The notes beneath the pieces are model-generated. The model was given only the letters and a program-made list of their open reading frames with translations, was not told the DNA's origin and did no database searches. From positions 768,001-832,000 of the forward strand of contig OZ242351.1 in the NCBI GenBank assembly GCA_965208675.1: DNA of 64,000 bases, in the 5' to 3' direction. The stretch is from Candidatus Poribacteria bacterium. GTDB taxonomy: Bacteria > Poribacteria > WGA-4E > PCPOR2b. Of the stretch, positions 1 to 64,000 are shown piece after piece. Made by a program: the position numbers and the translations under genes. Every line of letters starts with the position of its first letter. Within the stretch, counting starts at the first letter, position 1.

Positions 1-297
1 CAAGATTGTCGACAAGTTTATGAACAACCAGATACTTACCATGGCGAGGAGGACTTTGACTACGCTCTTGACCTCTACTTGCCGATAGATTGAGGACAGG
101 AGAAATATAAGCAGCATGGGAACCACAGGATGCAATAGCAGAATCTTTTCCCCACCCGAACCTTTTCCCTCTGGACCGATTAAGTAGGCAAACGCAACCC
201 ACCCCGCGGCAAGCACAACGGTGATAACCGCATAGACGGAACTGTTAGTCGTCCCTTCGTTTGAGTGTGACTTATCGCCAGGGGAACTGTTCGTCAT
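1..297 (-). CDS. Membrane protein, N-terminal part only (runs off left edge); possibly AI-2E/PerM-like transporter
   Basis: Open minus-strand frame from ATG at 297 to the edge (MTNSSPGDK...VYAVITVVLAAGWVAFAYLIG...ILLLHPVVPMLLIFLLSS...VVKVLLAMVSIWLFINLSTIL) with three hydrophobic helices. Not in the ORF track because it has no stop in the window. Family assignment is a guess. Confidence 0.55.
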   Translation of the reverse strand, partial: MTNSSPGDKSHSNEGTTNSSVYAVITVVLAAGWVAFAYLIGPEGKGSGGEKILLLHPVVPMLLIFLLSSIYRQVEVKSVVKVLLAMVSIWLFINLSTIL

Positions 298-533
298 ACG
301 GGAGTTCTGAATACCTTTTTTTCAGGTGTGTTTCAAATGAGCGGAGTGGTACTATTGCATTCTGAGCCGACGTTAAGCGAACAACGCCGCAATCAAAGTC
401 AAGCAGATTGCGGCAAAAAATGGCACAACCCTGGCCATCACCTAGAGTGTGACTAGAAGTAGCCATTATGGAATCGAAGTTCCTAACAACGCCTTTTTTA
501 ACCGCAACAGATAGGACGAATTTAGAAACTCAT

Positions 534-2144
534 TTAGGCGGTAGCGGCCTCACGTTCCGAAGTACCACCGTTTTCGAGTGTCTCGACAACGCCAGCACCA
601 ACGCTGTCGCCCCAAACATTGACCGTCGTTCGGAATCGGTCTAGCAACCAATCGATTGTCAGAATAAGCCCAATCCCTTCAATCGGCAGGTCGACGGCTC
701 TAAGGACAATAACCATAGTGACAAGCCCAGCCTCGGGAATCCCGGCGGCGCCAATTGCCGCGAGGGTAGCTGTCAGAACAATAACTGTCTGTTCTGCTGG
801 TCCGAGGTGAATTCCGTACACCTGCGCGATAAACATCGCGGCAACTGCTTCATAAAGGGCGGTTCCGTCCATGTTAATCGTAGCGCCGAGCGGCAGGACA
901 AAACTTGCAGTTCGGTTTGAAACCTTATTTTCCTTTTCGACATCCCTCATGGATAACGGCAGCGTCGCAGAAGAGGAGGCCGTCGAAAAAGCGTTCAATA
1001 GCGCGGTACTCATGCCCTTTGCGTACCTTAGTGGATTCCTTCGTGCAATTATTAACAGGATAAGTGGCAATACAACAAAACCGTGTACTCCAAGTCCAAA
1101 CACGACGGTAAAACTATACTTACCGACCGCCATCAGCTCGGGCAGGAAATCCTTAAATCCGCCAGCGTGACCAATACGCCCGGCGACGAGTCCAAAGATG
1201 CCGACGGGGGCGAGAACCATAATCCAGTGCACCAATCTCATCACCGCCTCATTCAAGCCCGAAATAACGCTTATAGCGGGGCGGCCTTGTTCGCCGAGAA
1301 TTGAAAGTGCAGCGCCAATCAATAACGAGAAGAAGATTAGTGGCAAGATATCCATTCGTGCCATTGCGTTGAAGACGTTGTTAGGAATCATTCCTTCTTT
1401 TCCTGTCGATTTGTCTCCAAGCAGCACCTCTTTTAGCGTTCCACCCATATCCCGTTCTTCTTTACCCTGGACTTCTTGCGCAACGGGCAATTTTATCTCA
1501 AGTCCTCTTCCATTCTTCGATAATACAGGATCGGCGGAAACTACTTCTCCGTTCACACGGCGGAACGGCAGATGCTCGCCGCTATCTGTTGCAATATGGA
1601 ACACGCCTTCTGCCCTATTTTTCCAAGATTTCACCGTCGCGGAATTTTTAGTCATGGATTCGATTTCGCCCTCTACTAGTTGATCAGGCAGCCTCAGGAC
1701 GTATTTTTCACTATAACGTGTCCTTTTCCAATGACCGTCTATCAGATTGACGGTACGGTTACCATCACCGCCAAGGGTATACGCCAACTCTGGATTCTTT
1801 TCGCCGTGTGAGATGCCTTTACCGGGTTGAACGATGTTGACCAGAATAATGCCAATCAAGACCGAAATTGCGGTAGTCGCCATATAGTAGAGAACTGTGC
1901 GCCCACCGATGGACCCAAGGTTACGTATATCGCCCAAGCCAGTAATCCCAACAACCATTGAGAGCATGACAAGCGGAACGACAATCATCTTCAGTGCGTT
2001 TAAGAAAATCTCACCGAGAATGGAGGTTTTTGCAGCAATATTGGGCAGCCAACCACCGATTATTATTCCGACGACAATGGCGACTATGATGCCAATGAGG
2101 ATTTTGTGTCCTCCGCTATTTTCGGAATGTGCGTCTTGATTCAT
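534..2144 (-). CDS. Dicarboxylate/amino acid:cation symporter (DAACS/SLC1, GltPh-like, probably Na+-coupled Asp/Glu)
   Basis: Motifs FSTASSSATLP, PLGATINMDGTALYE, AAGIP and DWLLDRFRTTVNVWGD; long extra loop after TM3. Confidence 0.95.
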   Translation of the reverse strand: MNQDAHSENSGGHKILIGIIVAIVVGIIIGGWLPNIAAKTSILGEIFLNALKMIVVPLVMLSMVVGITGLGDIRNLGSIGGRTVLYYMATTAISVLIGIILVNIVQPGKGISHGEKNPELAYTLGGDGNRTVNLIDGHWKRTRYSEKYVLRLPDQLVEGEIESMTKNSATVKSWKNRAEGVFHIATDSGEHLPFRRVNGEVVSADPVLSKNGRGLEIKLPVAQEVQGKEERDMGGTLKEVLLGDKSTGKEGMIPNNVFNAMARMDILPLIFFSLLIGAALSILGEQGRPAISVISGLNEAVMRLVHWIMVLAPVGIFGLVAGRIGHAGGFKDFLPELMAVGKYSFTVVFGLGVHGFVVLPLILLIIARRNPLRYAKGMSTALLNAFSTASSSATLPLSMRDVEKENKVSNRTASFVLPLGATINMDGTALYEAVAAMFIAQVYGIHLGPAEQTVIVLTATLAAIGAAGIPEAGLVTMVIVLRAVDLPIEGIGLILTIDWLLDRFRTTVNVWGDSVGAGVVETLENGGTSEREAATA

Positions 2145-2415
2145 TTGCTAATCTCCAATGTTGACCCCTGAGGGTACAGTGTGAGTTATAATTATTCGCG
2201 GCGTGACCACACTTGCATCGCCCGCTATAATTATACTATTTCCATCGCCTTCTGAAGTTAAAGTCGGACAAGATCGTAGGTTTTGTCCAACGGAAGCGAC
2301 ATTTCAACCAAAGAAACCGATTTTCGCGGAAGGCTGTAGCGGCCGACAAGGTGACTGGCACCTGTCACTCCGGTGAGCCTATGACGTATCGGAATATACT
2401 TCTTATACACCCTTA

Positions 2416-3076
2416 CACATCCTTATATACGCCTTAGAACCTGTTTGAAAAGTCCAAATCCGTCTACCGGACAAGCAATTTTGGGGTAATTGCCTTGAAA
2501 TTCCGATGATTATTGCCCTGAAATGACCAAAAAACGGCTCTGCTACATACATTTCAAACAGGTTCTAAACCACGGTTTTTTTACCTGGTAGCCATTTTAG
2601 ATTGGTTTTCCCGTTATGTGTTGTCATGGGAACTGTCACACTCACTTGATGTATTATTTTGTCTATTGGCTCTGGAACGAACCCTTACTCAATCAAATCT
2701 TTTAATCTTTAACAACGACCAAGGTAGGCAGTGTTCTTCCGAGGCGTTTACTGCTAGACTTGAGGCATCTAACATTGCCATTAGCTGGAACGGCAGAGGC
2801 AGCTATTATGACAATATCTTGATTGAACGACTCTGGCATGGTGTCAAGTATGAGGAGGTATATCTCAACGGCTATGACTCAATGAACACGGCTCAGCGTC
2901 GATTAAGAGATTATTTTAACTTTTACAACCGAGAACGGTCTCATCAATCGATCGGTTGCCGTACGCCCTTCGAGGTGTATTTTCACTAACTTCAGGCGTT
3001 GAAATTTGACCAGAATTAGTCGGACTTTATTGCTTAAATTTCGTGGAATACTGTTTAACGGACGGGGGTAATTTAT
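2416..3076 (+). pseudogene. IS3-family transposase remnant (integrase core), interrupted by a MITE
   Basis: Reads YIRL/NHGF.YLVAILDWFSRYVLSWELS...IFNNDQGRQ...GRGSYYDNILIERLW..VKYEEVYL...YNRERSHQSIG.RTP. 5' part missing, frameshifted; IS3-like right end near 3052-3076. Confidence 0.85.
2437..2565. mobile_element. MITE with IS5 (IS1031-group)-type ends
   Basis: Perfect 17-bp inverted repeat TTAGAACCTGTTTGAAA (2434-2450) / TTTCAAACAGGTTCTAA (2552-2568). The ends differ by one base from the IRs of the IS at 16313-17199. No ORF inside. Confidence 0.85.
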
Positions 3077-3156
3077 CTGTGACGCCGCTTGTTTTGCTTT
3101 TCTTTCTCAATTCGACATTCAAAACTATATCGCAACAGTGACTCCAGGGCTAAACG

Positions 3157-3918
3157 CTAATGTTGCAACGTCTGTGAGATGAAGAGTTTTGTGCGTTCGT
3201 GCTTTGGGTTATCAAAGAACTCCGCAGGGGGGGCTTCCTCTACAATCATTCCTTCGTCGAAGAATAGGATTCGATCTGCGACTTCACGTGCAAATCCCAT
3301 TTCGTGCGTAACAACAAGCATTGTCATACCGGAGTGTGCGAGTTCACGCATCACATCAAGGACTTCTGTGATCATTTCGGGGTCGAGTGCGCTTGTCGGT
3401 TCATCGAAAAGCATTATCTTTGGCTCCATCGCCAACGCTCTAGCGATTGCGACACGCTGCTGTTGTCCACCAGATATTTCTGCGGGGTACTTGGACGCTT
3501 GATCCGCAATATCCACCCGTTCTAGAAGTGATAAGGCCATTTCTTCTGCCTCACTCTTCGACATCTTTCTGACTCGGATCGGCCCTAAGGTTATATTTTG
3601 TAGGTTCGTCAGGTGCGGAAATAGGTTGAATTGTTGAAAAACCATACCGACTTCTTGACGGATAAGATTGATTTTACGGAGGTCGTCACTGAGCTCTACG
3701 CCATCAACGATAATTGTGCCGCGCTGATGTTCCTCCAATCGGTTTAACGATCTGATGAATGTCGATTTCCCTGATCCAGAGGGACCGCATATTACGGCTC
3801 TTTCGCCTTTTTGGAACGAAGTCGTAATTCCCCTGAGGACGTGGAAATCGTCAAACCATTTGTGTACATCCTCACAGGTGATGATTGGATCGTTCGATGC
3901 GTTTTCAAGATTAGCCAT
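3157..3918 (-). CDS. aapP: Polar amino acid ABC transporter ATP-binding protein (AapP/BztD type)
   Basis: Walker [46 protein letters not shown]. Confidence 0.93.
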
Positions 3919-3936
3919 CTCTTTATATTCCTTTTT

Positions 3937-4053
3937 AATAGCCGTCAGCCGTTAGCAATCAGTTGTCAGCCAGAGAGGGTTTTGGAAATTTTAAGAGTTT
4001 GTAACGGGCGCGACAATCTACTGACTACTGAATGCCGAGAATTGATGGCTATT
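3937..4053. repeat. Intergenic element flanked by inverted, degenerate heptamer-like repeats
   Basis: AATAGCCGTCAGCCGTTAGCAATCAGTTGTCAGC ... CTGACTACTGAATGCCGAGAATTGATGGCTATT; the terminal 11-mers are inverted (10/11 match). Confidence 0.55.
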
Positions 4054-4054
4054 C

Positions 4055-5263
4055 CTAAGTTTTTCCAACACCGAGTGATGTCTCGATTTGTTGGCTCACA
4101 TAAGACATCAAATAACAGAATACAAAATAGATTACCGCGACGAATAGGTATACTTCAGCTTGAAGTCCAAGCCAGTCAGGATTGGCAATAACGATTTTCG
4201 CTATGCCCAAAAGATCCAGCAGACCGACAATTGTAACGAGAGATGTATCCTTGAAAAGTGCTATGAATTGTCCAACAATCGCGGGTATGACTGACCGAAG
4301 TGCTTGCGGTAGGACGATAAACAGTGTTGACTGCACGTAGTTGAGTCCTAATGCTTGTGCTGCCTCATGTTGCCCTTTCGGAATTGCTTGAAGTCCACCT
4401 CGCACGTTCTCCGCCATGTAAGCGGCGGAGAAAAATGTTAGTGCCAACATGGCACGTAAGACTTTGTCGAGACGAACATCCGGCATGAAAATGGGAATCA
4501 TAATTTGTGCCATGAACAGAATTGTTATTAACGGCACGCCGCGAATTATCTCAATATAGGCAATCGAGACCCATTTGACAGCCGGTAAAGTGCTCCGCCG
4601 TCCTAATGCCAGCAGGACTCCGATAGGAAAACAGAAGCAGATACCGACAGCCGCCAAAATTAGCGTCAGAAGGAGTCCACCCCAATTCGTAGTGGGAACA
4701 GCGTTCTCGCCGAAGCCCCGTAGCATTATCAGCGTCCAAGGAAAAGAGAGTATCCATCCCACGAGGACCCAATGGCGCATTTTGAGTAAAAAGTCTCGAC
4801 AACGGATCCCAACGAAAAATAGAACTGCGATCAAGGCTACGCCGCCCAGTATCCACCCTCGAGTTGTCCAACTGAAGGTTGTCATGTCAACCGGCAGAAG
4901 GGTACATACGATTCCGGCCCCTCCAATACTGACGGCAAATCTGAGTGCCAGTCCACCCCAAATGCCGCCGCTTAGCCCCGCCAAGACACATACCGTATAA
5001 AGCACAATCCAGACCCGCCATATTTCGGTTTTCGGATAAGGACCGACTAAAAAGAGTCGCAGGTTGGCAGGGATAACATCCCAATTTGCATCTGTGAATG
5101 CCCAAACCAAAATCCCCTTCAGGACAAAGTACACAATGCCCAAGGCGAAAAGGGTTAATAAGGTGTTGTACCATGTACTAAAAAGGTTTTCCTTAAGCCA
5201 CGGCAACACCGCTTTTGAGCTATGAGGTGGTTTAACTTCTTGCGTATGTTCTAACTCAGACAC
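4055..5263 (-). CDS. aapM: Amino acid ABC transporter permease (AapM/BztC type)
   Basis: WLKENLFSTWYN, WGGLLLTL, RGVPLITILF, AENVRGGLQAIPKGQHEAAQALGL. Confidence 0.92.
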   Translation of the reverse strand: MSELEHTQEVKPPHSSKAVLPWLKENLFSTWYNTLLTLFALGIVYFVLKGILVWAFTDANWDVIPANLRLFLVGPYPKTEIWRVWIVLYTVCVLAGLSGGIWGGLALRFAVSIGGAGIVCTLLPVDMTTFSWTTRGWILGGVALIAVLFFVGIRCRDFLLKMRHWVLVGWILSFPWTLIMLRGFGENAVPTTNWGGLLLTLILAAVGICFCFPIGVLLALGRRSTLPAVKWVSIAYIEIIRGVPLITILFMAQIMIPIFMPDVRLDKVLRAMLALTFFSAAYMAENVRGGLQAIPKGQHEAAQALGLNYVQSTLFIVLPQALRSVIPAIVGQFIALFKDTSLVTIVGLLDLLGIAKIVIANPDWLGLQAEVYLFVAVIYFVFCYLMSYVSQQIETSLGVGKT

Positions 5264-5293
5264 TTTTTGGTGTTCCTTTTACCTGTTGCCCTG

Positions 5294-6448
5294 TTATCGT
5301 CCAATACGGTTAATCCAGCGGTTGTACCAATTCATGCCCGCCGATGTTGTCAAGCTCATGATTAGGTAACTCACCATAATCATAGCGAACACAGGTATAG
5401 ATTGCCCCGTTTGAAGCATCATAGTATGACCGATACTAAACATATCAGGGAACCCAATCGCAATCGCTAAACTTGAGTTTTTGGCGAGGTTCAAATACTG
5501 GCTGGTGAGCGGCGGTACGATAATCGGGACCGCTTGGGGCAGAACGACTAAGCGTAATGTTTGTCCTTCACTTAAACCTACCGCTCTAGCTGCTTCTCGT
5601 TGTCCCTTTACAACGGCTTGTATCCCGCTTCTCACGATTTCGGCGATGAATGCGCCTGTATAAACAGACAGCCCGATTAAAAGTGCAGAGAACTCGGGGG
5701 ACAGGTTCACTCCCCCGACAAAGTTGAAACCCTTCAAAACCGGAAAATCGAGCGTAAATGGCTTTTCAGGTGTTAGAAACCATCCCAAAATGGCTACGAT
5801 TAGAAAGCCGGGAAGCGCCCACTTGGCTCGAAAGCCGGGGCGTTCTAACCGTCGAAGTTGCCGCCAGCGCACGATGTAAAGAACTGCTGCCAAGATTAGA
5901 CCTGCGAGAAGGAATCCGCTCCATATTTTCAAGCTAGCAGTAGGTTCAGGTGAGGGGAAATAGAGCCCCCGTTGATTAATGAACACACCTCCGGCTAGTG
6001 ATATGCTCTCTCCGACTCTCGGGAGTTTCAGGATTACAGCACTGTACCAAAACAGTATTTGAAGGAGGAGTGGAATGTTGCGGAAACATTCAACGTAAAC
6101 GGCGGCTAAGGTTCGGATTAACCAGTTGCTGGAGAGGCGGGAGATGCCGGCAATAAACCCCAAAATCGTCGCGCAAATAATTCCTATGAAACTCACCTTT
6201 AGGGTGTTTACCACGCCCACCCAGAACGCTTTGAGGTACGTTTCTGAGGGTGAATATTCAATCCCTTCAGAGATGTCAAAACCGGCTTCATTCCCCAAAA
6301 AGTCAAGGTTGAGCGTTAACCCGAGCTTGCTCAACCCTCTTAACATGTTTGTGTAAAGAAGCCCCGCCAGCAGAACGACGCCTATAAGGAAAAGGATTTG
6401 GAGCAGCACACGCAGGACGCGGACATCTCGCCAAAAGGGAATGTTCAT
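5294..6448 (-). CDS. aapQ: Amino acid ABC transporter permease (AapQ/BztB type)
   Basis: FRNIPLLLQILFWY, AEIVRSGIQAV.KGQ.EAA, SQYLNLAKNSSLAIAIG. Confidence 0.92.
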   Translation of the reverse strand: MNIPFWRDVRVLRVLLQILFLIGVVLLAGLLYTNMLRGLSKLGLTLNLDFLGNEAGFDISEGIEYSPSETYLKAFWVGVVNTLKVSFIGIICATILGFIAGISRLSSNWLIRTLAAVYVECFRNIPLLLQILFWYSAVILKLPRVGESISLAGGVFINQRGLYFPSPEPTASLKIWSGFLLAGLILAAVLYIVRWRQLRRLERPGFRAKWALPGFLIVAILGWFLTPEKPFTLDFPVLKGFNFVGGVNLSPEFSALLIGLSVYTGAFIAEIVRSGIQAVVKGQREAARAVGLSEGQTLRLVVLPQAVPIIVPPLTSQYLNLAKNSSLAIAIGFPDMFSIGHTMMLQTGQSIPVFAMIMVSYLIMSLTTSAGMNWYNRWINRIGR

Positions 6449-6476
6449 AGGCTATTATAGTGGTGCCATGGTTTCT

Positions 6477-6508
6477 GATGAATACCTCAGTTGGCTGAGG
6501 TATTCATC
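6477..6508. terminator. Perfect 14-bp hairpin between aapJ and aapQ (attenuator or mRNA-stabilising element)
   Basis: GATGAATACCTCAG-TTGG-CTGAGGTATTCATC. Confidence 0.65.
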
Positions 6509-6540
6509 CGGTTATTTTCTTCTCTATGAGCAGTTTGCCC

Positions 6541-7557
6541 TTAACGGAACGGCATGGCGTAAAGCAGCCCACCTCGTGTCCACGGTTCGTTGACCCCGCG
6601 GGGCAAGCCAAGCGGTGTGAGATTGCGTTCAAAGATTTCGCCATAGTTGCCAACAGCATTGATTACTTGATGTGCCCAATCCCGTGATACACCGAGTTGT
6701 TTGCCTGTATCGCCGGATTTACCTAAAAATCGTTTAATCTCAGGGTTCCCGGTTTCAAAAGTGTTTAAATTGGCTTGTGTGATTCCGTGTTCTTCGGCGA
6801 AGAAGGTCGCATAAACCACCCAACTTACCACATCGTTCCACTTGTTATCACCGTGAACGGTGACGGGCCCCAACGGTTCTTTTGAGATTGTCGCATCAAG
6901 GATAACGTGCGCCTCCGGGTCCTTGAGAACTTGGCGGCGTGCTACTAATTGCGACTTATCAGAGGTCACGACGTCACAGCGTCCCTGTTCATAACTGTTG
7001 TAAAGGGTATCAATTTCTTCAAAGACGACTGGATTAAAGTCGATGCCTAAGGCTCGCATCGTATCCGTCAAATTTAGTTCGGTGGTGCTACCCGCAGTTA
7101 CACCGATACTCGCGCCTGCCAATTCCTCTAATGAGGTAATATTTAGAGCTTTGGGGAGCATAAATCCCTGCCCGTCATAGAAGGTTGGCGGTGCAAAGTC
7201 TGCGCCGACTTGGGTGTCACGGGTGAGCGTCCACGTGGTGTTGCGGATTAAGACATCTATCTCGCCTGTTTGTAGCGCCGGGAAACGTTCAGGTGCTTTC
7301 AAGGGGACGAATTCAACTTTGTCCGGATTACCGAGGACAGCGGCAGCGATCGCCCTACCATAGTCTGCATCGAAACCGCTCCACTTTCCATCTTCACTTA
7401 AGAAACTGAAGCCGGATAACCCCCCGTGGACCCCGCATATCAGTTTTCCTCTCTTTTTAACTCTGTCAAGAATACTCTCCTCACCTTGAGCGAGTCCTGG
7501 AACTACCAAGGTAATCGCTAAAACCAATGTAAAAACGCGACACAAAAATTTACGCAC
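6541..7557 (-). CDS. aapJ: Amino acid ABC transporter substrate-binding protein (AapJ/BztA type)
   Basis: Signal peptide; RNTTWTLTRD, FYDGQGFM, ISKEPLGP, VGNYGEIFERN; AAGGAAGG RBS before the GTG start. Confidence 0.93.
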   Translation of the reverse strand: MRKFLCRVFTLVLAITLVVPGLAQGEESILDRVKKRGKLICGVHGGLSGFSFLSEDGKWSGFDADYGRAIAAAVLGNPDKVEFVPLKAPERFPALQTGEIDVLIRNTTWTLTRDTQVGADFAPPTFYDGQGFMLPKALNITSLEELAGASIGVTAGSTTELNLTDTMRALGIDFNPVVFEEIDTLYNSYEQGRCDVVTSDKSQLVARRQVLKDPEAHVILDATISKEPLGPVTVHGDNKWNDVVSWVVYATFFAEEHGITQANLNTFETGNPEIKRFLGKSGDTGKQLGVSRDWAHQVINAVGNYGEIFERNLTPLGLPRGVNEPWTRGGLLYAMPFR

Positions 7558-7922
7558 AGAAATCCCTTCCTTTTTCGGTATGCCCCCTATTGTAGAGGTC
7601 GTTTAGCTGAAATACCTTGATTTAAGGTCTATTATCATTCCTAACAACTCAAAGTTTCTCCTTTGCTCCGTTGTAAGATTGTTTGTTACGCTCTAATACA
7701 ACACAACGCCAAAGAATTCGCACACAAAGATAACGATGACGACAAGGTGCATTGCCCTTCTCAACAAGATTGTTACAGTATTCCTTTCTCGTTTTAACCT
7801 AAATCGTTCTCGGATATGGAAACAATGTACTACTATAGCATATCGATTTTTATTGTGCCATAAAAACTTCTCCCGTGACGTACGATTGCAAATAGTAGAT
7901 TAATCCGATCAAGTTTCTACAT

Positions 7923-8332
7923 CAGCCAATCCATTAAGGCAACTTAACTGGCGGCGACTCAAGGAATTAATGGTCAAAGTTATTGACGCCAATGTCCGTG
8001 ATAATCAGATAGGCATCGAGTTACTAACGGAAGTGTTTAACCGGTACGTAACCATTCTGATGGTGTGTGCCGATGCTGCCTATCGCAAAGAATCGCAAGA
8101 CTGGTTATATTTTGCTCACCAATGTCAATTGGGGATTGCATCTACACTAGGACAGCAGAGGTTTGAAGTTTTCCTGTCACGATGGATAGTTGATCGCACA
8201 TTTTTTTGGCTTGGTTGATGTTGTCGATTGACTTTGGATTATGAACGATATCCTAACACTGCTGAGACTATGGTATACATCGCTTCCATTTACTTGATGC
8301 AAAATCGAATTAAATGATGTTCAAAAAGGCTC
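7923..8332 (+). pseudogene. Decayed, 5'-truncated copy of the IS5-family element at 16313-17199
   Basis: Clear nucleotide similarity to 16723-17199 including the degenerate right IR TTCAAAAAGGCTC; internal stops and a 65-bp deletion. Confidence 0.9.
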
Positions 8333-8385
8333 TTAAAGATTCAATTTTCGATTTGTTTAGCGAGATTGTATCCTTCCGGTCGCTC

Positions 8386-10377
8386 CTATTCTGAATCGAC
8401 CATTATCGACAACTCCTCCAACTGTTCGTCAGAGACTTCGGACGGTGCTCCGGTGAGTAAGCATAATCCTTTTTGCGTTTTTGGAAACGCGATGACTTCG
8501 CGAATATTCTCCTCGCCGGTCATTAGCATAATTATGCGGTCCAGACCGGGTGCAATTCCAGCGTGCGGCGGTGTGCCGTGTTGCAGGGCTTTTATGAAAT
8601 AACCGAATCGCCTTTCAACTTCTTCGGGACTAACGCTCAAAAGATCCAACACCTTCTGTTGAATGTCCCAACGATGAATTCGGACACTGCCGCTGCAAAT
8701 CTCGATGCCGTTGATGACGAGGTCGTAGTGTTGGGACCGGGCAGCACTAGGATCGGTATCCAAAAGAGGAACACTCTCGTCAGTGGGCGCTGTGAAGAGA
8801 TGGTGGAAGGGTTCGTAACGCCGTTCGTCGTCGTTCCATTCGAACAGCGGATAATCGACAATCCAGAGGAAGTTGAAACGACTCTCATCAATGAGACCGA
8901 GCTGCTTGCCGAGAAGAAGACGAAGGTTTGATAGCGCGTCTGCAACTACCCTTGGTTGGTCAGCGACGAACATCATTATGTCTCCCGGCTTCGCTCCCAT
9001 CCGCGCCGCTACCGCAGTGAGGGTGTGTTCGCTGAAAAACTTTACGATGCCGGACTCGAATCCGTTCTCGGTTACCTTTATCCACGCCAATCCTCTCGCT
9101 TTATAGATGGCGACGAAATCGGTTAAGTTTTCAATCTCTTTCCTAGAAAACGCGGCTCCACCGCAAACGGCGATGCCTTTTACCTGTCCATTTCGTTCCA
9201 AGGCGCCCTTAAACACCTTGAAGTCACAGTCGGCGACGAGGTCGGAAACTTCGGCGAGTTCCATCCCGAAGCGGGTATCCGGTTTATCGGTGCCGAACCG
9301 CGTCATTGCGTCGTCGTAAGCGAGGCGTGTAAACGGAATTTCCACGGATATGCCCGAGGCTTCCTCAAAAATCCGCTTCATCAAGCCTTCAGTGACTTCA
9401 AGGACATCGTCAACGGTCGCAAAGGACATCTCAAAATCGAGTTGTGTGAACTCAAGCTGGCGATCAGCGCGAGTGTCTTCATCCCGGAAGCAGCGGGGAA
9501 TCTGGAAGTAGCGATCTACGCCGCTCATCATGAGAATCTGCTTGAACTGTTGCGGCGATTGTGGAAGCGCATAGAAGTTGCCCGCGTTAAGACGGCTTGG
9601 CACCAGCACATCCCGCGCACCTTCAGGTGTACTATTCATCAGGATTGGGGTTTCGATTTCAAGAAATCCCTGTTCGTCCATGTACTTCCGGGCAGCAAGC
9701 ATAGCCTTGTGCCGGATGGCTAAAGATTTCTGCATCTTGGGACGGCGGAGATCGATGTATCGGTATGTCATGCGAATCTCTTCGTCGGTGTCGATGTCGT
9801 CCTCAACCAGAAACGGCGGCGTTTTGGCAACGTTTAAAATATCCAATTTTTGTGTTGCGACCTCAATCTCGCCCGTTGGGAGGTTGAGGTTTATTGTGCC
9901 CAAGTAAACGCTGACTTCGGTTGCAGTCATCTTTATAACGTAGGTTCGTTTACCTGCCCTGTCAGTAATCAGCCACTTGTCTACTTCGCCTCGGTTCACT
10001 ATCTCAACATTCTGGGATAGTGGGTGCCCGTTTGTCTTGAAAGCACCTCGAAATTCGTCTGAAAAATGCAAAGCCGCCAAATCGGTTTCATGTTCTAATC
10101 CGAGGTTGAATAATAGGTCGCCCTCTATCCGCTCTCGAACTGTGCCGCTCACGGCCAACACAAACTCGCCGCGAATTTGGTTTGCAACTTTATGGGCTTC
10201 AGCATCAATCTTGGGATCGAATACGACTTGTGTAATTCCCGTCCGATCCCGTAAGTCTGCGAAAATCACGCCGCCGTGGTCTCGACGGCGAGCAACCCAG
10301 CCAGTTAACTGCGCCGATTTACCGGCATCGGCGAGCCGCAACTCTCCACAATAGTGCGTCCTTTTCATTTCAGGCAT
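8386..10377 (-). CDS. aspS: Aspartate--tRNA ligase (probably non-discriminating), with a ~73-aa insertion
   Basis: RTHYCGEL, RRDHGGVIF, TPEGARD, ALPQSPQ.FKQ, YFQI.RCFRDED.RADRQ.EFTQLD, PPHAGIA.GLDR, IAFPKT. Confidence 0.98.
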   Translation of the reverse strand: MPEMKRTHYCGELRLADAGKSAQLTGWVARRRDHGGVIFADLRDRTGITQVVFDPKIDAEAHKVANQIRGEFVLAVSGTVRERIEGDLLFNLGLEHETDLAALHFSDEFRGAFKTNGHPLSQNVEIVNRGEVDKWLITDRAGKRTYVIKMTATEVSVYLGTINLNLPTGEIEVATQKLDILNVAKTPPFLVEDDIDTDEEIRMTYRYIDLRRPKMQKSLAIRHKAMLAARKYMDEQGFLEIETPILMNSTPEGARDVLVPSRLNAGNFYALPQSPQQFKQILMMSGVDRYFQIPRCFRDEDTRADRQLEFTQLDFEMSFATVDDVLEVTEGLMKRIFEEASGISVEIPFTRLAYDDAMTRFGTDKPDTRFGMELAEVSDLVADCDFKVFKGALERNGQVKGIAVCGGAAFSRKEIENLTDFVAIYKARGLAWIKVTENGFESGIVKFFSEHTLTAVAARMGAKPGDIMMFVADQPRVVADALSNLRLLLGKQLGLIDESRFNFLWIVDYPLFEWNDDERRYEPFHHLFTAPTDESVPLLDTDPSAARSQHYDLVINGIEICSGSVRIHRWDIQQKVLDLLSVSPEEVERRFGYFIKALQHGTPPHAGIAPGLDRIIMLMTGEENIREVIAFPKTQKGLCLLTGAPSEVSDEQLEELSIMVDSE

Positions 10378-10487
10378 TGTGTATATGTTTTCTTCCTTAT
10401 ATTTGTGATATATTTATCATTGACAAACTTTGAACATCGTGAAAATTCTGTCAGTCTGACCTGTACCAAATTTTAATTAAGAGAACC

Positions 10488-11747
10488 TCACTGCGATGAT
10501 TTTTTCAGTGCCTTTCCCAACCTATCAAATTCAACCGCCCGCTGATTTCCACTTTCCATATCTCGAACCGTGGCCGCCCCATTCTTAATCTCATTTTCCC
10601 CAATAATCACGACATATTTCACTCCGAGCTTGTTTGCTGTTTTCATCTGTGCCTTCAAACTGCGTCCTTTGTATTCAAGGTCAGTTCTGATTTGGCTATC
10701 GCGGAGTTTTTCCGCCAATTGGAAGGCGATTGGCATTGCTTCTTCACCGAGTACGGCCATGTAAACGTCAATTGGCGGCTGCGGCGAAATCTCGATTTTT
10801 TGTGCTTCCAAGGCAAGCATTATGCGATCTACGCCAAGCCCAAAGCCAATCCCCGGAGTCGGTTTGTTGCCCAGTTCTTCGACCAGGTAATCGTACCGCC
10901 CACCCCCGCCGATAGCGTCTTGTGCACCGAGTCCGCCCGCCGTAAATTCAAACGTCGTGCGAGAGTAGTAATCCATTCCCCTAACTAGATTCTCATTCTC
11001 CACAAAATCAATGTTCAATAACTTGAGGTAACGTTTTACATCGTCGAAATGTTCGCGGCACGAATCGCTCAGATATTCCAGCAGTTTAGGTCCCTCAGAT
11101 AGAATTTCGCGGCACCCGATTTTGCAATCAAAAAGACGCAATGGGTTGCGATCATAGCGTCTTTGGCATTCTTGGCAAAACTGATCGAGACGTGCCTCTG
11201 TGAAAGCCTTGAGATCCGACACAAATTTTGGCCGGCAAGCTCGATCGCCAATGGTATTGAGGTGCAACGTCAAATCTTTGAAACCAAGACGCGAATAAAA
11301 TTTATGGGCTAACGCGATGACTTCCGCATCAACCGCAGGTTCAGCGGCGCCGAACACTTCCACTCCAACCTGCCAATGCTCACGATAACGTCCCGCCTGC
11401 GGTCGTTCATAGCGGTACATTCGCCCATTGTAATAAAGTTTCAAGACGCTCGCGCTTTCGAGCAGCCGATTTTGAATGACAGCGCGAACAACGGGTGCTG
11501 TCCCTTCTGGCCGCAGCGTGATGCTGCGATTGCCTTTGTCGTTGAAGGTGTACATCTCTTTTTCAACGATGTCGGTAGTATCTCCCACGCCCCGGACAAA
11601 TAGATCGGTATTTTCAAAAATTGGGGTGCGAATTTCCTGATACCCGTATGTCGAAAAAACAGACCTCGCGACGTTCTCCACCCACTGCCACGTTTGAGTC
11701 TGCGAAGGAAGGATATCTCTGGTGCCCTTGGGTGATTTAATCTGCAT
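10488..11747 (-). CDS. hisS: Histidine--tRNA ligase
   Basis: PKGTRD, LRPEGTA, YRYERPQAGRYRE, LVRGMDYY, GGGRYD. Confidence 0.98.
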   Translation of the reverse strand: MQIKSPKGTRDILPSQTQTWQWVENVARSVFSTYGYQEIRTPIFENTDLFVRGVGDTTDIVEKEMYTFNDKGNRSITLRPEGTAPVVRAVIQNRLLESASVLKLYYNGRMYRYERPQAGRYREHWQVGVEVFGAAEPAVDAEVIALAHKFYSRLGFKDLTLHLNTIGDRACRPKFVSDLKAFTEARLDQFCQECQRRYDRNPLRLFDCKIGCREILSEGPKLLEYLSDSCREHFDDVKRYLKLLNIDFVENENLVRGMDYYSRTTFEFTAGGLGAQDAIGGGGRYDYLVEELGNKPTPGIGFGLGVDRIMLALEAQKIEISPQPPIDVYMAVLGEEAMPIAFQLAEKLRDSQIRTDLEYKGRSLKAQMKTANKLGVKYVVIIGENEIKNGAATVRDMESGNQRAVEFDRLGKALKKSSQ

Positions 11748-11753
11748 ATCTTC

Positions 11754-12905
11754 CTAATAACTCCCTAAAACTTGTTGAATCTTCCCTAACGATTCCATTG
11801 CCGCATGCCGCAATTCCTCGTTTTCGTCATTTTCAAGCGCCTTTAAGGCGTCAACGACTTCACTGTCGGAATAGATGACCTTTCCTAATGCTTTTGCTGC
11901 CCAAATCTTATCAACTTTCTCGAGTAGGGCAAGCTGCTCACCGTATTCATTGGCGGATTGGATTTCTCCATTTTCAATTTTCTTGCGGAGCCGTTTTTCG
12001 CAAAACCCCATGTGCCCTACTGCTTCCGTCACCGAAAGCCACAAGCTGTTAACCTTCTCACTCTCCAGTTCGGCGAGCAGAAATTTTTTGTAGAGGTTTA
12101 AGAAATAGTTTTCGAAAGCTAATGTCCGTTCAGCGATATTTCTCAGTTGTTTCCTGTCATCTGTATTTTCAGGGACGCAATACTCCCATGTTCTACGGCA
12201 TTTGGCATAAACGTCTTGGATAAGGTCTGTCCATTCATCGTTGATGCGTGTTCGATATTGTTTCAGACAATCGTTTTTGTCATTGACATATATATTGGCT
12301 TTGAGCGCTATAATCGCCAATGCGGATTTGCCTACACAGTTGATTATCTCCTTGGTGCCGGGGTGCATGCCGCCATCTGCAGCGCACGCCTCACGTATGT
12401 CGTAGCCGTAGAATTCCCCTTCGGGGTCGGGATAATTCAGTGGGAACACGAGAAATTCTGGTTTCTCGCGGATTCGTGAAAAGAAACGATACGGGACATG
12501 CATCAGACTACGTTGCCACCACTCAAGAGGAATCAGCACAAGTTTATCGCGTATATCTTCCCCATGCAGCAAGATGCTAGCAAACTTGAGTTCTGGGAGT
12601 CCTATACGTAATGCTTGTCCTTCGCCATAAAGGTTCAGTTCTAACTCAATTGGACTTATCAACGAACAGTATTCGCTTGTTTGTTGAGCCTTCTCATGTT
12701 CCTCACGGCTGCGGAAACTGTCCACGAACAGGATGTCCACGTCAATGTCGCTTGCGGGAACCGCAGTGCCATCGGTGTAGCTCCCCTTGAGGTAGTATCC
12801 TCGAATTCGATTGGGGAAAACCGATTCAAATATTCCAATTACACCACGTATAATATCGTCAACTCTTCGGTTGCGGACAGAATTGAGTAGCGAAACGCTG
12901 TTCAT
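11754..12905 (-). CDS. Pol-beta-type nucleotidyltransferase with C-terminal HTH-like segment and HEAT repeat
   Basis: YYLKGSYTDG....SDIDVD (GS/DxD motif); LWLSVTEAV..MG..EKRLRKKIENGEI; AAKALGK...VVDALKAL...LRHAAMESLGKI. The start is more likely ATG 12905 than 12995, which would overlap the upstream gene. Confidence 0.75.
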   Translation of the reverse strand: MNSVSLLNSVRNRRVDDIIRGVIGIFESVFPNRIRGYYLKGSYTDGTAVPASDIDVDILFVDSFRSREEHEKAQQTSEYCSLISPIELELNLYGEGQALRIGLPELKFASILLHGEDIRDKLVLIPLEWWQRSLMHVPYRFFSRIREKPEFLVFPLNYPDPEGEFYGYDIREACAADGGMHPGTKEIINCVGKSALAIIALKANIYVNDKNDCLKQYRTRINDEWTDLIQDVYAKCRRTWEYCVPENTDDRKQLRNIAERTLAFENYFLNLYKKFLLAELESEKVNSLWLSVTEAVGHMGFCEKRLRKKIENGEIQSANEYGEQLALLEKVDKIWAAKALGKVIYSDSEVVDALKALENDENEELRHAAMESLGKIQQVLGSY

Positions 12906-12912
12906 TTGAAAT

Positions 12913-15900
12913 TTACGATTTCGGTTGCATCGCCGCCTGAATTTGACGCCGTTGCTCCTGAAGTTCTGGGACACTCGGGGCAAGGCGCCGCGCATCGGAA
13001 TTGGCTTTCAATGCATCGTCATACTGCTTTTGGGTGACGTATAAATTCGCCAACTCACTGTATAGCAACGGCTCATCCGACGCAAGTTGTAATGCACGCT
13101 GGTATGAATTGATCGCCTTGCGAACTTCGTTCTCATCCGTGTGAATTTTCCCTAATATATAATGCCCGCGCCACAAATTTGGGTTGACTTCCAATGTCTT
13201 CTCTGCATATTGGCGCGCTTCCGGCACCATGTTTTTAAGACGGTAGATTGATGCCATAGCCGCGAATATTTCGGCGGGAAGATTTGAATCTAACGCTTCA
13301 AGGCGTTTGTAAGTCCGCAGCGCTTGATCATTGCGTTCTTGCCGTTCATAAATAGGTCCGAGTAGGAGGTAAAAATCTAGACGATTTGGTTCAAGTTCAA
13401 TCGCAGTCTCAATGGCTTTAGCAGCCTCGTTTAATTTCCCTTGGCCTTCGTAGATGACCGCGAGTTGAATGTAACCTTCCGTATCCCGTGGATTAGTTCG
13501 CAAAGCCTTTTTCACGACCTGTTCAAGTTGCTTGAGCTCTTTTTTCTCCTCTTCGCGCACCAATCCTGATGCAACACCTAGATGGTATCGAATCACTTCG
13601 TCACGGGGATTAATTGCCAATCCGCGGTTAAAATGTCCAAATGCTTCCTCATATTCTCCCGAAACATGGGCAAGTTGGCCTTGTATGAGATTCTGAGTGG
13701 CGTCGAAGTAAAGGTCTACCTTTTTTCTCACGTCGGTTTTCTCCGCCATCGATCTGCCATAATTTTTCAGGTACGGGTTGACTCGTTCGCGGTATTTCGC
13801 CATTGCCGAGATAATGCTCTTCTTGGCTCCTTCAGACCGGCTTGCACGGATTAACCCTAAATTCGGACGGCTATCCGAATAAACTGCGCCGTATCCGGCA
13901 TAGCTTCGGAGGGCATCGTCACCCATCATAAACGAATCTAGCAACGACATACCGTTAAGGTCATCGCTTGCGAGCGCATCGCCGATATTTGTAAATTGCG
14001 TTCTGCCCATGAAGTTTTCATAATCAATCTTGAGTCGTTCAGATGTGCCAATCAAGACGACGAAATCCGGTGTGTATTTGTACCATAGTGTTGTGTGAGG
14101 AAATACTTCAAGGAATGTCCTCAAAGCCATTTTGAAATGTGCTTCGGAGATTAAATTGAGTGGTAACCGCTGGCATAAAATACCATCTTCGTTCAAAGCT
14201 CGTTTGCAGAGCCGGTAGAATTCTGTTGTGTTGGTTTGCGAATACCATGCCGCGGGAGAGGATGTGAAGGACCTCACTGAGATGATGTCGTACTTTTCGC
14301 CCGCCACTAGCAGATAGTTCCGCTCGTCATCAATCGTCAAATTGAATTGGGGGTTGCTGAGAATATGGTGATTTACATTAGCGAAATGTGCGCGCGCTTC
14401 TTCAATGACATCTTTTGAAGATTCGACTGCATTCACATAAACGCCGTGTTGCGTCATAGAGTAGGCTGTCAAGCCCATGCCGAACCCAACTACAAGTGCA
14501 CTTTTCGGCTTAGGATGTAAGAGTACTGGGAGGTGGGCGATTAGGCGCTGTGAAGTATAGCCCCATCGGGAAGTATCAGCAATCTTACGCGCACCTACAT
14601 ACAACTTATGGGCACCCTTATCATCCGTGAACACCGACACTTCAGCATCAACGCCATGTTTATGGGAAATGATTGTGCTGCCCACGCCCCGTGTGAGGAA
14701 GCCCGAATTTCTGATGAACAGAGGGTTATCGCCTGCGTATAACACAATCAGTCCGAACCCAACGGTCAGGATTACTCCACCGGCCGCTGTGCCATTAAGG
14801 ATTTGCCTGGTGCGTACGGCGTTAGCTTGTGCTGAGAAAGTCGCGGCGCAACCCATAATCGCGCTCAAGGCCGATGTCAGGACAATGCCCTGACGAACGC
14901 TAATGAACGGCACAATGATGAACCCCGCGCACAACACTCCTGCGATTGCACCAACGATGTGCAAAGCGCTGACATTGCCAATACTGCGCCCTAATCGCGC
15001 CCCGTCGTGTGGGTAGATTCGCACTGCCAAAGGAAAACACCCGCCAATCAAAATTGCCGGAACAATCATCACGCCCGTACACCCAAAAAGTGTTGCAATC
15101 CCGCCGCCGATTGGAAGTAGTTCACCCAGAATCGGTATCGCCGCGACACCGGAAATCCCGATGGCAATCTGCATCAATCCGAACAAACTAATGCGAGATT
15201 TAACGCGGTCAGTTACTCGTGCGAATAACAAATTCCCGATAGCGATGCCGAACAGTAGGACTGCTAGGAATATTGTTGTCGCCGCAAAATCGAGCGAGTG
15301 CACCAAGGCGCGCCTCCAGAGCACTGCATACGTCATCGTGCAGAATCCGGACATAGCAAATGCCCAAAAAGCTAACCGAATCGGCGCAGGCGCCTCGGTT
15401 GTGTCTGGGCGTGATCCAGCGTGCGTTGCGGTTATATGCCCCTCGTCCTTAACACTCGAAATACCACTTACCGACTGCCGATGCAACCCAAAGGCTACGG
15501 CTGCCAAAACTAAATTAATGCCTGCGCAGATATAAAGAGACGGCTGAACCCCTAAAGTTTGCAATAGGACAAATCCCACTGCGAAGCATCCGATGGCGCC
15601 GCCAAGCATCTTGATACCGTTGAGAACGCCGACGTGGAATCCAAGACCGTCCGTACTCCGCACCAAAACCTTGCACAGGACAGGCAATGTGCCTCCCATC
15701 AGAATCGACGGGACAATCAGGTAGAGAAAGGATAGAGCAAACCGGATGAACAACAGCGAATAGAACTCCCCATTAAGACTGCGATAGACTAGAACGTAGG
15801 CGGCGTTTAGCACATTCAATAGCAATGGGGAGACAAGGGCAAATACACCGATGCCTATTTCAAGAATAGCATATAACCGTAGTGGACGATCTTCACGATC

Positions 15901-16089
15901 CGCGGCGCGGCCAAAATACAATGCCCCTACTGCCAATCCCGACATCAGTGCTATCAGGACCGTGCTAACCGGCAGCGTCGTGCCGCCAAAGATCAGTGTG
16001 AGTTGGCGTACCCAGATTACTTCGTATATCAAGCCAATGGCACCGGCAAAGAGGAAGATTAGCCGCACAACCGATTTTATATTCCGCAC
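12913..16089 (-). CDS. Membrane-fused spermidine-synthase-like protein with C-terminal TPR repeats
   Basis: LIYEVIWVRQLTLIFG N-terminal multi-TM domain; HLPVLLHPKPKSALVVGFGMGLT SAM-binding fold; about 7 TPRs. Confidence 0.85.
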   Translation of the reverse strand: MRNIKSVVRLIFLFAGAIGLIYEVIWVRQLTLIFGGTTLPVSTVLIALMSGLAVGALYFGRAADREDRPLRLYAILEIGIGVFALVSPLLLNVLNAAYVLVYRSLNGEFYSLLFIRFALSFLYLIVPSILMGGTLPVLCKVLVRSTDGLGFHVGVLNGIKMLGGAIGCFAVGFVLLQTLGVQPSLYICAGINLVLAAVAFGLHRQSVSGISSVKDEGHITATHAGSRPDTTEAPAPIRLAFWAFAMSGFCTMTYAVLWRRALVHSLDFAATTIFLAVLLFGIAIGNLLFARVTDRVKSRISLFGLMQIAIGISGVAAIPILGELLPIGGGIATLFGCTGVMIVPAILIGGCFPLAVRIYPHDGARLGRSIGNVSALHIVGAIAGVLCAGFIIVPFISVRQGIVLTSALSAIMGCAATFSAQANAVRTRQILNGTAAGGVILTVGFGLIVLYAGDNPLFIRNSGFLTRGVGSTIISHKHGVDAEVSVFTDDKGAHKLYVGARKIADTSRWGYTSQRLIAHLPVLLHPKPKSALVVGFGMGLTAYSMTQHGVYVNAVESSKDVIEEARAHFANVNHHILSNPQFNLTIDDERNYLLVAGEKYDIISVRSFTSSPAAWYSQTNTTEFYRLCKRALNEDGILCQRLPLNLISEAHFKMALRTFLEVFPHTTLWYKYTPDFVVLIGTSERLKIDYENFMGRTQFTNIGDALASDDLNGMSLLDSFMMGDDALRSYAGYGAVYSDSRPNLGLIRASRSEGAKKSIISAMAKYRERVNPYLKNYGRSMAEKTDVRKKVDLYFDATQNLIQGQLAHVSGEYEEAFGHFNRGLAINPRDEVIRYHLGVASGLVREEEKKELKQLEQVVKKALRTNPRDTEGYIQLAVIYEGQGKLNEAAKAIETAIELEPNRLDFYLLLGPIYERQERNDQALRTYKRLEALDSNLPAEIFAAMASIYRLKNMVPEARQYAEKTLEVNPNLWRGHYILGKIHTDENEVRKAINSYQRALQLASDEPLLYSELANLYVTQKQYDDALKANSDARRLAPSVPELQEQRRQIQAAMQPKS

Positions 16090-16312
16090 AGTTCTCTTAC
16101 CTAAACACCATCTTCAAATATTCGCGAGTTCGCATACCTTGGAAGAGTTCGCCGCTCCAAAACTCATTATATCACATACATCCCGGCGTTGTGTACATCA
16201 AAATGGGCATGTGTAGGGCACACGAACAATGCAACTACTCAATTGGAAATTCTCCTATCAAAATTTCACTGAAGCGGAAAATTTTTCTGGTACAAGGAGC
16301 TTTTTTCACTAA

Positions 16313-17199
16313 GAGCCTGTTTGAAAAAGAAAAAAGATGTCTGAACGGTTGATGTTTACGTTTACTCACTGGAGCAGTTGATTCCGAACCAATGAAGGGA
16401 GTAAACATGAACCGAAAACGTTATCCTAGTGATTTGACCGATGTACAATGGCAGAAACTGTCAGCGTTTCTGCCAACCCCTCAACCATTAGGTAGACCTC
16501 TAAAATGGGAGATGTACTTAATTGTCCATGCCATCTTTTATGTCGTCAAGTCCGGTTGCCAGTGGCGAATGCTACCATACGATATGCCACCGTGGCAAAC
16601 CGTCTATTACCATTTTAGGAAGTGGGAAGCCGACAATACATGGCTCTTGATTCATCAGGCACTTCACGAACAATCACGCTGTGATGGTGGCAAAGAACCA
16701 TCACCGACAGCAGCTATCATTGACAGCCAATCCATTAAGACAACTGAACTGGCGACGACTCGCGGTTTTGATGGTCACAAGAAGGTCAAAGGACGCAAAC
16801 GACATCTAGTAACGGATACGACGGGTATTCCATTGATGGTCAAAGTCACTGACGCGAATGTCAGTGATAATCAGATTGCTATCGAGTTACTAACAGAAGT
16901 GTTTAGCTGGTACATAACCATTCAGTTGGTGTGTGCCGATGCCGCCTATCGTGGAGAATTGGAAGACTGGTTATATTTTGCTCATCAATGTCAACTGGAG
17001 ATTGCATCTACGCTAGGACAGCAGAAGTTTGAAGTTATCCCGTTACGATGGATTGTTGAGCGCACATTTTCTTGGCTTGGTTGGTTTCGTCGATTGACTT
17101 TGGATTATGAACGCTATCCTAGGACTGCTGAGACTATGGTGTACATCGCTTCCATTTACTTAATGCAAAATCGAATCAAATGACTTTTCAAACAGGCTC
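16313..17199 (+). mobile_element. Complete IS5-family insertion sequence (IS1031-like group), 887 bp
   Basis: IRs GAGCCTGTTTGAAAA / TTTTCAAACAGGCTC; TAA direct repeat on both sides (16310-16312 and 17200-17202). Confidence 0.93.
16407..17183 (+). CDS. IS5-family transposase
   Basis: YPSDLTD.QW, GCQWRMLP.D.PPWQTVY, IIDSQS, KKVKGRKRH, ADAAY, RWIVERTFSWL...RRL..DYER. Confidence 0.95.
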   Translation: MNRKRYPSDLTDVQWQKLSAFLPTPQPLGRPLKWEMYLIVHAIFYVVKSGCQWRMLPYDMPPWQTVYYHFRKWEADNTWLLIHQALHEQSRCDGGKEPSPTAAIIDSQSIKTTELATTRGFDGHKKVKGRKRHLVTDTTGIPLMVKVTDANVSDNQIAIELLTEVFSWYITIQLVCADAAYRGELEDWLYFAHQCQLEIASTLGQQKFEVIPLRWIVERTFSWLGWFRRLTLDYERYPRTAETMVYIASIYLMQNRIK

Positions 17200-17827
17200 T
17201 AAGGACTGGTCGTCAGGTTACGCGTTAATTATAGACCTGGACGTGAAATGACCAAGAAATGCAATTACATGAGAGAAGCGTGCGCAAAAACTGGCCCATA
17301 CTATCATCTTGATTTGGAAATTTAGCAGGAATAAATTGCGGCTGTGGAAATGGAGACACGTATGGGGGCTTGAAAATAAAGTTACTAGATCCGCAGTCCT
17401 TTGTCACAATCTCGCTTTGCGGTAGGAAGAAATCGCTATCAACGATTTCTGGCATGAAGAATTAAAGGTTATGCACGAACGACGAGATCTGGGACGACAA
17501 GATTACCATCTACGCTAAGCGTCGCGGCGGTTGTTCAATACCGTTCAACGTGTCGATGCAAACTACGCTTTTTTCCGAGAAGTCTTGGCGGGTCACGGTT
17601 GTTTTGCGCCGAGGGCGGTGTTGTGAGCCACAACGTCGTCACACAGGGAAATTAGCTAACTTCCATCAGGTAGGGTGAAGCTATAGCACTTAATCTGATC
17701 GGCATGCGTTTTGATTTGTCAGTGTAGGTCGGACGCCCTTGCACCCGTAGGTTTTCATGTCGTGTTTTCTGTGACACCGCAAATTTCCGCCATTCGCTCT
17801 TTTGGACTTGAATTATCAAATCCGCAA

Positions 17828-18592
17828 TCATCGGTTTGTTTTGGCGTTTGCCCAGGTGGTAGCCAATGAATCGCGGAGAGATACAGAAAACACGCCCGGA
17901 TTGAATTCAAACAGGCCAGCTATCTCTTTTTCATCTAGCGGGCGGCTATAAATTCGCACCTCATCAAGAACGCCCACAAAACCGGCGAGTCCACAGCAGA
18001 ACCCCAAGCGAAGCGGCGATACGCTTGGATCGAGAGTGGCATTATTGGTTGGTACTCGACCTATGAGTTTGCCATTGGCGTAGTAGGCGCCGCTCTGATT
18101 TTTCGACTCAAAGGTTCCTGCGATATGATGCCAAGTGTCCATTTCCAACTCTTGTCCCGTACGCGTCCCTTGCCATCTGCCGCCCGAAAACAGGTCAAGC
18201 CGACCGCCGCCGCGCAGTAAGTCGAGATTGTACTGATCGGTGAAGATGACTCGATTTTCCCCAGCGTAATCCAATTCAGTAGGGAAAACCCATGCAGCAG
18301 CAGTGAAATCCTTTTGCACGGTTAAAACCGGGTTAGCTGGGATACGGGCTTTGGCGTTCTTATCGGGAAAACGCAATCCTCTCCCGAATTTTCCTCTATT
18401 CTCTCGAACGGATGTTTGAATTTTTCCGTCAATTTCGCTTCCGCCAGCGTCCCTGATTGACTCATCTCTTCCCTCAAATGGATAATACGCAATAAGACCT
18501 TCGTCCAATCCAGCAGGCATCACTGGTGCAGACCATACAAAAAGAGTCAAAAGCCAAATGGCAAATTCATATGACGATTGAGTTTTCACCAA
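17828..18592 (-). CDS. Secreted LamG/concanavalin-like domain protein with conserved C-terminal tail
   Basis: Signal peptide; GLIAYYPFE, TWHHIAGTF, G.LDEVRIYSRPL; tail SVSLRDSLATTWANAK. Confidence 0.88.
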   Translation of the reverse strand: MVKTQSSYEFAIWLLTLFVWSAPVMPAGLDEGLIAYYPFEGRDESIRDAGGSEIDGKIQTSVRENRGKFGRGLRFPDKNAKARIPANPVLTVQKDFTAAAWVFPTELDYAGENRVIFTDQYNLDLLRGGGRLDLFSGGRWQGTRTGQELEMDTWHHIAGTFESKNQSGAYYANGKLIGRVPTNNATLDPSVSPLRLGFCCGLAGFVGVLDEVRIYSRPLDEKEIAGLFEFNPGVFSVSLRDSLATTWANAKTNR

Positions 18593-18881
18593 ATCTTCCT
18601 TTCCAATGCGTAATGAATGCTTAACGTGAATCTATAATGTGTATTGAGTTGGATTTTGAGGATGGTGTGGACAAATCGTGGATAGCATCACGTGTCGTGG
18701 AAAACTTTGGCTTCTTCATGTAAACCTGAGGACTAGAGTGTGGTAAGTGACTGACAGTAATGACTGAATTGTTTAACTAGGTCTAAAATTGCTTAAGGGA
18801 AGGACATAGGCGGAAGTTGGATAGAAACCTGGGTATTTGGGGACCCACTAACAACTTTATCAGGCGGAAAGGTTTTGAGTC

Positions 18882-18929
18882 ATTGCATTGAGACCAAGCG
18901 AAGCCGTATCCGCTTGGTCCCAACGCAAT
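18882..18929 (-). other. Long RNA hairpin with G-U pairs on the minus strand, downstream of a LamG gene
   Basis: Minus strand ATTGCGTTGGGACCAAGCGGA-TACGGC-TTCGCTTGGTCTCAATGCAAT forms a 21-bp stem in which all 3 non-Watson-Crick pairs are G-U. Confidence 0.6.
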
Positions 18930-18997
18930 CTTATGCTCAAACAGCACTCGTCCTTAACGAGTTTCTGTTTTGATGCGCTTGGTTGAGACGAAACCGC

Positions 18998-19768
18998 TCA
19001 CTCGCGGGCGCTCTTCAGACTACCCCACGTAACCACCAGGGAACCCTCTGGCGAAACCGAAGTGGGATTTTCAAGCAACGTCATAACGTCTTCGGCGCTA
19101 AAGGCGCGGCCGTAAAAACGTACATCGTCGAGACTCCCAACCATACATTGAATACCCATATGGCCAAATCGAATTGGAGACTGCTCGACAGCAACTCCTT
19201 CTGGTTGGGCTGTGCCATCCAAATTACCGTTGACGTAGTGTGAAATCATATTTTCATCGGCGTTATAGGTGCCTACGATGAGATGCCATTCGCCTAACGC
19301 CAGCGGTTCGTCTTTCCAAGGGGTGCCTACCCACGGGGGAGCGTCCGACGTATTTTTGACTTCAAAACGGCCCCTGCCGTGGAGAACGTCGAGATTAAAC
19401 TGGTTGCTGAAAATCAGCCTATTTTCAAACTGGGGCCATTCGCCGCCCATTCCAAGCTCATCCGGCCGAATCCAAGCTGCGATGGCAAAACTCCCTGTGA
19501 AAGTGAGGCTTTCAGAACCGGGTACTGAAGCACTGCCTGTGTTATCGGTGAAACGGATAGCCTTGCCAAATCTGCCATCATCTTCCCGTACTGCAGAACC
19601 GAGATTGCCAGCGTTATCTCCAACCGAGTCTTCGAGGACGTCTCCATCTCCTTCAAACTCATAATGCGAGATGAGTCCCTCGTGCAACGCTGCAAATACC
19701 AGAGAAACCGACGCTCCCAAGAACAGTACAAGTGCTGAAAATAAACTCAAAACCAACACACGTTGCAT
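18998..19768 (-). CDS. Secreted LamG domain protein with conserved C-terminal tail
   Basis: Signal peptide; GLISHYEFE, EWHLIVGTY, GSLDDVRFYGRAF; tail SVSPEGSLVVTWGSLK. Confidence 0.88.
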   Translation of the reverse strand: MQRVLVLSLFSALVLFLGASVSLVFAALHEGLISHYEFEGDGDVLEDSVGDNAGNLGSAVREDDGRFGKAIRFTDNTGSASVPGSESLTFTGSFAIAAWIRPDELGMGGEWPQFENRLIFSNQFNLDVLHGRGRFEVKNTSDAPPWVGTPWKDEPLALGEWHLIVGTYNADENMISHYVNGNLDGTAQPEGVAVEQSPIRFGHMGIQCMVGSLDDVRFYGRAFSAEDVMTLLENPTSVSPEGSLVVTWGSLKSARE

Positions 19769-19861
19769 ATATTTTCCTCCAATTGTTTAGTTGCTCAATT
19801 TCAAATTGAATATCGGGTCAAGAAAATCAGCGCACCAGCGAATCTGTTCCCCTGCCCGTTT

Positions 19862-20656
19862 TCACCATTTACCTTTCAGGTTTGCCCACGTCGTTGCGAG
19901 CCTACCCGAAGGCGCTACTGCCACAAAAAGCCTGCCGTCCATATCGCTTCTAATCTCGTCCTGCGTAAGCACGTGGTTGTAAAGTGCGACCTCATCCACA
20001 GCGCCGCCGAAGAACTCACCCGGTGCGTGGACTGAGTGGCTGCCGACCACAAAATGAGGCGATCCCTCGAACGTGGTGTTTCCTATAATTGAACTATCGT
20101 CGTATATCAATTCACCATTCAGATATGACTTTCGTGCCGTCCCATCAAACGTCATGGCGATGTGATACCAAGTATCGGGTTGGATTTCGTTTTCGGCTTT
20201 AAATTCGCTGAATGGCGGGAACTGCCGATTCGCCCCTTCAATACTCAGCCAACTCAGGAATTGTTTCTTTTCGATGCCGATTTGGTGCCCAACCCACGGG
20301 TTGCCCCAGACACTTGTGTCTCGGTAGGGTATACCGGCTGCAAACTGAATGGGCGACGGATTACGGACGGTCACCCACGCTTCCAGCGTTATGTCCTTCG
20401 GCAATCGCAAATTGGGATGATCGTCGAATGTAATCATACCGGATTCGCCATCGAAGTCTATAGCCGAACCGAGTTGACCCTCGACCCAAACCGCGCCGTC
20501 ATTCAGTGTCCCTATGTATCCGCTCCCACTCTTGTCTTGGGTGGTATTTCCGCCGCCTTCCTCAAAAGGAAGATAGAGGAGTAGCTCCGCTATGCCAGTC
20601 CCAACAAACCCTGCTAGGAGCAACACCAGTCCACAAACTACAATATTCGACTTCAT
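19862..20656 (-). CDS. Secreted LamG domain protein with conserved C-terminal tail
   Basis: Start reassigned to MKSNIVV (20656); LLYLPFEEG.G, WYHIAMTFDG, GAVDEVALYN; tail AVAPSGRLATTWANLK. Confidence 0.88.
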   Translation of the reverse strand: MKSNIVVCGLVLLLAGFVGTGIAELLLYLPFEEGGGNTTQDKSGSGYIGTLNDGAVWVEGQLGSAIDFDGESGMITFDDHPNLRLPKDITLEAWVTVRNPSPIQFAAGIPYRDTSVWGNPWVGHQIGIEKKQFLSWLSIEGANRQFPPFSEFKAENEIQPDTWYHIAMTFDGTARKSYLNGELIYDDSSIIGNTTFEGSPHFVVGSHSVHAPGEFFGGAVDEVALYNHVLTQDEIRSDMDGRLFVAVAPSGRLATTWANLKGKW

Positions 20657-20696
20657 TGTATACGTCCCATTTTGAAATCTCGATTTGTGCAAATAT

Positions 20697-20933
20697 CCTC
20701 GCTTTAATCGTTTTCCACGTCGTGGCTGCCTTGCTCGATGCCGAAACGATGAGCGGCACATTATCAGGAGAATCTTTGGAGATTTCGCCTTGTCCATCGT
20801 CGAAATTTAATGCAAGAACAACGTCGCGCGGATTTAGCTGTGCGCCCGCGACGCCAATGCCAAACACCGTAGCTGCAAGAGTTGCCGCAACTAAGGTTTT
20901 CATAAAGACCGCCTTTGTCAACAAATGGGTCAT
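20697..20933 (-). pseudogene. Internally deleted LamG-family mini-gene (signal peptide, first LamG strand, C-terminal tail)
   Basis: MKTLVAATLAATVFGIGVAGA-QLNPRDVVLALNFDDGQGEISKDSPDN-VPLIVSASSKAATTWKTIKAR. There is no stop at the tail, so the frame runs on to 20562. Confidence 0.7.
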
Positions 20934-21040
20934 GGTTCAAACAAACCCATTATAAAGAACTATCAAAATAAAAACAAGTACAAATCGGCTATGTGAAGAC
21001 GACTAACCGCGCCTATACTATTGTCTTGCTGTGTATTCAG

Positions 21041-22027
21041 CTAATTGTCCGATCCTTCCACCCCTCCGCCGTATGATGTATCACCTGCTGTCCTATCTTC
21101 AACCAATCCACCCGCATCTACCCAGTCTTTGATGCTCTGAATGCTATCTGTTACGGAATAAATCGGCTCATAACCCATGCACGCTTTGGCTTTGGACATA
21201 TCGAAGGCGACTTCGCCCCCCTGCGCCATACTCCACGGGAACCCAACATCTACCTCTATGTTTGGCGAAAGACGTTTGATAATCTCAACAAATTCTGAAC
21301 CCCGCGTTGGGTTGGGACCGCAGCAGTTAAAGATTTGGCCCGCGGCGGCTGAATGCTCCGCAGCGGCGATATGCATGCGGGCCACATCCCGGTAATCCAC
21401 ATAGTGGCAAAGCTCTTCAGTGGAGAAGTGCGGGATTTCAACTCGCACCCCTTCTTCTAATTGCTCCGCGAATTTTCGCCAACCGCGGCCGCCCCCTCGC
21501 CCAAACGGACCGATGACAGCAGTCAACCGCAACACAGTCGCCGGAAGATTGAATTGATGGTAGTAGGTCAGCGCTAACTCTTCCTGCATTCGCTTTGTCG
21601 TCGAATACATGTCCTGCGGACGGCAAGGATGGTTCTCATCGACAGGCATGTAATCGGGAGGGTTAAACTTTGTTGCAGGATACCATTCATACGCGGATAT
21701 GCTACTAGCCAGTACGAAGCGATTTACTTCCATCATGCGTGCATTTTCAAGGAGGTTTTGCAAGCCGTTGACATTGACATCCACCATCTGAAGCGGATCA
21801 CCAGTGTCACCCGGCAGTGAAGCGAGATGCATGATACAATCGAACGATTTATCTTTCAACGCCAGGTTCAGTCCGTCAGCATTGGTCAAGTCTGCTTGGA
21901 TAAAGGAAATATTTTCGCTCGGCTGCGAGCGCCCGAGGGCAGTGACTGACTTCCCATTTGCCAACAACTGATGTACGACTTCACGGCCGACGTATCCGGT
22001 TACACCCGTTACCAGTACATTTTGCAT
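21041..22027 (-). CDS. NAD-dependent epimerase/dehydratase (extended SDR)
   Basis: VLVTGVTGYVG, HLAS, LASS, YSTTK (YxxxK); start at MQNVLV. Confidence 0.92.
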   Translation of the reverse strand: MQNVLVTGVTGYVGREVVHQLLANGKSVTALGRSQPSENISFIQADLTNADGLNLALKDKSFDCIMHLASLPGDTGDPLQMVDVNVNGLQNLLENARMMEVNRFVLASSISAYEWYPATKFNPPDYMPVDENHPCRPQDMYSTTKRMQEELALTYYHQFNLPATVLRLTAVIGPFGRGGGRGWRKFAEQLEEGVRVEIPHFSTEELCHYVDYRDVARMHIAAAEHSAAAGQIFNCCGPNPTRGSEFVEIIKRLSPNIEVDVGFPWSMAQGGEVAFDMSKAKACMGYEPIYSVTDSIQSIKDWVDAGGLVEDRTAGDTSYGGGVEGSDN

Positions 22028-22032
22028 TTTCT

Positions 22033-23208
22033 TCAAGCCTCCTTTGGCGGCGGGATGTAATACGGAGGAATTACCTCTTCCGTTAACGGCAGATCGATCC
22101 ACCCACCGGTCTCCATACTCTTCCAAATTGCGCACATCACCTCGACAGCGCGGGCACCATCCTCGCCGCTTACTAGCGGCGGTTTATCGTTGATTATGCA
22201 GTCCAAGAAATGTTCGGTCATGCGCTCATAGTTATTCGGCCGCCGGGGAGGGCAGATGGGTACCCATCGTTTGCGGACATGTTCGTCAATAATGTCCTCA
22301 ACCCAGAAGAGCTCTGGCCAACGGTAATCCTTCAAAATCTGGGGCAACGTATCGACTGTAAAGTCCTTGTTTGTAAAAACTGCCATAGGCCAACTCTGAA
22401 AAGGGTTTGTGGCATCTGTAGCGGTAAATATTGTTCCCTCCGTGCCGCATAATTCCGTCGCTTGGTTCACTGCCGGTGAAAATCGATTGCAGCTTATCGT
22501 GCCAAACGCACCATTCTCGAACTCAACCATGACTAGAGCGGTGTCATCGCACAGGGTGTAACTTTCCGGCATCGCTAACCGTTTGGCTACGCCGACCGTC
22601 CTCTTGACTTTGCTGTCGTTCAGCCATGTCAATAGATCGATGGCGTGCGCCCCCGTATCGTTCAGTGCCGCGCCTCCCGCAACCTCGCAGTCCAGGCGAA
22701 ACCCAGTTTTAGCTACGTGGTTTTGGTAGTTGTGCCAATGTTCGTGCAGCGAAGCCCGGCTCATTAACAAATTGCCAATCGCTCCGCCTTCAATCAGTTC
22801 TTTTGCCCATTGATTGTGAGTCCAAAAACGCCGGTCGCAACCAACCATGAGTTTCACGCCAGCATCATTGCATGCGTCAACGATTTCCCACGCTTCCGTA
22901 TTGGTTACGGCGAGCGGTTTTTCCACCACGACATTCACGCCGGCGTTCGCAGCGGCAACAGCGATGTTTCGGTGAACATTGTTCGGGGCAGCAATCACAA
23001 CCGCGTCAAGGTTAACCTTGTCAAACATAATCCGGTAGTCCGTGAACCACGCTTCTGCACCCCATTTGGCAGCAGATGACTGCGCCTGTTCTGCGTCTAC
23101 ATCACAGACTGCAAGTAGTCTCGCTTCTTTCCGCTGGTCGATTGATGGAAAGTGGGCAATCTCTGCAATGCTTCCGCAGCCGATAATCCCCATTTTAATG
23201 TCAGCCAT
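22033..23208 (-). CDS. Gfo/Idh/MocA family oxidoreductase
   Basis: MGIIGCGSIA, VEKPLA, GGAALNDTGAHAID. Confidence 0.92.
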   Translation of the reverse strand: MADIKMGIIGCGSIAEIAHFPSIDQRKEARLLAVCDVDAEQAQSSAAKWGAEAWFTDYRIMFDKVNLDAVVIAAPNNVHRNIAVAAANAGVNVVVEKPLAVTNTEAWEIVDACNDAGVKLMVGCDRRFWTHNQWAKELIEGGAIGNLLMSRASLHEHWHNYQNHVAKTGFRLDCEVAGGAALNDTGAHAIDLLTWLNDSKVKRTVGVAKRLAMPESYTLCDDTALVMVEFENGAFGTISCNRFSPAVNQATELCGTEGTIFTATDATNPFQSWPMAVFTNKDFTVDTLPQILKDYRWPELFWVEDIIDEHVRKRWVPICPPRRPNNYERMTEHFLDCIINDKPPLVSGEDGARAVEVMCAIWKSMETGGWIDLPLTEEVIPPYYIPPPKEA

Positions 23209-23253
23209 TTAACATTTCCTTACTCAAAAATTTTCCATTCCATACTCGTAGAA

Positions 23254-24165
23254 TTAATATCCCTCATCCGCTCGTGCTTGAACCCTCGAGCGGGTTGGCA
23301 TGCGGTCTATCCGAACGCCTCCGGTTTGCTCAATCACAGAGATTGCGGTAGCGCAGCCCCATTGCGCAGCCTTCAAAGGATCGGCATTTCGTAGAAATTC
23401 GGAAAGAAATCCCGCCATAAATGTATCGCCACCGCCGGTTGTATCCATCACTTTACCGCGCAGTGGTGGAACATGCCATTGTTTACCAGCGCTATGCACT
23501 AATGCACCCTTTGCGCCCATAGTAATTACGACGACGTTCGCTCCGGAATCGAACAACCGCATCGCCGCTTCAACCGGGTTATCCCAGCCGAAAATCGTCG
23601 CTGCGTCTTCATCCGAGGCTTTGACAATGTCAAAGTGTTCAGAAACCCCGCATGCCAAGTCTGAAAGCGAAGCGACCGCATCGCGATTGCCCTTGCTCAT
23701 ATGCACGCCGCCATATCCTCCAAGGTCCACCGCGCTGGTTTGTCCTAGCTTAACGACATCGGCGATATCTTCTGGAAGTACATCGTTATCCATCGGACAA
23801 AGATAGATTAGACGGCATCCGTGGTAGGGCTCAGGTATATCCGCTGCATTAATGGGAGACGCTTTGCTCGGATAGCGGATTTCCTTGTTGCCATTTTCGT
23901 CGTAAATTAACTCGGTTGTCGTCGTTCGATCGCGGGATTGCACCCCCACAGTATCGACGCCTGCGTCAATTATGAGTTGCAGCAAATCTTGCGGCATGTC
24001 GGAACCGATTTTGGTCGATATTCCTGTTGCCGTGCCCTGGCGGCTTGCTGCGACGGAGCAATAGGCTGGCGGACTCCCCAGAAACGGTCCTTTTACGCCG
24101 TCGGGGAAGTAAATCATCTCCGAAATCACATGACCGACGCAAACTAAATCAGGAGTTGAATCCAT
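23254..24165 (-). CDS. PfkB-family carbohydrate kinase
   Basis: VVITMGAKGA, DTTGGGDTFMAGF. Confidence 0.92.
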   Translation of the reverse strand: MDSTPDLVCVGHVISEMIYFPDGVKGPFLGSPPAYCSVAASRQGTATGISTKIGSDMPQDLLQLIIDAGVDTVGVQSRDRTTTTELIYDENGNKEIRYPSKASPINAADIPEPYHGCRLIYLCPMDNDVLPEDIADVVKLGQTSAVDLGGYGGVHMSKGNRDAVASLSDLACGVSEHFDIVKASDEDAATIFGWDNPVEAAMRLFDSGANVVVITMGAKGALVHSAGKQWHVPPLRGKVMDTTGGGDTFMAGFLSEFLRNADPLKAAQWGCATAISVIEQTGGVRIDRMPTRSRVQARADEGY

Positions 24166-24301
24166 TTATCACTGCGTTATTTGAATGCACTGCCGATTGA
24201 AAAAAGAAGTCTCACTGAAAAAAACTCGGTACCGTCAAAGGTTGCCGCCAAAGTCAGAGACGTAATTTTTGGCAAAGGTTTTAGTGCGTACTCAACGGTT
24301 T

Positions 24302-26608
24302 TCACGCCTTTGCTGCACGTGCCACGCGGTCAACTAATTCACCGGAGGCGCAGAATGATTCAAGGGTGTGCCCAAGTACTGCAACCGGGAAGCTACACAG
24401 CATAGTGTTATGGTAATATTCAAGACCCCAGCGGTGAAAGCCGCTTGGAGTCAACCCGCCAGGCATATCCCAAGCCATCTGCAAATCAATTACGAGTCGA
24501 TGCCAGACGCGGTGCATTAGTTCCATGCCTTGCGCACGATTCCCTTCATAGATGGCTACCATTGACGGTACATGTGTGGAATAGGACGGGTGAAGCCCGG
24601 TTGAATAGAAGCCTTCCGTATCCTCACCGCCGTCAGGCCGAATCGCGATTCTCACACCATGCGGCGTAATATTATGGCGCCATACTGTTTCGAGGACCGA
24701 CTTTACTCGGTTTTCCGGAAAAACGCCCTCTAACCCATGAAGGTGCGTAAACCACTGTCCAATCAATTGATCTGACAACACGGATTCGGAGCGTTTTCCG
24801 GTCTCCGGTTGGTGAAATAGCAAATAGGACTCGGATGATTGGTTCCAGAGTTTCCCCTCCATACAGCGGCTTCCCTTCGAGATCCACGCGCGGCAATCCT
24901 CGGCAAATGCGTTATCGCCCCGATATGCTGCCATTCGCTCAACAATGCGCAATGTAGCCAGCCAATAACCGGATACATGAACGGCTGCACCCGCCATGGT
25001 AGGCCAGTTGTCGTAATACTGATTGCTCCCTGCTACGTCAATTAAGCCGTCGTCGTCTTGATCCACTGTCTTCATAAAGTTTAACTGCGCCTTGACCGAA
25101 TCATAATACTCGTCAAGGAAATCGTCCTCGCCAGTAACCTGCCAATAGCGATCGACCATATGAATATAAATCATCCCGTCCATCGGCAGTTGCTGGTCAT
25201 ACCAAGGTTGATCCGGCTCAGTTCCTGAACCAAGCGTGGAAGGCACTTGCCCGTTACGGCGTTGGTAATGTTTAAATTGCCGCAGCTTATTGCGTGCCAG
25301 ATCGGGAAAGAATATATTCAAAGGCCATTCCCCGAACTCGTCGTTGGCGATACAAGACTGCTGAGGACAAGAGAGAAGACTCTCATTCACGCAGAAAAGT
25401 CCGTCCTCACCCCACCAGTGATGCGGATCGAGGTTTTTCAACCAGAAACTCTCCTGTGGCAGCACGGCAAACACGTTAATCAACGCATCTTTCAACCAGA
25501 TTGGCAGCCTTTCGTCCGCGTAAATTACTTCTTGCCAAGCCAATATGCGCGCCAATAAATCGTCGTGTTGCGACGCCAAATGTTCCGCAACGTCCGGCAC
25601 ACCTTGAAAGCGTGTGGCGTACATGTGTTGGTATTCGTTGAGGGTTACTTCTTCCTTTCTGCTCATTGCGCGCCAATAAGGGGCATACCAACTCAGCACA
25701 AAGTTTACAGTCCGGCATTGACCCGGTTGCAGCGCAAAGTCGATCGCGACGCTCGCGCCCGCATCAGTTGATTCGGGCGTAGGAAGGATACCACTGAGCG
25801 CGTCCCAGCCGCTACCCTCCAGTTCACCGCCAATACGTACGTCATTTTCCCCCGCCGCGCCAAGTGCGTAACTGTAAGGCATGTCTTCCCAGTTCGTGTT
25901 CACTGTAACACCTGTGAACACTCCTTCGACGTGTTTGCGGGCGTATTCGACTTGACGGACTACGGGCTGCCTCAGGCCGTGCGCGTTAAACGCCATCTCT
26001 TCTCGCCGGGGACCATGAAAACTGAAACCAAGGCTGCCCTGCTGTAAAACGCCGCTAGTATTATTCAGGCAAACTTGAAACACCGCTCCGGGGACGTTGC
26101 AACTCACTCCATCTCTTGGGAAAAACGGCGCCCATGCCCGCAGGTTGACGCCGATAGGCGCATCGATCTCATACTCCAAGTCCGCGACAGGATAATGTCC
26201 CCAATAATGGATTTGGCTAGCCGACTCAATCCCCTTTATCTGCTTCAATGAAAGAACATATGATTTGTTTCCTACCGATAAACCAAGGAACGGGAATTTT
26301 AAACTGGGGATATCGGATCTGTGGCGAGTAAAAATAACGAGTCCGTCGGTTCCGCCTCGGGCAGACGCAAGACGGTCACGCTCAAGGAATGCGTTAAAAA
26401 TCGTACTGTAGTAGTTGAGCGTTCCATCTGTACCGAGAACAATTGCCCCAGTCCCTAAGCCGCCAAGCGGAACGCCCGGATCAACCTTACCGTCGCGGAC
26501 GATTACACCGGTGACCGGCCGGGAGTACCCTTTTGCCTCGAATTCCACCCATTCCGGTCCGGGCAAATCTGTAGGAAATAGTGACATCTGTTTGACGCTG
26601 TTCGTCAT
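24302..26608 (-). CDS. Glycoside hydrolase family 116 (GBA2-like beta-glycosidase)
   Basis: GVPLGGLGTG, YWGHYPVADLEY, DQDDDGLID, NQYYDNW, DQLIGQW, YYHN. Confidence 0.85.
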   Translation of the reverse strand: MTNSVKQMSLFPTDLPGPEWVEFEAKGYSRPVTGVIVRDGKVDPGVPLGGLGTGAIVLGTDGTLNYYSTIFNAFLERDRLASARGGTDGLVIFTRHRSDIPSLKFPFLGLSVGNKSYVLSLKQIKGIESASQIHYWGHYPVADLEYEIDAPIGVNLRAWAPFFPRDGVSCNVPGAVFQVCLNNTSGVLQQGSLGFSFHGPRREEMAFNAHGLRQPVVRQVEYARKHVEGVFTGVTVNTNWEDMPYSYALGAAGENDVRIGGELEGSGWDALSGILPTPESTDAGASVAIDFALQPGQCRTVNFVLSWYAPYWRAMSRKEEVTLNEYQHMYATRFQGVPDVAEHLASQHDDLLARILAWQEVIYADERLPIWLKDALINVFAVLPQESFWLKNLDPHHWWGEDGLFCVNESLLSCPQQSCIANDEFGEWPLNIFFPDLARNKLRQFKHYQRRNGQVPSTLGSGTEPDQPWYDQQLPMDGMIYIHMVDRYWQVTGEDDFLDEYYDSVKAQLNFMKTVDQDDDGLIDVAGSNQYYDNWPTMAGAAVHVSGYWLATLRIVERMAAYRGDNAFAEDCRAWISKGSRCMEGKLWNQSSESYLLFHQPETGKRSESVLSDQLIGQWFTHLHGLEGVFPENRVKSVLETVWRHNITPHGVRIAIRPDGGEDTEGFYSTGLHPSYSTHVPSMVAIYEGNRAQGMELMHRVWHRLVIDLQMAWDMPGGLTPSGFHRWGLEYYHNTMLCSFPVAVLGHTLESFCASGELVDRVARAAKA

Positions 26609-26644
26609 GTTTTTATGTCCTTCTAAATCTATTGGCTTTGGTCG

Positions 26645-27421
26645 TTAACGATTATGAGCCGCTGCAGCCGTGCTATAGATGTTGTTTTGGGCGGGTACCC
26701 GGCGAATGTCGGAATAGGTGACAACCTTGCAGAGTTCTCGGCCGTCATCCATAACCGGGGTCGGCTTACGCAGTATGAATTCCGCTATATCGAAGGCATT
26801 GTAGCACACAAAAGCCACAGAAAACCATTCGATTGAACACTCGGAAGAACAGGTTAAGTCCGGGAACGGAAGCGGACCTGTATCTACTTGGAACAATCCA
26901 TGATCGTGATTAATATTAATCGTCTTAATTGGGTATTCAATTATTGCCCGAATGCTCTTCACTTCGTCCCAAATCGTGGTCCGACCTATCAGCGCTTCAT
27001 TCGCTTTGGTTGATTGGATAATCTGCTCTGAATTCACGAGAGCCTGGATTACCGGGTGCGTCCGTATTGTAAGATTAAAGACCGTAAACCTATCTTCGAT
27101 GAGGAATGCGGTGCGATTTACTTTATTATCGGTAATGCCGTACCCGACATTAAGGAATTCAGATTCCGACCAAATGGCGCAGTATTCGCCGCTAGGATAC
27201 TGAAAAAGTGTGTCTGAGCGGTACATCCATTCGGTACGGCAGGGAGTAATGAGAAAGAACTCCTCCGATGTCCCGTCCTCTTCATTTAGAATTTCGCAGC
27301 GGGCGTCAAGTAGAATTCGAGCACTGTTGCGAATCTGCATGTGTCCCGGTGTTCGCTGGTCATTGGGATTGGGTTCGACAACCCAAGTCATGTAAGAATT
27401 GTTAAAATCGCAAATATCCAT
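26645..27421 (-). CDS. Hypothetical protein
   Basis: Long ORF co-oriented with the GH116 gene. The start is probably MDICDF (27421), because the longer 27556 start lies in a terminator. Confidence 0.7.
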   Translation of the reverse strand: MDICDFNNSYMTWVVEPNPNDQRTPGHMQIRNSARILLDARCEILNEEDGTSEEFFLITPCRTEWMYRSDTLFQYPSGEYCAIWSESEFLNVGYGITDNKVNRTAFLIEDRFTVFNLTIRTHPVIQALVNSEQIIQSTKANEALIGRTTIWDEVKSIRAIIEYPIKTININHDHGLFQVDTGPLPFPDLTCSSECSIEWFSVAFVCYNAFDIAEFILRKPTPVMDDGRELCKVVTYSDIRRVPAQNNIYSTAAAAHNR

Positions 27422-27525
27422 GGCGAATTGCGATTCCAGAGGAGAAAGGCGGGAATTTTGATCTTGGTTCGCATCGTAAGCGAAACCGATGCTAGCATTG
27501 TATGCACCGGACAGTAATTGAGAAG

Positions 27526-27572
27526 AAAAAGGTCGGCACACGCACAGCCCTACCATGCGGGCCGACCTTTTT
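27526..27572 (-). terminator. Intrinsic terminator after a LamG gene
   Basis: AAAAAGGTCGGC...GCCGACCTTTTT, a 12-bp inverted repeat with U-tract. Confidence 0.7.
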
Positions 27573-27690
27573 GATTTGGTCCTAACTAAGACTTAACTCA
27601 TGGAAACGCGGCAATTTAGATGTTTCCGGATTCACTGCCGCCGCCAAAATGGTAACATTGAAAGATTCCGCGTGTTTTGAGTCGGAAGGA

Positions 27691-28551
27691 TTACTGGTTT
27701 TTGAGTCGAGCCCAGGTGGTGACGAGTTTAGACTTCGCCTCTACAGAAGTGAGTGATGCCAAGTTTGTGTTAGCAAGTTCGGCAATTTCATCAGCAGAAA
27801 GCGCACGGCCAAAAAGCGCCACATCGTCAATCATGCCATCAATGAATTTGTAATTGTCGACTTCACCGCCGTGTCCTCGTGATGTCCCTAAGTAAATTGG
27901 GGAATCAGGGAAAACGGCGTAAGGAGCTGTCAATGTAACCGGCTCCGTACCCGATCGGTGATGGAACCCCCACGTAACATCAGCCGGAGCTCCGTTAAGG
28001 AAAGCTTGAAGTGTCTGTCCATTGGCGACTTGCGCCATATGTATCCATGTCCCCAGCTCGTACGAGTTATCAACGTTCAACCACCCTTCCGCATTCTTGG
28101 CATCCGGTTCTTGCTCTCCGTCGACAGCGCCCTTAATATTGTTGGAGCCATACGAGAGACTAGTGTCGTTAGAGGTAATTAATCGGATGTGGAAATGCGG
28201 TCCCCAGCCGACTTTTTCACCCTTAAACATGATGCCGCCGTGATCGCCGGAGGCTCTAATGAACGCGCGGACGGCGTGCGTGAATGCGTTTTCCATCGCA
28301 TCCATAGAAGGATGGTGCGGTATTTCAGCGTAGGCATCGACGCCGTTGACGTCAAGGGCGCGTCCATGCATGCCGTCGGAATAACCGGCGCCGCCCACTA
28401 ATTTGCCGTTAGCGTTTCCCATCAAATCATTTACGTTGTCGCCCTCAAATGTCCACGCAGAAATTAGACCGTCTGTCAAGGCAGCCGAAGCGACGCTAGT
28501 CACAACGCAAAATAGCAAAATCACAAAGATCCGAGTATACAAACGTAACAT
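27691..28551 (-). CDS. Secreted LamG domain protein with conserved C-terminal tail
   Basis: Signal peptide; GLISAWTFE, WIHMAQV, GMIDDVALFGRALS; tail SVEAKSKLVTTWARLK. Confidence 0.88.
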   Translation of the reverse strand: MLRLYTRIFVILLFCVVTSVASAALTDGLISAWTFEGDNVNDLMGNANGKLVGGAGYSDGMHGRALDVNGVDAYAEIPHHPSMDAMENAFTHAVRAFIRASGDHGGIMFKGEKVGWGPHFHIRLITSNDTSLSYGSNNIKGAVDGEQEPDAKNAEGWLNVDNSYELGTWIHMAQVANGQTLQAFLNGAPADVTWGFHHRSGTEPVTLTAPYAVFPDSPIYLGTSRGHGGEVDNYKFIDGMIDDVALFGRALSADEIAELANTNLASLTSVEAKSKLVTTWARLKNQ

Positions 28552-28912
28552 TCTAAATCTCCTTATCTAGAAGTGTAATTACTAAACTAAAGTGAATTCT
28601 TTCAAATTCACGTGCCGTAAATCATTAATTGCGCTCGACTGTGGATTCAACACAATTTCGTGCAAACCGTTAATGATTGCACCAGTATTTATATCAACTT
28701 GGATGCTGCTTCCCTGCAGGCTCCGGTTTTGCGTTAACTGCACAAGCTTTTTCCCAGAATCCGCAAGCTGTTGTGGCGGAATGCCATTTTATCACACAAG
28801 AGACCCGTGAATCACCTCCTTATTGCGATTTGTTCAGTACACCACTCAAATTGAATTGTAGCAATTTGTCGCTAAGCCATGGTCTACCATGCAATTTTTC
28901 GTTCCCCTAGCG

Positions 28913-29941
28913 TTAATGTCTTCCGGCAAGTTTCATCTTCCCCCATATTGCGGTTAGCTTGGCAGCCGGTGAAACTGAAAACGCAATCCGCGGATCGAAC
29001 CATGCGGGATACAGGTCATTTGATTCATTATTCGTTAGGTTGGTTGGGTTACCGCCATCAGCGTCCATCACGTAAATTTCTACGTCTCCGTCACGCAGAG
29101 TGGAAAACGCTATCCGCCTACCATTTGGGGACCATGCAGGATAATCATCCCAACTAAAATCATTGGTCAGGTTCGTGGGATTCCCGCCGTCAGCGGCGTC
29201 GATAATGTATATTTCATTGTTAAAGTCCCGGGTCGCCGAAAAAGCAATCTTCTGGCCGGTTCGCGTCTGCCAGGCTGGATTCCTGTCATCATTGGGATCG
29301 TCCGTCAGACGTTTTTGATTTTCACCATTCGCATCCATCGAATAGATTTCAAAATTTCCATCCCGACTGCTAGCCCAAGCAATCTTTTTCCCGTCGGGCG
29401 ACCAAGTAGGTTCCATATCCTGATCTTTATGTTTTGTAACTCGAAAGGTGTTTTCCTGATCACCAAATTCAGCAATTTCCCAAGGAGCGAAATCACCGTC
29501 CAGCGCTCTGACAACCCAGAGGTCGAAATTCCAGCCTTCATTAACATTTGCGTGGACGAATGCTATCCACTCACCGTCAGGCGACCAAGACGGTGTCAGG
29601 TCTCGCACTCCAGCAGTCAGTTTGCGGCTCTCCTTGCCTCCGGAATCCATAATGTGAATATGCTCCCAGTGCCCTCCTCGATTTGAGGCGAACACGATTC
29701 GCGTTCCATCCGGCGACCACGAAGGCGATAGGTCCCGAGCGCTGTCCTTCGTTAATTTTTTCGGATTCTGCCCGTCGACGTCCATTATCCAAATCTCTTC
29801 GTTCTTGCTTCTGTCGGATTCGAAAACGATTACGGCTCTATCGGGCGCTTCTTGCGCAGCGCCGCGCATCGGCGAAAGAAACACCGCCATCGCGATTGTA
29901 ACATGTAGCGCGATGTACAGTAGCATGTTACGGTGGTGCAT
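28913..29941 (-). CDS. Secreted TolB-like beta-propeller (PD40 repeats) with conserved C-terminal tail
   Basis: Repeated P.WSPDG..I.F.S.R; tail FSVSPAAKLTAIWGKMK. Confidence 0.9.
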   Translation of the reverse strand: MHHRNMLLYIALHVTIAMAVFLSPMRGAAQEAPDRAVIVFESDRSKNEEIWIMDVDGQNPKKLTKDSARDLSPSWSPDGTRIVFASNRGGHWEHIHIMDSGGKESRKLTAGVRDLTPSWSPDGEWIAFVHANVNEGWNFDLWVVRALDGDFAPWEIAEFGDQENTFRVTKHKDQDMEPTWSPDGKKIAWASSRDGNFEIYSMDANGENQKRLTDDPNDDRNPAWQTRTGQKIAFSATRDFNNEIYIIDAADGGNPTNLTNDFSWDDYPAWSPNGRRIAFSTLRDGDVEIYVMDADGGNPTNLTNNESNDLYPAWFDPRIAFSVSPAAKLTAIWGKMKLAGRH

Positions 29942-30011
29942 ATGATCCCCCTGTTTATCTGCTCAATGTATTCGAAAGACCACTCCCGACACTACATGGG
30001 TACTTTACCGC

Positions 30012-31157
30012 CTATAGCTTGCTTGTTACCCACTTGACCTTGCCCCAAGTAGTTGTAGCTTTGTCGGCTGGAGACACCGAGAATGCAACAACTGGGTCAA
30101 ACCAAGCCGGGTTGGCGTTGAACGCCTCTTCAGTGTTAGTCAAGTTGGTCGGATTTCCGCCGTCCGCATCCATCACATAGATTTCGCCGTTGCCATCCCG
30201 CAGCGTTGCAAAGGCAATCTTACTGCCGTTCGGCGACCACTCTGGAAAATCGTCCCAATTGAAGTCATTCGTCAAATTTCTTTGGTTTCCCCCATCGACA
30301 TCCATTACGTAGATTTCATTGTTGAAGTCGCGCGTTGACGAAAAAGCAATTTTCCGACCGAATTTCGGCTGCCATGCCGGCGATTTATCGTCTCCAGGGT
30401 CGTTTGTAAGCCTTTTTCCATTCTCGCCGCTGGCGTCCATCACATAAATCTCAAAGTTGCCATTCCGATTTGTTGACCAAACAATCTTCTTGCCGTCTGG
30501 CGACCAATCAGGCTCAATGTCCGTGTCCCCGTGCTGTGTCAACTGCAATGGATCGACGCCTATATCTCCGTGCTCAACCTCCAGAAGGTAAATCTCGTAG
30601 TTCCATTCTGCTGCGCGGGGTGATCCAATTAGAATTGACGCACCATTTGGTGACCACCTCGGCCCCTTGTCCTGTGCACCATTTTCGGTCAACCTACGCA
30701 CGTCTTTACCTGCGTTGGACATTATAAACACATCTTCAAAGTGCGCCGCACGGTTGGACATGAATGCAATCCATTCTCCATCCGGAGACCACGCCGGTTC
30801 CGTGTCTTCCTTTTTGTCCTTTGTCAACCGAACAGGATTTCCTCCATCCGTATCCATAATGTAAATTTCGCTGTTGCCGTCTCGATTAGATTCAAACGCA
30901 ATTTTGGCAACATCGGGCGGCGCAGCGTAAACTTCGTCCGCAAGCACAATCATCGCAAACACTAGCACGCTGTACAAACCTAACCGCCCGACGATTTGAT
31001 GCGGTGAAATTCTTGGCGTACCATTTGTGATATGCACGCAGCGATTTTCGGCAATCATTTGGGCAATAGAATTACCGTTGCGTTCGTTAAGGAACAAAGT
31101 CACAGATTTTGGGCGGCAGCCAAAACCGTCAGAAGTCGGAGTATTGGCTAACTCCAT
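30012..31157 (-). CDS. TolB-like beta-propeller (PD40 repeats) with conserved C-terminal tail; paralog of the neighbouring gene (true start probably downstream of 31157)
   Basis: KIAFESNRDGNSEIY and WSPDG repeats; tail FSVSPADKATTTWGKVK. Confidence 0.88.
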   Translation of the reverse strand: MELANTPTSDGFGCRPKSVTLFLNERNGNSIAQMIAENRCVHITNGTPRISPHQIVGRLGLYSVLVFAMIVLADEVYAAPPDVAKIAFESNRDGNSEIYIMDTDGGNPVRLTKDKKEDTEPAWSPDGEWIAFMSNRAAHFEDVFIMSNAGKDVRRLTENGAQDKGPRWSPNGASILIGSPRAAEWNYEIYLLEVEHGDIGVDPLQLTQHGDTDIEPDWSPDGKKIVWSTNRNGNFEIYVMDASGENGKRLTNDPGDDKSPAWQPKFGRKIAFSSTRDFNNEIYVMDVDGGNQRNLTNDFNWDDFPEWSPNGSKIAFATLRDGNGEIYVMDADGGNPTNLTNTEEAFNANPAWFDPVVAFSVSPADKATTTWGKVKWVTSKL

Positions 31158-31278
31158 ATCCTGAAAATTCCGGCTCTTCCAAAAATTCTTGAGGTATATT
31201 CACTGTAGTCGATTGGAGTTCATAATCTACATTTCCAAATTGCCGCAAAACATGGATGCTGTCTCACACTCGTTTACT

Positions 31279-32082
31279 CTAATCTAGCCGCGACTTGACA
31301 TAGCCCCAACTCGTGGGCAACTTGCCACCGGGTTGAACACTCAATGGGATGCCGCTCATGAATTCATTGATGTCGTCCTCTGATAGTGCCGCCTTAAAAA
31401 GAGCAACTTCATCAATCAATCCGCCAAACGGCTCGCCGATAGCAATATGTGACCGTTCGCCAATCATAAAGAGCGGATCTCCAACGAACTGTATTTCTCC
31501 TTTGCGATCTTTGTGATTTGCAACTTCTTCACCGTTCACGTAGGAGATTGCCTCATCGCCGGTAAACACAAATGCGAGATGCGTCCATTCTTTCGATGCA
31601 ACCTGTCCGGAGTCGTACTCACGGTCCTTCGCCACACCGCCTTCCACCAAATTAAGCCACGTCGCCATAGCACCGCCTCGAACTCCGATTTGATGCCCGA
31701 CCCAAGGGTCGTCCCATTGTGCTTGATCGTCGTGCGGAACACCTGCGACATATTGAGTCGGTCCCGAGTCATCCGGATTTGCCCATGCCATCAGTGTCAA
31801 GTTCTGAGAAATGCGTAAATCGGCCGAGTTTGCAATCTGTACGGCATTCCCATCTTTTTTCAAAAACTTTACCGCGCCCTTGGGGCCTTCAATCGGCGCG
31901 CCGTCATTTTTTACTAGTGCGGCGACGCCTTTCATCTGGCCGTCATGCCCGTTTCCGGTTGCGTCTTTCGGATCGCCGTCAAACTTCCAGTACGCAACGA
32001 GATCATCAACCTGCGAATTCCCCGCGACAGGCATTGCCATCAATAGGCTCACGATGGCTAACGTAACTACAATAAGTTTCAT
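31279..32082 (-). CDS. Secreted LamG domain protein with conserved C-terminal tail
   Basis: LVAYWKFDG, WTHLAFVF, GLIDEVALF; tail SVQPGGKLPTSWGYVK. Confidence 0.9.
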   Translation of the reverse strand: MKLIVVTLAIVSLLMAMPVAGNSQVDDLVAYWKFDGDPKDATGNGHDGQMKGVAALVKNDGAPIEGPKGAVKFLKKDGNAVQIANSADLRISQNLTLMAWANPDDSGPTQYVAGVPHDDQAQWDDPWVGHQIGVRGGAMATWLNLVEGGVAKDREYDSGQVASKEWTHLAFVFTGDEAISYVNGEEVANHKDRKGEIQFVGDPLFMIGERSHIAIGEPFGGLIDEVALFKAALSEDDINEFMSGIPLSVQPGGKLPTSWGYVKSRLD

Positions 32083-32122
32083 TATTGCTGATTCCTCCTA
32101 TCCTAAGGTATGTGTGTTACGT

Positions 32123-32164
32123 ACTCAACCTTCGGTGGTTTTTGACCCGCGTCGAAGGTTGAGT
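32123..32164. terminator. Intergenic hairpin between tandem LamG genes
   Basis: ACTCAACCTTCG...CGAAGGTTGAGT, a 12-bp perfect inverted repeat. Confidence 0.55.
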
Positions 32165-32193
32165 TTATTTTACGAAATTGGAACACAATAGGG

Positions 32194-32976
32194 TTAACGG
32201 TCCCGCTTCAGATTTCCCCAGGTAGTGGCTAATTTACTTTCCGGTTCAACTGCGCCGCCAGGCTCGATTCCACCCATGTCTGCTTGGATTTGTTCTGGGC
32301 TTCTTACGCCGTTCCACAGTGCAACTTCGTCAATAGCGCCCTTGAAAAATTCGCCAATAGCTTCTTTCGATCGAACGCCGACCACGAAACTCGGTGAACC
32401 CTCGTATGTAGTTTCTCCATCACGGTCACCATTGTTGGCAACCTCCTCACCATTGACGTAAGAAATGGCTGTGTCCCCATCAAATGTAAAGGCTATGTGA
32501 GTCCACACACCCGACTCAATCGATCCCGAGTCGTATTCGCGATCAACACCAGCAATGCTCACCCATGTTGCCATTGCGCCGCCGCGAACACCGATCTGCT
32601 GACCGACCCAGGGATCGTCCCATTCAGCGCCATCATCAAAAGGCGTTCCACAAGCGAATTGCGTAGGACCCGCATCTTCGGAATTGACCCATGCTTCAAG
32701 TGTGACGTATTTTGCAATTTGGAACATATCGGAATTCCCGGCGTCAATGAAGTCGTCTGCGCCGTCAAACTGAACAGCGCCGCCCATCGGACCCGACGTC
32801 CTAGCAACACCGTTCATCAGAGTCCCATGATTCCCGTTGCCGCTGCCATCCATAGCCGTATCACCGGAACCCTCTTCGAAGTTGAAATACAGCACTAAAT
32901 CTTGTGCGACACCAATCGAGGTAAAACCCGCCGTCAACAACGCGACAAGCGCAATTGTTAAACTCAAATTTCTCAT
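32194..32976 (-). CDS. Secreted LamG domain protein with conserved C-terminal tail
   Basis: LVLYFNFEEGSG, WTHIAFTFDG, GAIDEVALWN; tail AVEPESKLATTWGNLK. Confidence 0.9.
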   Translation of the reverse strand: MRNLSLTIALVALLTAGFTSIGVAQDLVLYFNFEEGSGDTAMDGSGNGNHGTLMNGVARTSGPMGGAVQFDGADDFIDAGNSDMFQIAKYVTLEAWVNSEDAGPTQFACGTPFDDGAEWDDPWVGQQIGVRGGAMATWVSIAGVDREYDSGSIESGVWTHIAFTFDGDTAISYVNGEEVANNGDRDGETTYEGSPSFVVGVRSKEAIGEFFKGAIDEVALWNGVRSPEQIQADMGGIEPGGAVEPESKLATTWGNLKRDR

Positions 32977-33271
32977 TCAAATTCTCCTAGTCTTATTTTA
33001 ATTTTTTCAGAATTTTCAGTGACATCTGTGAATCTACTATTATACTAATTTTCAAAAAAAAATCCAAGAAAAATATTGAACTTTAGACATACGCAGATTA
33101 ACATCCAAATTTTAGAACTCGGGTTATGCCATTCGGTTCATACCAACCACCTTTTCGATGCAAAGTGTCTGATGCCTAATGGCTTGAACAGATCCGATAA
33201 TGACGGACGCAGATAGAATTTTAAAGCCTTGTGAGAGAAGTTTTTAGACGGTTACATGTCACAGATTTTCG

Positions 33272-33300
33272 TTGCAGGCTCCATTCAGGTATGCTATAAT
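33272..33300 (+). promoter_or_regulatory. Sigma70-type promoter (extended -10) for the ppa-like/mtnA/E2 unit
   Basis: TTGCAG-17 nt-TATAAT, with TG at the extended -10 position (TGCTATAAT). Confidence 0.55.
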
Positions 33301-33532
33301 GAGACAAAATGAAAATGAATTTACAGTCTTAATCCCGGCACGCTATTTCATAATAGGAGGTGCCGTAAAAAGGCAATTTTTTTCAGTCGAATTAACGTGT
33401 AGGAACCGGAATTCCCGTTTAGAATGGCTGCTTAATTTCAACTGAGAGCGGTTGATTTTTTTCTTGAATCATTCAGATCTCATGGGCCGAGAATATCAAA
33501 ACTAACTGTTAGCTACTATAGAAGGTAAAAAG

Positions 33533-34168
33533 ATGAATCTGCAGGAAATCTCCCTTGGACGTCATGCACCTTCGATAGTCAATGTCGTCATTGAAGCATC
33601 GAAGAACAGTCAGGAGAAATATCACTTCCACGCCAAGAGCGGCAGATTTAAACTGGCGTATAAGTTCAGCGTGCCGGTTCCAACAGAATACGGTTGGATA
33701 CCAGAAACCATAGCGGAGGATGGACACTTCCTCAATGCCATGGTGATTGGCCGTGAGCCGACTCACCCGGGTTATATCTGTGAGGCGCGCCCGATTGGCA
33801 TGCTGAAACGGAAAGACAACGATCATCACGTAATTTGTGTTCTGCTGGGCGACGAAGAGTACGCTTCCATTCAGGATATTGCCGACCTGAATATCAATTG
33901 GATACGGAAGATTGTCGCCTTTTTTGAACCCTACTTTGCGCTGTCCGGCTGGCTCACCAGAATCGAAGCAATAGAGGCGATTAAAACCGCGCACGGGAAA
34001 TACCGCACTAGACGCAGACGGCCGCACACTGCAAGAGGGCGCAGAAACAAACCGGCTCTAAGTGGTTCAAACAATACCCGCACGCCGCAGGTCGAATCGG
34101 GCGATGACCGTGAGCGAGTTGATGCACCTTATCCCGCGGAGGAAGAGGATGCCCACCCCAACAATTGA
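33533..34168 (+). CDS. Family I inorganic pyrophosphatase-like protein with degenerate active-site motif
   Basis: VNVVIE, KY, YGWIPET..EDG, ARPIGML. The canonical DGDPLD motif reads DGHFLN. Arg-rich tail. Confidence 0.8.
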   Translation: MNLQEISLGRHAPSIVNVVIEASKNSQEKYHFHAKSGRFKLAYKFSVPVPTEYGWIPETIAEDGHFLNAMVIGREPTHPGYICEARPIGMLKRKDNDHHVICVLLGDEEYASIQDIADLNINWIRKIVAFFEPYFALSGWLTRIEAIEAIKTAHGKYRTRRRRPHTARGRRNKPALSGSNNTRTPQVESGDDRERVDAPYPAEEEDAHPNN

Positions 34169-35219
34169 GTGGGTTGATGGCGGCGTACGTCTGATCGATC
34201 AAACCCTGCTGCCGAATGAACTCAAACAGATAGATTGCAATGATGTAGAATGCGTTTGGGAAGCAATTAAGTCGCTTAGAGTTCGCGGTGCACCCGCGAT
34301 TGGAATAGCGGCCGCTTTGGGCACAGTTTTAGGAATCTGGAACTCAAAAAAAACAAGATACACTGAATTTGTCGATGAACTTCATGGAGTGACAGACTAT
34401 CTTGCGTCCTCTCGTCCAACGGCCGTGAACCTGTTTTGGGCACTCGACCGCATGAAGATGACAGCAGAAAAGCACAATCATCTAAAGATTGCCGAGATCA
34501 AGCGGATTTTGCTGGATGAAGCACTGAAAATCATCGATGAAGACCGCGCGATGTGCCGCGCAATTGGAGAACACGGTCTAAGTCTCATAAAAAACAACGA
34601 TACAATTTTGACACATTGTAATGCCGGAGGATTAGCAACTGCTGACTATGGGACGGCTCTAGCAGTGATGTTCAAAGCTCATGAGTCCGGTAAGAAAATT
34701 CGAGTCTACGCCGATGAGACGAGGCCGCTGCTCCAAGGATCCCGTTTGACGACTTGGGAGTTGATGCAAGCGGGTATAGATGTGACGCTAATCTGCGACA
34801 ACATGGCAGCACAAGTGATGAAAGAGGGTAAAATTCAGTGCGTTATTGTGGGCGCGGACCGTATCGCAGCAAATGGAGACGCAGCAAATAAAATTGGAAC
34901 ATACGGCGTCGCTGTACTAGCTGAAGCCCATGAAATCCCATTCTATGTCGCTGCCCCAACATCAACACTTGATTTCTCATTAGACACCGGAGCGCAAATC
35001 CCCATTGAACAGCGCCGCGCTGAAGAAATAACAGAGGGGTTTGGGAGACAGACTGCTCCGGAAGGCGTCAAAGTTTACAGTCCTGCCTTCGATGTTACGC
35101 CAGCCCGCTTAATTGATGCAATTATCACGGACAAGGGAATTGTACGCCCACCCTATGAAATTAACCTGAAAGTGCTCGCCGATAATCGAGAAATGCCCAA
35201 CCACGCTCAGAGTAGCTAA
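34149..35219 (+). CDS. mtnA: S-methyl-5-thioribose-1-phosphate isomerase
   Basis: LIDQT.LP, VRGAPAIG, SRPTAVNLFWA, LTHCNAG.LAT, ETRPLLQGSRLT.WEL, GADRIAANGD.ANKIGTY, PAFDVTP; start MPTPTIEW after GAGG. Confidence 0.95.
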   Translation: MPTPTIEWVDGGVRLIDQTLLPNELKQIDCNDVECVWEAIKSLRVRGAPAIGIAAALGTVLGIWNSKKTRYTEFVDELHGVTDYLASSRPTAVNLFWALDRMKMTAEKHNHLKIAEIKRILLDEALKIIDEDRAMCRAIGEHGLSLIKNNDTILTHCNAGGLATADYGTALAVMFKAHESGKKIRVYADETRPLLQGSRLTTWELMQAGIDVTLICDNMAAQVMKEGKIQCVIVGADRIAANGDAANKIGTYGVAVLAEAHEIPFYVAAPTSTLDFSLDTGAQIPIEQRRAEEITEGFGRQTAPEGVKVYSPAFDVTPARLIDAIITDKGIVRPPYEINLKVLADNREMPNHAQSS

Positions 35220-35289
35220 AGTAGCTTGAAGTTGTTTCAGTGAGTTTGGCTTTAACCGAAACACCGCTAACCGCCACACCATTTTAAGG

Positions 35290-36654
35290 ATGAAAATGGC
35301 TACCCCTGTTGTTATGCCCAAGCTCGGGCAATCTGTAGAAAGTTGCATTATCGTCAGTTGGAAAAAAGAAAAAGGGGATTCTATCGCTGAAGGCGAATTG
35401 CTCTGCGAAATAGAAACCGATAAGGCAACGCTTGAACTGGAAAGCACCGCTGCTGGGACGATATTGGAACTATTTTTCAGCGAGGGCGATGAGGTCCAGG
35501 TTCAGTCCAATATCGCCGTAATTGGGGAACCTGGAGAAGATGTGAATAGCTGGCGGACCGACTCGGTGGCAAAGACCTCTGCGGGAGAAGGCACGGATCG
35601 TAATTCCGGTGACGCGGTTGAGCCAGCTCCAACCGAACAGAATACTTCACCGCAACCTCCCATCATCCAAGCTACGCCGACACGAACAAGTTTAAACTCT
35701 ACTAGGATGTCGCCTCGTGCCGCACATTTGGCGGCAAAGCACGGCGTAAATACTGCGAATGTTCGTGGAACTGGCCCGGGCGGCCGCATAATCGCACGAG
35801 ATATACAAACATCCCTCGCCGACAGACAGCCGATGACACCTCGTGCGAAGGACGCGGCGGCACAGGACGACCTCATTGCACCAACCCACGGTTCAGGAAT
35901 TGGCGGGCGGGTGACCGCTGGAGATCTGCGTGCTAAAGAGAATACCCCTTCGCCGGCGAGTGAAATAAACACGATTCCGCTTAAAGGCATAAGAAAGATT
36001 GTCGCCGAGCGCATGTTAAGTTCCATGCAATCCACAGCTCAACTCACACTTAATGCATCGGCGGATGCACGCGCGTTACTAGCGTATCGTGAGTGTTTGA
36101 AGCAAAGTGAGGAATCGCTCGACTTACGAGGCATCACCGTCAACGATTTACTGCTATTCGCCGTGTCAAGGACATTGGCTGAATACCCTGACTTAAATGC
36201 ACTTTTCACGGAAGACACAATTTACCAATATCGGGACGTACACCTAGGGTTTGCGGTGGATACGCCTCGCGGTTTAATAGTGCCGGTAATTCACAATGCT
36301 AACGCTTTAAATTTGAAAGGCATTTCTCAAGAATCGAAAAAGCTCGCTGCCGCCTGTATAGAAGGAAATGTATCACCCGACGCATTGACCGGCGGAACCT
36401 TTACAGTGACGAACCTCGGCGGATTAGGGATCGAGAACTTTACACCCATTCTCAATCCGCCTCAGACTGGAATTCTTGGAATAGGAAGCGTAAACCTAAA
36501 ACCGATGGAAATCGGAGGCGACGTGCAGTTTGTTCCGCACATTGGATTATCTTTGACAATAAACCACCAAGTGGTTGATGGAGCGCCTGCCGCGCGGTTT
36601 CTGCAGACGTTATCGCAACGATTGGCTAATTTCAATTCTTTGCTGGCTATGTAA
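35290..36654 (+). CDS. 2-oxoacid dehydrogenase E2 (dihydrolipoamide acyltransferase)
   Basis: Lipoyl motif EIETDKA, two E3/E1-binding repeats, TFTVTNLG, FTPILNPPQ, NHQVVDGA. Confidence 0.93.
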   Translation: MKMATPVVMPKLGQSVESCIIVSWKKEKGDSIAEGELLCEIETDKATLELESTAAGTILELFFSEGDEVQVQSNIAVIGEPGEDVNSWRTDSVAKTSAGEGTDRNSGDAVEPAPTEQNTSPQPPIIQATPTRTSLNSTRMSPRAAHLAAKHGVNTANVRGTGPGGRIIARDIQTSLADRQPMTPRAKDAAAQDDLIAPTHGSGIGGRVTAGDLRAKENTPSPASEINTIPLKGIRKIVAERMLSSMQSTAQLTLNASADARALLAYRECLKQSEESLDLRGITVNDLLLFAVSRTLAEYPDLNALFTEDTIYQYRDVHLGFAVDTPRGLIVPVIHNANALNLKGISQESKKLAAACIEGNVSPDALTGGTFTVTNLGGLGIENFTPILNPPQTGILGIGSVNLKPMEIGGDVQFVPHIGLSLTINHQVVDGAPAARFLQTLSQRLANFNSLLAM

Positions 36655-36754
36655 CCGAGCTAAATCATCGCAGAAATAGCGGTAGACATAGATTTGGCAA
36701 TTCGAAAAGTGTCTGCGAATTTGCAAATGGATAGCAACATAGCTGGGGAATGCA

Positions 36755-37549
36755 ATGCCGAAATCCCGCATAATTTTTCTATTTCTAATCGTCCCGACAA
36801 TCGCTGGCTGTGCCACGCCGTATGTGCGGCAGTGGGAGTCTCAACTTTGGCAAGTGCCAAACGAATCCGCTGGCGCAACACCGGAATTCGGCCAGTTCAA
36901 TGCACAGGATCTAGATTTTGGAATAATCTGTACAGAATTCCGGCAGGTCGGTAATCCAAATAACCGTATCATCGGCATTGGTGTCTCATGCCGCAATGAC
37001 GCTATGGAACCAATGTCTTTGCCGTTAAATCCAATTCAGGTTGTTGATGCGTCAAAAGTATTGGCAAAACCTCTCTCCCTGAACCACGTTATGTATAAGT
37101 TTTACGGGGGCGGGTTGCGTGAAGACGCCCAGATTGAACGCCTTGCTGAAACCAGTAAGCCGTTAGCCGCTTACGGGAGTTCATTCTTGGAAAACGTGCT
37201 TATTGGGGTAATAAATGCATATCGGGAATACGAACACGGGGCAATTATTTCTGAATTCCACCGTAAGGAGGCCTTGCCGTACGATTTGTATTATAAAGGC
37301 TTCACACCGACGACATTGCCGACAGGCGTTTCAACGGTGTGGATAACATATTACCCTATTACAACGGACACATTAACGGTAATGTTACACGGAGGAAAAA
37401 TCGAGGAGGGAATAATCTTCGAACAACCGCCGCCGCCAGCACAACCAAAAGTAAATTCCGAGGAACGCGAAGCAGATCTTTCGGGAGTGTGGATATTGCA
37501 CGTTACTTTTGTTGCCTTCATGATTATTATCGTCATGAGTACGAATTAA
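36755..37549 (+). CDS. Hypothetical lipoprotein with C-terminal hydrophobic helix
   Basis: Lipobox IAG-C after a hydrophobic stretch; PPPP linker and a terminal TM-like segment. Confidence 0.7.
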   Translation: MPKSRIIFLFLIVPTIAGCATPYVRQWESQLWQVPNESAGATPEFGQFNAQDLDFGIICTEFRQVGNPNNRIIGIGVSCRNDAMEPMSLPLNPIQVVDASKVLAKPLSLNHVMYKFYGGGLREDAQIERLAETSKPLAAYGSSFLENVLIGVINAYREYEHGAIISEFHRKEALPYDLYYKGFTPTTLPTGVSTVWITYYPITTDTLTVMLHGGKIEEGIIFEQPPPPAQPKVNSEEREADLSGVWILHVTFVAFMIIIVMSTN

Positions 37550-37657
37550 CCTTTAAAACCACGACCGGGACAACGGAGAGAAGTTGCTATTCCAGTGAAC
37601 AAAGTTGCGAGAATTGTGTCCCAGCAAGTGTAGTTCATATGCATCTTAATTGTCACT

Positions 37658-38614
37658 TTACCCAATCCTATACTTTCCCAACCCGAACATTGCGTTATTG
37701 CCGACGTGCAGGAGTTCGCCTAGCACTACGAACGGCATAAACATCGCTAGTTCACCTTCATAAGTAACATTACCAACCAGTCCGTCGAACTGCGCCTTTT
37801 TATCCTGCCGCGACGCATGTTGTGTCACATCTTTCCACTCAAGTGAGGTTTCGGTCGTTTTAACAGTCTTCGCCTTTTCAATTAGTTCTTTAAAGTCGAT
37901 TTCTAGCGATTCACCGCAATGGAAATACGCCAGCGCCGAGATGCGTTCAATCAAATGCTTCCAGAAGACGTGGAACGGCAGCTTATCCATTAACTCTCCG
38001 TCATGCGCGATCCGTGTTGGTGCCAGTAGATGCAGCGTCAAGGTATTCAATGAGTCAAAACGCGCAGCGAGCAATGATAAGGCTTCCCTCTGAATCTCGG
38101 CAAATCTGAGAGCGTTATCAAAATTGTGCACCATCTGCGTGTCGCTATCATAGACCGACTCCCTGCTGTCGGTCAGGACTTGGGTCAACTGAAAGCGCCC
38201 ACGCTTCTTGCCAATGCCGCTCTCGCCCAAGTCGCGGAAACTGACTAAAAAATATGGCAGGTAATCAATAGCACGGCCGATGAGTGTAAGTTGAAATGCG
38301 AAGGATTCGCCGCGGCGGTATTCGCCTTGCGTACCTAACGGATCAATTACGAACGGTCTGGGCACATCGTCGTAGGATGGGAACTGATCCGCTCCTTCGA
38401 AGGGGGCGGTTTCAAAGTTGTAAGGGTAGGAACAGACTGTTTTGAGGGTGCAATCTCGGCAGTCAATGGATCCTTGCGTGCAGACCAACTTTCGGAATGC
38501 CGGTCCCAATCCCGCCCGGAGGGTAGAGCCGGTGTAAGGCGGCATCATAATTGTTGATCGCGCCGTTAGAATCACATGGTAACGCGCAAGCCGGAAGTTT
38601 TGCAGTAAGCTCAT
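37658..38614 (-). CDS. cas6: Cas6-family RAMP endoribonuclease (standalone, Zn-finger-containing type)
   Basis: GSTLR.G.G, C-x6-CxxC-x5-C, VPRPFVI, LTLIG, GIG..RG.F.L, SRQ, C-terminal G-rich loop LHVGNNAMFGLGKY. Confidence 0.88.
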   Translation of the reverse strand: MSLLQNFRLARYHVILTARSTIMMPPYTGSTLRAGLGPAFRKLVCTQGSIDCRDCTLKTVCSYPYNFETAPFEGADQFPSYDDVPRPFVIDPLGTQGEYRRGESFAFQLTLIGRAIDYLPYFLVSFRDLGESGIGKKRGRFQLTQVLTDSRESVYDSDTQMVHNFDNALRFAEIQREALSLLAARFDSLNTLTLHLLAPTRIAHDGELMDKLPFHVFWKHLIERISALAYFHCGESLEIDFKELIEKAKTVKTTETSLEWKDVTQHASRQDKKAQFDGLVGNVTYEGELAMFMPFVVLGELLHVGNNAMFGLGKYRIG

Positions 38615-38799
38615 CGGTTTAATCTTTTTACCATCTTGTGTTGATAATTGTCAATCAAAAAATGCACCATCCAATCGCGTCGCAAACAAAACAATCGAGT
38701 CTATTCATGCTAATTCAACATTGTTCTGAAGTTCTCAACTCACGCACGCAGGCTTGGTGGGATTCCTTAGTATGGCGGCGTATATCAAGCAGATAAGAC

Positions 38800-38828
38800 T
38801 TGTTAATTTATTAACAACGCGTTATAAT
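38800..38828 (+). promoter_or_regulatory. Promoter with an overlapping 18-bp palindromic operator
   Basis: TTGTTAAT-TT-ATTAACAA perfect palindrome (38800-38817); TTGTTA-17 nt-TATAAT. Confidence 0.55.
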
Positions 38829-39016
38829 ATACATCATATCTCGTACTGGTTTGGTTTGAAAGATTAGTGCTTGAATCGACCAATTTTAAGGTTGATTTTA
38901 CCGCCGTGCTGCAAAAAAGAGTCGCCTGAATCGTCGAAGTATATCTAAATTAGCGTTGACCGAGTCCATCTCAACTCATCCTGGACGTTTTTGTACATTT
39001 GAACGGGGTTAATTTT

Positions 39017-40393
39017 ATGAACAGCGGCGAAAAAGCAATTCGTTGGTTCAGAATTAGATTGGCGATGTTAATGGTGCTAAAAAAGGTCCTCGCAGCCGCA
39101 ACGGTATGGGGGTTGCTTTGGGGCACCGCGATTATCGTGCTCCGCGCAACTATTGGGATGCCGCGTTTCACGCTGCTGGTCGGCGTTATCGGTCTATCAA
39201 TTGCCGTAATCGTTGCTATTATACTCGCGTTGCGTAAAATTCCGAATCGAATTGCCGTAAGAGCTAGCCTAGACAAATACAGCGGCTCCGGCGGGCTTGT
39301 GATGGCGGCAGAAACTGAAGCGCTGGGAAAATGGTCTGAACACATGCCGCGGATCCACCAACCGCGTTTCCGTTGGCGCGGCGGGATTTCTTTAGTCCGC
39401 TTTGCCGGGGCTGCCGTATTTGTATTTATTAGCTTCTTGATTCCGCAACGGTTTGTAGAAATCTCTAAAGCACACCCTCTCGATATCAGCGAAGAGGTCA
39501 ACCAATTGGCGGACGGACTTGATGTGCTCAAAGAAGAAGAGATTATAGAATTAACCCAGGCGGAAGCGCTCGAAAAAAAATTGGATCAGCTCCAAACGGA
39601 GGCTGCAGGCGAAGATCCGGCCAAGACATGGGAAGCGTTGGACCATCTCACGGATGTCATCTCGCAAGAATCCACGGCGGCTGCGGAGGACGCCCTGAGC
39701 GAAACCGAAGGCTTGACGGAGGCAGAAACGCTGGCGGATGCGTTAATGAACGATGCATCAGAAATGGATTCCCGGCTGTTAGCTGAGGCAATGACGGCGT
39801 TGTCTGGTTTGCTTCAGAAGGCGGGTGAAGAGAATGAGTTGCTGGCTGAACAGCTTTCAAATTTGGATGCCGATGCGGGGGAGTTTACCTCCGAGCAACT
39901 TAAAGAAATCTCCGCGGCGTTGCGTCTCTCTAAACGAGAAATCATGGATCGCCTAGCGAAGCTTAATGAAGTTAATCTGATTGATTTGGAAACGCTGAAT
40001 GCGTGCGAGAAGCTTGGGGAGTGCAACAGCGATGGCCTTGCCGCTTTCCTCGCCGAAAACTCGGGACTCATGTCGGTATCCGATTGCGTCAGCGGTTGGT
40101 GTCAGGGCGGTATCGGACGCGGACCTGGCCATGCACCCATGACCTGGACCGACGGCTCCACGGAGGAGGGTGCGGAGTTCAAAGAAGAAACTCTTCCACT
40201 ATCGAACATCGCGTCGCTTCAGGATAGTGAAATTTTTGGGATTAGCGCGGCTGCACCATCAGTAGAGTCATCAAATCCGATAGTGCAATCGGCAGCACTC
40301 AATGGTGCAACGGTTGGCGGAGGTTCATCCGTAACTCAAACCGTCCTGCCCCGTCACAAAGCGTCAGTTAAACGGTATTTTGACAGGCCGTAA
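39017..40393 (+). CDS. Membrane protein with acidic coiled-coil C-terminus (MoxR/vWA cluster partner)
   Basis: Three N-terminal TM helices, a long E/L-rich helical region, GGIGRGPG, and C-terminal LPRH...VKRYF. Confidence 0.8.
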   Translation: MNSGEKAIRWFRIRLAMLMVLKKVLAAATVWGLLWGTAIIVLRATIGMPRFTLLVGVIGLSIAVIVAIILALRKIPNRIAVRASLDKYSGSGGLVMAAETEALGKWSEHMPRIHQPRFRWRGGISLVRFAGAAVFVFISFLIPQRFVEISKAHPLDISEEVNQLADGLDVLKEEEIIELTQAEALEKKLDQLQTEAAGEDPAKTWEALDHLTDVISQESTAAAEDALSETEGLTEAETLADALMNDASEMDSRLLAEAMTALSGLLQKAGEENELLAEQLSNLDADAGEFTSEQLKEISAALRLSKREIMDRLAKLNEVNLIDLETLNACEKLGECNSDGLAAFLAENSGLMSVSDCVSGWCQGGIGRGPGHAPMTWTDGSTEEGAEFKEETLPLSNIASLQDSEIFGISAAAPSVESSNPIVQSAALNGATVGGGSSVTQTVLPRHKASVKRYFDRP

Positions 40394-40405
40394 TACAGCG
40401 TTGAC

Positions 40406-40496
40406 GTAGGCATAATTGAATTGACTCGCAATTAAATCTATACGGTAATTCTTAAACCTATCGAAAAGCGATGATGGCGGCGGTCATTATGCCTAC
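40406..40496. repeat. GTAG-type REP-like inverted pair
   Basis: GTAGGCATAAT ... ATTATGCCTAC. Confidence 0.55.
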
Positions 40497-40797
40497 TATT
40501 TTCACTAGCAAGAGCACGGGGCACTCGGTGTTGTATTGCCAGAAGGAAGCCGCGTAAAGAAGCCTAATTAATTCAAAGGCTATTTCAATATCGAAGAAGA
40601 CAGATACTGATTACGAGTCTTGCTTGATATAGATTCTCCAATTCACATCAGCCGTCGGAATTGACACTATCAGGCAATCCAGCGGCGATTGCGATAGGCT
40701 TTACTGTAGGTTAAAAAGGTTAAAATTTTCACCTTCCCTTATCAGCCAGTTGATCCGCTTTAGAATAAGGGAGGATTCCTCGATCGAAGCGCAACGC

Positions 40798-41006
40798 ACT
40801 AGGTTCTGTTGACATTTTGCGGCTACTGATTCGGCAAACGTTGTCACCATTGGATAATCTGATATAAGTAGCGCAAACTGTTAGTTTGCGGGCTCGAATC
40901 ACAATCTAACAGATTGTGTTACAAAAGATTCCTTTGTACTTGATAGGGACTGCCGTTTAACCGTTCAATTCAACCTACGGGATGCCAAATGTCAACAAAA
41001 CCTAGT
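40798..41006. mobile_element. MITE-like element (~210 bp) containing a nested REP-like doublet
   Basis: ACTAGGTTCTGTTGACATTT / AAATGTCAACAAAACCTAGT (19/20 inverted match, CTAG at both ends). Confidence 0.7.
40868..40922. repeat. GTAG-type REP doublet (REPIN-like)
   Basis: GTAGCGCAAACTGTTAGTTTGCG and inverted CACAATCTAACAGATTGTGTTAC, each internally palindromic. Confidence 0.65.
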
Positions 41007-41092
41007 AAAATATTTTGTCCGATAGAGTTCTTCGCAAAATTTTGGATTTTCCGGTCAGCTTATTCACCCTCTCACTCCACACCTAAGATATA

Positions 41093-42148
41093 ATGCCAGA
41101 TAACGAGAAGTCCGAAAGCCTGCTTCAACCTGAAGAACTGAGCCCCGCTGTCGATCTTGCGGCGAGAGCACTTGCGGAACTCGACCGCATCCTCCTCGGT
41201 CGTTCCGATTTGCATCGCATGGTGCTCATCGGAATTCTGAGTCATGGACACATTCTGCTTGAGGGAGTGCCCGGAGTCGGTAAAACTGCACTTGTGAAGG
41301 CGTTGGGTCAGCTACTTAACCTCGAATTCAACCGCGTCCAGTTCACGCCAGACTTGATGCCGGGCGACATTGTCGGTACACATATACTGCAGCAATCCTC
41401 GGAGGGGAACCGGGAAATGACGTTCCAAGCGGGACCAGTTTTCACGAACATCCTGCTCGCCGATGAGATTAACCGCGCTTCTCCGAAAACCCAATCCGCA
41501 TTGCTTGAAGCAATGCAGGAGCGGTGCGTCACGCTGCTTGGGAATACTCGCCAGTTGCCGAATCCTTTTTTCGTCCTAGCCTCTCAAAACCCTATCGAAT
41601 TGGAGGGAACGTATCCGCTCCCCGAAGCGCAGTTGGATCGATTCCTGTTCAAACTAATCGTCCCTAACGCCGATGTGGAGGTGCTCGACGACATTATCTC
41701 AACCCGCCGGCGCGGCGAACCGCCCGTACCCGCATGGTCAATGCACGCCGAGGAACTGCATCAGCTATTCGATGTGATGGATAAAATATTTTTGCCCAAG
41801 CCCGTTTCGCGATACATTTCACGTTTGACCGCATCTACCCATCCAAATTTTCCTGAGTCTACCGATGATGTTAGAAGATACGTTACCTACGCCGCATCGC
41901 CGCGAGCTGCCATAGCGATGGCGGAGGCGGCGCGAGCCTCTGCTTTGATTTCGGGCCGCCCAACGGTTGGATTTGAAGATGTAAAATTAGTCGCTCCGTC
42001 CGTGCTGAATCACCGCGTAATTTTGAATTATCAGGCCCGCTTCGATAGTGTGGATACCTTCGCAGTAGTGAGTAGTCTTCTTGACTCCCTTGACGAAACT
42101 AACTTGAATCTGCCCGATGACGTTGAGATCCGATTCGAGTCAGAGTGA
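41093..42148 (+). CDS. moxR: MoxR-family AAA+ ATPase
   Basis: HILLEGVPGVGKT, RVQFTPDLMP.D, LADEINRASPKTQSALLEAMQE, QNPIELEGTYPLPEAQLDRF. Confidence 0.96.
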   Translation: MPDNEKSESLLQPEELSPAVDLAARALAELDRILLGRSDLHRMVLIGILSHGHILLEGVPGVGKTALVKALGQLLNLEFNRVQFTPDLMPGDIVGTHILQQSSEGNREMTFQAGPVFTNILLADEINRASPKTQSALLEAMQERCVTLLGNTRQLPNPFFVLASQNPIELEGTYPLPEAQLDRFLFKLIVPNADVEVLDDIISTRRRGEPPVPAWSMHAEELHQLFDVMDKIFLPKPVSRYISRLTASTHPNFPESTDDVRRYVTYAASPRAAIAMAEAARASALISGRPTVGFEDVKLVAPSVLNHRVILNYQARFDSVDTFAVVSSLLDSLDETNLNLPDDVEIRFESE

Positions 42149-42275
42149 GTTTGGATCGTGAACCATCCTAACTAGAATTTGGCAATGGATGAAAACCAAC
42201 CCTTCATTTCATACCAATCGATACAAGACCGCGAATCACTTTTGCCACGACTGACATAATCGGAGGAATCTACCA

Positions 42276-44390
42276 GTGAAGCATTCCACGCCTTATTCCA
42301 TCCTCTTTCTTGCCGCCGTGTGGCTGTGTTATACCGAATCTAGTACATTCGCGCAGAAACATTTTGACGATATAATAATTACACCGGAACTCACCCCAAG
42401 CGGCAGTAGTTTCCACGGATATGCGGAATACAGAATTAATGTATCTAATCGCTCGCCTGACAAAGCGCATCTCGTAACATTGGCGTTGCCGAAGACCAAT
42501 TACGGAATGTTTGGCAATCAAATCCGAAAAATCACCCGTTCAGTAATTGTCGGCCCCTCCGCTACTGCCCGGGTCACCTTGTTTCAGCCTTCAGTAAGGC
42601 TAGATGGACACGGTCTAGAAGTCACCATAGACGGTAAAGTGCAAGATGACGCGGCTCCACTGTCTATCGGCAATCACGGCAGCCACGACAACTTTTTCAT
42701 GCGTCACCACACGGCGGGTATGCCGCACGCGGTACGCAGCAGCAATCCTGAGATTCGAATTTTGATTAGTCGCAGTGTGGACACAGCCGATTTGCATACG
42801 CACGTGGGTAATCAACTCCACACTTTGAGGTCAACAGGCGGCTTCTCACCATCTGGAGGTGTACCTCACCCATTTGCACCGCCAAGTTCGGGAACCGGTT
42901 ATGAAACCATCGACCTCGGATTCCCGGTTTCGGCGTGGAGCACCAGTTGGCTCGGTTATTCTCGATACGACAGCGTGATTGTCACAGGCGATGACGTTAA
43001 AATGATGCCGCCGGATGTTCAATCCGCGTTGTGGCGCTACGTGGAATGCGGCGGCGCTCTACTTGTATTGGGAGGACGGGAACTTCCCAATATTTGGGGG
43101 TTGAAGCCCGCGCCCGACACTACCGAATTTGATAACAATCATGTCGGTTTCGGTCAGTGCATCGTGACAGCTGACGTGAATACCACTCACTTAACGCCAG
43201 AACTGTGGTCTGAGATTGTGTCTTCGTGGTTGAAGACTGAAAATCCGGGGAGAACCGGTCGGACGGTTGAGGGTGCTAATGCGATGTTTCCGGTGGTGGA
43301 AGGTCTAGGGGTTCCTGCGCGCGGCATGTACCTATTAATGCTCCTGTTCGCCGTCACGATTGGCCCGGTGAACCTCATAATACTGTCGCGAAAAAAACGG
43401 GGCATCTGGATGCTTTGGATAGTGCCGGCAATCTCGCTCATGACGTGTCTCGCTGTCTTTGTGTACGCGACGTTCGCCGAAGGGTGGGAACGACACGCCC
43501 GAATCGAAGGGCTAACACTACTCAACGAAAAGACTCACCGCGCCACAACAATTGGTTGGACTGCGTTCTATTCAGCGCTCACGCCATCCGACGGTTTGCA
43601 CTTCGGTTATGATACGGAGTTGACGCCCCAAATTGCCTCTTCTCAGATGGCTGGTACACCTCGCTCGGTCGACTGGACGAACGGCCAACACATGGTAAGC
43701 GGTTGGATGACTGCGCGCGTTCCGGCGCATTTCATGCTGCGCAAGAGCGAAGTGAGGCGTGAGCGTGTCACGGTTAGACGGGGAACAGATAAACGCCTAA
43801 GCATTGTTAACGGTCTAGGAGCTGTCATAAAACAGTTCTGGTTGGCAGATTATGATGGTGCAATCTATTTTGGAAAGGACATTCCTGCAGGTGCGGAAGC
43901 GGAATTGAGTGCGCGTACGCAATTGCGTCTAGGCAACCCTGGTAGAGTTGATGAGACATTTCAATTTGAACTATGGGATTCATCTGTCAATATGGATCTG
44001 GATGCCGGGGAAATGTCCCCATTGCTAAGGGACGAGATGAAATGGCGAGGCGAGCCGCTCTCCGATGATGTTTCCGTAGCCGTTTCAAAGCACGGTCATG
44101 AGTGGGTGATAACGGATAGCCTCTTGAATCGGACTTACACCATTAAGGCAGACATTATCGACGGCCCACTCCGAATTCATAGTAACGCAGCGCCTAGTTT
44201 GCGGGGTATATTTGCCGCTGATGATTGGATTCACAACATTAATTATCTCAAGGAAGCTCCGGTAAACTATCTCCGCCGCAACTGTTATATCGCAGAATTA
44301 TCGTCTGCTCCATTTATTGAGGAGGGACTTCGAAACACGACAGAAAAAAGATATAGCTCCGTCGTTTATGGCATTTTGGACGAGGAATGA
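42276..44390 (+). CDS. Membrane protein with GATase-like extracellular domain (MoxR/vWA/ABC cluster) and an inserted ~75-aa domain
   Basis: Signal peptide; W.GYSRYD...ALWRYVECGG.L; TM pair with IGPVN; insertion at about 43950-44180. Confidence 0.8.
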   Translation: MKHSTPYSILFLAAVWLCYTESSTFAQKHFDDIIITPELTPSGSSFHGYAEYRINVSNRSPDKAHLVTLALPKTNYGMFGNQIRKITRSVIVGPSATARVTLFQPSVRLDGHGLEVTIDGKVQDDAAPLSIGNHGSHDNFFMRHHTAGMPHAVRSSNPEIRILISRSVDTADLHTHVGNQLHTLRSTGGFSPSGGVPHPFAPPSSGTGYETIDLGFPVSAWSTSWLGYSRYDSVIVTGDDVKMMPPDVQSALWRYVECGGALLVLGGRELPNIWGLKPAPDTTEFDNNHVGFGQCIVTADVNTTHLTPELWSEIVSSWLKTENPGRTGRTVEGANAMFPVVEGLGVPARGMYLLMLLFAVTIGPVNLIILSRKKRGIWMLWIVPAISLMTCLAVFVYATFAEGWERHARIEGLTLLNEKTHRATTIGWTAFYSALTPSDGLHFGYDTELTPQIASSQMAGTPRSVDWTNGQHMVSGWMTARVPAHFMLRKSEVRRERVTVRRGTDKRLSIVNGLGAVIKQFWLADYDGAIYFGKDIPAGAEAELSARTQLRLGNPGRVDETFQFELWDSSVNMDLDAGEMSPLLRDEMKWRGEPLSDDVSVAVSKHGHEWVITDSLLNRTYTIKADIIDGPLRIHSNAAPSLRGIFAADDWIHNINYLKEAPVNYLRRNCYIAELSSAPFIEEGLRNTTEKRYSSVVYGILDEE

Positions 44391-44605
44391 GTATCAAATT
44401 ACATTACAATTTAGGTGGGAATAAACGTAACTTTTGTTGGAGATTGTACGTAGCGCAACAAGACACTTGTCTCAATCTATCGCTTTGGGAAGAAATCTTA
44501 ATGACGAAGATCTAGACCTACAAATCAAGACCGATTGGTTTTTGTGTACCGCGTATAGTGCCATGAATAGCGGTGCAAACCGCTTTAAACCAAGGGAGTT
44601 CTCCG

Positions 44606-45535
44606 ATGCAAATCAATGTCGATCACGTCAAGAAATATTTCGGCCGAACCCGCGCCGTTGACAATATTTCATTCTCGTTTTCATCGGGAGACGTTGTCGG
44701 TTTTGTCGGTCCCAATGGCGCCGGCAAAACTACGATGATGAGAATCTTGGCGACACTTGATGAGCCGACGAGTGGTGACGCCACGATTGACGGTGTCTCT
44801 ATTGTCGAAGCCCCGGAAAATGCCCGCCGGCTGGTTGGGTATGTGCCGGACGCTCTTCCGGCGCACCGGGATATCTCTGTACACGACTACTTGGACTTTT
44901 TCGCCCGCGCTTACGGACTGGGCAGCGTCAAGCGTAAACAGGTGGTCGAAAGTATAGAAGGTTTTACTAACCTTACCGGTATTCGAGAAAAAACTCTTTA
45001 CGCACTATCAAAGGGTATGAAACAACGAGTTAGTCTTGCACGCGCGCTCGTACACGACCCGCCGGTATTGGTGATGGATGAGCCAGCCGCAGGGCTCGAT
45101 CCGCGGGCACGGGTCGAACTGAGAGAACTCTTGAGGATTCTTTCCGGTGATGGAAAAGCCATTCTAATTAGCTCGCACATCCTAACCGAACTCTCGGAAA
45201 TCTGCGACGGCGCAGTCATAATTGAACAGGGCAAGATTGTCGCATCTGGAAACCTACAAGAAATCGCTGGCCAGGGTACAGAGCAGTGCACGGTTGTGAT
45301 TCGATCTCTCAACCGGCAAGACGAAATGTATAAGGCGATGCTCATAATGCCGAACGTGGCGGCGGTAAATCAGTTGGGCGGCGAGATAGAGGTGAAAATC
45401 TCCGGATCGGAAGACACCTGCAGCGAACTGCTCGAAATTCTGATAAAGAGTGGATATCGAATCGTTGAGTTCAAACAACGGGGCAGCGATTTGGAATCGG
45501 TGTTCATGAATGTAACAACAGGGGTAGTGCAATGA
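44606..45535 (+). CDS. ABC-2-type transporter ATP-binding protein
   Basis: GPNGAGKTT, LSKGMKQR, MDEPAAGLDP, ISSHIL. Confidence 0.94.
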   Translation: MQINVDHVKKYFGRTRAVDNISFSFSSGDVVGFVGPNGAGKTTMMRILATLDEPTSGDATIDGVSIVEAPENARRLVGYVPDALPAHRDISVHDYLDFFARAYGLGSVKRKQVVESIEGFTNLTGIREKTLYALSKGMKQRVSLARALVHDPPVLVMDEPAAGLDPRARVELRELLRILSGDGKAILISSHILTELSEICDGAVIIEQGKIVASGNLQEIAGQGTEQCTVVIRSLNRQDEMYKAMLIMPNVAAVNQLGGEIEVKISGSEDTCSELLEILIKSGYRIVEFKQRGSDLESVFMNVTTGVVQ

Positions 45536-47049
45536 ATTTCGTTACGGTTCTTCTTGAAAAATTTACCGACTCGCTCAATCCCATCGTTGTCAAAGAGTTG
45601 CGGCAAGCGGTGCAAGGCAAACTTTTTAGCGTGATATTGATGGTGTTTCTCGGATTGCTGCTGCTTACTATGGGATTATTCTTATCAAGTGAAACCATGG
45701 AATTGTCTTTCAATGCGGGGCGTAACCTATTTGGAGTATTGATCAGTATTTTACTAGGCACATGCTTGCTATTCGTACCGGCATATACGGGCATCCGGTT
45801 GGGAGCCGAACGGTCAGACGCCAACGTCGACCTGCTGTTCATAACGACGCTGCCGCCGCGTTCCATAATATGGGGCAAATTCCTCGCCGCCCTTGTGCTT
45901 ACCGTCTTGCTTTACAGCGCGTGCCTGCCGTTTATGACCTTTACTTATTTGTTGCGGGGCGTTGACTTGCCGTCCATTTTTGTCCTCATGGCGTTCACTT
46001 TTATTATTGCGGGGGTTGCCATCCAGTGCGCCATCTTTCTCGGTTGCATTCCTGCCAATCGGTTCTTCAGAGTAATACTCGGCGTTGGGTGGCTTGTCGC
46101 TGTAGCTTCCAGCATTCCAACATTGAGTATCATGATGTATGCTCCTGGCGGACTCCTTAACTCCGGCATAGGCAGCCTCATAGGGACATGGCGATTCTGG
46201 CGAATCGCACTGAGCGTGTTGGCTGGCGGGATGGCACTGATAAGTCTACTTGGTCTATTGTCAATCGCACTAATTAGCCCACTGTCGAGTAATCGAGCAC
46301 TGCCGGTGCGGCTCTTTGTCGCCGGAGTTTGGTTCTTAACCGGCATTGGCACCACAATTTGGAGCATTGCATCAAATAACCTCACTCCAGTCGGAGTGTG
46401 GGCAGCCGCGCACGTTCTTCTACATTCCATCGGTCTATTAATTGCAGTGAGCGAGAGAGAGCATTTAGGGCTACGGGTTAGCCACAGCATTCCGCGTAGA
46501 CGTTGGCGCCGTCCGCTCGCGTTTCTCTTTTACAGCGGTGCAGCCGGAGGCGTTTTGTGGTCATCGCTAACGATTGTCCTCACTCTAATTACTATTGTCG
46601 TATTAGTGGAGCGTTACCCGCTCATGTGGACCGGACAGTTTTATAACGATTTTCTGACAATAAATATCGTCATACCGCTCCACGCGTTAATCTATGCTCT
46701 AGGTGCCTCGATCATAAGAAGACGCTTCTTCGCAAATCGTATCTCCGGCGGTTATACCTGCCTCATAGCGATAATATTGTTCGGCGTTACGACGATGATT
46801 GTACCGCTCATTCTGTTTTTCATAACCGGAATTTGGCAAAAAGACTGGTTGGTTGGCAGTCCTATTGGCCCCATCCTTGCCGTCCCGGACAGTGAGTACC
46901 ACCTTGCCTACAGCAGTTTGGGAATAGCGGTCGTTGGTGCATTGCTAGTCTGTGCCTTAAGTATTCCGTGGTTTTTCAGACAAATCCGCAATTTTCATCC
47001 GCCAAATAAAAACACCACGCCTCAATTCCGGACAAATGAGCCTAGTTAA
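45532..47049 (+). CDS. ABC-2-type transporter permease
   Basis: NPIVVKELRQ, ER....DLLFIT.L....IIWGK; multiple TM helices; ATGA overlap with the ATPase gene. Confidence 0.88.
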   Translation: MNFVTVLLEKFTDSLNPIVVKELRQAVQGKLFSVILMVFLGLLLLTMGLFLSSETMELSFNAGRNLFGVLISILLGTCLLFVPAYTGIRLGAERSDANVDLLFITTLPPRSIIWGKFLAALVLTVLLYSACLPFMTFTYLLRGVDLPSIFVLMAFTFIIAGVAIQCAIFLGCIPANRFFRVILGVGWLVAVASSIPTLSIMMYAPGGLLNSGIGSLIGTWRFWRIALSVLAGGMALISLLGLLSIALISPLSSNRALPVRLFVAGVWFLTGIGTTIWSIASNNLTPVGVWAAAHVLLHSIGLLIAVSEREHLGLRVSHSIPRRRWRRPLAFLFYSGAAGGVLWSSLTIVLTLITIVVLVERYPLMWTGQFYNDFLTINIVIPLHALIYALGASIIRRRFFANRISGGYTCLIAIILFGVTTMIVPLILFFITGIWQKDWLVGSPIGPILAVPDSEYHLAYSSLGIAVVGALLVCALSIPWFFRQIRNFHPPNKNTTPQFRTNEPS

Positions 47050-47302
47050 CTCTATTTCTCAAATCTGGCTTGGCGGCCAAATAATCGCGGCGTAATTTCC
47101 CCGCCGGAAATCTGCGTAGATTCAACTTGGTTCAGTTTACACCAGCGCAGTTCATCACGCGCCGAATTATTATCATCGCGCTTGTTAACTGCCTGAGATA
47201 CTATTTTGCGCAAAAAGTGGTATAGAGACTGAATCTTGGCGGAAGTAGCCGATGGCCTAAATAATCTCTGCACTAACTCTTTAAAACTCTGGAGGTAACA
47301 CT

Positions 47303-48550
47303 GTGAAATGTGTCATCAACATCTCACTCATTTTGAGTCTGCTTTTCTGTTTCTTCGTGCTCGAAATTGAGGCGGAACCGTCGTCAACCGTCGCAATACT
47401 CGGTGCATTCGATGAAGAAATCAGACTCCTTGAGGGTCAGCTTGCAAATTCAACGACCCACACAATCGAAAAACTGCGATTTGTGACAGGTTTACTCAAC
47501 GAACAAAATGTGGTAATCGCGACCACTGGCATCGGCAAGGTCAATGCAGCAATGACTGCGACTCTTGCCATTGAGCATTTTCGCCCAAATCAAGTTATCT
47601 TTACAGGAGTAGCTGGCGGTCTCAACTCAGATTTGAATTTAGGAGATATTGTTATTGCGGAGCGGACAGCCCAACACGATTTGGGTAAATTGGCGTCCGT
47701 AGAAATCGAAAATTTTGGCGTGCGGAACCCGATTACCGGGAAACGAAATCCTGTTTTCTTTCCAGCCGATCCGAGGCTTTTACAAGCCGCTCAGACCGCT
47801 CAAGAACGGGTTGAACTGAGTCCATTAGACACGCCCGACGGCCAGCGTCACCCGCGAATCGTCACGGGCACAGTCGTGACCGGCGATATTTTTGTCGCAT
47901 TTGATGCCAAAAGGACAACCTTGCATGAAAATCTCGGAGGGGACGCAGTAGAGATGGAGGGCGCATCGGTCGCGCAGATTTGCTGGCAGCACAATATACC
48001 TTGCTTGGTAATACGCAGCCTCAGCGATTACGCGGGTTCGAACGCTACCGACGACTTCAAGAAATACTACAAAATCGCGGCCCGCAACTCGGCGGCGTTA
48101 GTGACCCAGATTGTCGACGAACTCCGTTCCTCCGAATCGCTTCCGTGGGAATCTAAACAAGATGGAAGACTTACCGACAATGAAAAGAAATTTCAAGAAA
48201 TGCTTTCGAACGTAACTTTGGTTGGCAACTTCACAGTCGCGGGACAGGAAGATCAGCGTGCACTCCATGAAGAAAAATACACTATCGAAAGAGTCTCAAA
48301 ATTGGGTGGCGGCCGCTGGTTATTCGCTGCACGAGTTCAATACGCTGGGCGAGACGTAACAGTACCGCTACCGCTCGAAGTCAAATGGGCGGATGACACA
48401 CCCATTATCACACTCACCGATATGGAATTGCCTCAGCTAGGAACTTACACGGCGAGAGTCTTAATGTATCGCGGCATATACGCCGGCACCTGGAGCAGCG
48501 AAAAGCACGGCGGGCACCTGTTCGGGAAAATTATCAAGAATTCTGATTAA
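47303..48550 (+). CDS. mtnN: Secreted 5'-methylthioadenosine/SAH nucleosidase fused to a C-terminal beta-rich domain
   Basis: AILGAFDEE, GIGKVNAA, FTGVAGG, TGDIFV, AVEMEGASVAQ, VIRSLSD.A; N-terminal signal peptide; about 130 extra C-terminal residues. Confidence 0.88.
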   Translation: MKCVINISLILSLLFCFFVLEIEAEPSSTVAILGAFDEEIRLLEGQLANSTTHTIEKLRFVTGLLNEQNVVIATTGIGKVNAAMTATLAIEHFRPNQVIFTGVAGGLNSDLNLGDIVIAERTAQHDLGKLASVEIENFGVRNPITGKRNPVFFPADPRLLQAAQTAQERVELSPLDTPDGQRHPRIVTGTVVTGDIFVAFDAKRTTLHENLGGDAVEMEGASVAQICWQHNIPCLVIRSLSDYAGSNATDDFKKYYKIAARNSAALVTQIVDELRSSESLPWESKQDGRLTDNEKKFQEMLSNVTLVGNFTVAGQEDQRALHEEKYTIERVSKLGGGRWLFAARVQYAGRDVTVPLPLEVKWADDTPIITLTDMELPQLGTYTARVLMYRGIYAGTWSSEKHGGHLFGKIIKNSD

Positions 48551-48834
48551 GCGCAAAATCAGGTGCCTCCGAATTATCTGCATTGTGACACTTGATATAT
48601 TCCATCAGAGATTGTAGTCTAATGACAATCTACATTTCCGCTCACGACTGGCTGGTTTCACCTGTAGCCAACGTTTGTCGCTCGCGTTACTGTGCCCCAA
48701 TTTCAGAAAAGCACGGTGAATTGAGCGTAAATGCACCATTGAAAAATCTCGATACTGACATTTTGAATAGGCACACATTGTGTCTACGACTTACAGACTG
48801 AAGGATATTTGAACCCGAAACGGAGGCAAGACAC

Positions 48835-50877
48835 ATGAAAGCCAATGAAGAGAATTTACTGAAATTCTTGGATGGAACAAAACAGTTTATACTGCCAATT
48901 TATCAGCGTCGGTACAGTTGGACGAAAGAACAATGCAAACAGTTACTAGAAGACGTGTGTCGTATTGGGAAAAATGAGAATATCACGTCTCATTTCCTGG
49001 GATCAGTTGTTTCACGGGAAGAGGTTAGTACAAGGGTTCAACAGTTATGCGTCATTGACGGTCAACAGCGATTAACATCGGTTTCGCTATTGCTATCTGC
49101 GCTTGGCAGAGCCATTCAAGCAACGGGGGCGGATATTGGCATCGATCAAAACCGGATAAAAGGGTACTATCTATTCAATGAAAAAGAGGATGGAGATCTC
49201 CGTTACAAACAGATACTCACAACGCACGACAAGGAGACGCTGATTCAATTGTTGGAGGAGGGAGAATCTCCCGATAACTCTTCCCTGTTGACGAACAACT
49301 ACCAATTTTTTGAAGATAAGCTCAAGTCCGTCGATCTTAATGTGGTGTATAAAGGAATTGACAAGCTAATGATTGTCAGTATCGCCCTGGAATCTGCCTC
49401 TGACAATCCTCAGCTAATATACGAGAGTCTCAATTCCACTGGACTTAAACTTTCGCAAGCCGATTTAATTCGTAACTATGTGCTTATGGGACAGAAGTTC
49501 GATTTTCAAAAGAGCCTATATGAAATTTATTGGTATCCGATGGAGCAGCGTTTTGGAGAGGAGTACGCCAAACGATTTGACCTTTTTATAAGGGATTATC
49601 TGACTCTGAAGACTCGACAAATTCCGAATAAGGGTCAAGTTTACGAAAGTTTTAAACGGTATGTGGACGACAAGAGGAAGCCAGAAGACTTAAAGGCAGT
49701 CATCAAGGAAATCGTCGACTTCTCCGAACTCTATGTGCGCATAGTTTTACTCGAAGAACCTGACCGAGAACTTCATTCTTGCTTTGAGGACATTCATGCC
49801 CTTGGTGTAGAGGTCGTCATTCCGTATTTGCTTGGTATCTACGAGGATTATACTCTAGGAAAAATCGAGAAGGCGGAGGTTATCAGGATTCTCCAGCTTA
49901 TTGAGAGCTATGTCTTTCGTCGTGCGATATGTGACATTCCCACGAATATCTTGAATAAAACCTTCGCGGGACTTATTGGCCAAATCGACGGGGGAGAACA
50001 CTTGCAAAGCCTGAAAATTAGTTTCTCGAAAATGAGTGGGAGGAGCCTTTTCCCAAAAGATGATGATTTTCGGCAGGAATTCCAGACTAAAGACGTTTAT
50101 AACCTCCGAACTCGCAATTATTTACTACGCAAGCTAGAGAACTATGAACGCAAAGAACCGATTCGTGTTAAAGACTACACAATTGAGCATGTGATGCCGC
50201 AAAGTCTGTCTGAAGAATGGCAGGCGGAGTTGGGCGAAAACTGGAGAAACACTCATGAAAAATATCTTCACACGATTGGAAATCTCACTCTTACGGGATA
50301 CAATCCGGAGCTAAGTAACAGTACATTCCTAGAAAAACAGAACATGAATGGCGGTTTTCTCGACAGCCCGTTGCGCTTAAATGAAAGCCTTCGCGAGGTA
50401 GAGCGGTGGAATGAGTATGTTATTGTTAAACGAGCGGAGATTTTATCGGAAAAAGCACTTAACATCTGGCGTTACCACGGGATAACAAGAGTAATCGAAC
50501 CGTCTGGAAAAGAAAAATGGACAATAAATGACTTTTCTTATCTCACAGGTGACATGCTGGACCTTTTTGAACAGTTAAGGCACAGTATTGTGTGCTTGGC
50601 TGCTTCTATTGAAGAACAGATTAACAAACATTACATTGTTTTCAAGTCAAATAAGATCTTTGTAAGTATTACACCGCAAGCAAAACGCCTCCTATTGATC
50701 TTAAACTTGCCCTTCGCCGAAATCAGTGACCCGAAAAGACAGTGCAGAGACGTTGCACATATCGGAAAATTAGGCCATGGAGATGTTCAGGTCGGCATCG
50801 CTTCAAAAGACGAAATTGACTACATCATGTTCCTGATTCGCCAAGCGTACGAAAAACGAAAATCAGACAGGATGTGA
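48835..50877 (+). CDS. gmrSD: GmrSD-family type IV restriction endonuclease (DUF262 + DUF1524/HNH + DUF5655-like)
   Basis: PIYQRRYSW, IDGQQRLT, ESLNSTG..LS..DLIRN, IEHVMPQ...IGNLTL..YNPELSN; more AT-rich than neighbouring genes. Confidence 0.9.
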   Translation: MKANEENLLKFLDGTKQFILPIYQRRYSWTKEQCKQLLEDVCRIGKNENITSHFLGSVVSREEVSTRVQQLCVIDGQQRLTSVSLLLSALGRAIQATGADIGIDQNRIKGYYLFNEKEDGDLRYKQILTTHDKETLIQLLEEGESPDNSSLLTNNYQFFEDKLKSVDLNVVYKGIDKLMIVSIALESASDNPQLIYESLNSTGLKLSQADLIRNYVLMGQKFDFQKSLYEIYWYPMEQRFGEEYAKRFDLFIRDYLTLKTRQIPNKGQVYESFKRYVDDKRKPEDLKAVIKEIVDFSELYVRIVLLEEPDRELHSCFEDIHALGVEVVIPYLLGIYEDYTLGKIEKAEVIRILQLIESYVFRRAICDIPTNILNKTFAGLIGQIDGGEHLQSLKISFSKMSGRSLFPKDDDFRQEFQTKDVYNLRTRNYLLRKLENYERKEPIRVKDYTIEHVMPQSLSEEWQAELGENWRNTHEKYLHTIGNLTLTGYNPELSNSTFLEKQNMNGGFLDSPLRLNESLREVERWNEYVIVKRAEILSEKALNIWRYHGITRVIEPSGKEKWTINDFSYLTGDMLDLFEQLRHSIVCLAASIEEQINKHYIVFKSNKIFVSITPQAKRLLLILNLPFAEISDPKRQCRDVAHIGKLGHGDVQVGIASKDEIDYIMFLIRQAYEKRKSDRM

Positions 50878-51092
50878 GTTACGCACCTACAATCTCCGAT
50901 TGTGCGACCTACAGAGACATTTCTAATGTTATGGATAGCGTCTATTGCCGAAATATATTGGAAATCCGCAACATGGCGTTTCACTTGGACGCTTTGTAGT
51001 AATTGAGTTAGTTAATGTGACACATAAGCGGACATTTCAGTAGACACAGTTCTTTTGATATAGTACGCCACACAGGCACGATTCATCAATTC

Positions 51093-53846
51093 ATGACACT
51101 CCTCCAACCAATCTGGCTATTACTATGTATACCGCTTGGCGTATCGCTGTGGGTCTGGAAACCGAGTTCGCGGTTACTCTGGATATTGCGGTTCGTAATA
51201 TTATCTCTAGTCCTGTTAGCGATGTGCGGGCTTGCCGTGGAATTGCCGAGACGGGCCGGCACCATTGTCGTCATCGCGGACCGTAGCTTGTCGATGCCGC
51301 ACGGCAGCGAAGCTAGGCAGAAAGAAGCTATTGATTTAATACAGAGCGAGATGCCGAGCGATTCCCGCCTTGGCGTCGTCTCCTTTGGACGTGTGTCCGC
51401 GGTCGAACAGTCACCGCAAAGTGGAAAGTTCGCGGGTTTTGTCAACGAGGTGAACGGCGATGCGTCGGATCTAAACGCCGCAGTTGCGCAAGCCATTGCA
51501 CTCATACCGCGAGATTCGCCCGGCAGAGTGATTCTTCTGTCGGACGGCAGATGGACTAGTAACGACCCGATGGACACAGCAGCCCAAGCCGCAGCGCGAG
51601 GTATCCCCATTGATTACCGCGCCATGCGCCGGAACTCCGTAAACGATGTTGCCATCTCCCATGTAGATGCCCCCGATGTTGCAACACCCGGTGAATCGTT
51701 TATGATTGCCGCATGGATACACGCGCCGATTTCAGGAGAAATTTCATACGAGTTGTTGCGTAATAATCAACGCCTAACGGCTGGCAAGCGGAGCGTTCCA
51801 TCCGGGTTGAGCCGGCTGATTTACCGGGACAAAGCCGCGCAACCGGGTACTCATCAATACGCTGTGCGAATTGCGGGAAGCGAATCCGACCCGGTGCCAG
51901 AGAACAATACGGCAAAGGTCTTGATCGGTATTCAAGGGGCTCGCCCCATTCTTCATATCACAACCACTTCCAATACTGGGTTGGCGAATCTGCTGAAAGC
52001 GGGCGGTTTGGATGTAAAATCCGCACCGCCGTCGGCATACATCTGGTCGCTTGATGGACTTTCCGGATTTTCGGCAGTGCTGGTAGAGAATGTGTTCGCG
52101 GGTGAGATTGGCCTCCACGGCATGGAAAATCTTGCCGCTTGGGTCAGAGAGACTGGGTCGGGGTTCATGATGACCGGCGGCAAACACGCCTATGGACCGG
52201 GCGGCTATTTCAAATCTCCGCTCGAGCCAATCATGCCGCTCTCCATGGAGTTGAGACGCGAACATCGGAAGCTGTCGCTCGCGATAGTGGTGGCGATGGA
52301 CCGGTCCGGCAGTATGTCAATGCCGGTAGGCGGCGGCAGGACGAAAATAGATCTCGCAAATCTCGCGACAGCGGAAGTTTTTGACATGTTGTCACCGACG
52401 GATGAGTTTGGCGTAATTGCGGTCGACAGCGCCCCGCACATTATTGCCAACCTCGCGCCTGTTGACAAACTAGGAGGCACCCGGAGCAGAATCCTTCGAA
52501 TTGCTTCACAGGGCGGCGGTATCTTCGTCTACGAAGCACTTAGCGCCGCATCTTCAATGTTACTCCGCGCTCAAGCCGGTACGCGGCACATCATTCTGTT
52601 TGCGGATGCCGCCGATTCCGAGCAACCCGGACGCTATATAGAGTTGTTGGAGGAATGTCGAAAAGCTAACATTACTGTCAGCGTCGTAGGACTCGGAACA
52701 CCGTCCGATGTCGACGCTGGACTGCTGCGTGACATCGCCCGGCGCGGCGAGGGGCGTTGCTTTTTTACCGAAGATGCCGAAGAGTTGCCGCGTCTGTTCG
52801 CTCAGGACACGTTTGTGGTGGCGCGCAGCACGTTTGTTGACGAACCCACGCCGATTAAAACCACAGGCGGGATGGCTGCGTTGACCGGCGCTCAATATCA
52901 GATTCCGTCCTCTATCGGCGGGTACAACTTATGTTACATTCGTCCCGACGCAAACCTCGCTGCCGTGACCTTGGACGAATACAAGGCGCCTGTGGTAGCG
53001 GCGTGGCAGGCGGGTACTGGACGGGTGCTCTGCTATACAGGAGAAGCGGACGGGGCGCACACCGGCGCAATTGCCAATTGGAATGGTATTGGAAACCTGT
53101 TCACGAGCTTAGCACGCTGGACTGCTGGAGATTCTGGCAACCTCCCCGATGGGATGTTGCTCACACAAAAGGTCAGAAACGGCGTCGGCAAAATACAACT
53201 TCATCTCGACCCGGAACGAGAGGGTGAAATGTTCAGGGATCTACCTAGCGTGACTGTTCTACGCGGCGTAGTTGGAGAAAAGCCGACCGTGAGTAAAACA
53301 AAGTTGTCATGGACATCCGCCGACTCGCTCACTGCGGATGTTCCCATACACGGCGGTGAAACAGCGCTAGCGACCGTGGAGGTACCGGGGGCTGGAACTG
53401 TATCGCTGCCGCCGATTTGCCTGCCTTATTCACCGGAGTTTAAGCCCGCGCCGGACGAATCCGGTCTAGCGACATTGGAAAGGCTTGCCAAAACGTCCGA
53501 GGGAAAATCGAGAGTCAGCCTCGGTAGTATTTGGGACGATTTGCCGCGCAATCCCCGTCTAATAGGTCTCGCACCGTGGTTACTGATCGCGGCGCTTCTC
53601 CTTCTGCTGCTCGAAACACTCGAACGCCGTACAGGGTTGTTTTCCATGAAACGGACGTACAGAGTGGTAGAAGCAGTTTCGCAACGAATACCCCGAAAGG
53701 CGCGCCGCACATCGAGGACGATTTCATCGCCCGTAAAAACATCGCCGCACACTTCTCCAGAACCGGAGGGTAGCGTGGAGCGGGATGGAATGCTAGACGC
53801 CTTAACCCAAGCGCGAAGGCGTGCCAGCGGACGGACAGGGCAGTGA
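51093..53846 (+). CDS. Membrane-anchored double-vWA / GATase-like domain protein
   Basis: MIDAS motifs DRSLSM and DRSGSM, LLSDG, MTGG..AYGPGGY, LE...P, C-terminal TM with ERR. Confidence 0.9.
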   Translation: MTLLQPIWLLLCIPLGVSLWVWKPSSRLLWILRFVILSLVLLAMCGLAVELPRRAGTIVVIADRSLSMPHGSEARQKEAIDLIQSEMPSDSRLGVVSFGRVSAVEQSPQSGKFAGFVNEVNGDASDLNAAVAQAIALIPRDSPGRVILLSDGRWTSNDPMDTAAQAAARGIPIDYRAMRRNSVNDVAISHVDAPDVATPGESFMIAAWIHAPISGEISYELLRNNQRLTAGKRSVPSGLSRLIYRDKAAQPGTHQYAVRIAGSESDPVPENNTAKVLIGIQGARPILHITTTSNTGLANLLKAGGLDVKSAPPSAYIWSLDGLSGFSAVLVENVFAGEIGLHGMENLAAWVRETGSGFMMTGGKHAYGPGGYFKSPLEPIMPLSMELRREHRKLSLAIVVAMDRSGSMSMPVGGGRTKIDLANLATAEVFDMLSPTDEFGVIAVDSAPHIIANLAPVDKLGGTRSRILRIASQGGGIFVYEALSAASSMLLRAQAGTRHIILFADAADSEQPGRYIELLEECRKANITVSVVGLGTPSDVDAGLLRDIARRGEGRCFFTEDAEELPRLFAQDTFVVARSTFVDEPTPIKTTGGMAALTGAQYQIPSSIGGYNLCYIRPDANLAAVTLDEYKAPVVAAWQAGTGRVLCYTGEADGAHTGAIANWNGIGNLFTSLARWTAGDSGNLPDGMLLTQKVRNGVGKIQLHLDPEREGEMFRDLPSVTVLRGVVGEKPTVSKTKLSWTSADSLTADVPIHGGETALATVEVPGAGTVSLPPICLPYSPEFKPAPDESGLATLERLAKTSEGKSRVSLGSIWDDLPRNPRLIGLAPWLLIAALLLLLLETLERRTGLFSMKRTYRVVEAVSQRIPRKARRTSRTISSPVKTSPHTSPEPEGSVERDGMLDALTQARRRASGRTGQ

Positions 53847-53923
53847 ACGTAAAATTATTCAAATATCTTGAATTTTTCGATGCAGATGCGCTAGAATTAA
53901 CACCGACAACGGAGAGGTGTTTT

Positions 53924-54601
53924 ATGTTCATTCGATATCTAATTCTCTTCCTGCTATCGGTGGTAACTATGTACGGATGGGCGGATGTGGATGAATCATT
54001 ATCCACACAGCAGCAAGCCAACCGACCGACCTCCGTAACGCCTGCCTGAAGTGCCTGACCGGGCGAAGGCGCGCCGCTTCGGGGAAGCGGAATTCAGAAA
54101 AATTGGGCAATTTCATGGCGTTATATCCGCACCGAGTTGGACCGGCCTCGCTGGCGGACAACACTGAACTACGCGGTGGCAAATAGACTTCAACTCGGCG
54201 TCGAATTCAATCCCGCTGCTCGAGAGTTCGCACCGCTCGCCAACTTTTTTCTTTTCACTGAAACGAACGTCCGACCCGCGGCGGTTATAGGAACAAGTTC
54301 AGACCGTGTCGGGTCGCCGCCGAAGGAACAAGCATACTTTTTGACAATCGCCAAGCGTCTGCCGAGCGTGCCGATTTCGGCCTATGCAACCATCAACTAC
54401 TCTGAATGGGACGACGGGTTCAATTTCCCTTTCGGTGCTAGCATTGCCTTCGGTAAAGGCTTCACTTTACGCGGCATGTACGACGGAGATCTCCCCCACG
54501 TGATGTTGAACTACTACTATAAAGAGCTCAGCTTAAGTCTAATGTACATAAGTATCGATCAATCGCAAAGGCCGGGCATCGCGCTGTCCTCATCATTCTA
54601 A
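53924..54601 (+). CDS. Putative selenoprotein (UxxU motif), secreted, with C-terminal outer-membrane beta-barrel-like domain
   Basis: GGAGAGG RBS before ATG 53924; signal peptide; in-frame TGA at 54047-54049 and 54056-54058 (TPA-U-SA-U-PGEG). The frame then stays open to 54601 and ends ...GIALSSSF. Confidence 0.75.
54059..54090 (+). other. Putative bacterial SECIS element
   Basis: CCGCTTC-GGG-GAAGCGG hairpin (54074-54090) with a G-rich loop 22 nt after the second UGA and 31 nt after the first. Confidence 0.6.
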
Positions 54602-54632
54602 CCATTTTAATTGCCTGTTCACAACGTGTCAG

Positions 54633-55505
54633 ATGGACGAGACTTTCCGCCAATATCTCATAGACGGCGAACGCGCAGGGACGCAGTACACACTCACTGC
54701 ACCGCGCAATGTGCCCTTTGGGTTAGCCGGAAATCTAACAGGGAAGCGTCCGGGGAGTTCACTGGAGTTTATCGACCACCGGGAATACCAACCGGGCGAC
54801 GACCTGCGAAGAATTGACTGGGGCGGCTTCGCCCGAAGCGATAAATTGACCGTAAAGTTGTACCGGGACGAAGTCAACCCGCATCTAGACCTTGTCATTG
54901 ATGGATCGCGCTCGATGTCTCTCGAAAATTGCCCCAAAGCGCAAGCTACGCTTGGGTTAGCAGCAGTTTTTGCAACGGCGGCTGAGAATGTCGGTTATTC
55001 CCATTCCGCCTGGATCGCCGGGGATGGATATCGCAGGGTGGGAAACGGCGCAGACCGACCCTCAATTTGGCAGGGAATAGACTTTGAATATCGGGGCGAC
55101 CCTTCCACGTCTTTCGCCAAGCTCCCTCCGTCGTGGCGTCCCTATGGGATGCGCGTGTTACTTAGCGACCTGCTCTGGCCGAGCGACCCGACCGCGGCGC
55201 TGTCTCGATTCGGTGAACGCGCCGCCGCCGTCATTCTGGTCCAAATCTTATCGGAGGTAGACGTCAATCCCATCGAACGCGGCAACATTCGACTTGTCGA
55301 TTCAGAAACCGATGATGTGCAAGAAATATTCTTGGACGCGGTTGCTGAAAAGCGGTACCGCGCCGCATTCGCACACCATCAGGAGAACTGGAATCTCGCC
55401 GCGAAACGCGCTGGAATTGTGATGACAACAGTTATGGCTGAGCACATCCTGAGCGATTGGAGATTAGAAACGCTGGTTGGCGCTGAAGTGCTAAACATGG
55501 CATAG
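54633..55505 (+). CDS. DUF58 domain protein (MoxR partner)
   Basis: GSSLEFIDHREYQPGDDLRRIDW..FARSDKL.VK, IDGSRSM, LLSDLL. Confidence 0.93.
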   Translation: MDETFRQYLIDGERAGTQYTLTAPRNVPFGLAGNLTGKRPGSSLEFIDHREYQPGDDLRRIDWGGFARSDKLTVKLYRDEVNPHLDLVIDGSRSMSLENCPKAQATLGLAAVFATAAENVGYSHSAWIAGDGYRRVGNGADRPSIWQGIDFEYRGDPSTSFAKLPPSWRPYGMRVLLSDLLWPSDPTAALSRFGERAAAVILVQILSEVDVNPIERGNIRLVDSETDDVQEIFLDAVAEKRYRAAFAHHQENWNLAAKRAGIVMTTVMAEHILSDWRLETLVGAEVLNMA

Positions 55506-55611
55506 CCACTTAATATAACCGAAAACTATCACATTCAATCTGCGGACTAGTCGAATCAACATCTTGATATATAGCAATCGAATAAACTTTTTATATTATA
55601 TAGATTCACGC

Positions 55612-55641
55612 TTGACCTAACTTGCGGACTCATTATATAAT
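55612..55641 (+). promoter_or_regulatory. Sigma70-type promoter upstream of the TonB receptor gene
   Basis: TTGACC-18 nt-TATAAT. Confidence 0.45.
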
Positions 55642-55805
55642 ACCCGTTGATCCCTACGGATTTGAGCGCTGAAACACGATCCATGACGCCAATTCCTCGC
55701 AAAGCAATTTTTCGATTGATAAATCTACCGTAAATTCTGATTCCGAGTTGCTGCTTACGAGCGCAGCCATCAACAACCTTTCTTAGTACATAAGGAGATT
55801 CCAAA

Positions 55806-58696
55806 ATGCAACAATCCAAGTTAATAAATATTGTGTTATTAGTCGTGATTTTGACGGTAGCTGGGCTGATGGCGCCGGTACAATCCGCCGCCCAGACCAT
55901 GACCGATTCAGATACTCAATCCAGTGATGCATTCGACGATTCGGGCATGGATGCCGCGTCCGATACCGGGGATGCCATGGAGGACATGACCGATCACTCG
56001 TCAGAAATCATCGAACTGGAACAGGTATCCGTCACAGCCTCCCGACGCAGGGAAAAGGTGCTTGAAGCGCCGGCGTCAGTTGCCGTGGTGGGGTCTACCC
56101 AAATCAAAGATCGAGTCACGTCAACCCTGTCCGAACACGTAAAGTCTGTGCGCGGCGTAGACCTTGCTAAGACAGGATTGGGAGCGTCGCATGTCGTTGT
56201 GCGCGGCTTCAATAACGTCTTCTCAGGGACGCTGCTGTCGCTCGTTGACAACCGAATTGCCCGCGTTCCTTCGCTGCGTTTGAACGCTTACACGCTCATC
56301 CCGACTTCGAACGAGGATATTGAACAGATTGAAGTCGTCTCGGGCCCTGGCGCCGCGCTCTACGGCCCTAACAGCGCCAACGGCGTCATGCACATCCTTA
56401 CGAAATCTCCTTTCAACTCGCAAGGAACCACCGTCAGCATCGGCGGCGGCGAGCGGAGCGTGCTCCTGGGGTCGCTTCGGCACGCTGGCGTAATCAATGA
56501 AAATATCGGGTACAAGTTTTCTGCCAACGCATTCCGAGGTGATGACTGGGAAGAGGGACGCGCGGAAGCTGATTTAAACGGCGTAAAACCGCCCGAGTTT
56601 GATACCTATAGAGCTGGCGGTGACTTTCGCGTTGATTACCGCCCGACTAGCGACCTAACGACGATTGTTGCAAGTGGTTTTACCCAAACGACGGGTTTGG
56701 AAATGACTGGCATCGGCGCCGGGCAAGCCAAGAACTGGACTTACGGCTACGTCCAAGGCCGCCTCATCTACAGAGACCTTTTCGCACAAGCCTTTTGGAA
56801 CCGCAGCGACGCCGGGGATACCTACACGCTACGGGCAGGCGACCCAATTATCGACAATTCCGATTTGTATGTGGGACAGATTCAACACGGATACAGCTTG
56901 GGTGAGAATCAGCGGTTCACGTATGGCTTGGATTTATTGCTGACCCGCCCGGATACTGAAGGCTCAATCAACGGACGCAACGAGGACAATGACAACGTCA
57001 ACGAGGTCGGCGCTTACTTGCAGTCGGAAACTAAAATTCTTCCCGAGTTAAAGTTCATCGCCGCCGCGCGTGTTGATGACCACAACCACCTCAATGACCT
57101 CGTGCTTTCGCCGCGTGCGGCGCTCGCCCTTCAGCCAAACGATAACCACAACATCAGACTGACCTACAACCGCGCCTTCAGCACACCGTCTTCCTCGAAC
57201 CTATTCCTTGATGTCGTGTCGATTCCTGACGCATTCGGCTTAGGCGCCGCATTCCAACCCGCGTTGGGATTCAGCCCGGCAATCGATATTCGCGCGCAGG
57301 GGGTAAGCAGTGAAACCGGATTTACCTTCAAAAGGAGTGCGGACGGGCGGCCGGAATTTCGATCGCCATTCTCAGCGGCTGCAAATCTACCTGCCGACCA
57401 ATACATTCCGCTTGACGACCCTGTTTTTACCAACGTCATGTGGAGTGTCGGCAGATCCGCAATCTTGAGTGAAGCACAGCCCATGTTTGAAGCCGGGTTA
57501 AAGCAGGCGTTCACTCCTGAAACCCTGCCGCAATTACTGCAAAGCCAGTCGCCGGCGCAGATTGAGGGCATCGTGTCAACGCTGCCGGCAGAAGTGACGC
57601 AGCTTCTACCGCCGGCATTTCAACAGCCAGGTGCTATCGCGGCCTTACCTCCCGAAATCTTACAGCCGCTCATTCCCCAAGTGCTTGCGTCGTTGCCGGC
57701 GCCAGTGGTTGAAGGACTCACTGCTTCTCTCATCGCCGACCTGTCTGCCGGTTTTGCGAACGCCGTACCGGCACAGGTTTCAGGCGTGAAAAACTCCCTG
57801 CTTGCGCTAAATCCGGAAACAGAGGAATTTGAGCCGATTGCGGACGTAAACGACGTTGACCCCATTACTCCAACGATTACACAAACGTATGAAATGGGTT
57901 ACAAAGGGATTCTGATGGATAAAATCGCGTTCTCCGCTGACGTGTATCACACAAGAATTAACGATTTTATCGGTCCCTTGGTGGTTGAAACGCCCAACGT
58001 ATTCTTGGATGCAAATACATTAGGTGCTTCCATCGCCCAACAACTCACCGAGACGTTGAACGATCCGAAAAACGCATTGCTCAACCAAGCGTTGCTCGCA
58101 TTCGACTCGCCGGCACAAGGTGGAAATGGCGATGGTTCAGCCGTCGATGAGTTGACGAAGTTGTTCGTCGCGGGCACCGATAACAACGGCGCCGCGTTCA
58201 TTCCCTTGGCACCGTGTCCCCCGATCAGGCGGGCGATCCGAACGCAGTGATGCTTACCTATCGTAACTACGGCGACATCTCGCTTAACGGAACCGATCTG
58301 AGCCTAACGTATTATCTCAATCACAGCTTGAGTGTGACTGGAAATTACTCGTTCGTCAGCAAGGACCTGTTTGAGACCGATATCCGCAACATCGCCCTAA
58401 ACGCGCCAAAGAATAAGTTCGGCGCAAATGTCCAATACCTCAACCCCGATTTAGGTCTTGGCGCTGGCGTCGCGATGCGCTATGTCGCTGGATTTCCGAT
58501 GAACTCCGGTGTCTATATCGGTGACGTTGAGTCGTATTACACCATTGATGTTAGTGCGGGATACGATTTACCGTTCGGTCCAAAACCGCGCCTGTCGCTG
58601 ACCGTACAAAACCTTCTGGACAAAATGCACCAGCAATTTGTCGGCGCCCCGTACATTGGCCGCCTGTCAATGTTGCGCTTGACACAGACATTTTAA
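55806..58696 (+). pseudogene. TonB-dependent receptor with a single-base frameshift near 58206 (true lesion or sequencing error)
   Basis: TonB box EQVSVTASRR; plug DIEQIEVVSGPGAALYG.N. The second frame (58214-58696) supplies the barrel end ...VQNLLD...RLTQTF. Adding one base at CCC-TT-GGC (e.g. T, giving FIPFGTVSP) joins the frames. Confidence 0.85.
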
Positions 58697-58868
58697 CAAT
58701 AGGCTTAACTGAGTCGAGATTTTGGGGTGACCGGGTTAGAATTGGCAAATTCGATAATAAATTTCCCTTTAGTTTGCCAAGAATTTGCTCCAATTTTCCT
58801 GTTGTTGGAATAGCATGGGGATTTCCCAAAATTTTGTTGCAGCCGAATTTTACCTTCAACCCATGCAC

Positions 58869-58931
58869 AGAAACCGAGTTTATTTCAATCCTGAAGCTAC
58901 GAGAACTTCATCGTGTATAAACTCGGTTTCT
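58869..58931. repeat. Intergenic 15-bp perfect inverted repeat
   Basis: AGAAACCGAGTTTAT ... ATAAACTCGGTTTCT. Confidence 0.6.
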
Positions 58932-59112
58932 CTCAAATTTTTGCAGGACGCTGCTCCTCCTTAAAACGCGTTGTCGTTCAACTGTCGGCAGTCGGATGTC
59001 GTCCTATATTAGTGCGACTTTTACGGCTAGAGTCTGCCCGCCTTGCACCGTGGCTCCGTCAACGTTGAAGAATTAAAATGCCGCAAAAATCAATTGCAAA
59101 AGGAGGCAGCCC

Positions 59113-62100
59113 TTGAAAAAGTTTGTCCTGATTGTACTCGCCGCCCTAGCCTTTCCACAAGTCAACTCTACGCAAAGCACCACTGACCACTCCGCGCTCG
59201 AACCCATACAATCTGCACTACAGTCAAAGCGTTTCAAGGATGCAGTACACCTCATTGATACTGCATTGACGACGGCAGAGAATCAACGAGACTATCTGCT
59301 TTATCTCAAGGGTCTCGCGCTGTTCTATAACGGTGATTACAGGGGCGCAATTGAGACGTGCGTCCAATTCATTCAGGATCACCCTGATTCCACGTGGTTG
59401 AGGAAAGCAACGTTCCTTCAAGCCCAGTGTCATCTCAAACTGAAGGAATTTAAACAGGCTGAAGCAATCTACAGTAAAGAGGTTAGTCGGCTTCTCTCAT
59501 CAAGACGCAAATCGGAAATTGCCCAAATTTACATTCAGCTTGCCGAAACCTTCGCGCACAAACCCGATGACGCAGACCTCGACGCCCGCCAGCCGAACTA
59601 TCAGAAAGCGTATGAACTGTATCAAAAAGTTTTGGCGTTAGAGGTTGACCGTAACCTTCGCAAAACGGCTACCTTCCAACTCGGACGCATGATGCAGCTG
59701 CAGGAGAAATACGCACAAGCCGTTGTTGACTACGAAGCCTACCTTACACAGTTTGATCCCAATTTTCAGCGCCCGGCCGCTTTGCCAATGCCTTCAAAGA
59801 AGAGCAAAACGCCCGATGGCCGCCGCTATCAGGCTCATTACCATCTAGCGGAATGCCAGATAGCCTTGAATCAGCACCTACAGGCGCGATTGACGCTTGA
59901 GAACATATTAAAACCGGCCGAATTTGAAACGAAAGAACTACAGCCTCTCATTAAAAACGCTCGCTTCCTGTTGACCCGGACCTACCACTTCCCTAACCCC
60001 AAGTCAAACAAAGAGTTGGAGCTAGGCGTACAATCTGCCCGAAGGTTTCAGGAGCAGTTTCCGCGTGACCCGCGCTCAATGACACTAGCGCACGAAATCG
60101 GTGAGGCATATCGGATGCGGCATCGAAGCGAGGAAGCGCTCGCTGCGTACCAAGACGTTATCGACGGAAAGGGCTTCAAAGTAACCCAAAAGAAGCGGCA
60201 ATTTTCAAATCCCAACAATCAAGATTACCATCACCTCCGTATGTCCTCCGCATTTCAAATCGGGAGTATTCTGTTCAAACAGCGAAAGTATAACAATGCA
60301 ATTGAAGCGTGGAATAGATACATTCGAGAGTTTCCCAATGGACCTGAATGGACCGACGCTCAACAGGGGATTGTAAAAGCCGAATTTCAAATTGCTGTAT
60401 CGCTCCTTGCCGGCGAAAAATACGAAGAAGCTGTGCGTGCGTTCGATACCTTCCAAGCAAAACACCCGCTGGATGAACGCGTGCGGCAGATAATGTTTAT
60501 TTATGGCCAAATTCACGCTCACAAATCCGAACATCAGCTCGCAATTACCGAGTGGGAAAAGCTCGTGAGCAAATTCCCGAACACGGAAGAATCGTCACTC
60601 GCGCTCTTTCGCATAGGGCAGACGTACGAACTACCATTGGGCGATCTTGAAAACGCGCTAGAATCTTACCGAAGGCTAACCTGGGGAAGCTGGCACGCTC
60701 GTGCGCAAGAGGTCATACGCCAGATGACAGAGAAGCACCTCCAACTTGTCACACCGCGCACGTTCCGTACGAATGAACCGACACACGTGCAAGTGTCTCT
60801 TCGCAATATCGAATCCCTCACGGTGAATCTCTACAAACTCAATCTTGAAGCCTACTGGCGCAAGATGTACGATGTGAACGGCGTGGAAGATCTCGATCTC
60901 GACTTGATCGAGCCGAACAAGACTTGGCAATACAGCGTTCCAAACTACGAGAAGTACAAGAGCTTGGAGTGCAATATCAACATTCCGTTTGCCGGTCCCG
61001 GCGTTTACGCGGTGCAACTCGGCGATGAGTCGCTGGAATCCACGACACTTCTTATCCGCAGCGATATCGAGACTATCACCAAGACATCCCGCCGCGAGGT
61101 ACTTGTATTCGTGCAAAATATGCTGAATGGCGAAGTGGTCGCCGATGCTAAGGTGCTTGTAAGCGACGGCTCAAGCGTAATCTTCGAAGGACGCACCGGA
61201 GCGGACGGTGTACTCCATGCAACTGAACCTGACATTTCGGATTTCGCATTGGTAGAGAACCAACTTAAGGATGCGAGTCAGGTGGCGGTATTCGTCGTCA
61301 AGGGTGGACACGTGGCCGCAGACGGGTTAGATATTTCAGGGCTTGGCTTCAGTAAAGGCTTGACGCCGCGCGGCTATATCTACACCGACCGCCCCGCATA
61401 CCGACCGGGAGAACGCGTTTCAATGCGCGGCATTATCCGTGATGTCAGCAATGGCGCGTACGTGGTACCGGACGGTGCACCATGTAACGTCTCAGTGATC
61501 GATGCACGCGGACGCCAAATCCATAAAGAGGAGGTCAAACTCTCTCAGTTTGGCGGGTTCGTCACGCAGTTGCAGCTTGACAATGCCGCCGCTGTCGGCG
61601 AATACCGCATCCGTGTGGCAGAATTCGACCCAGATGCAAAGCTAGAAATCTCAAGCCACACATTCACAGGTAACTTTCAAGTTCAGCGATTTCAACTCGA
61701 AAAGGTACAGTTGCTGCTCGATTTTCCACGCAGTGTCTACTTCCGCGGTGAACAGGTGAATGCTACCTTTACGGCACGATACTATTACGGCCAGCCGGTG
61801 AAGCACGCAAAAATTCAATACAAACTTCCAGATGGCCGGAGCTATACGGAAACCGCTGATAATCAGGGAAAACTGCAGGTCAATTTCGATACGACATCTA
61901 TGCAACCCGGCAAACCGCTTCATTTCAGCGGGACAGTTCCGGGTGAGAATGCCAGCGTTAAAACCTCCGTGACGCTTGCACATCTCGGATATTCAATTTC
62001 TGTGCAACCTGACGCTAAACTTGTTCTCTCCGGTGAACCGTTCGACGTAACATTACATACAAAAGGCGCTGATGGTCATCCGGTTGGCGAAAAATTAACC

Positions 62101-64000
62101 GTCAAAGTAGTACAAAAGCAGAGCAGCGGTCCCATTTCGCCGGTACTGTCGCAGATTCCTTGGATAAAAAAGGAAGGTGTGTCCGGTTCTGCCGAGATAA
62201 TCATCCAAGAACACAACCTGCAGACAGATTCCCAGACGGGCGCCGGTACAATTCAGTTGACGCTAAACACTGGAGGTGTTTTTACAGTCCGTGCCCATGG
62301 AGTAGATCGGTTCGGACAACCCGTCGTCGGCTCAAGCCGTGTCACCATATCCGATGAGGATGATGACACCAAACTCCGCATTTTCGCCGATCGTTCGAAA
62401 ACACAGGTCGGCGCTTCCGAAAGGCTTCGCATTCACTCGCGATTGAAACCCGTTCACACACTAATCACGTATGAAGGTGAAATTGTTATTGGATATGAAG
62501 TACGCTTGCTGAAAACGGGAAAAAATCGGCTTCAGTTCACAATCGGGCACCAACACTTCCCGGATTTTTACATTGGTGTGGCGGCAATTGACGATCGAAT
62601 CCTACACACCGCAAGGAAACGCTTCACCGTCGAAAGGCAACTAAATTTATCCGTGACTTGGATGGATAGCAATCCGATTCACGGCTCCAATCAGACTCTT
62701 CCCGGCTATCTGCCCGGTGACGATGCGAAAATCCAAGTCCGCGCTACCGATCAACTTGGTCAGCCGGTCAAGGCTGAATTTTCTCTCGCGCTCGTGGACG
62801 AAGCCCTGTTCGCCGTCTACAAAGATGGCGTCATGAACATTAACGATTTCTTCCAGAAAGGACTCCGACGCCATGCATCCATGCGCACTGCTTCAAGCTG
62901 CGCCTTTCTTTACGCTCCCGACACACGTCACGTCATTAAGGAAATACTTGCAGAGGAACAACGGCTTGAAAAAACCTTCGTCAGTGCTGCGAAGATGAGC
63001 GGCGCGGTTATTGTCGAGGATGACGATGACAATGTACGGAAGCGCATGCGCATGCGCAGACGCGTTCGCAAGCCAGTAATTAAAGATCTTCGCCCAGCAC
63101 TTGCTGAACCGAAAGTGCGGGAAGAATCCACCTACGCCGGTTTTTGGATTGGAACCTTCATCACGGACGATGCGGGTTTGGCAACGTTAACCGTCCCGAT
63201 GCCAGAAAAGACGACGAAATGGCGGCTGACTGCGCGTGGATCCACCGTTGATACACTCGTTGGACAAGTCAGTGTGAACGCCATTACGCGGAAAGATTTC
63301 TTCCTCGACGTTCGCACCCCGGCATTTGTTACCGAAGGTGATGAGATTCGATTAGGTATCCGACTCCATAATATCACCGACTATAGTGGAGAAGCCGACG
63401 TTCAACTCAAGCTGTCAATTGGCGAATCGCAGCCGGTGTACCGAGACCACAAAAGAACTACGATTACTGCCAAAGACACGGCAGAGCTAATCTTCGACAG
63501 GTTCACCATTCCCGCTGGAAACCTGCACGCTGACCCACATCCAAGCCAACTCACCATTGAAGCGACGGCAACTGCGGGTTCATTGAGTGATGGAGTTCGG
63601 CGCACAATTCCGATTCGTCCGTGGGGGCTGGAATACACCGATACCCAGAGCGGAACGGCGGCTAGCAACAGAACCGTTTACGTCCAACTCTCGTCTGATT
63701 TACACTACACGCAGAAGGGACTCACTATCAATATTGGTCCGAGTGTCTCGCGGCTAATCTATGATCTCGCTCTCAACCACTATCCCCGACCATACCAGAG
63801 TGGGTCTATCAGACGTCCCGTCATCATACCCAGTGATTCTGGCAGCGACCTACTTGCTGTGGCGTCCGCTCTCGACTATCAAAAAAAGGTGGGCGACAAT
63901 CCAACCGATAATCGCAGCTTGCTCGCGCGCGCACGGACGCTCGTCAGCCGACTCGTAACAACACAAAATGACGACGGCGGGTGGAGTCTGGTTCGAGGCA
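59113..64000 (+). CDS. Large TPR-containing bacterial alpha-2-macroglobulin family protein (truncated by window edge)
   Basis: AGGAGG RBS before TTG 59113; frame appears open to the edge (absent from the ORF track because no stop). Signal peptide, many TPRs, YTDRPAYRPGE, SLALVDEALF, MPEKTTKWRLTARG, QNDDGGWS. Confidence 0.9.
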   Translation, partial: MKKFVLIVLAALAFPQVNSTQSTTDHSALEPIQSALQSKRFKDAVHLIDTALTTAENQRDYLLYLKGLALFYNGDYRGAIETCVQFIQDHPDSTWLRKATFLQAQCHLKLKEFKQAEAIYSKEVSRLLSSRRKSEIAQIYIQLAETFAHKPDDADLDARQPNYQKAYELYQKVLALEVDRNLRKTATFQLGRMMQLQEKYAQAVVDYEAYLTQFDPNFQRPAALPMPSKKSKTPDGRRYQAHYHLAECQIALNQHLQARLTLENILKPAEFETKELQPLIKNARFLLTRTYHFPNPKSNKELELGVQSARRFQEQFPRDPRSMTLAHEIGEAYRMRHRSEEALAAYQDVIDGKGFKVTQKKRQFSNPNNQDYHHLRMSSAFQIGSILFKQRKYNNAIEAWNRYIREFPNGPEWTDAQQGIVKAEFQIAVSLLAGEKYEEAVRAFDTFQAKHPLDERVRQIMFIYGQIHAHKSEHQLAITEWEKLVSKFPNTEESSLALFRIGQTYELPLGDLENALESYRRLTWGSWHARAQEVIRQMTEKHLQLVTPRTFRTNEPTHVQVSLRNIESLTVNLYKLNLEAYWRKMYDVNGVEDLDLDLIEPNKTWQYSVPNYEKYKSLECNINIPFAGPGVYAVQLGDESLESTTLLIRSDIETITKTSRREVLVFVQNMLNGEVVADAKVLVSDGSSVIFEGRTGADGVLHATEPDISDFALVENQLKDASQVAVFVVKGGHVAADGLDISGLGFSKGLTPRGYIYTDRPAYRPGERVSMRGIIRDVSNGAYVVPDGAPCNVSVIDARGRQIHKEEVKLSQFGGFVTQLQLDNAAAVGEYRIRVAEFDPDAKLEISSHTFTGNFQVQRFQLEKVQLLLDFPRSVYFRGEQVNATFTARYYYGQPVKHAKIQYKLPDGRSYTETADNQGKLQVNFDTTSMQPGKPLHFSGTVPGENASVKTSVTLAHLGYSISVQPDAKLVLSGEPFDVTLHTKGADGHPVGEKLTVKVVQKQSSGPISPVLSQIPWIKKEGVSGSAEIIIQEHNLQTDSQTGAGTIQLTLNTGGVFTVRAHGVDRFGQPVVGSSRVTISDEDDDTKLRIFADRSKTQVGASERLRIHSRLKPVHTLITYEGEIVIGYEVRLLKTGKNRLQFTIGHQHFPDFYIGVAAIDDRILHTARKRFTVERQLNLSVTWMDSNPIHGSNQTLPGYLPGDDAKIQVRATDQLGQPVKAEFSLALVDEALFAVYKDGVMNINDFFQKGLRRHASMRTASSCAFLYAPDTRHVIKEILAEEQRLEKTFVSAAKMSGAVIVEDDDDNVRKRMRMRRRVRKPVIKDLRPALAEPKVREESTYAGFWIGTFITDDAGLATLTVPMPEKTTKWRLTARGSTVDTLVGQVSVNAITRKDFFLDVRTPAFVTEGDEIRLGIRLHNITDYSGEADVQLKLSIGESQPVYRDHKRTTITAKDTAELIFDRFTIPAGNLHADPHPSQLTIEATATAGSLSDGVRRTIPIRPWGLEYTDTQSGTAASNRTVYVQLSSDLHYTQKGLTINIGPSVSRLIYDLALNHYPRPYQSGSIRRPVIIPSDSGSDLLAVASALDYQKKVGDNPTDNRSLLARARTLVSRLVTTQNDDGGWSLVRG

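Follow-up and report, generated by a model that had tools for sequence, protein, structure and literature searches.

Domain insertions are found in 20% of multidomain proteins, and the inserted domains are typically small with termini that lie close together (median termini distance 14.3 Å), as set out in passages of Schaeffer et al. 2026 (PMC13114784), where aminoacyl-tRNA synthetases (aaRSs) also appear as frequent hosts of such domains. Bacterial aspartyl-tRNA synthetase (AspRS) carries one compact, separate fold of this sort, the GAD domain (PF02938), which interrupts the enzyme and belongs to a family that also occurs in other proteins. Passages of PMC4206432 locate GAD within the catalytic core and treat it as defining bacterial-type AspRS generally. 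Extra residues can also be placed in frame by genetic elements. Rickettsia palindromic elements (RPEs), according to the part of a MITE review that covers them (PMC10969869), add in-frame peptide to unrelated genes, including housekeeping genes, in an apparently fold-compatible manner, and thus provide a precedent for in-frame insertion in unrelated hosts. Inteins likewise are in-frame insertions at the conserved sites of essential enzymes.

Here we describe an insert in the AspRS of a sponge-symbiont-type bacterium, encoded within a 64-kb stretch of DNA that was analysed as a whole and is referred to below as the window (Table 1). The insert is probably an autonomously folding alpha+beta domain of ~75-80 residues, of an undescribed family, that was captured in AspRS by ordinary domain insertion. 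Homologous segments occur in two other proteins, one of them encoded in the same window.

Table 1. Features of the window discussed in the text, with the basis for each assignment.
Feature	Coordinates	Strand	Basis
aspS, bacterial-type aspartyl-tRNA synthetase, host of the insert	8386..10377	minus	ORF and translation, 663 aa
OB-fold anticodon-binding domain, N-terminal part (aa 24-86; strands 1-4)	10120..10308	minus	PF01336; aligns with T. thermophilus AspRS 2-81
Inserted module, suggested extent aa ~86-166	9880..10122	minus	unmatched in solved AspRS; homologous to two other proteins; AF2 model
OB-fold fifth strand after the insert (aa 167-180; conserved G-E-I-E-V)	9838..9879	minus	T. thermophilus alignment, query 163 = chain 83
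8-nt direct repeat TCAACCTC, left copy	10102..10109	minus	repeat search, spacing 222 nt
8-nt direct repeat TCAACCTC, right copy	9880..9887	minus	repeat search, spacing 222 nt
hisS, directly upstream of aspS, same strand	10488..11747	minus	PF13393 E 1.9e-45 and HGTP_anticodon
704-aa membrane protein P0001, host of the second copy	42276..44390	plus	translation, hydropathy
Second module copy, aa 558-640	43947..44195	plus	BLASTP, HMM hits, alignment A2
Ungapped core of the second copy, aa 574-624	43995..44147	plus	BLASTP

Together with hisS, aspS forms a housekeeping pair. Its product matches the AspRS model NF001750 of NCBIfam at 824.3 bits (cutoff 443), with the match split into two stretches, and AspRS from solved structures in the PDB match it at E 1e-176. 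The class II D/K/N catalytic core is present over its full profile (PF00152, E 1.2e-115, aa 198-635, profile 1-308), as is the GAD insertion domain (E 7.1e-27, aa 389-482). Aside from the insert the enzyme is canonical, and as judged from its sequence it has probably retained its activity. The interruption falls in the N-terminal anticodon-binding domain. The match to the OB-fold model PF01336 (E 1.5e-15) covers aa 24-86 and stops short of the profile's end, at position 63 of 75, having begun at position 3. Alignment to T. thermophilus AspRS (6hhv/1efw) pairs query 4-85 with chain 2-81 and query 163-660 with chain 83-578, so that the host sequence breaks off at query 85 (chain 81) and resumes past the insert at query 163 (chain 83), leaving ~76 residues extra relative to the solved enzyme between OB-fold strands 4 and 5. 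In the E. coli enzyme (1c0a) the best stretch begins at query 162 = chain 83. The initial annotation had delimited 73 extra residues (aa 87-159, 9901..10119), and the PF01336 break and the PDB alignments confirm these limits, give or take a few residues. By its homology to a third copy, the module itself seems to extend over the slightly longer segment given in Table 1. Among the PDB matches listed are ten long AspRS chains (580-620 aa), bacterial-type or mitochondrial, and all ten lack the module. Literature searches turned up no description of the domain, nor of any AspRS insert at the same position, and the available passages of PMC4206432, PMC2330236, PMC6523644 and PMC3000692 do not address the AspRS strand 4-5 loop.

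The insert is related to segments of other proteins beyond chance. Its core had been aligned by hand, without gaps, to a second copy in a 704-aa membrane protein, and BLASTP recovers the same 51-residue match with 20/51 identities (35.4 bits, E 7e-6). A phmmer comparison of the insert with the window translated in six frames (1,232 segments) gave E 7.5e-5 for the similarity of the two window copies. The best non-self BLASTP score of 36.2 bits compares with a mean of 21.1 for shuffled sequences (sd 1.66, maximum 26.2), and none of 200 shuffles attained 35 bits. A third, independent copy is found at residues ~157-235 of an MprF-like protein in L002, a locus of another uncultured bacterium; it matches the AspRS insert at 41.6 bits (E 8e-8), and the remaining pairwise comparison among the three host contexts gives 34.3 bits (E 2e-5). 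The copies share 37-40% protein identity. With three independent host contexts and all pairwise comparisons significant, the proposal of a self-contained module common to unrelated proteins is borne out.

The MprF-like protein provides a second case in which the module is visibly an addition to a known architecture. Like MprF, a lysyl-phosphatidylglycerol synthase/flippase, it carries LPG_synthase_C (PF09924, E 8.1e-81) and alignable membrane helices. It is, with the module, ~90 residues longer than the solved MprF 7f47 in the stretch that separates the last two membrane helices: query 11-138 aligns with chain 346-474 and query 267-596 with chain 511-839, and the host sequence is interrupted at query 138/267 = chain 474/511. 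The module sits between hydrophobic segments 137-151 and 270-284, a topology that would place it on the outer face of the membrane, assuming a cytoplasmic synthase domain. A loop insertion relative to a solved homolog can thus be demonstrated in two of the three contexts, AspRS and the MprF-like protein. In the 704-aa protein the module occupies the C-terminal region, following a signal-peptide-like N-terminus and two stretches, aa 356-370 and 382-396, that hydropathy identifies as hydrophobic. In both membrane-protein hosts the predicted location of the module is outside the cytoplasm. For the family of the 704-aa protein, Pfam gave only a sub-threshold match to GLMA_2nd, and NCBIfam, PADLOC and the PDB gave no match. 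Its ortholog in L001 is identical at 637/704 residues. Within this pair the module and its host evolve at the same protein rate (dN 0.043 and 0.047), in keeping with ordinary domain insertion. The dN/dS of the module is 0.58, compared with 0.257 for the host, and the module value comes from just 4 synonymous and 8 non-synonymous differences, which are too few to interpret.

Structure prediction is consistent with an independent fold. AF2 modelled an 83-residue module segment, from an alignment of four sequences, at pLDDT 88.6 and pTM 0.78, giving a predicted alpha+beta fold of strand-helix-helix followed by four strands. In a model of AspRS residues 1-200, the module (pLDDT 77-91) has the same predicted secondary structure as when modelled alone, and its terminal strands extend as 81-92 and 155-165; the OB part of this model was unreliable (pLDDT <50) and was left out of the geometry and of the fold search. 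The fold prediction that the initial annotation had called for is confident and points to folding independent of the host. It suggests that the module begins and ends with strands that run on from those of the host on either side.

No characterised family in Pfam, NCBIfam, PHROGs, PADLOC, the PDB or BFVD accounts for the module. Pfam gave no family at E<=10 for either of the two module sequences searched, NCBIfam and PADLOC scans gave none, a PDB profile search reached a best E of 0.48, and Foldseek of the module model against the PDB and BFVD gave no match at E<=0.001. The top Foldseek rows, profilin-like and roadblock-like, were at noise level (best E 0.21, TMq 0.38-0.41). In PHROGs two of three module sequences had no match and the third, the L002 copy, reached phrog_4083 at E 0.019. 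When this lead was followed by tblastn against phages, one E. coli phage match was obtained at E 2, and the 120-aa protein annotated there scored -0.8 bits against the module HMM and was rejected as chance. The best ESM Atlas scores, 0.78 and 0.84, fall below the level that shuffled proteins also reach, and were disregarded. On our best reading, the module belongs to an undescribed domain family.

These observations suggest how the module may be accommodated. In AspRS it would have been captured in the hairpin loop between OB-fold strands 4 and 5, giving a host-insert-host architecture. Its first and last strands appear to prolong the two OB strands, which would bring the ends side by side and still allow the barrel to close. 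Adjacent ends may also explain why the module is tolerated between two transmembrane helices of the MprF-like protein and occurs in the C-terminal region of the 704-aa protein. The module would then be genetically mobile in an evolutionary sense, in that recombination moved it between genes long ago; it would not itself be an active DNA element. We consider this reading the likely one. Projecting from the AspRS loop that adjoins the bound anticodon, the module would most likely be a neutral or accessory surface appendage, and perhaps it offers an extra contact with, or a steric influence on, the anticodon stem-loop.

The DNA around the AspRS insert bears on whether the module arrived as an element in its own right. 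Inspection of the borders, as had been proposed, gave a divided result. GGGC does flank the insert on both sides (10123-10120 and 9901-9898, minus strand), and an 8-nt direct repeat, TCAACCTC, brackets it and could be a target-site duplication. On its own GGGC is trivial as a 4-mer, yet it shares a 222-nt register with the longer repeat, and in this register 14/26 nt, covering both, are identical. Across the window, ~1.5% of zones of 31 nt contain a comparable repeat, in a test that was post hoc and single. The borders carry no terminal inverted repeats (0 of 14 inverted-repeat pairs connect them), and the flanks of the other two copies show no comparable direct repeat. The membrane-protein copy is surrounded by an imperfect repeat of 10 nt, which is out of frame at a spacing of 251 nt and was dismissed as chance. 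In composition, the GC/GC3 of the insert is 0.452/0.479 and that of the rest of aspS 0.522/0.582, a difference of ~1.8 standard errors by rough estimate.

The repeat and its register, the lower GC3, the insert-type position in two unrelated hosts, the two copies inside one 64-kb window and the RPE precedent speak for an in-frame mobile element, be it RPE-like, MITE-like or of a new kind. Such an element would code for a module able to fold, enter the loops of genes, essential ones included, and make a short target duplication. We regard this reading as unlikely. The copies are just 37-40% identical in protein, and at the DNA level the two window copies agree at 72/153 nt over the core and at only 13/51 third codon positions, which is chance level. 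The insert DNA does not form a palindromic fold (z -1.03; 33 of 200 shuffles fold equally well or better). Six-frame translation of the window, L001 and L002 (~96 kb) yielded 1,845 segments, in which an HMM search found no further copy. Across 185,579 genomes, a scan with two narrow 9-residue patterns requiring an exact match led to confirmation of 2 of 64 matches. Plasmids gave no tblastn match for three module versions, nor did phages for the AspRS copy. The analogy to RPEs drawn in the initial annotation is thus not upheld, given the absence of DNA similarity, palindrome and inverted repeat, and of any further copy in ~96 kb. A more specific form supposes an unrecognised coding cassette of ~222 nt that enters gene loops, even the anticodon-specificity loop of an essential synthetase, duplicates TCAACCTC and survives because its product folds by itself, with old copies having lost their DNA similarity and younger ones residing elsewhere in Poribacteria. 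This form, too, appears to us unlikely. In its bolder variant, the AspRS insert would have been recruited to change how the enzyme discriminates between tRNA-Asp and tRNA-Asn.

Ordinary domain insertion remains the reading that we prefer, and several points weigh against it: the bracketing 8-nt repeat, the lower GC and GC3 of the insert, and the two copies within 64 kb. Two copies per 64 kb would be improbable if the genome held only two in total, although it was these copies that led to the window being flagged. A further point comes from the related genome OZ242326.1 (89-95% nucleotide identity to the window), where a pattern scan found the membrane-protein copy and no AspRS copy; the scan required an exact 9-residue pattern and is weak evidence.

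The location of the insert raises the question of a role in tRNA recognition. An anticodon-binding-domain loop of AspRS is implicated in tolerance of U36 in the portion of a preprint that deals with it (bioRxiv 10.64898/2026.05.03.722492). In aspS the insertion lies a few residues ahead of the conserved G-E-I-E-V strand of the OB fold, and tRNA serves as a substrate for two of the three hosts (AspRS, PF00152; the aminoacyl-tRNA-dependent MprF-type synthase, PF09924). We take the U36-tolerance loop to be the OB-fold strand 4-5 loop. A tRNA-related accessory module that alters recognition from the anticodon side, for example of tRNA-Asp versus tRNA-Asn at position 36, would fit these points. The copies in the two membrane proteins do not: the inferred topology puts the L002 copy on the outer face of the membrane, and the 704-aa copy would likewise be outside, after the signal-peptide-like start and two membrane segments. 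A location outside the cytoplasm in both membrane proteins argues against a common tRNA-related role. In addition, Pfam, NCBIfam and structure searches link the 704-aa protein to no known tRNA function, and no nucleic-acid-binding fold is found among the Foldseek matches. We consider a tRNA-related accessory module improbable.

The initial annotation had also raised an interaction or localisation tag, and the module could bind a common partner, such as a protein, an envelope component or the membrane surface, and tether AspRS to it. In keeping with this, membrane proteins make up two of the three hosts, polar positions (S, R, S and the W-x-I-T-D strand) are conserved in all copies in alignment A2, and the best fold resemblances, weak and none of them significant, are to small adaptor-type folds (profilin, roadblock-like). 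The copies would reside in different compartments, however, the cytoplasm in one case and the outside in the others, which makes a single shared partner unlikely. No partner could be identified, and the adaptor-type resemblances are the noise-level Foldseek matches described above, with none at E<=0.001 in the PDB or BFVD. A tag of this kind is, in our judgement, quite doubtful.

If the module was indeed acquired by ordinary domain insertion, the catalogue of known aaRS insertions gains a small domain family that is undescribed and a site that is unusual, the loop of the OB fold that adjoins the anticodon in a housekeeping AspRS. The module would also be a natural case of a compact domain that very different hosts tolerate and that, by prediction, occurs on either side of the membrane, which is useful for work on domain insertability and for protein engineering. 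Should the insert shift tRNA-Asp/tRNA-Asn discrimination, or ride on an in-frame mobile cassette, the locus would be considerably more interesting.

Among described systems, inteins resemble the insert in being in-frame additions to an essential enzyme. Mini-inteins have a minimum size that exceeds ~75-80 aa. The AspRS insert starts with G-D-L and ends with Y-L-G, so only the downstream Thr fits an intein, and its translation has neither an N-terminal Cys or Ser nor a C-terminal His-Asn, as had been noted from the outset. As to the HINT fold of inteins, the Foldseek search of the PDB with the predicted module gave no structure of any kind at E<=0.001, and its top-ranked rows were profilin-like noise. 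RPEs share with the module an extra in-frame peptide in unrelated genes. They are DNA repeats of ~150 bp, recognisable at the DNA level, present in tens of copies and encoding a short peptide, whereas the module shows no DNA similarity between its copies and no palindrome, is present in two copies in the window, and forms a full predicted domain. The GAD domain is the closest parallel within AspRS itself, as a compact separate fold with relatives in other proteins. Unlike GAD, the module has no Pfam model and is missing from solved AspRS, and it occupies the OB-fold strand 4-5 loop.

The aspartyl-tRNA synthetase (AspRS) of the window carries an extra segment that is probably best explained as an ordinary domain insertion, in which an insert-type domain occupies a loop of its host. 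The host gene, aspS, encodes a bacterial-type enzyme with Pfam matches to the class II core (PF00152, E 1.2e-115), the GAD domain (E 7.1e-27) and the OB-fold (PF01336, E 1.5e-15); it scores 824.3 bits against the NCBIfam equivalog NF001750 (cutoff 443) and matches 74 PDB sequences at E<=0.001 (best E 1.2e-176). Because hisS precedes it on the same strand, aspS is apparently the housekeeping copy; no tRNA genes were found in the 64-kb window. Residues 4-85 align to chain 2-81 of T. thermophilus AspRS and residues 163-660 to chain 83-578, the main stretch aligned to E. coli 1c0a starts at query 162 (chain 83), and the PF01336 model ends at residue 86 (profile position 63 of 75). Since these alignments resume late and the OB-fold model halts at residue 86, about 76 residues are extra, and the initial annotation had placed them exactly (aa 87-159). 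The insert lies between OB-fold strands 4 and 5, immediately ahead of the conserved G-E-I-E-V strand, a site at which none of 10 long (580-620 aa) bacterial-type or mitochondrial AspRS chains among the PDB matches listed has an insert.

Coordinates of the features discussed (window positions unless marked)
Feature	Position	Strand	Remarks
aspS ORF, 663 aa	8386..10377	minus	bacterial-type aspartyl-tRNA synthetase
AspRS insert	9901..10119	minus	module, aa 87-159
hisS	10488..11747	minus	precedes aspS
1,058-aa protein	12913..16089		spermine/spermidine-synthase-like domain (aa 514-676), long C-terminal TPR array; start overlaps end of upstream 413-aa ORF
IS4/IS5-family DDE transposase	16392..17183		DUF4096 + DDE_Tnp_1; between TPR/spermidine-synthase-like gene and Laminin_G_3 cluster
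Laminin_G_3 cluster	17828..32976	minus	six paralogous concanavalin-like proteins, 254-311 aa (17828, 18998, 19862, 27691, 31279, 32194), mixed with two PD40 beta-propeller proteins, a GH116 glycosidase and sugar-metabolism genes
Cas6-like endoribonuclease	37658..38614		PF10040, E 2.4e-15; no further cas genes among window ORFs scanned
MoxR/DUF58/VWA-type neighbourhood	41093..42148, 42276..44390, 44573..47049, 51093..53846, 54633..55505		includes the 704-aa gene; VWA (917 aa) and DUF58 proteins few kb beyond it
704-aa membrane protein	42276..44390	plus	second module copy; directly behind MoxR-type AAA_3 ATPase, followed by ABC ATPase and 505-aa protein without Pfam match
Synteny break	48551..51093		2,543 nt; L001 12569..14446 (1,878 nt) unrelated
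GmrSD-type restriction endonuclease	48835..50877		PF03235, PF07510, DUF5655
TonB-dependent receptor, seemingly split	55806..58250, 58214..58696		overlapping ORFs: Plug + beta-barrel start, then barrel end (profile positions 314-436); split may be frameshift or sequencing error
Very large protein, >1,629 aa	59113..63999		N-terminal TPR array, then alpha-2-macroglobulin domains MG2, MG3, A2M_BRD, A2M; continues past window end
847-aa ORF	3981..6524 (L002)		directly upstream of MprF-like host; by eye resembles P-type cation-transporting ATPase

The ungapped match of this insert to a 704-aa membrane protein in the same window, counted by hand in the initial annotation, was reproduced by BLASTP (20/51 identical, 35.4 bits, E 7e-6). 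Against 1,232 six-frame window segments, the insert recovers the 704-aa protein at E 7.5e-5 with no other match below E 1. The pairwise similarity, on which the claim of a shared module had been made to depend, is significant, as the real sequence scores 36.2 bits and the best scores of 200 shuffles reach a maximum of 26.2 (mean 21.1, sd 1.66). By these scores, the two segments are true homologs. A third host was found in L002, a region of an uncultured bacterium, where a 618-aa protein with six hydrophobic segments and an aminoacyl-tRNA-dependent LPG_synthase_C domain (PF09924, E 8.1e-81, aa 307-597) matches the whole AspRS module at residues ~157-235 (41.6 bits, E 8e-8) and, through its module, the 704-aa protein (34.3 bits, E 2e-5). 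This protein aligns to the solved MprF 7f47 over residues 11-138 (chain 346-474) and 267-596 (chain 511-839), and the gap indicates that ~90 extra residues, corresponding to the module, lie between the last two membrane helices. Judged by sequence, the module is present in three unrelated hosts, and its insertion into a loop is demonstrable in two of them, AspRS and the MprF-like protein.

L001, which comes from the chromosome of a Candidatus Poribacteria MAG, shares synteny with the window in three blocks (89-95% DNA identity, ~14.3 kb in total), and in it the 704-aa protein has an ortholog with 637/704 identical residues. It is accordingly very likely that the genome behind the window is closely related to that of L001. 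In this pair, module and host have equal protein rates (dN 0.043 and 0.047), with counts too small for dN/dS. The synteny breaks exactly around the GmrSD-type gene, with unrelated DNA in L001, which makes this a variable defence spot. A two-sequence HMM found no third copy in the window (next match only E 0.039), and a four-sequence HMM found none beyond the four known in 1,845 segments of the window, L001 and L002 (next E 0.18). A scan of 185,579 species genomes with two 9-residue patterns taken from the window copies gave 64 matches, two of which were confirmed. The 704-aa ortholog itself fitted only one of the two patterns, and because the scan demanded exact matches to narrow patterns, the missing AspRS copy from the L001 genome says little.

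The alignment of the four module sequences has invariant L, S, R, G, L-S, W-x-I-T-D and Y. Although this alignment is shallow, the AlphaFold2 model built from it is confident (pLDDT 88.6, pTM 0.78), with the order strand 3-10, helix 12-19, helix 25-33 and strands 42-46, 52-57, 62-68 and 73-78. Foldseek gave no match to this model at E<=0.001 in the PDB (best profilin, E 0.21, TMq about 0.4) or BFVD, a profile search of PDB sequences reached only E 0.48, and two Atlas searches stayed at noise level (0.78 and 0.84). The initial annotation had allowed that the segment might belong to a characterised domain; Pfam, NCBIfam and PADLOC returned zero matches, and a PHROGs lead for one of three module copies (E 0.019) failed on follow-up. 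As far as these libraries extend, the module is a small unclassified domain with a predicted alpha+beta fold. When AspRS 1-200 was modelled, the OB part came out unreliable (pLDDT below 50); the module retained its structure (pLDDT 77-91), with end strands extending as 81-92 and 155-165. This suggests that the OB hairpin extends into the module, whose termini would be adjacent. The inserted domain would be small and self-folding with probably adjacent termini, traits that have been reported of domain inserts generally (PMC13114784).

A true in-frame mobile cassette is an unlikely origin for the insert. On the coding strand, an exact 8-nt direct repeat, TCAACCTC, occurs at 10109-10102 and 9887-9880 (spacing 222 nt), in register with the flanking GGGC of the initial annotation (14/26 nt identical). 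An 8-mer that recurs at a distance of 204-234 nt is present in only ~1.5% of 31-nt zones in the window, and GC3 is lower in the insert (0.479) than in the rest of aspS (0.582). As evidence of mobility, the repeat and the lower GC3 are post hoc, weak and suggestive. Inspection of the borders bore out flanking repeats at the AspRS copy, but the 704-aa and L002 copies are without comparable ones. The proposed analogy to Rickettsia palindromic elements (RPEs) is not supported, as the window copies share 72/153 nt over the core with third codon positions at chance level (13/51), the insert DNA folds no better than shuffles (z -1.03), and the 14 inverted repeats detected include none that connects the two borders. 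In addition, searches of plasmid and phage collections gave no module copies.

Under the favored domain insertion, the AspRS module would project from the strand 4-5 loop, which adjoins the anticodon-binding face and is presumably the loop linked to U36 tolerance. Because of this position, and because a loop of the AspRS anticodon-binding domain has been implicated in tolerating U36 of tRNA-Asn in a preprint (bioRxiv 10.64898/2026.05.03.722492), a putative accessory or steric influence on tRNA binding is possible. A general tRNA-related function of the module is attractive in that it would link AspRS to the aminoacyl-tRNA-dependent synthase of L002, but it is quite improbable given the compartments of the copies. 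Hydrophobic segments 137-151 and 270-284 flank the L002 module; Lys/Arg-rich loops follow segments 2 and 4, and the synthase domain behind segment 6 must be cytoplasmic because aminoacyl-tRNA is its substrate, which together place the module, by prediction, on the membrane's outer face. The 704-aa protein starts with a signal-peptide-like stretch and has two membrane segments, 356-370 and 382-396, joined by a loop rich in K/R; these features likewise suggest that its C-terminal region, module included, is outside. AspRS is cytoplasmic. With the copies in different compartments, it is unlikely that one ligand confined to a compartment, such as tRNA, accounts for all three hosts. We also give little credence to the module acting as an interaction or localisation tag.

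Domain insertions in aminoacyl-tRNA synthetases are already well known, and the window AspRS itself has the GAD insertion. In tests for RPE-like elements and inteins, the module lacked the DNA-level similarity between copies and the palindromic or inverted-repeat structure that define the former, and it lacked the terminal residues that define the latter, as the initial annotation had noted. Within the literature collection searched, we found no description of the domain or of an insert at the AspRS strand 4-5 site. Against this background, the features that appear new are the domain family of the module, which has no match in any library tried, and its site of insertion in AspRS.

Follow-up and report, generated by a model that had tools for sequence, protein, structure and literature searches.

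Selenocysteine (Sec) pairs with the spacing of a CxxC motif are known from catalogued bacterial protein families. In a catalogue of 119 selenoprotein families (May 2026; PMC13188914), UxxU motifs are listed for Prx-like thiol:disulfide oxidoreductases (SelL type), for NF041115, a metal-binding 'putative mercuric reductase' protein, and for the FmdB-family protein TIGR02605 (PMC13188914, Table 1), and Cys forms of these proteins occur. They are soluble thioredoxin-fold or small metal-binding proteins, and a single bacterial SECIS (bSECIS) element 3' of the UGA pair presumably acts on both codons. According to the published model, a bSECIS has a loop of 3-9 nt with G at loop positions 1-2, a stem of 4-16 bp, a distance of 16-37 nt between the UGA and the loop, and an MFE of -7.5 kcal/mol or lower (PMC13188914, Fig. 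2 legend). Sec has also been catalogued in outer-membrane β-barrels, namely in the secreted GSU2204 family of MtrB-PioB-type barrels (NF041027; PMC13188914) and in TonB-dependent receptors of the FCYXU, CU, PUIUD and PCPU types (NF049944-NF049947), of which the PUIUD type would contain two Sec residues, judging from its model name only. These barrels are of large size and have either a plug or a cytochrome as partner.

The gene at 53924-54601 of a 64-kb stretch of Poribacteria DNA, which was analysed as a whole and is referred to below as the window, very probably encodes a genuine, translated UxxU selenoprotein barrel; this degree of confidence applies to the identity of the gene and not to its function. 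Like the catalogued UxxU proteins, its product would contain a CxxC-spaced Sec pair, and a single hairpin is proposed to serve both UGA codons, but the protein is a predicted barrel rather than a soluble protein. In contrast to the catalogued Sec-containing barrels, it is small and 12-stranded, and the Sec pair is placed on an N-terminal linker. The KdgM/NanC porins and the FapF channel (PDB 4fqe, 2wjq, 5o68) resemble it as a predicted 12-stranded outer-membrane barrel, but their identity to it is 9-15%, which makes the likeness one of fold class and not of family membership.

As judged by domain models, the protein is not a member of the Prx-like/SelL, NF041115 or TIGR02605 families, and the NF041027 and NF049944-NF049947 models gave no match to it. 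By sequence profile, it is likewise not a member of the KdgM/NanC porin family. For the full-length reading, no family was found in Pfam at E values up to 0.1 or in NCBIfam, which agrees with the first-pass annotation, where the family had not been recognised. Profile search against PDB chains at E values up to 1 returned none, and the family is absent from the catalogue of 119 families (PMC13188914). No published description of a double-Sec barrel family was found in a literature search of main texts with thin coverage of subscription journals, and a text search with the motif gave unrelated titles among the matches listed.

The window sequence was compared with 80 homologous loci from public genomes, labelled by their depositors as Poribacteria, Latescibacterota, Acidobacteriota, Gemmatimonadota, Eisenbacteria and others (at least eight phyla). 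In species-representative genomes, 184 genomic relatives were confirmed by tblastn in one scan. The UxxU barrel is most likely a widespread family outside current catalogues; if confirmed, it would add a widespread selenoprotein family from largely uncultured lineages, including the sponge-associated Poribacteria. Location of Sec on an outer-membrane barrel is unusual.

Reading frame and predicted fold

Translation of 53924-54601 gave a single frame of 225 codons, which ended with a TAA stop and was interrupted only by two TGA codons. ORF calling with translation table 11 in the window divided this frame into ORFs 53843-54049 and 54137-54601. It had been proposed in the first-pass annotation that the two fragments share a frame, that the gene starts at an ATG preceded by a ribosome-binding site, and that the only interruptions are two UGAs with CxxC spacing. 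The continuous 225-residue translation bore out the first of these points, the sequence GGAGAGG upstream of the ATG the second, and the position of the TGAs at codons 42 and 45 the third (Table 1). TGA also serves as an ordinary stop codon in these genomes: it terminates 36 of the 81 homologous genes, as well as the VWA gene located upstream in the window. The possible promoter in front of the gene agreed with the consensus at 9 of 12 positions, which is no evidence of function.

Table 1. Positions of the features of the UxxU barrel gene in the window
Feature	Position	Strand	Basis
Possible sigma-70-like promoter, TTGAAT-18-TAGAAT	53868..53897	+	within the 77-nt gap that follows the VWA gene; consensus only, 9/12
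Shine-Dalgarno-like GGAGAGG	53911..53917	+	6 nt 5' of the ATG; direct sequence reading
Complete CDS, both UGAs read as Sec	53924..54601	+	translation; full-length homologous frames in 80 loci; pN/pS in frame
Signal-peptide-like N-terminus, residues 1-20, GWA then D at its end	53924..53983	+	AF2 helix at residues 2-19; hydrophobic stretch in homologues
First in-frame UGA, putative Sec	54047..54049	+	codon 42; TGA in 81/81; Cys aligned in distant homologues
Second in-frame UGA, putative Sec	54056..54058	+	codon 45; TGA in 81/81; Cys aligned in distant homologues
SECIS-like hairpin	54074..54090	+	7-bp stem 54074-54080/54084-54090; GGG loop 54081-54083; inside P-L-R-G-S-G codons
Predicted 12-stranded β-barrel domain, residues 61-225, terminal Phe	54104..54598	+	AF2, Foldseek, C-terminal Phe conservation

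The N-terminus may be described as signal-peptide-like on the basis of the AF2 helix and its hydrophobicity, and not of a dedicated predictor. A hydrophobic stretch of 10 residues preceded the first Sec in 78 of the 80 homologues with a called start. The AF2 model (pLDDT 74.2, pTM 0.72) contained strands over residues 61-224, with 12 main strands, and confidence was low in the UxxU linker (pLDDT 40-55). Foldseek search against the PDB yielded 48 matches with E values of 0.001 or lower, and all among the matches listed were transmembrane barrels. The best match was FapF (E = 1.7e-5), and KdgM was matched with TM scores of 0.51/0.66 and an rmsd of 4.2 Å. The C-terminal Phe was present in 78 of the 81 sequences. 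With its signal peptide, even number of strands and C-terminal aromatic residue, the mature protein is predicted to be a 12-stranded outer-membrane barrel; the strands of the model and the outer-membrane barrels among the Foldseek matches fit the earlier claim of an outer-membrane β-barrel.

Conservation of the UGA codons and of the coding frame

TGA was found at both positions, with identical spacing, in all 81 sequences. Neither a Cys codon (TGC/TGT) nor a Trp codon (TGG) occurred at either position in this set, and UxxC, CxxU or CxxC forms were not seen among these 81 close members. Retention of the two Sec residues in every one of the 81 close members examined is unusual.

TAA or TAG at the UGA positions in closely related alleles and the presence of Trp in homologues had been named in the first-pass annotation as observations that would speak against Sec. 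The former was not seen in any of the 81 sequences. Trp was found at the UGA positions in two database proteins, P0013 and P0021; the Trp in P0013 was an artefact of gene calling and not the product of TGG, because its source DNA (locus L071) reads TGA twice. The first-pass annotation had also anticipated that standard annotation would split or miss the gene, and 24 of the 26 database relatives indeed started downstream of the UGAs, at different, non-homologous places. Public annotation shortens the UxxU barrel gene or mistranslates UGA as Trp.

Coding selection was estimated from 13 close relatives (78 pairs). The pN/pS ratio in the frame of the gene was 0.24 before the UGAs and 0.12 after them, versus 1.1-2.8 in the shifted frames. 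The segment 5' of the UGAs is under purifying selection in the frame of the gene only. In the 80 loci, the signal peptide and the barrel were always in the same frame without a further intervening stop, and P-G-E-G, R66, W77 and R78 were invariant in 36 of 36 aligned sequences.

More distant relatives were found to contain the motif (P/A)TCAGCAG, with both Cys residues on the U columns, in 11 of the 27 representatives whose protein sequences were fetched. These Cys-form relatives run as continuous proteins through the motif. Homologues with CxxC at the UGA positions had been named beforehand as support, and in these distant relatives Cys-x-x-Cys was aligned exactly with them. At the protein level, the gene appears to have the Cys-for-Sec homologues that are looked for in bacterial selenoprotein genes.

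The hairpin downstream of the UGA codons

The distance to the start of the loop of the candidate hairpin was 31 nt from the first UGA and 22 nt from the second, as had been noted at first reading, and no indel altered these distances in any of the 81 sequences. The MFE of the bare 17-nt hairpin of the window was -9.1 kcal/mol. Among the 81 bare hairpins, 76 had an MFE of -7.5 kcal/mol or lower and 5 were weaker. The loop was G[G/U]G in all 81, and the closing C-G pair was present in 80. With its 3-nt loop, 7-bp stem, 31/22-nt spacing and MFE, the putative SECIS falls within the published bSECIS limits.

Pairing was preserved in 99.3% of 553 cells, 3 of the 7 pairs varied on both sides, and the covariation score was reached by 0 of 500 shuffles. 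RNAalifold recovered the identical helix. For example, pair 45-51 was CG in 46 rows, UA in 29 and UG in 2, and pair 42-54 was GC in 56 rows, GU in 13 and AU in 7; in locus L072, the encoded amino acids were altered and the pairing was retained. Codon choice within the hairpin was restricted. The Leu codon was CTT/CTC in 80/81 sequences versus 35% elsewhere in the gene, the Gly codon GGA/GGG in 80/81 versus 42%, the Arg codon CGG/CGT in 80/81 versus 44%, and the Ser codon AGC/AGT in 77/81 versus 29%. Synonymous divergence was 0.13 across the 11 hairpin codons versus 0.40 in the flanks. The compensatory changes, the RNAalifold helix and the restricted codon choice are in line with the covarying hairpin that had been named as support in the first-pass annotation.

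Part of this covariation cannot be separated from effects of lineage or GC content: the wobble position of the Leu codon correlated with its pairing partner with a phi of 0.92, versus 0.72 with one unpaired position. Codon bias as the whole cause of the covariation was rejected, because the hairpin codons departed far from the usage of the gene and the paired positions correlated best with each other; a lineage effect remains. Unusual stability was not found, since the 71-nt segment 54040-54110 had a z-score of -0.46 and 60 of 200 shuffles folded at least equally well. Search of 53800-54700 against Rfam at E values up to 10 gave no SECIS family and three unrelated minus-strand matches with E values above 2. 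Because all 81 sequences keep the TGAs and the spacing, 99.3% of the cells are paired and the changes are compensatory, the hairpin is more than a product of chance.

Genes for SelA, SelB and SelD and a tRNA-Sec were not found in the 64-kb window (Pfam search of 37 ORFs; tRNA scan). Of loci L001-L080, the scan for tRNAs extended to L001-L060, in which neither tRNA-Sec nor any other tRNA was found. With regard to related lineages, Sec-containing hydrogenase variants have been reported from Poribacteria and Acidobacteriota MAGs (PMC13582414), and most sponge-symbiont bins are reported to contain the SelA COG together with the SelB COG (PMC5649159).

The conservation of the TGAs and the hairpin shows recoding and leaves the inserted residue unnamed. 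Considering also that Sec machinery was absent from the window and the 60 scanned loci, the UGAs could be recoded, with stimulation by the hairpin, as Trp by a near-cognate tRNA or as Cys via a SelB-type pathway. Some bacteria insert Cys at UGA via Sec-like tRNAs. This explanation is nevertheless improbable, since the hairpin fits the loop sequence and spacing of a SelB-type bSECIS, the homologues have Cys and not Trp at both positions, and the simpler codons for Cys or Trp are used in 0/81 sequences; two consecutive low-efficiency read-throughs would, moreover, result in very little protein. It is still less likely that translation stops at the first UGA, that the upstream part is a short leader peptide or regulatory element and that synthesis of the barrel begins independently at the TTG at 54137. 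Although exactly this reading results from table-11 ORF calling and is the one annotated for 24 of 26 database relatives, a barrel starting at 54137 would be devoid of a signal peptide, the annotated starts are scattered, and the protein is conserved across the supposed gap, as seen from the invariant residues, the common frame of signal peptide and barrel in 80 loci and the continuity of the Cys-form relatives. Errors or decay do occur nearby, because a neighbouring TonB-dependent receptor gene is frameshift-split in the window and its counterpart in L001 is intact. The probability that the gene is a pseudogene or that its TGAs are an assembly error is, however, close to nil, since the identical two TGAs in 80 independent assemblies and the purifying selection on both sides of them (pN/pS 0.24/0.12) contradict it. 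The exported double-Sec protein proposed in the first-pass annotation is thus supported by the conserved UGAs, the selection on both sides, the bSECIS-type hairpin and the Cys homologues.

The YHS-TlpA gene and a possible function of the putative Sec pair

According to the proposed scheme for the double-Sec barrel, which is drawn from the anatomy of the gene, the ribosome would start at 53924 and Sec would be inserted at codons 42 and 45. The single SECIS hairpin, located 15 nt 3' of the second UGA, would recruit SelB with Sec-tRNA for both UGAs, which would make the gene a clean natural case of one SECIS serving two close UGAs. From the N-terminus, the product of about 225 residues would comprise a signal peptide, about 40 residues of flexible linker with P-T-U-x-x-U-P-G-E-G, and the 12-stranded barrel. 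Given the topology usual for barrels with an even number of strands, the UxxU motif would face the periplasm or act as a plug on the periplasmic side of the barrel.

In 48 of 53 non-Poribacteria loci, the next gene on the same strand encoded a secreted protein with YHS and AhpC/TSA/Redoxin domains (active site WCNPC), and such a gene was located within 2 kb in 2 further non-Poribacteria loci. No such gene lay within 6 kb in the window or in the other 27 Poribacteria-type loci. The partner carried a WCxxC thioredoxin domain of the TlpA/ResA type, and its scores against the ResA and TlpA models were below their curated cut-offs. In the Cys-form protein P0048, YHS was fused to the barrel according to Pfam; the fusion in P0053 was 0.6 bits below the Pfam cut-off, and P0059, P0064 and P0070 looked YHS-fused by eye. 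The same YHS stretches matched TRASH and the 'putative metal-binding domain of cation transport ATPase' below the Pfam cut-offs.

Cysteines of copper-handling proteins are maintained in the reduced state by TlpA-type periplasmic thiol reductases. The arrangement here resembles these systems in that a secreted WCxxC domain is encoded beside a C/U-x-x-C/U protein, but the partner additionally contains a YHS domain, and a selenol-bearing outer-membrane barrel is proposed as its client. The YHS/TlpA-associated module is proposed here and is no established family. Tentatively, and at somewhat less than even probability, the two selenols may form a soft-metal (e.g., copper) or redox site that works with the periplasmic YHS-domain, TlpA-like thiol reductase. 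The partner would keep the selenols reduced or pass metal to them, and the barrel would take the cargo across the outer membrane. A more specific form of this proposal is speculative and rather unlikely as a whole: an obligate diselenol/diselenide on an N-terminal plug or arm would act as a soft-metal or redox element that opens, closes or loads the barrel and is reset by the YHS-TlpA protein, with a single SECIS in every member for two UGAs spaced by 9 nt. If true, such a diselenol-gated channel would mean that a gate or metal relay dependent on selenium operates at the cell surface of bacteria from many uncultured phyla.

Alternatively, the motif of the same UxxU barrel could be a pure redox switch, in which a diselenide/diselenol gates or plugs the channel or passes electrons and the TlpA-like partner resets it. 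The WCxxC thioredoxin domain of the partner is consistent with this, as is the best Foldseek match, FapF, a 12-stranded barrel that is closed by an N-terminal plug. For the SelL family, the title of a work cited in PMC2398784 describes the UxxU motif as forming a diselenide. However, two independent links connect YHS with the barrel, namely shared operons among Sec forms and fusions among Cys forms, and they point to metal. The below-cut-off matches of the YHS stretches were to TRASH and metal-binding Pfam models. A pure switch is possible but on the unlikely side. The tie of the barrel to a YHS/TlpA-type periplasmic partner is an unusual feature of the family; through it, the use of selenium could be linked in a testable way to metal or redox traffic across the outer membrane.

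Elsewhere in the window, no tandem repeats of a CRISPR array were found beside the Cas6 gene (36500-41200). The window also contained 33 listed TGA-interrupted frames, a count with no bearing on Sec use in this genome.

One reading frame across two UGA codons

Direct reading of window positions 53700-54800 confirmed the claim of the first-pass annotation that two ORFs sharing a frame form one 225-residue frame, starting from an ATG preceded by a ribosome-binding site and interrupted only by two TGA codons. The features of this gene, referred to as the UxxU barrel gene, and of the rest of the window are listed below.

Coordinates of the UxxU barrel gene, its neighbours and other genes in the window
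Feature	Position (nt)	Strand	Remarks
ORF, 68 aa	53843-54049	+	table-11 ORF calling
ATG start	53924	+	6 nt after GGAGAGG
First UGA, codon 42	54047-54049	+	in-frame TGA
Second UGA, codon 45	54056-54058	+	in-frame TGA
Hairpin	54074-54090	+	7-bp stem, GGG loop; folds at -9.1 kcal/mol
ORF, 154 aa	54137-54601	+	table-11 ORF calling; frame shared with 53843-54049
Stop codon TAA	54599-54601	+	end of frame
MoxR-type AAA ATPase	41093-42148	+
Large VWA protein	51093-53846	+	917 aa
DUF58 protein	54633-55505	+
TonB-dependent receptor, ORF 1	55806-58250	+	814 aa
TonB-dependent receptor, ORF 2	58214-58696	+	160 aa; overlaps ORF 1, different frame
IS4/IS5-family DDE transposase	16392-17183	+
Laminin_G_3 run	17828-20797, 27691-32976	-	six paralogues
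Cas6 endoribonuclease	37658-38614	-	Pfam 2.4e-15
GmrSD-type restriction endonuclease	48835-50877	+
Giant ORF	59113-63999	+	>1629 aa; continues past window end

Searching proteins by word index yielded 26 relatives; the top match was a 'hypothetical protein' of 141 aa with the label Candidatus Poribacteria. When these were aligned, 24 of the 26 were found to start 3' of the UGA positions, in agreement with the expectation that standard annotation splits or misses the gene. One scan of species-representative genomes, performed with peptide patterns of the C-terminal domain and not of the motif, yielded 184 tblastn-confirmed relatives, the best 80 of which were kept. According to the depositors' titles, these 80 loci came from Poribacteria (26), Latescibacterota/-bacteria (19), Acidobacteriota including Thermoanaerobaculia (7), Eisenbacteria/Eiseniibacteriota (6), Gemmatimonadota (4), 'Cytophagia' (3), and Planctomycetota, Calditrichia, 'Deferribacteres' and Multivoradales (1 each); 11 were unclassified. 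In 81/81 sequences (the window and these 80 loci), the frame contained U-x-x-U and then P-G-E-G, with a TGA codon at each U, and neither TGA triplet varied in a DNA alignment of 84 columns without gaps.

Trp at the UGA positions had been named as evidence against selenocysteine (Sec), and the two full-length proteins among the 26 relatives, P0013 and P0021, carry Trp at both. However, locus L071, the DNA behind the P0013 sequence, has TGA at both places; therefore, the Trp of P0013 is a gene-calling artefact. In public protein collections, both UGAs are rendered as Trp in P0013, P0021 and P0125. Evidently, some pipelines called such contigs with a TGA=Trp code, and the Sec sites were thereby hidden. 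TGA is a normal stop in genomes carrying the UxxU barrel gene: it ends the VWA gene directly upstream in the window and serves as the terminal stop of 36 of the 81 homologous barrel genes.

An in-frame start with no further stop 5' of the first UGA was found in every locus with upstream sequence; in L064, this region is cut by the contig end. A hydrophobic stretch preceded the first UGA in 78/80 sequences, and for the remaining two, the start-codon rule probably picked too late a start. In the 78 pairs formed by 13 closely related genes of Poribacteria, pN/pS between the start and the first UGA was 0.24 in frame versus 1.09 and 1.61 in the shifted frames, and after the hairpin it was 0.12 versus 1.8 and 2.8. 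Residues P46, G47, E48, G49, R66, W77 and R78 were invariant in 36 aligned sequences, and all seven fall in the stretch left untranslated by current annotation.

The SECIS-like hairpin

The loop of the hairpin was located 31 and 22 nt past the first and second UGA, respectively, as claimed. The folding energy of the region was unremarkable (z = -0.46; 60 of 200 shuffles folded equally well or better). In the 81-sequence alignment, 99.3% of the 553 cells for the seven pairs were base-paired, three pairs showed changes on both sides, and the observed covariation was reached by 0/500 shuffles, so that the covarying hairpin sought as support was indeed found. Pairing fell to 30-69% when the partner was slid by 1-3 columns, and RNAalifold independently predicted the identical helix. 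Covariation was detected at both stem wobble positions: the Leu3:Gly3 pairs were CG (46), UA (29) or UG (2), and the Pro3:Ser3 pairs were GC (56), GU (13) or AU (7). In L072, the encoded residues differ, and 6 of the 7 pairs are retained via G-C for C-G swaps.

Because T to C and A to G changes both increase GC content, codon bias was tested as a confounder. The hairpin Leu was CTT or CTC in 80/81 sequences (share elsewhere in the gene, 35%), Gly was GGA or GGG in 80/81 (42%), the loop Arg was CGG or CGT in 80/81 (44%), and Ser was AGC or AGT in 77/81 (29%). The GC state of the Leu wobble position correlated with that of its pairing partner at phi 0.92, as against -0.32 to 0.72 with other wobble positions. 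Thus, a lineage effect is real, yet the pattern is not explained by lineage. Synonymous divergence was 0.13 in the 11 hairpin codons versus 0.40 in the flanks.

With respect to both UGAs, the hairpin agreed with the published bacterial SECIS (bSECIS) model (PMC13188914, section 5 and Fig. 2 legend) in loop size, stem length, loop sequence and spacing. The loop was G[G/U]G in 81/81 sequences with a C-G closing pair in 80/81, and 76/81 bare hairpins were within the bSECIS free-energy limit. No Rfam family matched at the hairpin region.

Cysteine homologues, predicted fold and family status

When 1.84 billion representatives were searched exhaustively with a profile, 238 proteins were retrieved at E <= 0.001, the majority of which start 3' of the UGA positions. 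Of 27 relatives fetched from this set, 11 (P0048, P0053, P0055, P0056, P0059, P0060, P0064, P0068, P0070, P0078 and P0121) contain (P/A)TCAGCAG, in which the two Cys coincide with the two Sec columns; CxxC homologues of this kind had been named beforehand as support. P0108 carries another CxxC, and P0052, P0072, P0157 and others lack any such motif. The pairing of Sec with Cys among homologues is what usually marks a genuine selenoprotein family. P0035, from the representative library, reads C-x-x-W-P-G-E-G and, judging by this motif, may be a C-x-x-U form; if its W were TGA, it would stand between the Cys clade and the Sec clade as an intermediate.

Neither the protein nor its relatives matched Pfam or NCBIfam (June 2026 release), and no PDB chain was related to it by sequence. 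An AlphaFold2 model based on 36 sequences (pLDDT 74.2, pTM 0.72) comprised an N-terminal helix (residues 2-19), a low-confidence linker with the UxxU motif (20-60) and 12 main strands (61 to 224). The Foldseek matches in the PDB included the outer-membrane barrels FapF (E = 1.7e-5), KdgM (TM 0.51/0.66, rmsd 4.2 Å), NanC, OMPLA and porins, at 9-15% sequence identity. The predicted barrel is similar in size to KdgM and NanC but lies outside both families. Together with a C-terminal Phe in 78/81 sequences, the predicted strands and barrel matches favour the earlier idea of an outer-membrane barrel.

Of the 119 prokaryotic selenoprotein families tabulated in a May 2026 review (PMC13188914, Table 1), UxxU occurs only in the Prx-like, metal-binding 'mercuric reductase' and FmdB families, and the outer-membrane selenoproteins are of the GSU2204 / MtrB-PioB type plus a TonB-dependent receptor; no entry of this table resembles the UxxU barrel family. 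The accessible parts of earlier reviews (PMC9312934, PMC2398784) were also considered, and no description of the family was found in further literature outside subscription journals and supplements. Indirect support for Sec use in the lineages concerned is provided by the accessible text of two reports, on Sec-type hydrogenase variants in Poribacteria and Acidobacteriota MAGs (PMC13582414) and on co-occurrence of SelA and SelB COGs in most sponge-symbiont bins (PMC5649159). Conserved TGAs, in-frame selection, the bSECIS fit and the Cys homologues all support the first-pass reading of an exported selenoprotein with two Sec residues. The UxxU barrel probably represents a new, widespread selenoprotein family; it fits the already known general type of Sec-UGA with a bacterial SECIS, and it would always have two Sec, placed on a predicted outer-membrane barrel.

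Gene neighbourhood and possible role

In the window, the barrel gene is flanked by the VWA and DUF58 genes, with a TonB-dependent receptor gene farther downstream, and the VWA-barrel-DUF58 order is shared with loci L001-L003. MoxR-type AAA ATPase, VWA and DUF58 genes are usually found together; here they are dispersed across 14 kb, with the barrel gene between the latter two. Both receptor ORFs match the TonB barrel domain, and their counterpart in L001 is a single 963-aa ORF; the split reflects either a frameshift or an error of assembly.

Outside the Poribacteria-type group, the barrel gene is followed in 48 of 53 loci by a same-strand gene for a secreted, ~227-aa protein that combines a YHS domain with a TlpA/ResA-like thioredoxin domain (active site WCNPC). 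This YHS-TlpA gene was within 2 kb in 2 further loci and was not found in 3, among them L031, which ends 119 nt past the barrel gene; it was within 6 kb in 0 of the 28 Poribacteria-type sequences. Cys-form barrels carry one to three YHS domains fused at the N-terminus: the fusion was confirmed by Pfam in P0048, reached 29.7 bits in P0053, where the cut-off is 30.3, and was apparent by eye in P0059, P0064 and P0070. TRASH and ATPase metal-binding matches on the YHS stretches were below Pfam cut-offs; Pfam groups YHS with metal-binding modules.

On the basis of these two independent YHS links and a dedicated periplasmic thiol reductase, it is tentatively proposed that the selenol pair, lying on the barrel's periplasmic side, could serve as a site for a soft metal or for redox chemistry, which the YHS-TlpA partner would service. 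This is a possible role, held with less than even confidence, and its main alternative is a pure redox gate in place of such a site.

In three Latescibacteria-labelled loci (L055, L067 and L076), the order is TonB-dependent receptor, UxxU barrel, YHS-TlpA and a SAM-dependent methyltransferase with weak, sub-threshold similarity to UbiE/ArsM-type enzymes, which may constitute a larger uptake or modification operon.

Elsewhere in the window, no repeat array was found beside the Cas6 gene (36500-41200), and transposase and restriction endonuclease genes are also present. The secreted, concanavalin-like Laminin_G_3 proteins are interspersed with two PD40 beta-propeller proteins and a GH116 glycosidase. 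The giant ORF contains TPR repeats and alpha-2-macroglobulin MG2, bait-region and A2M domains.
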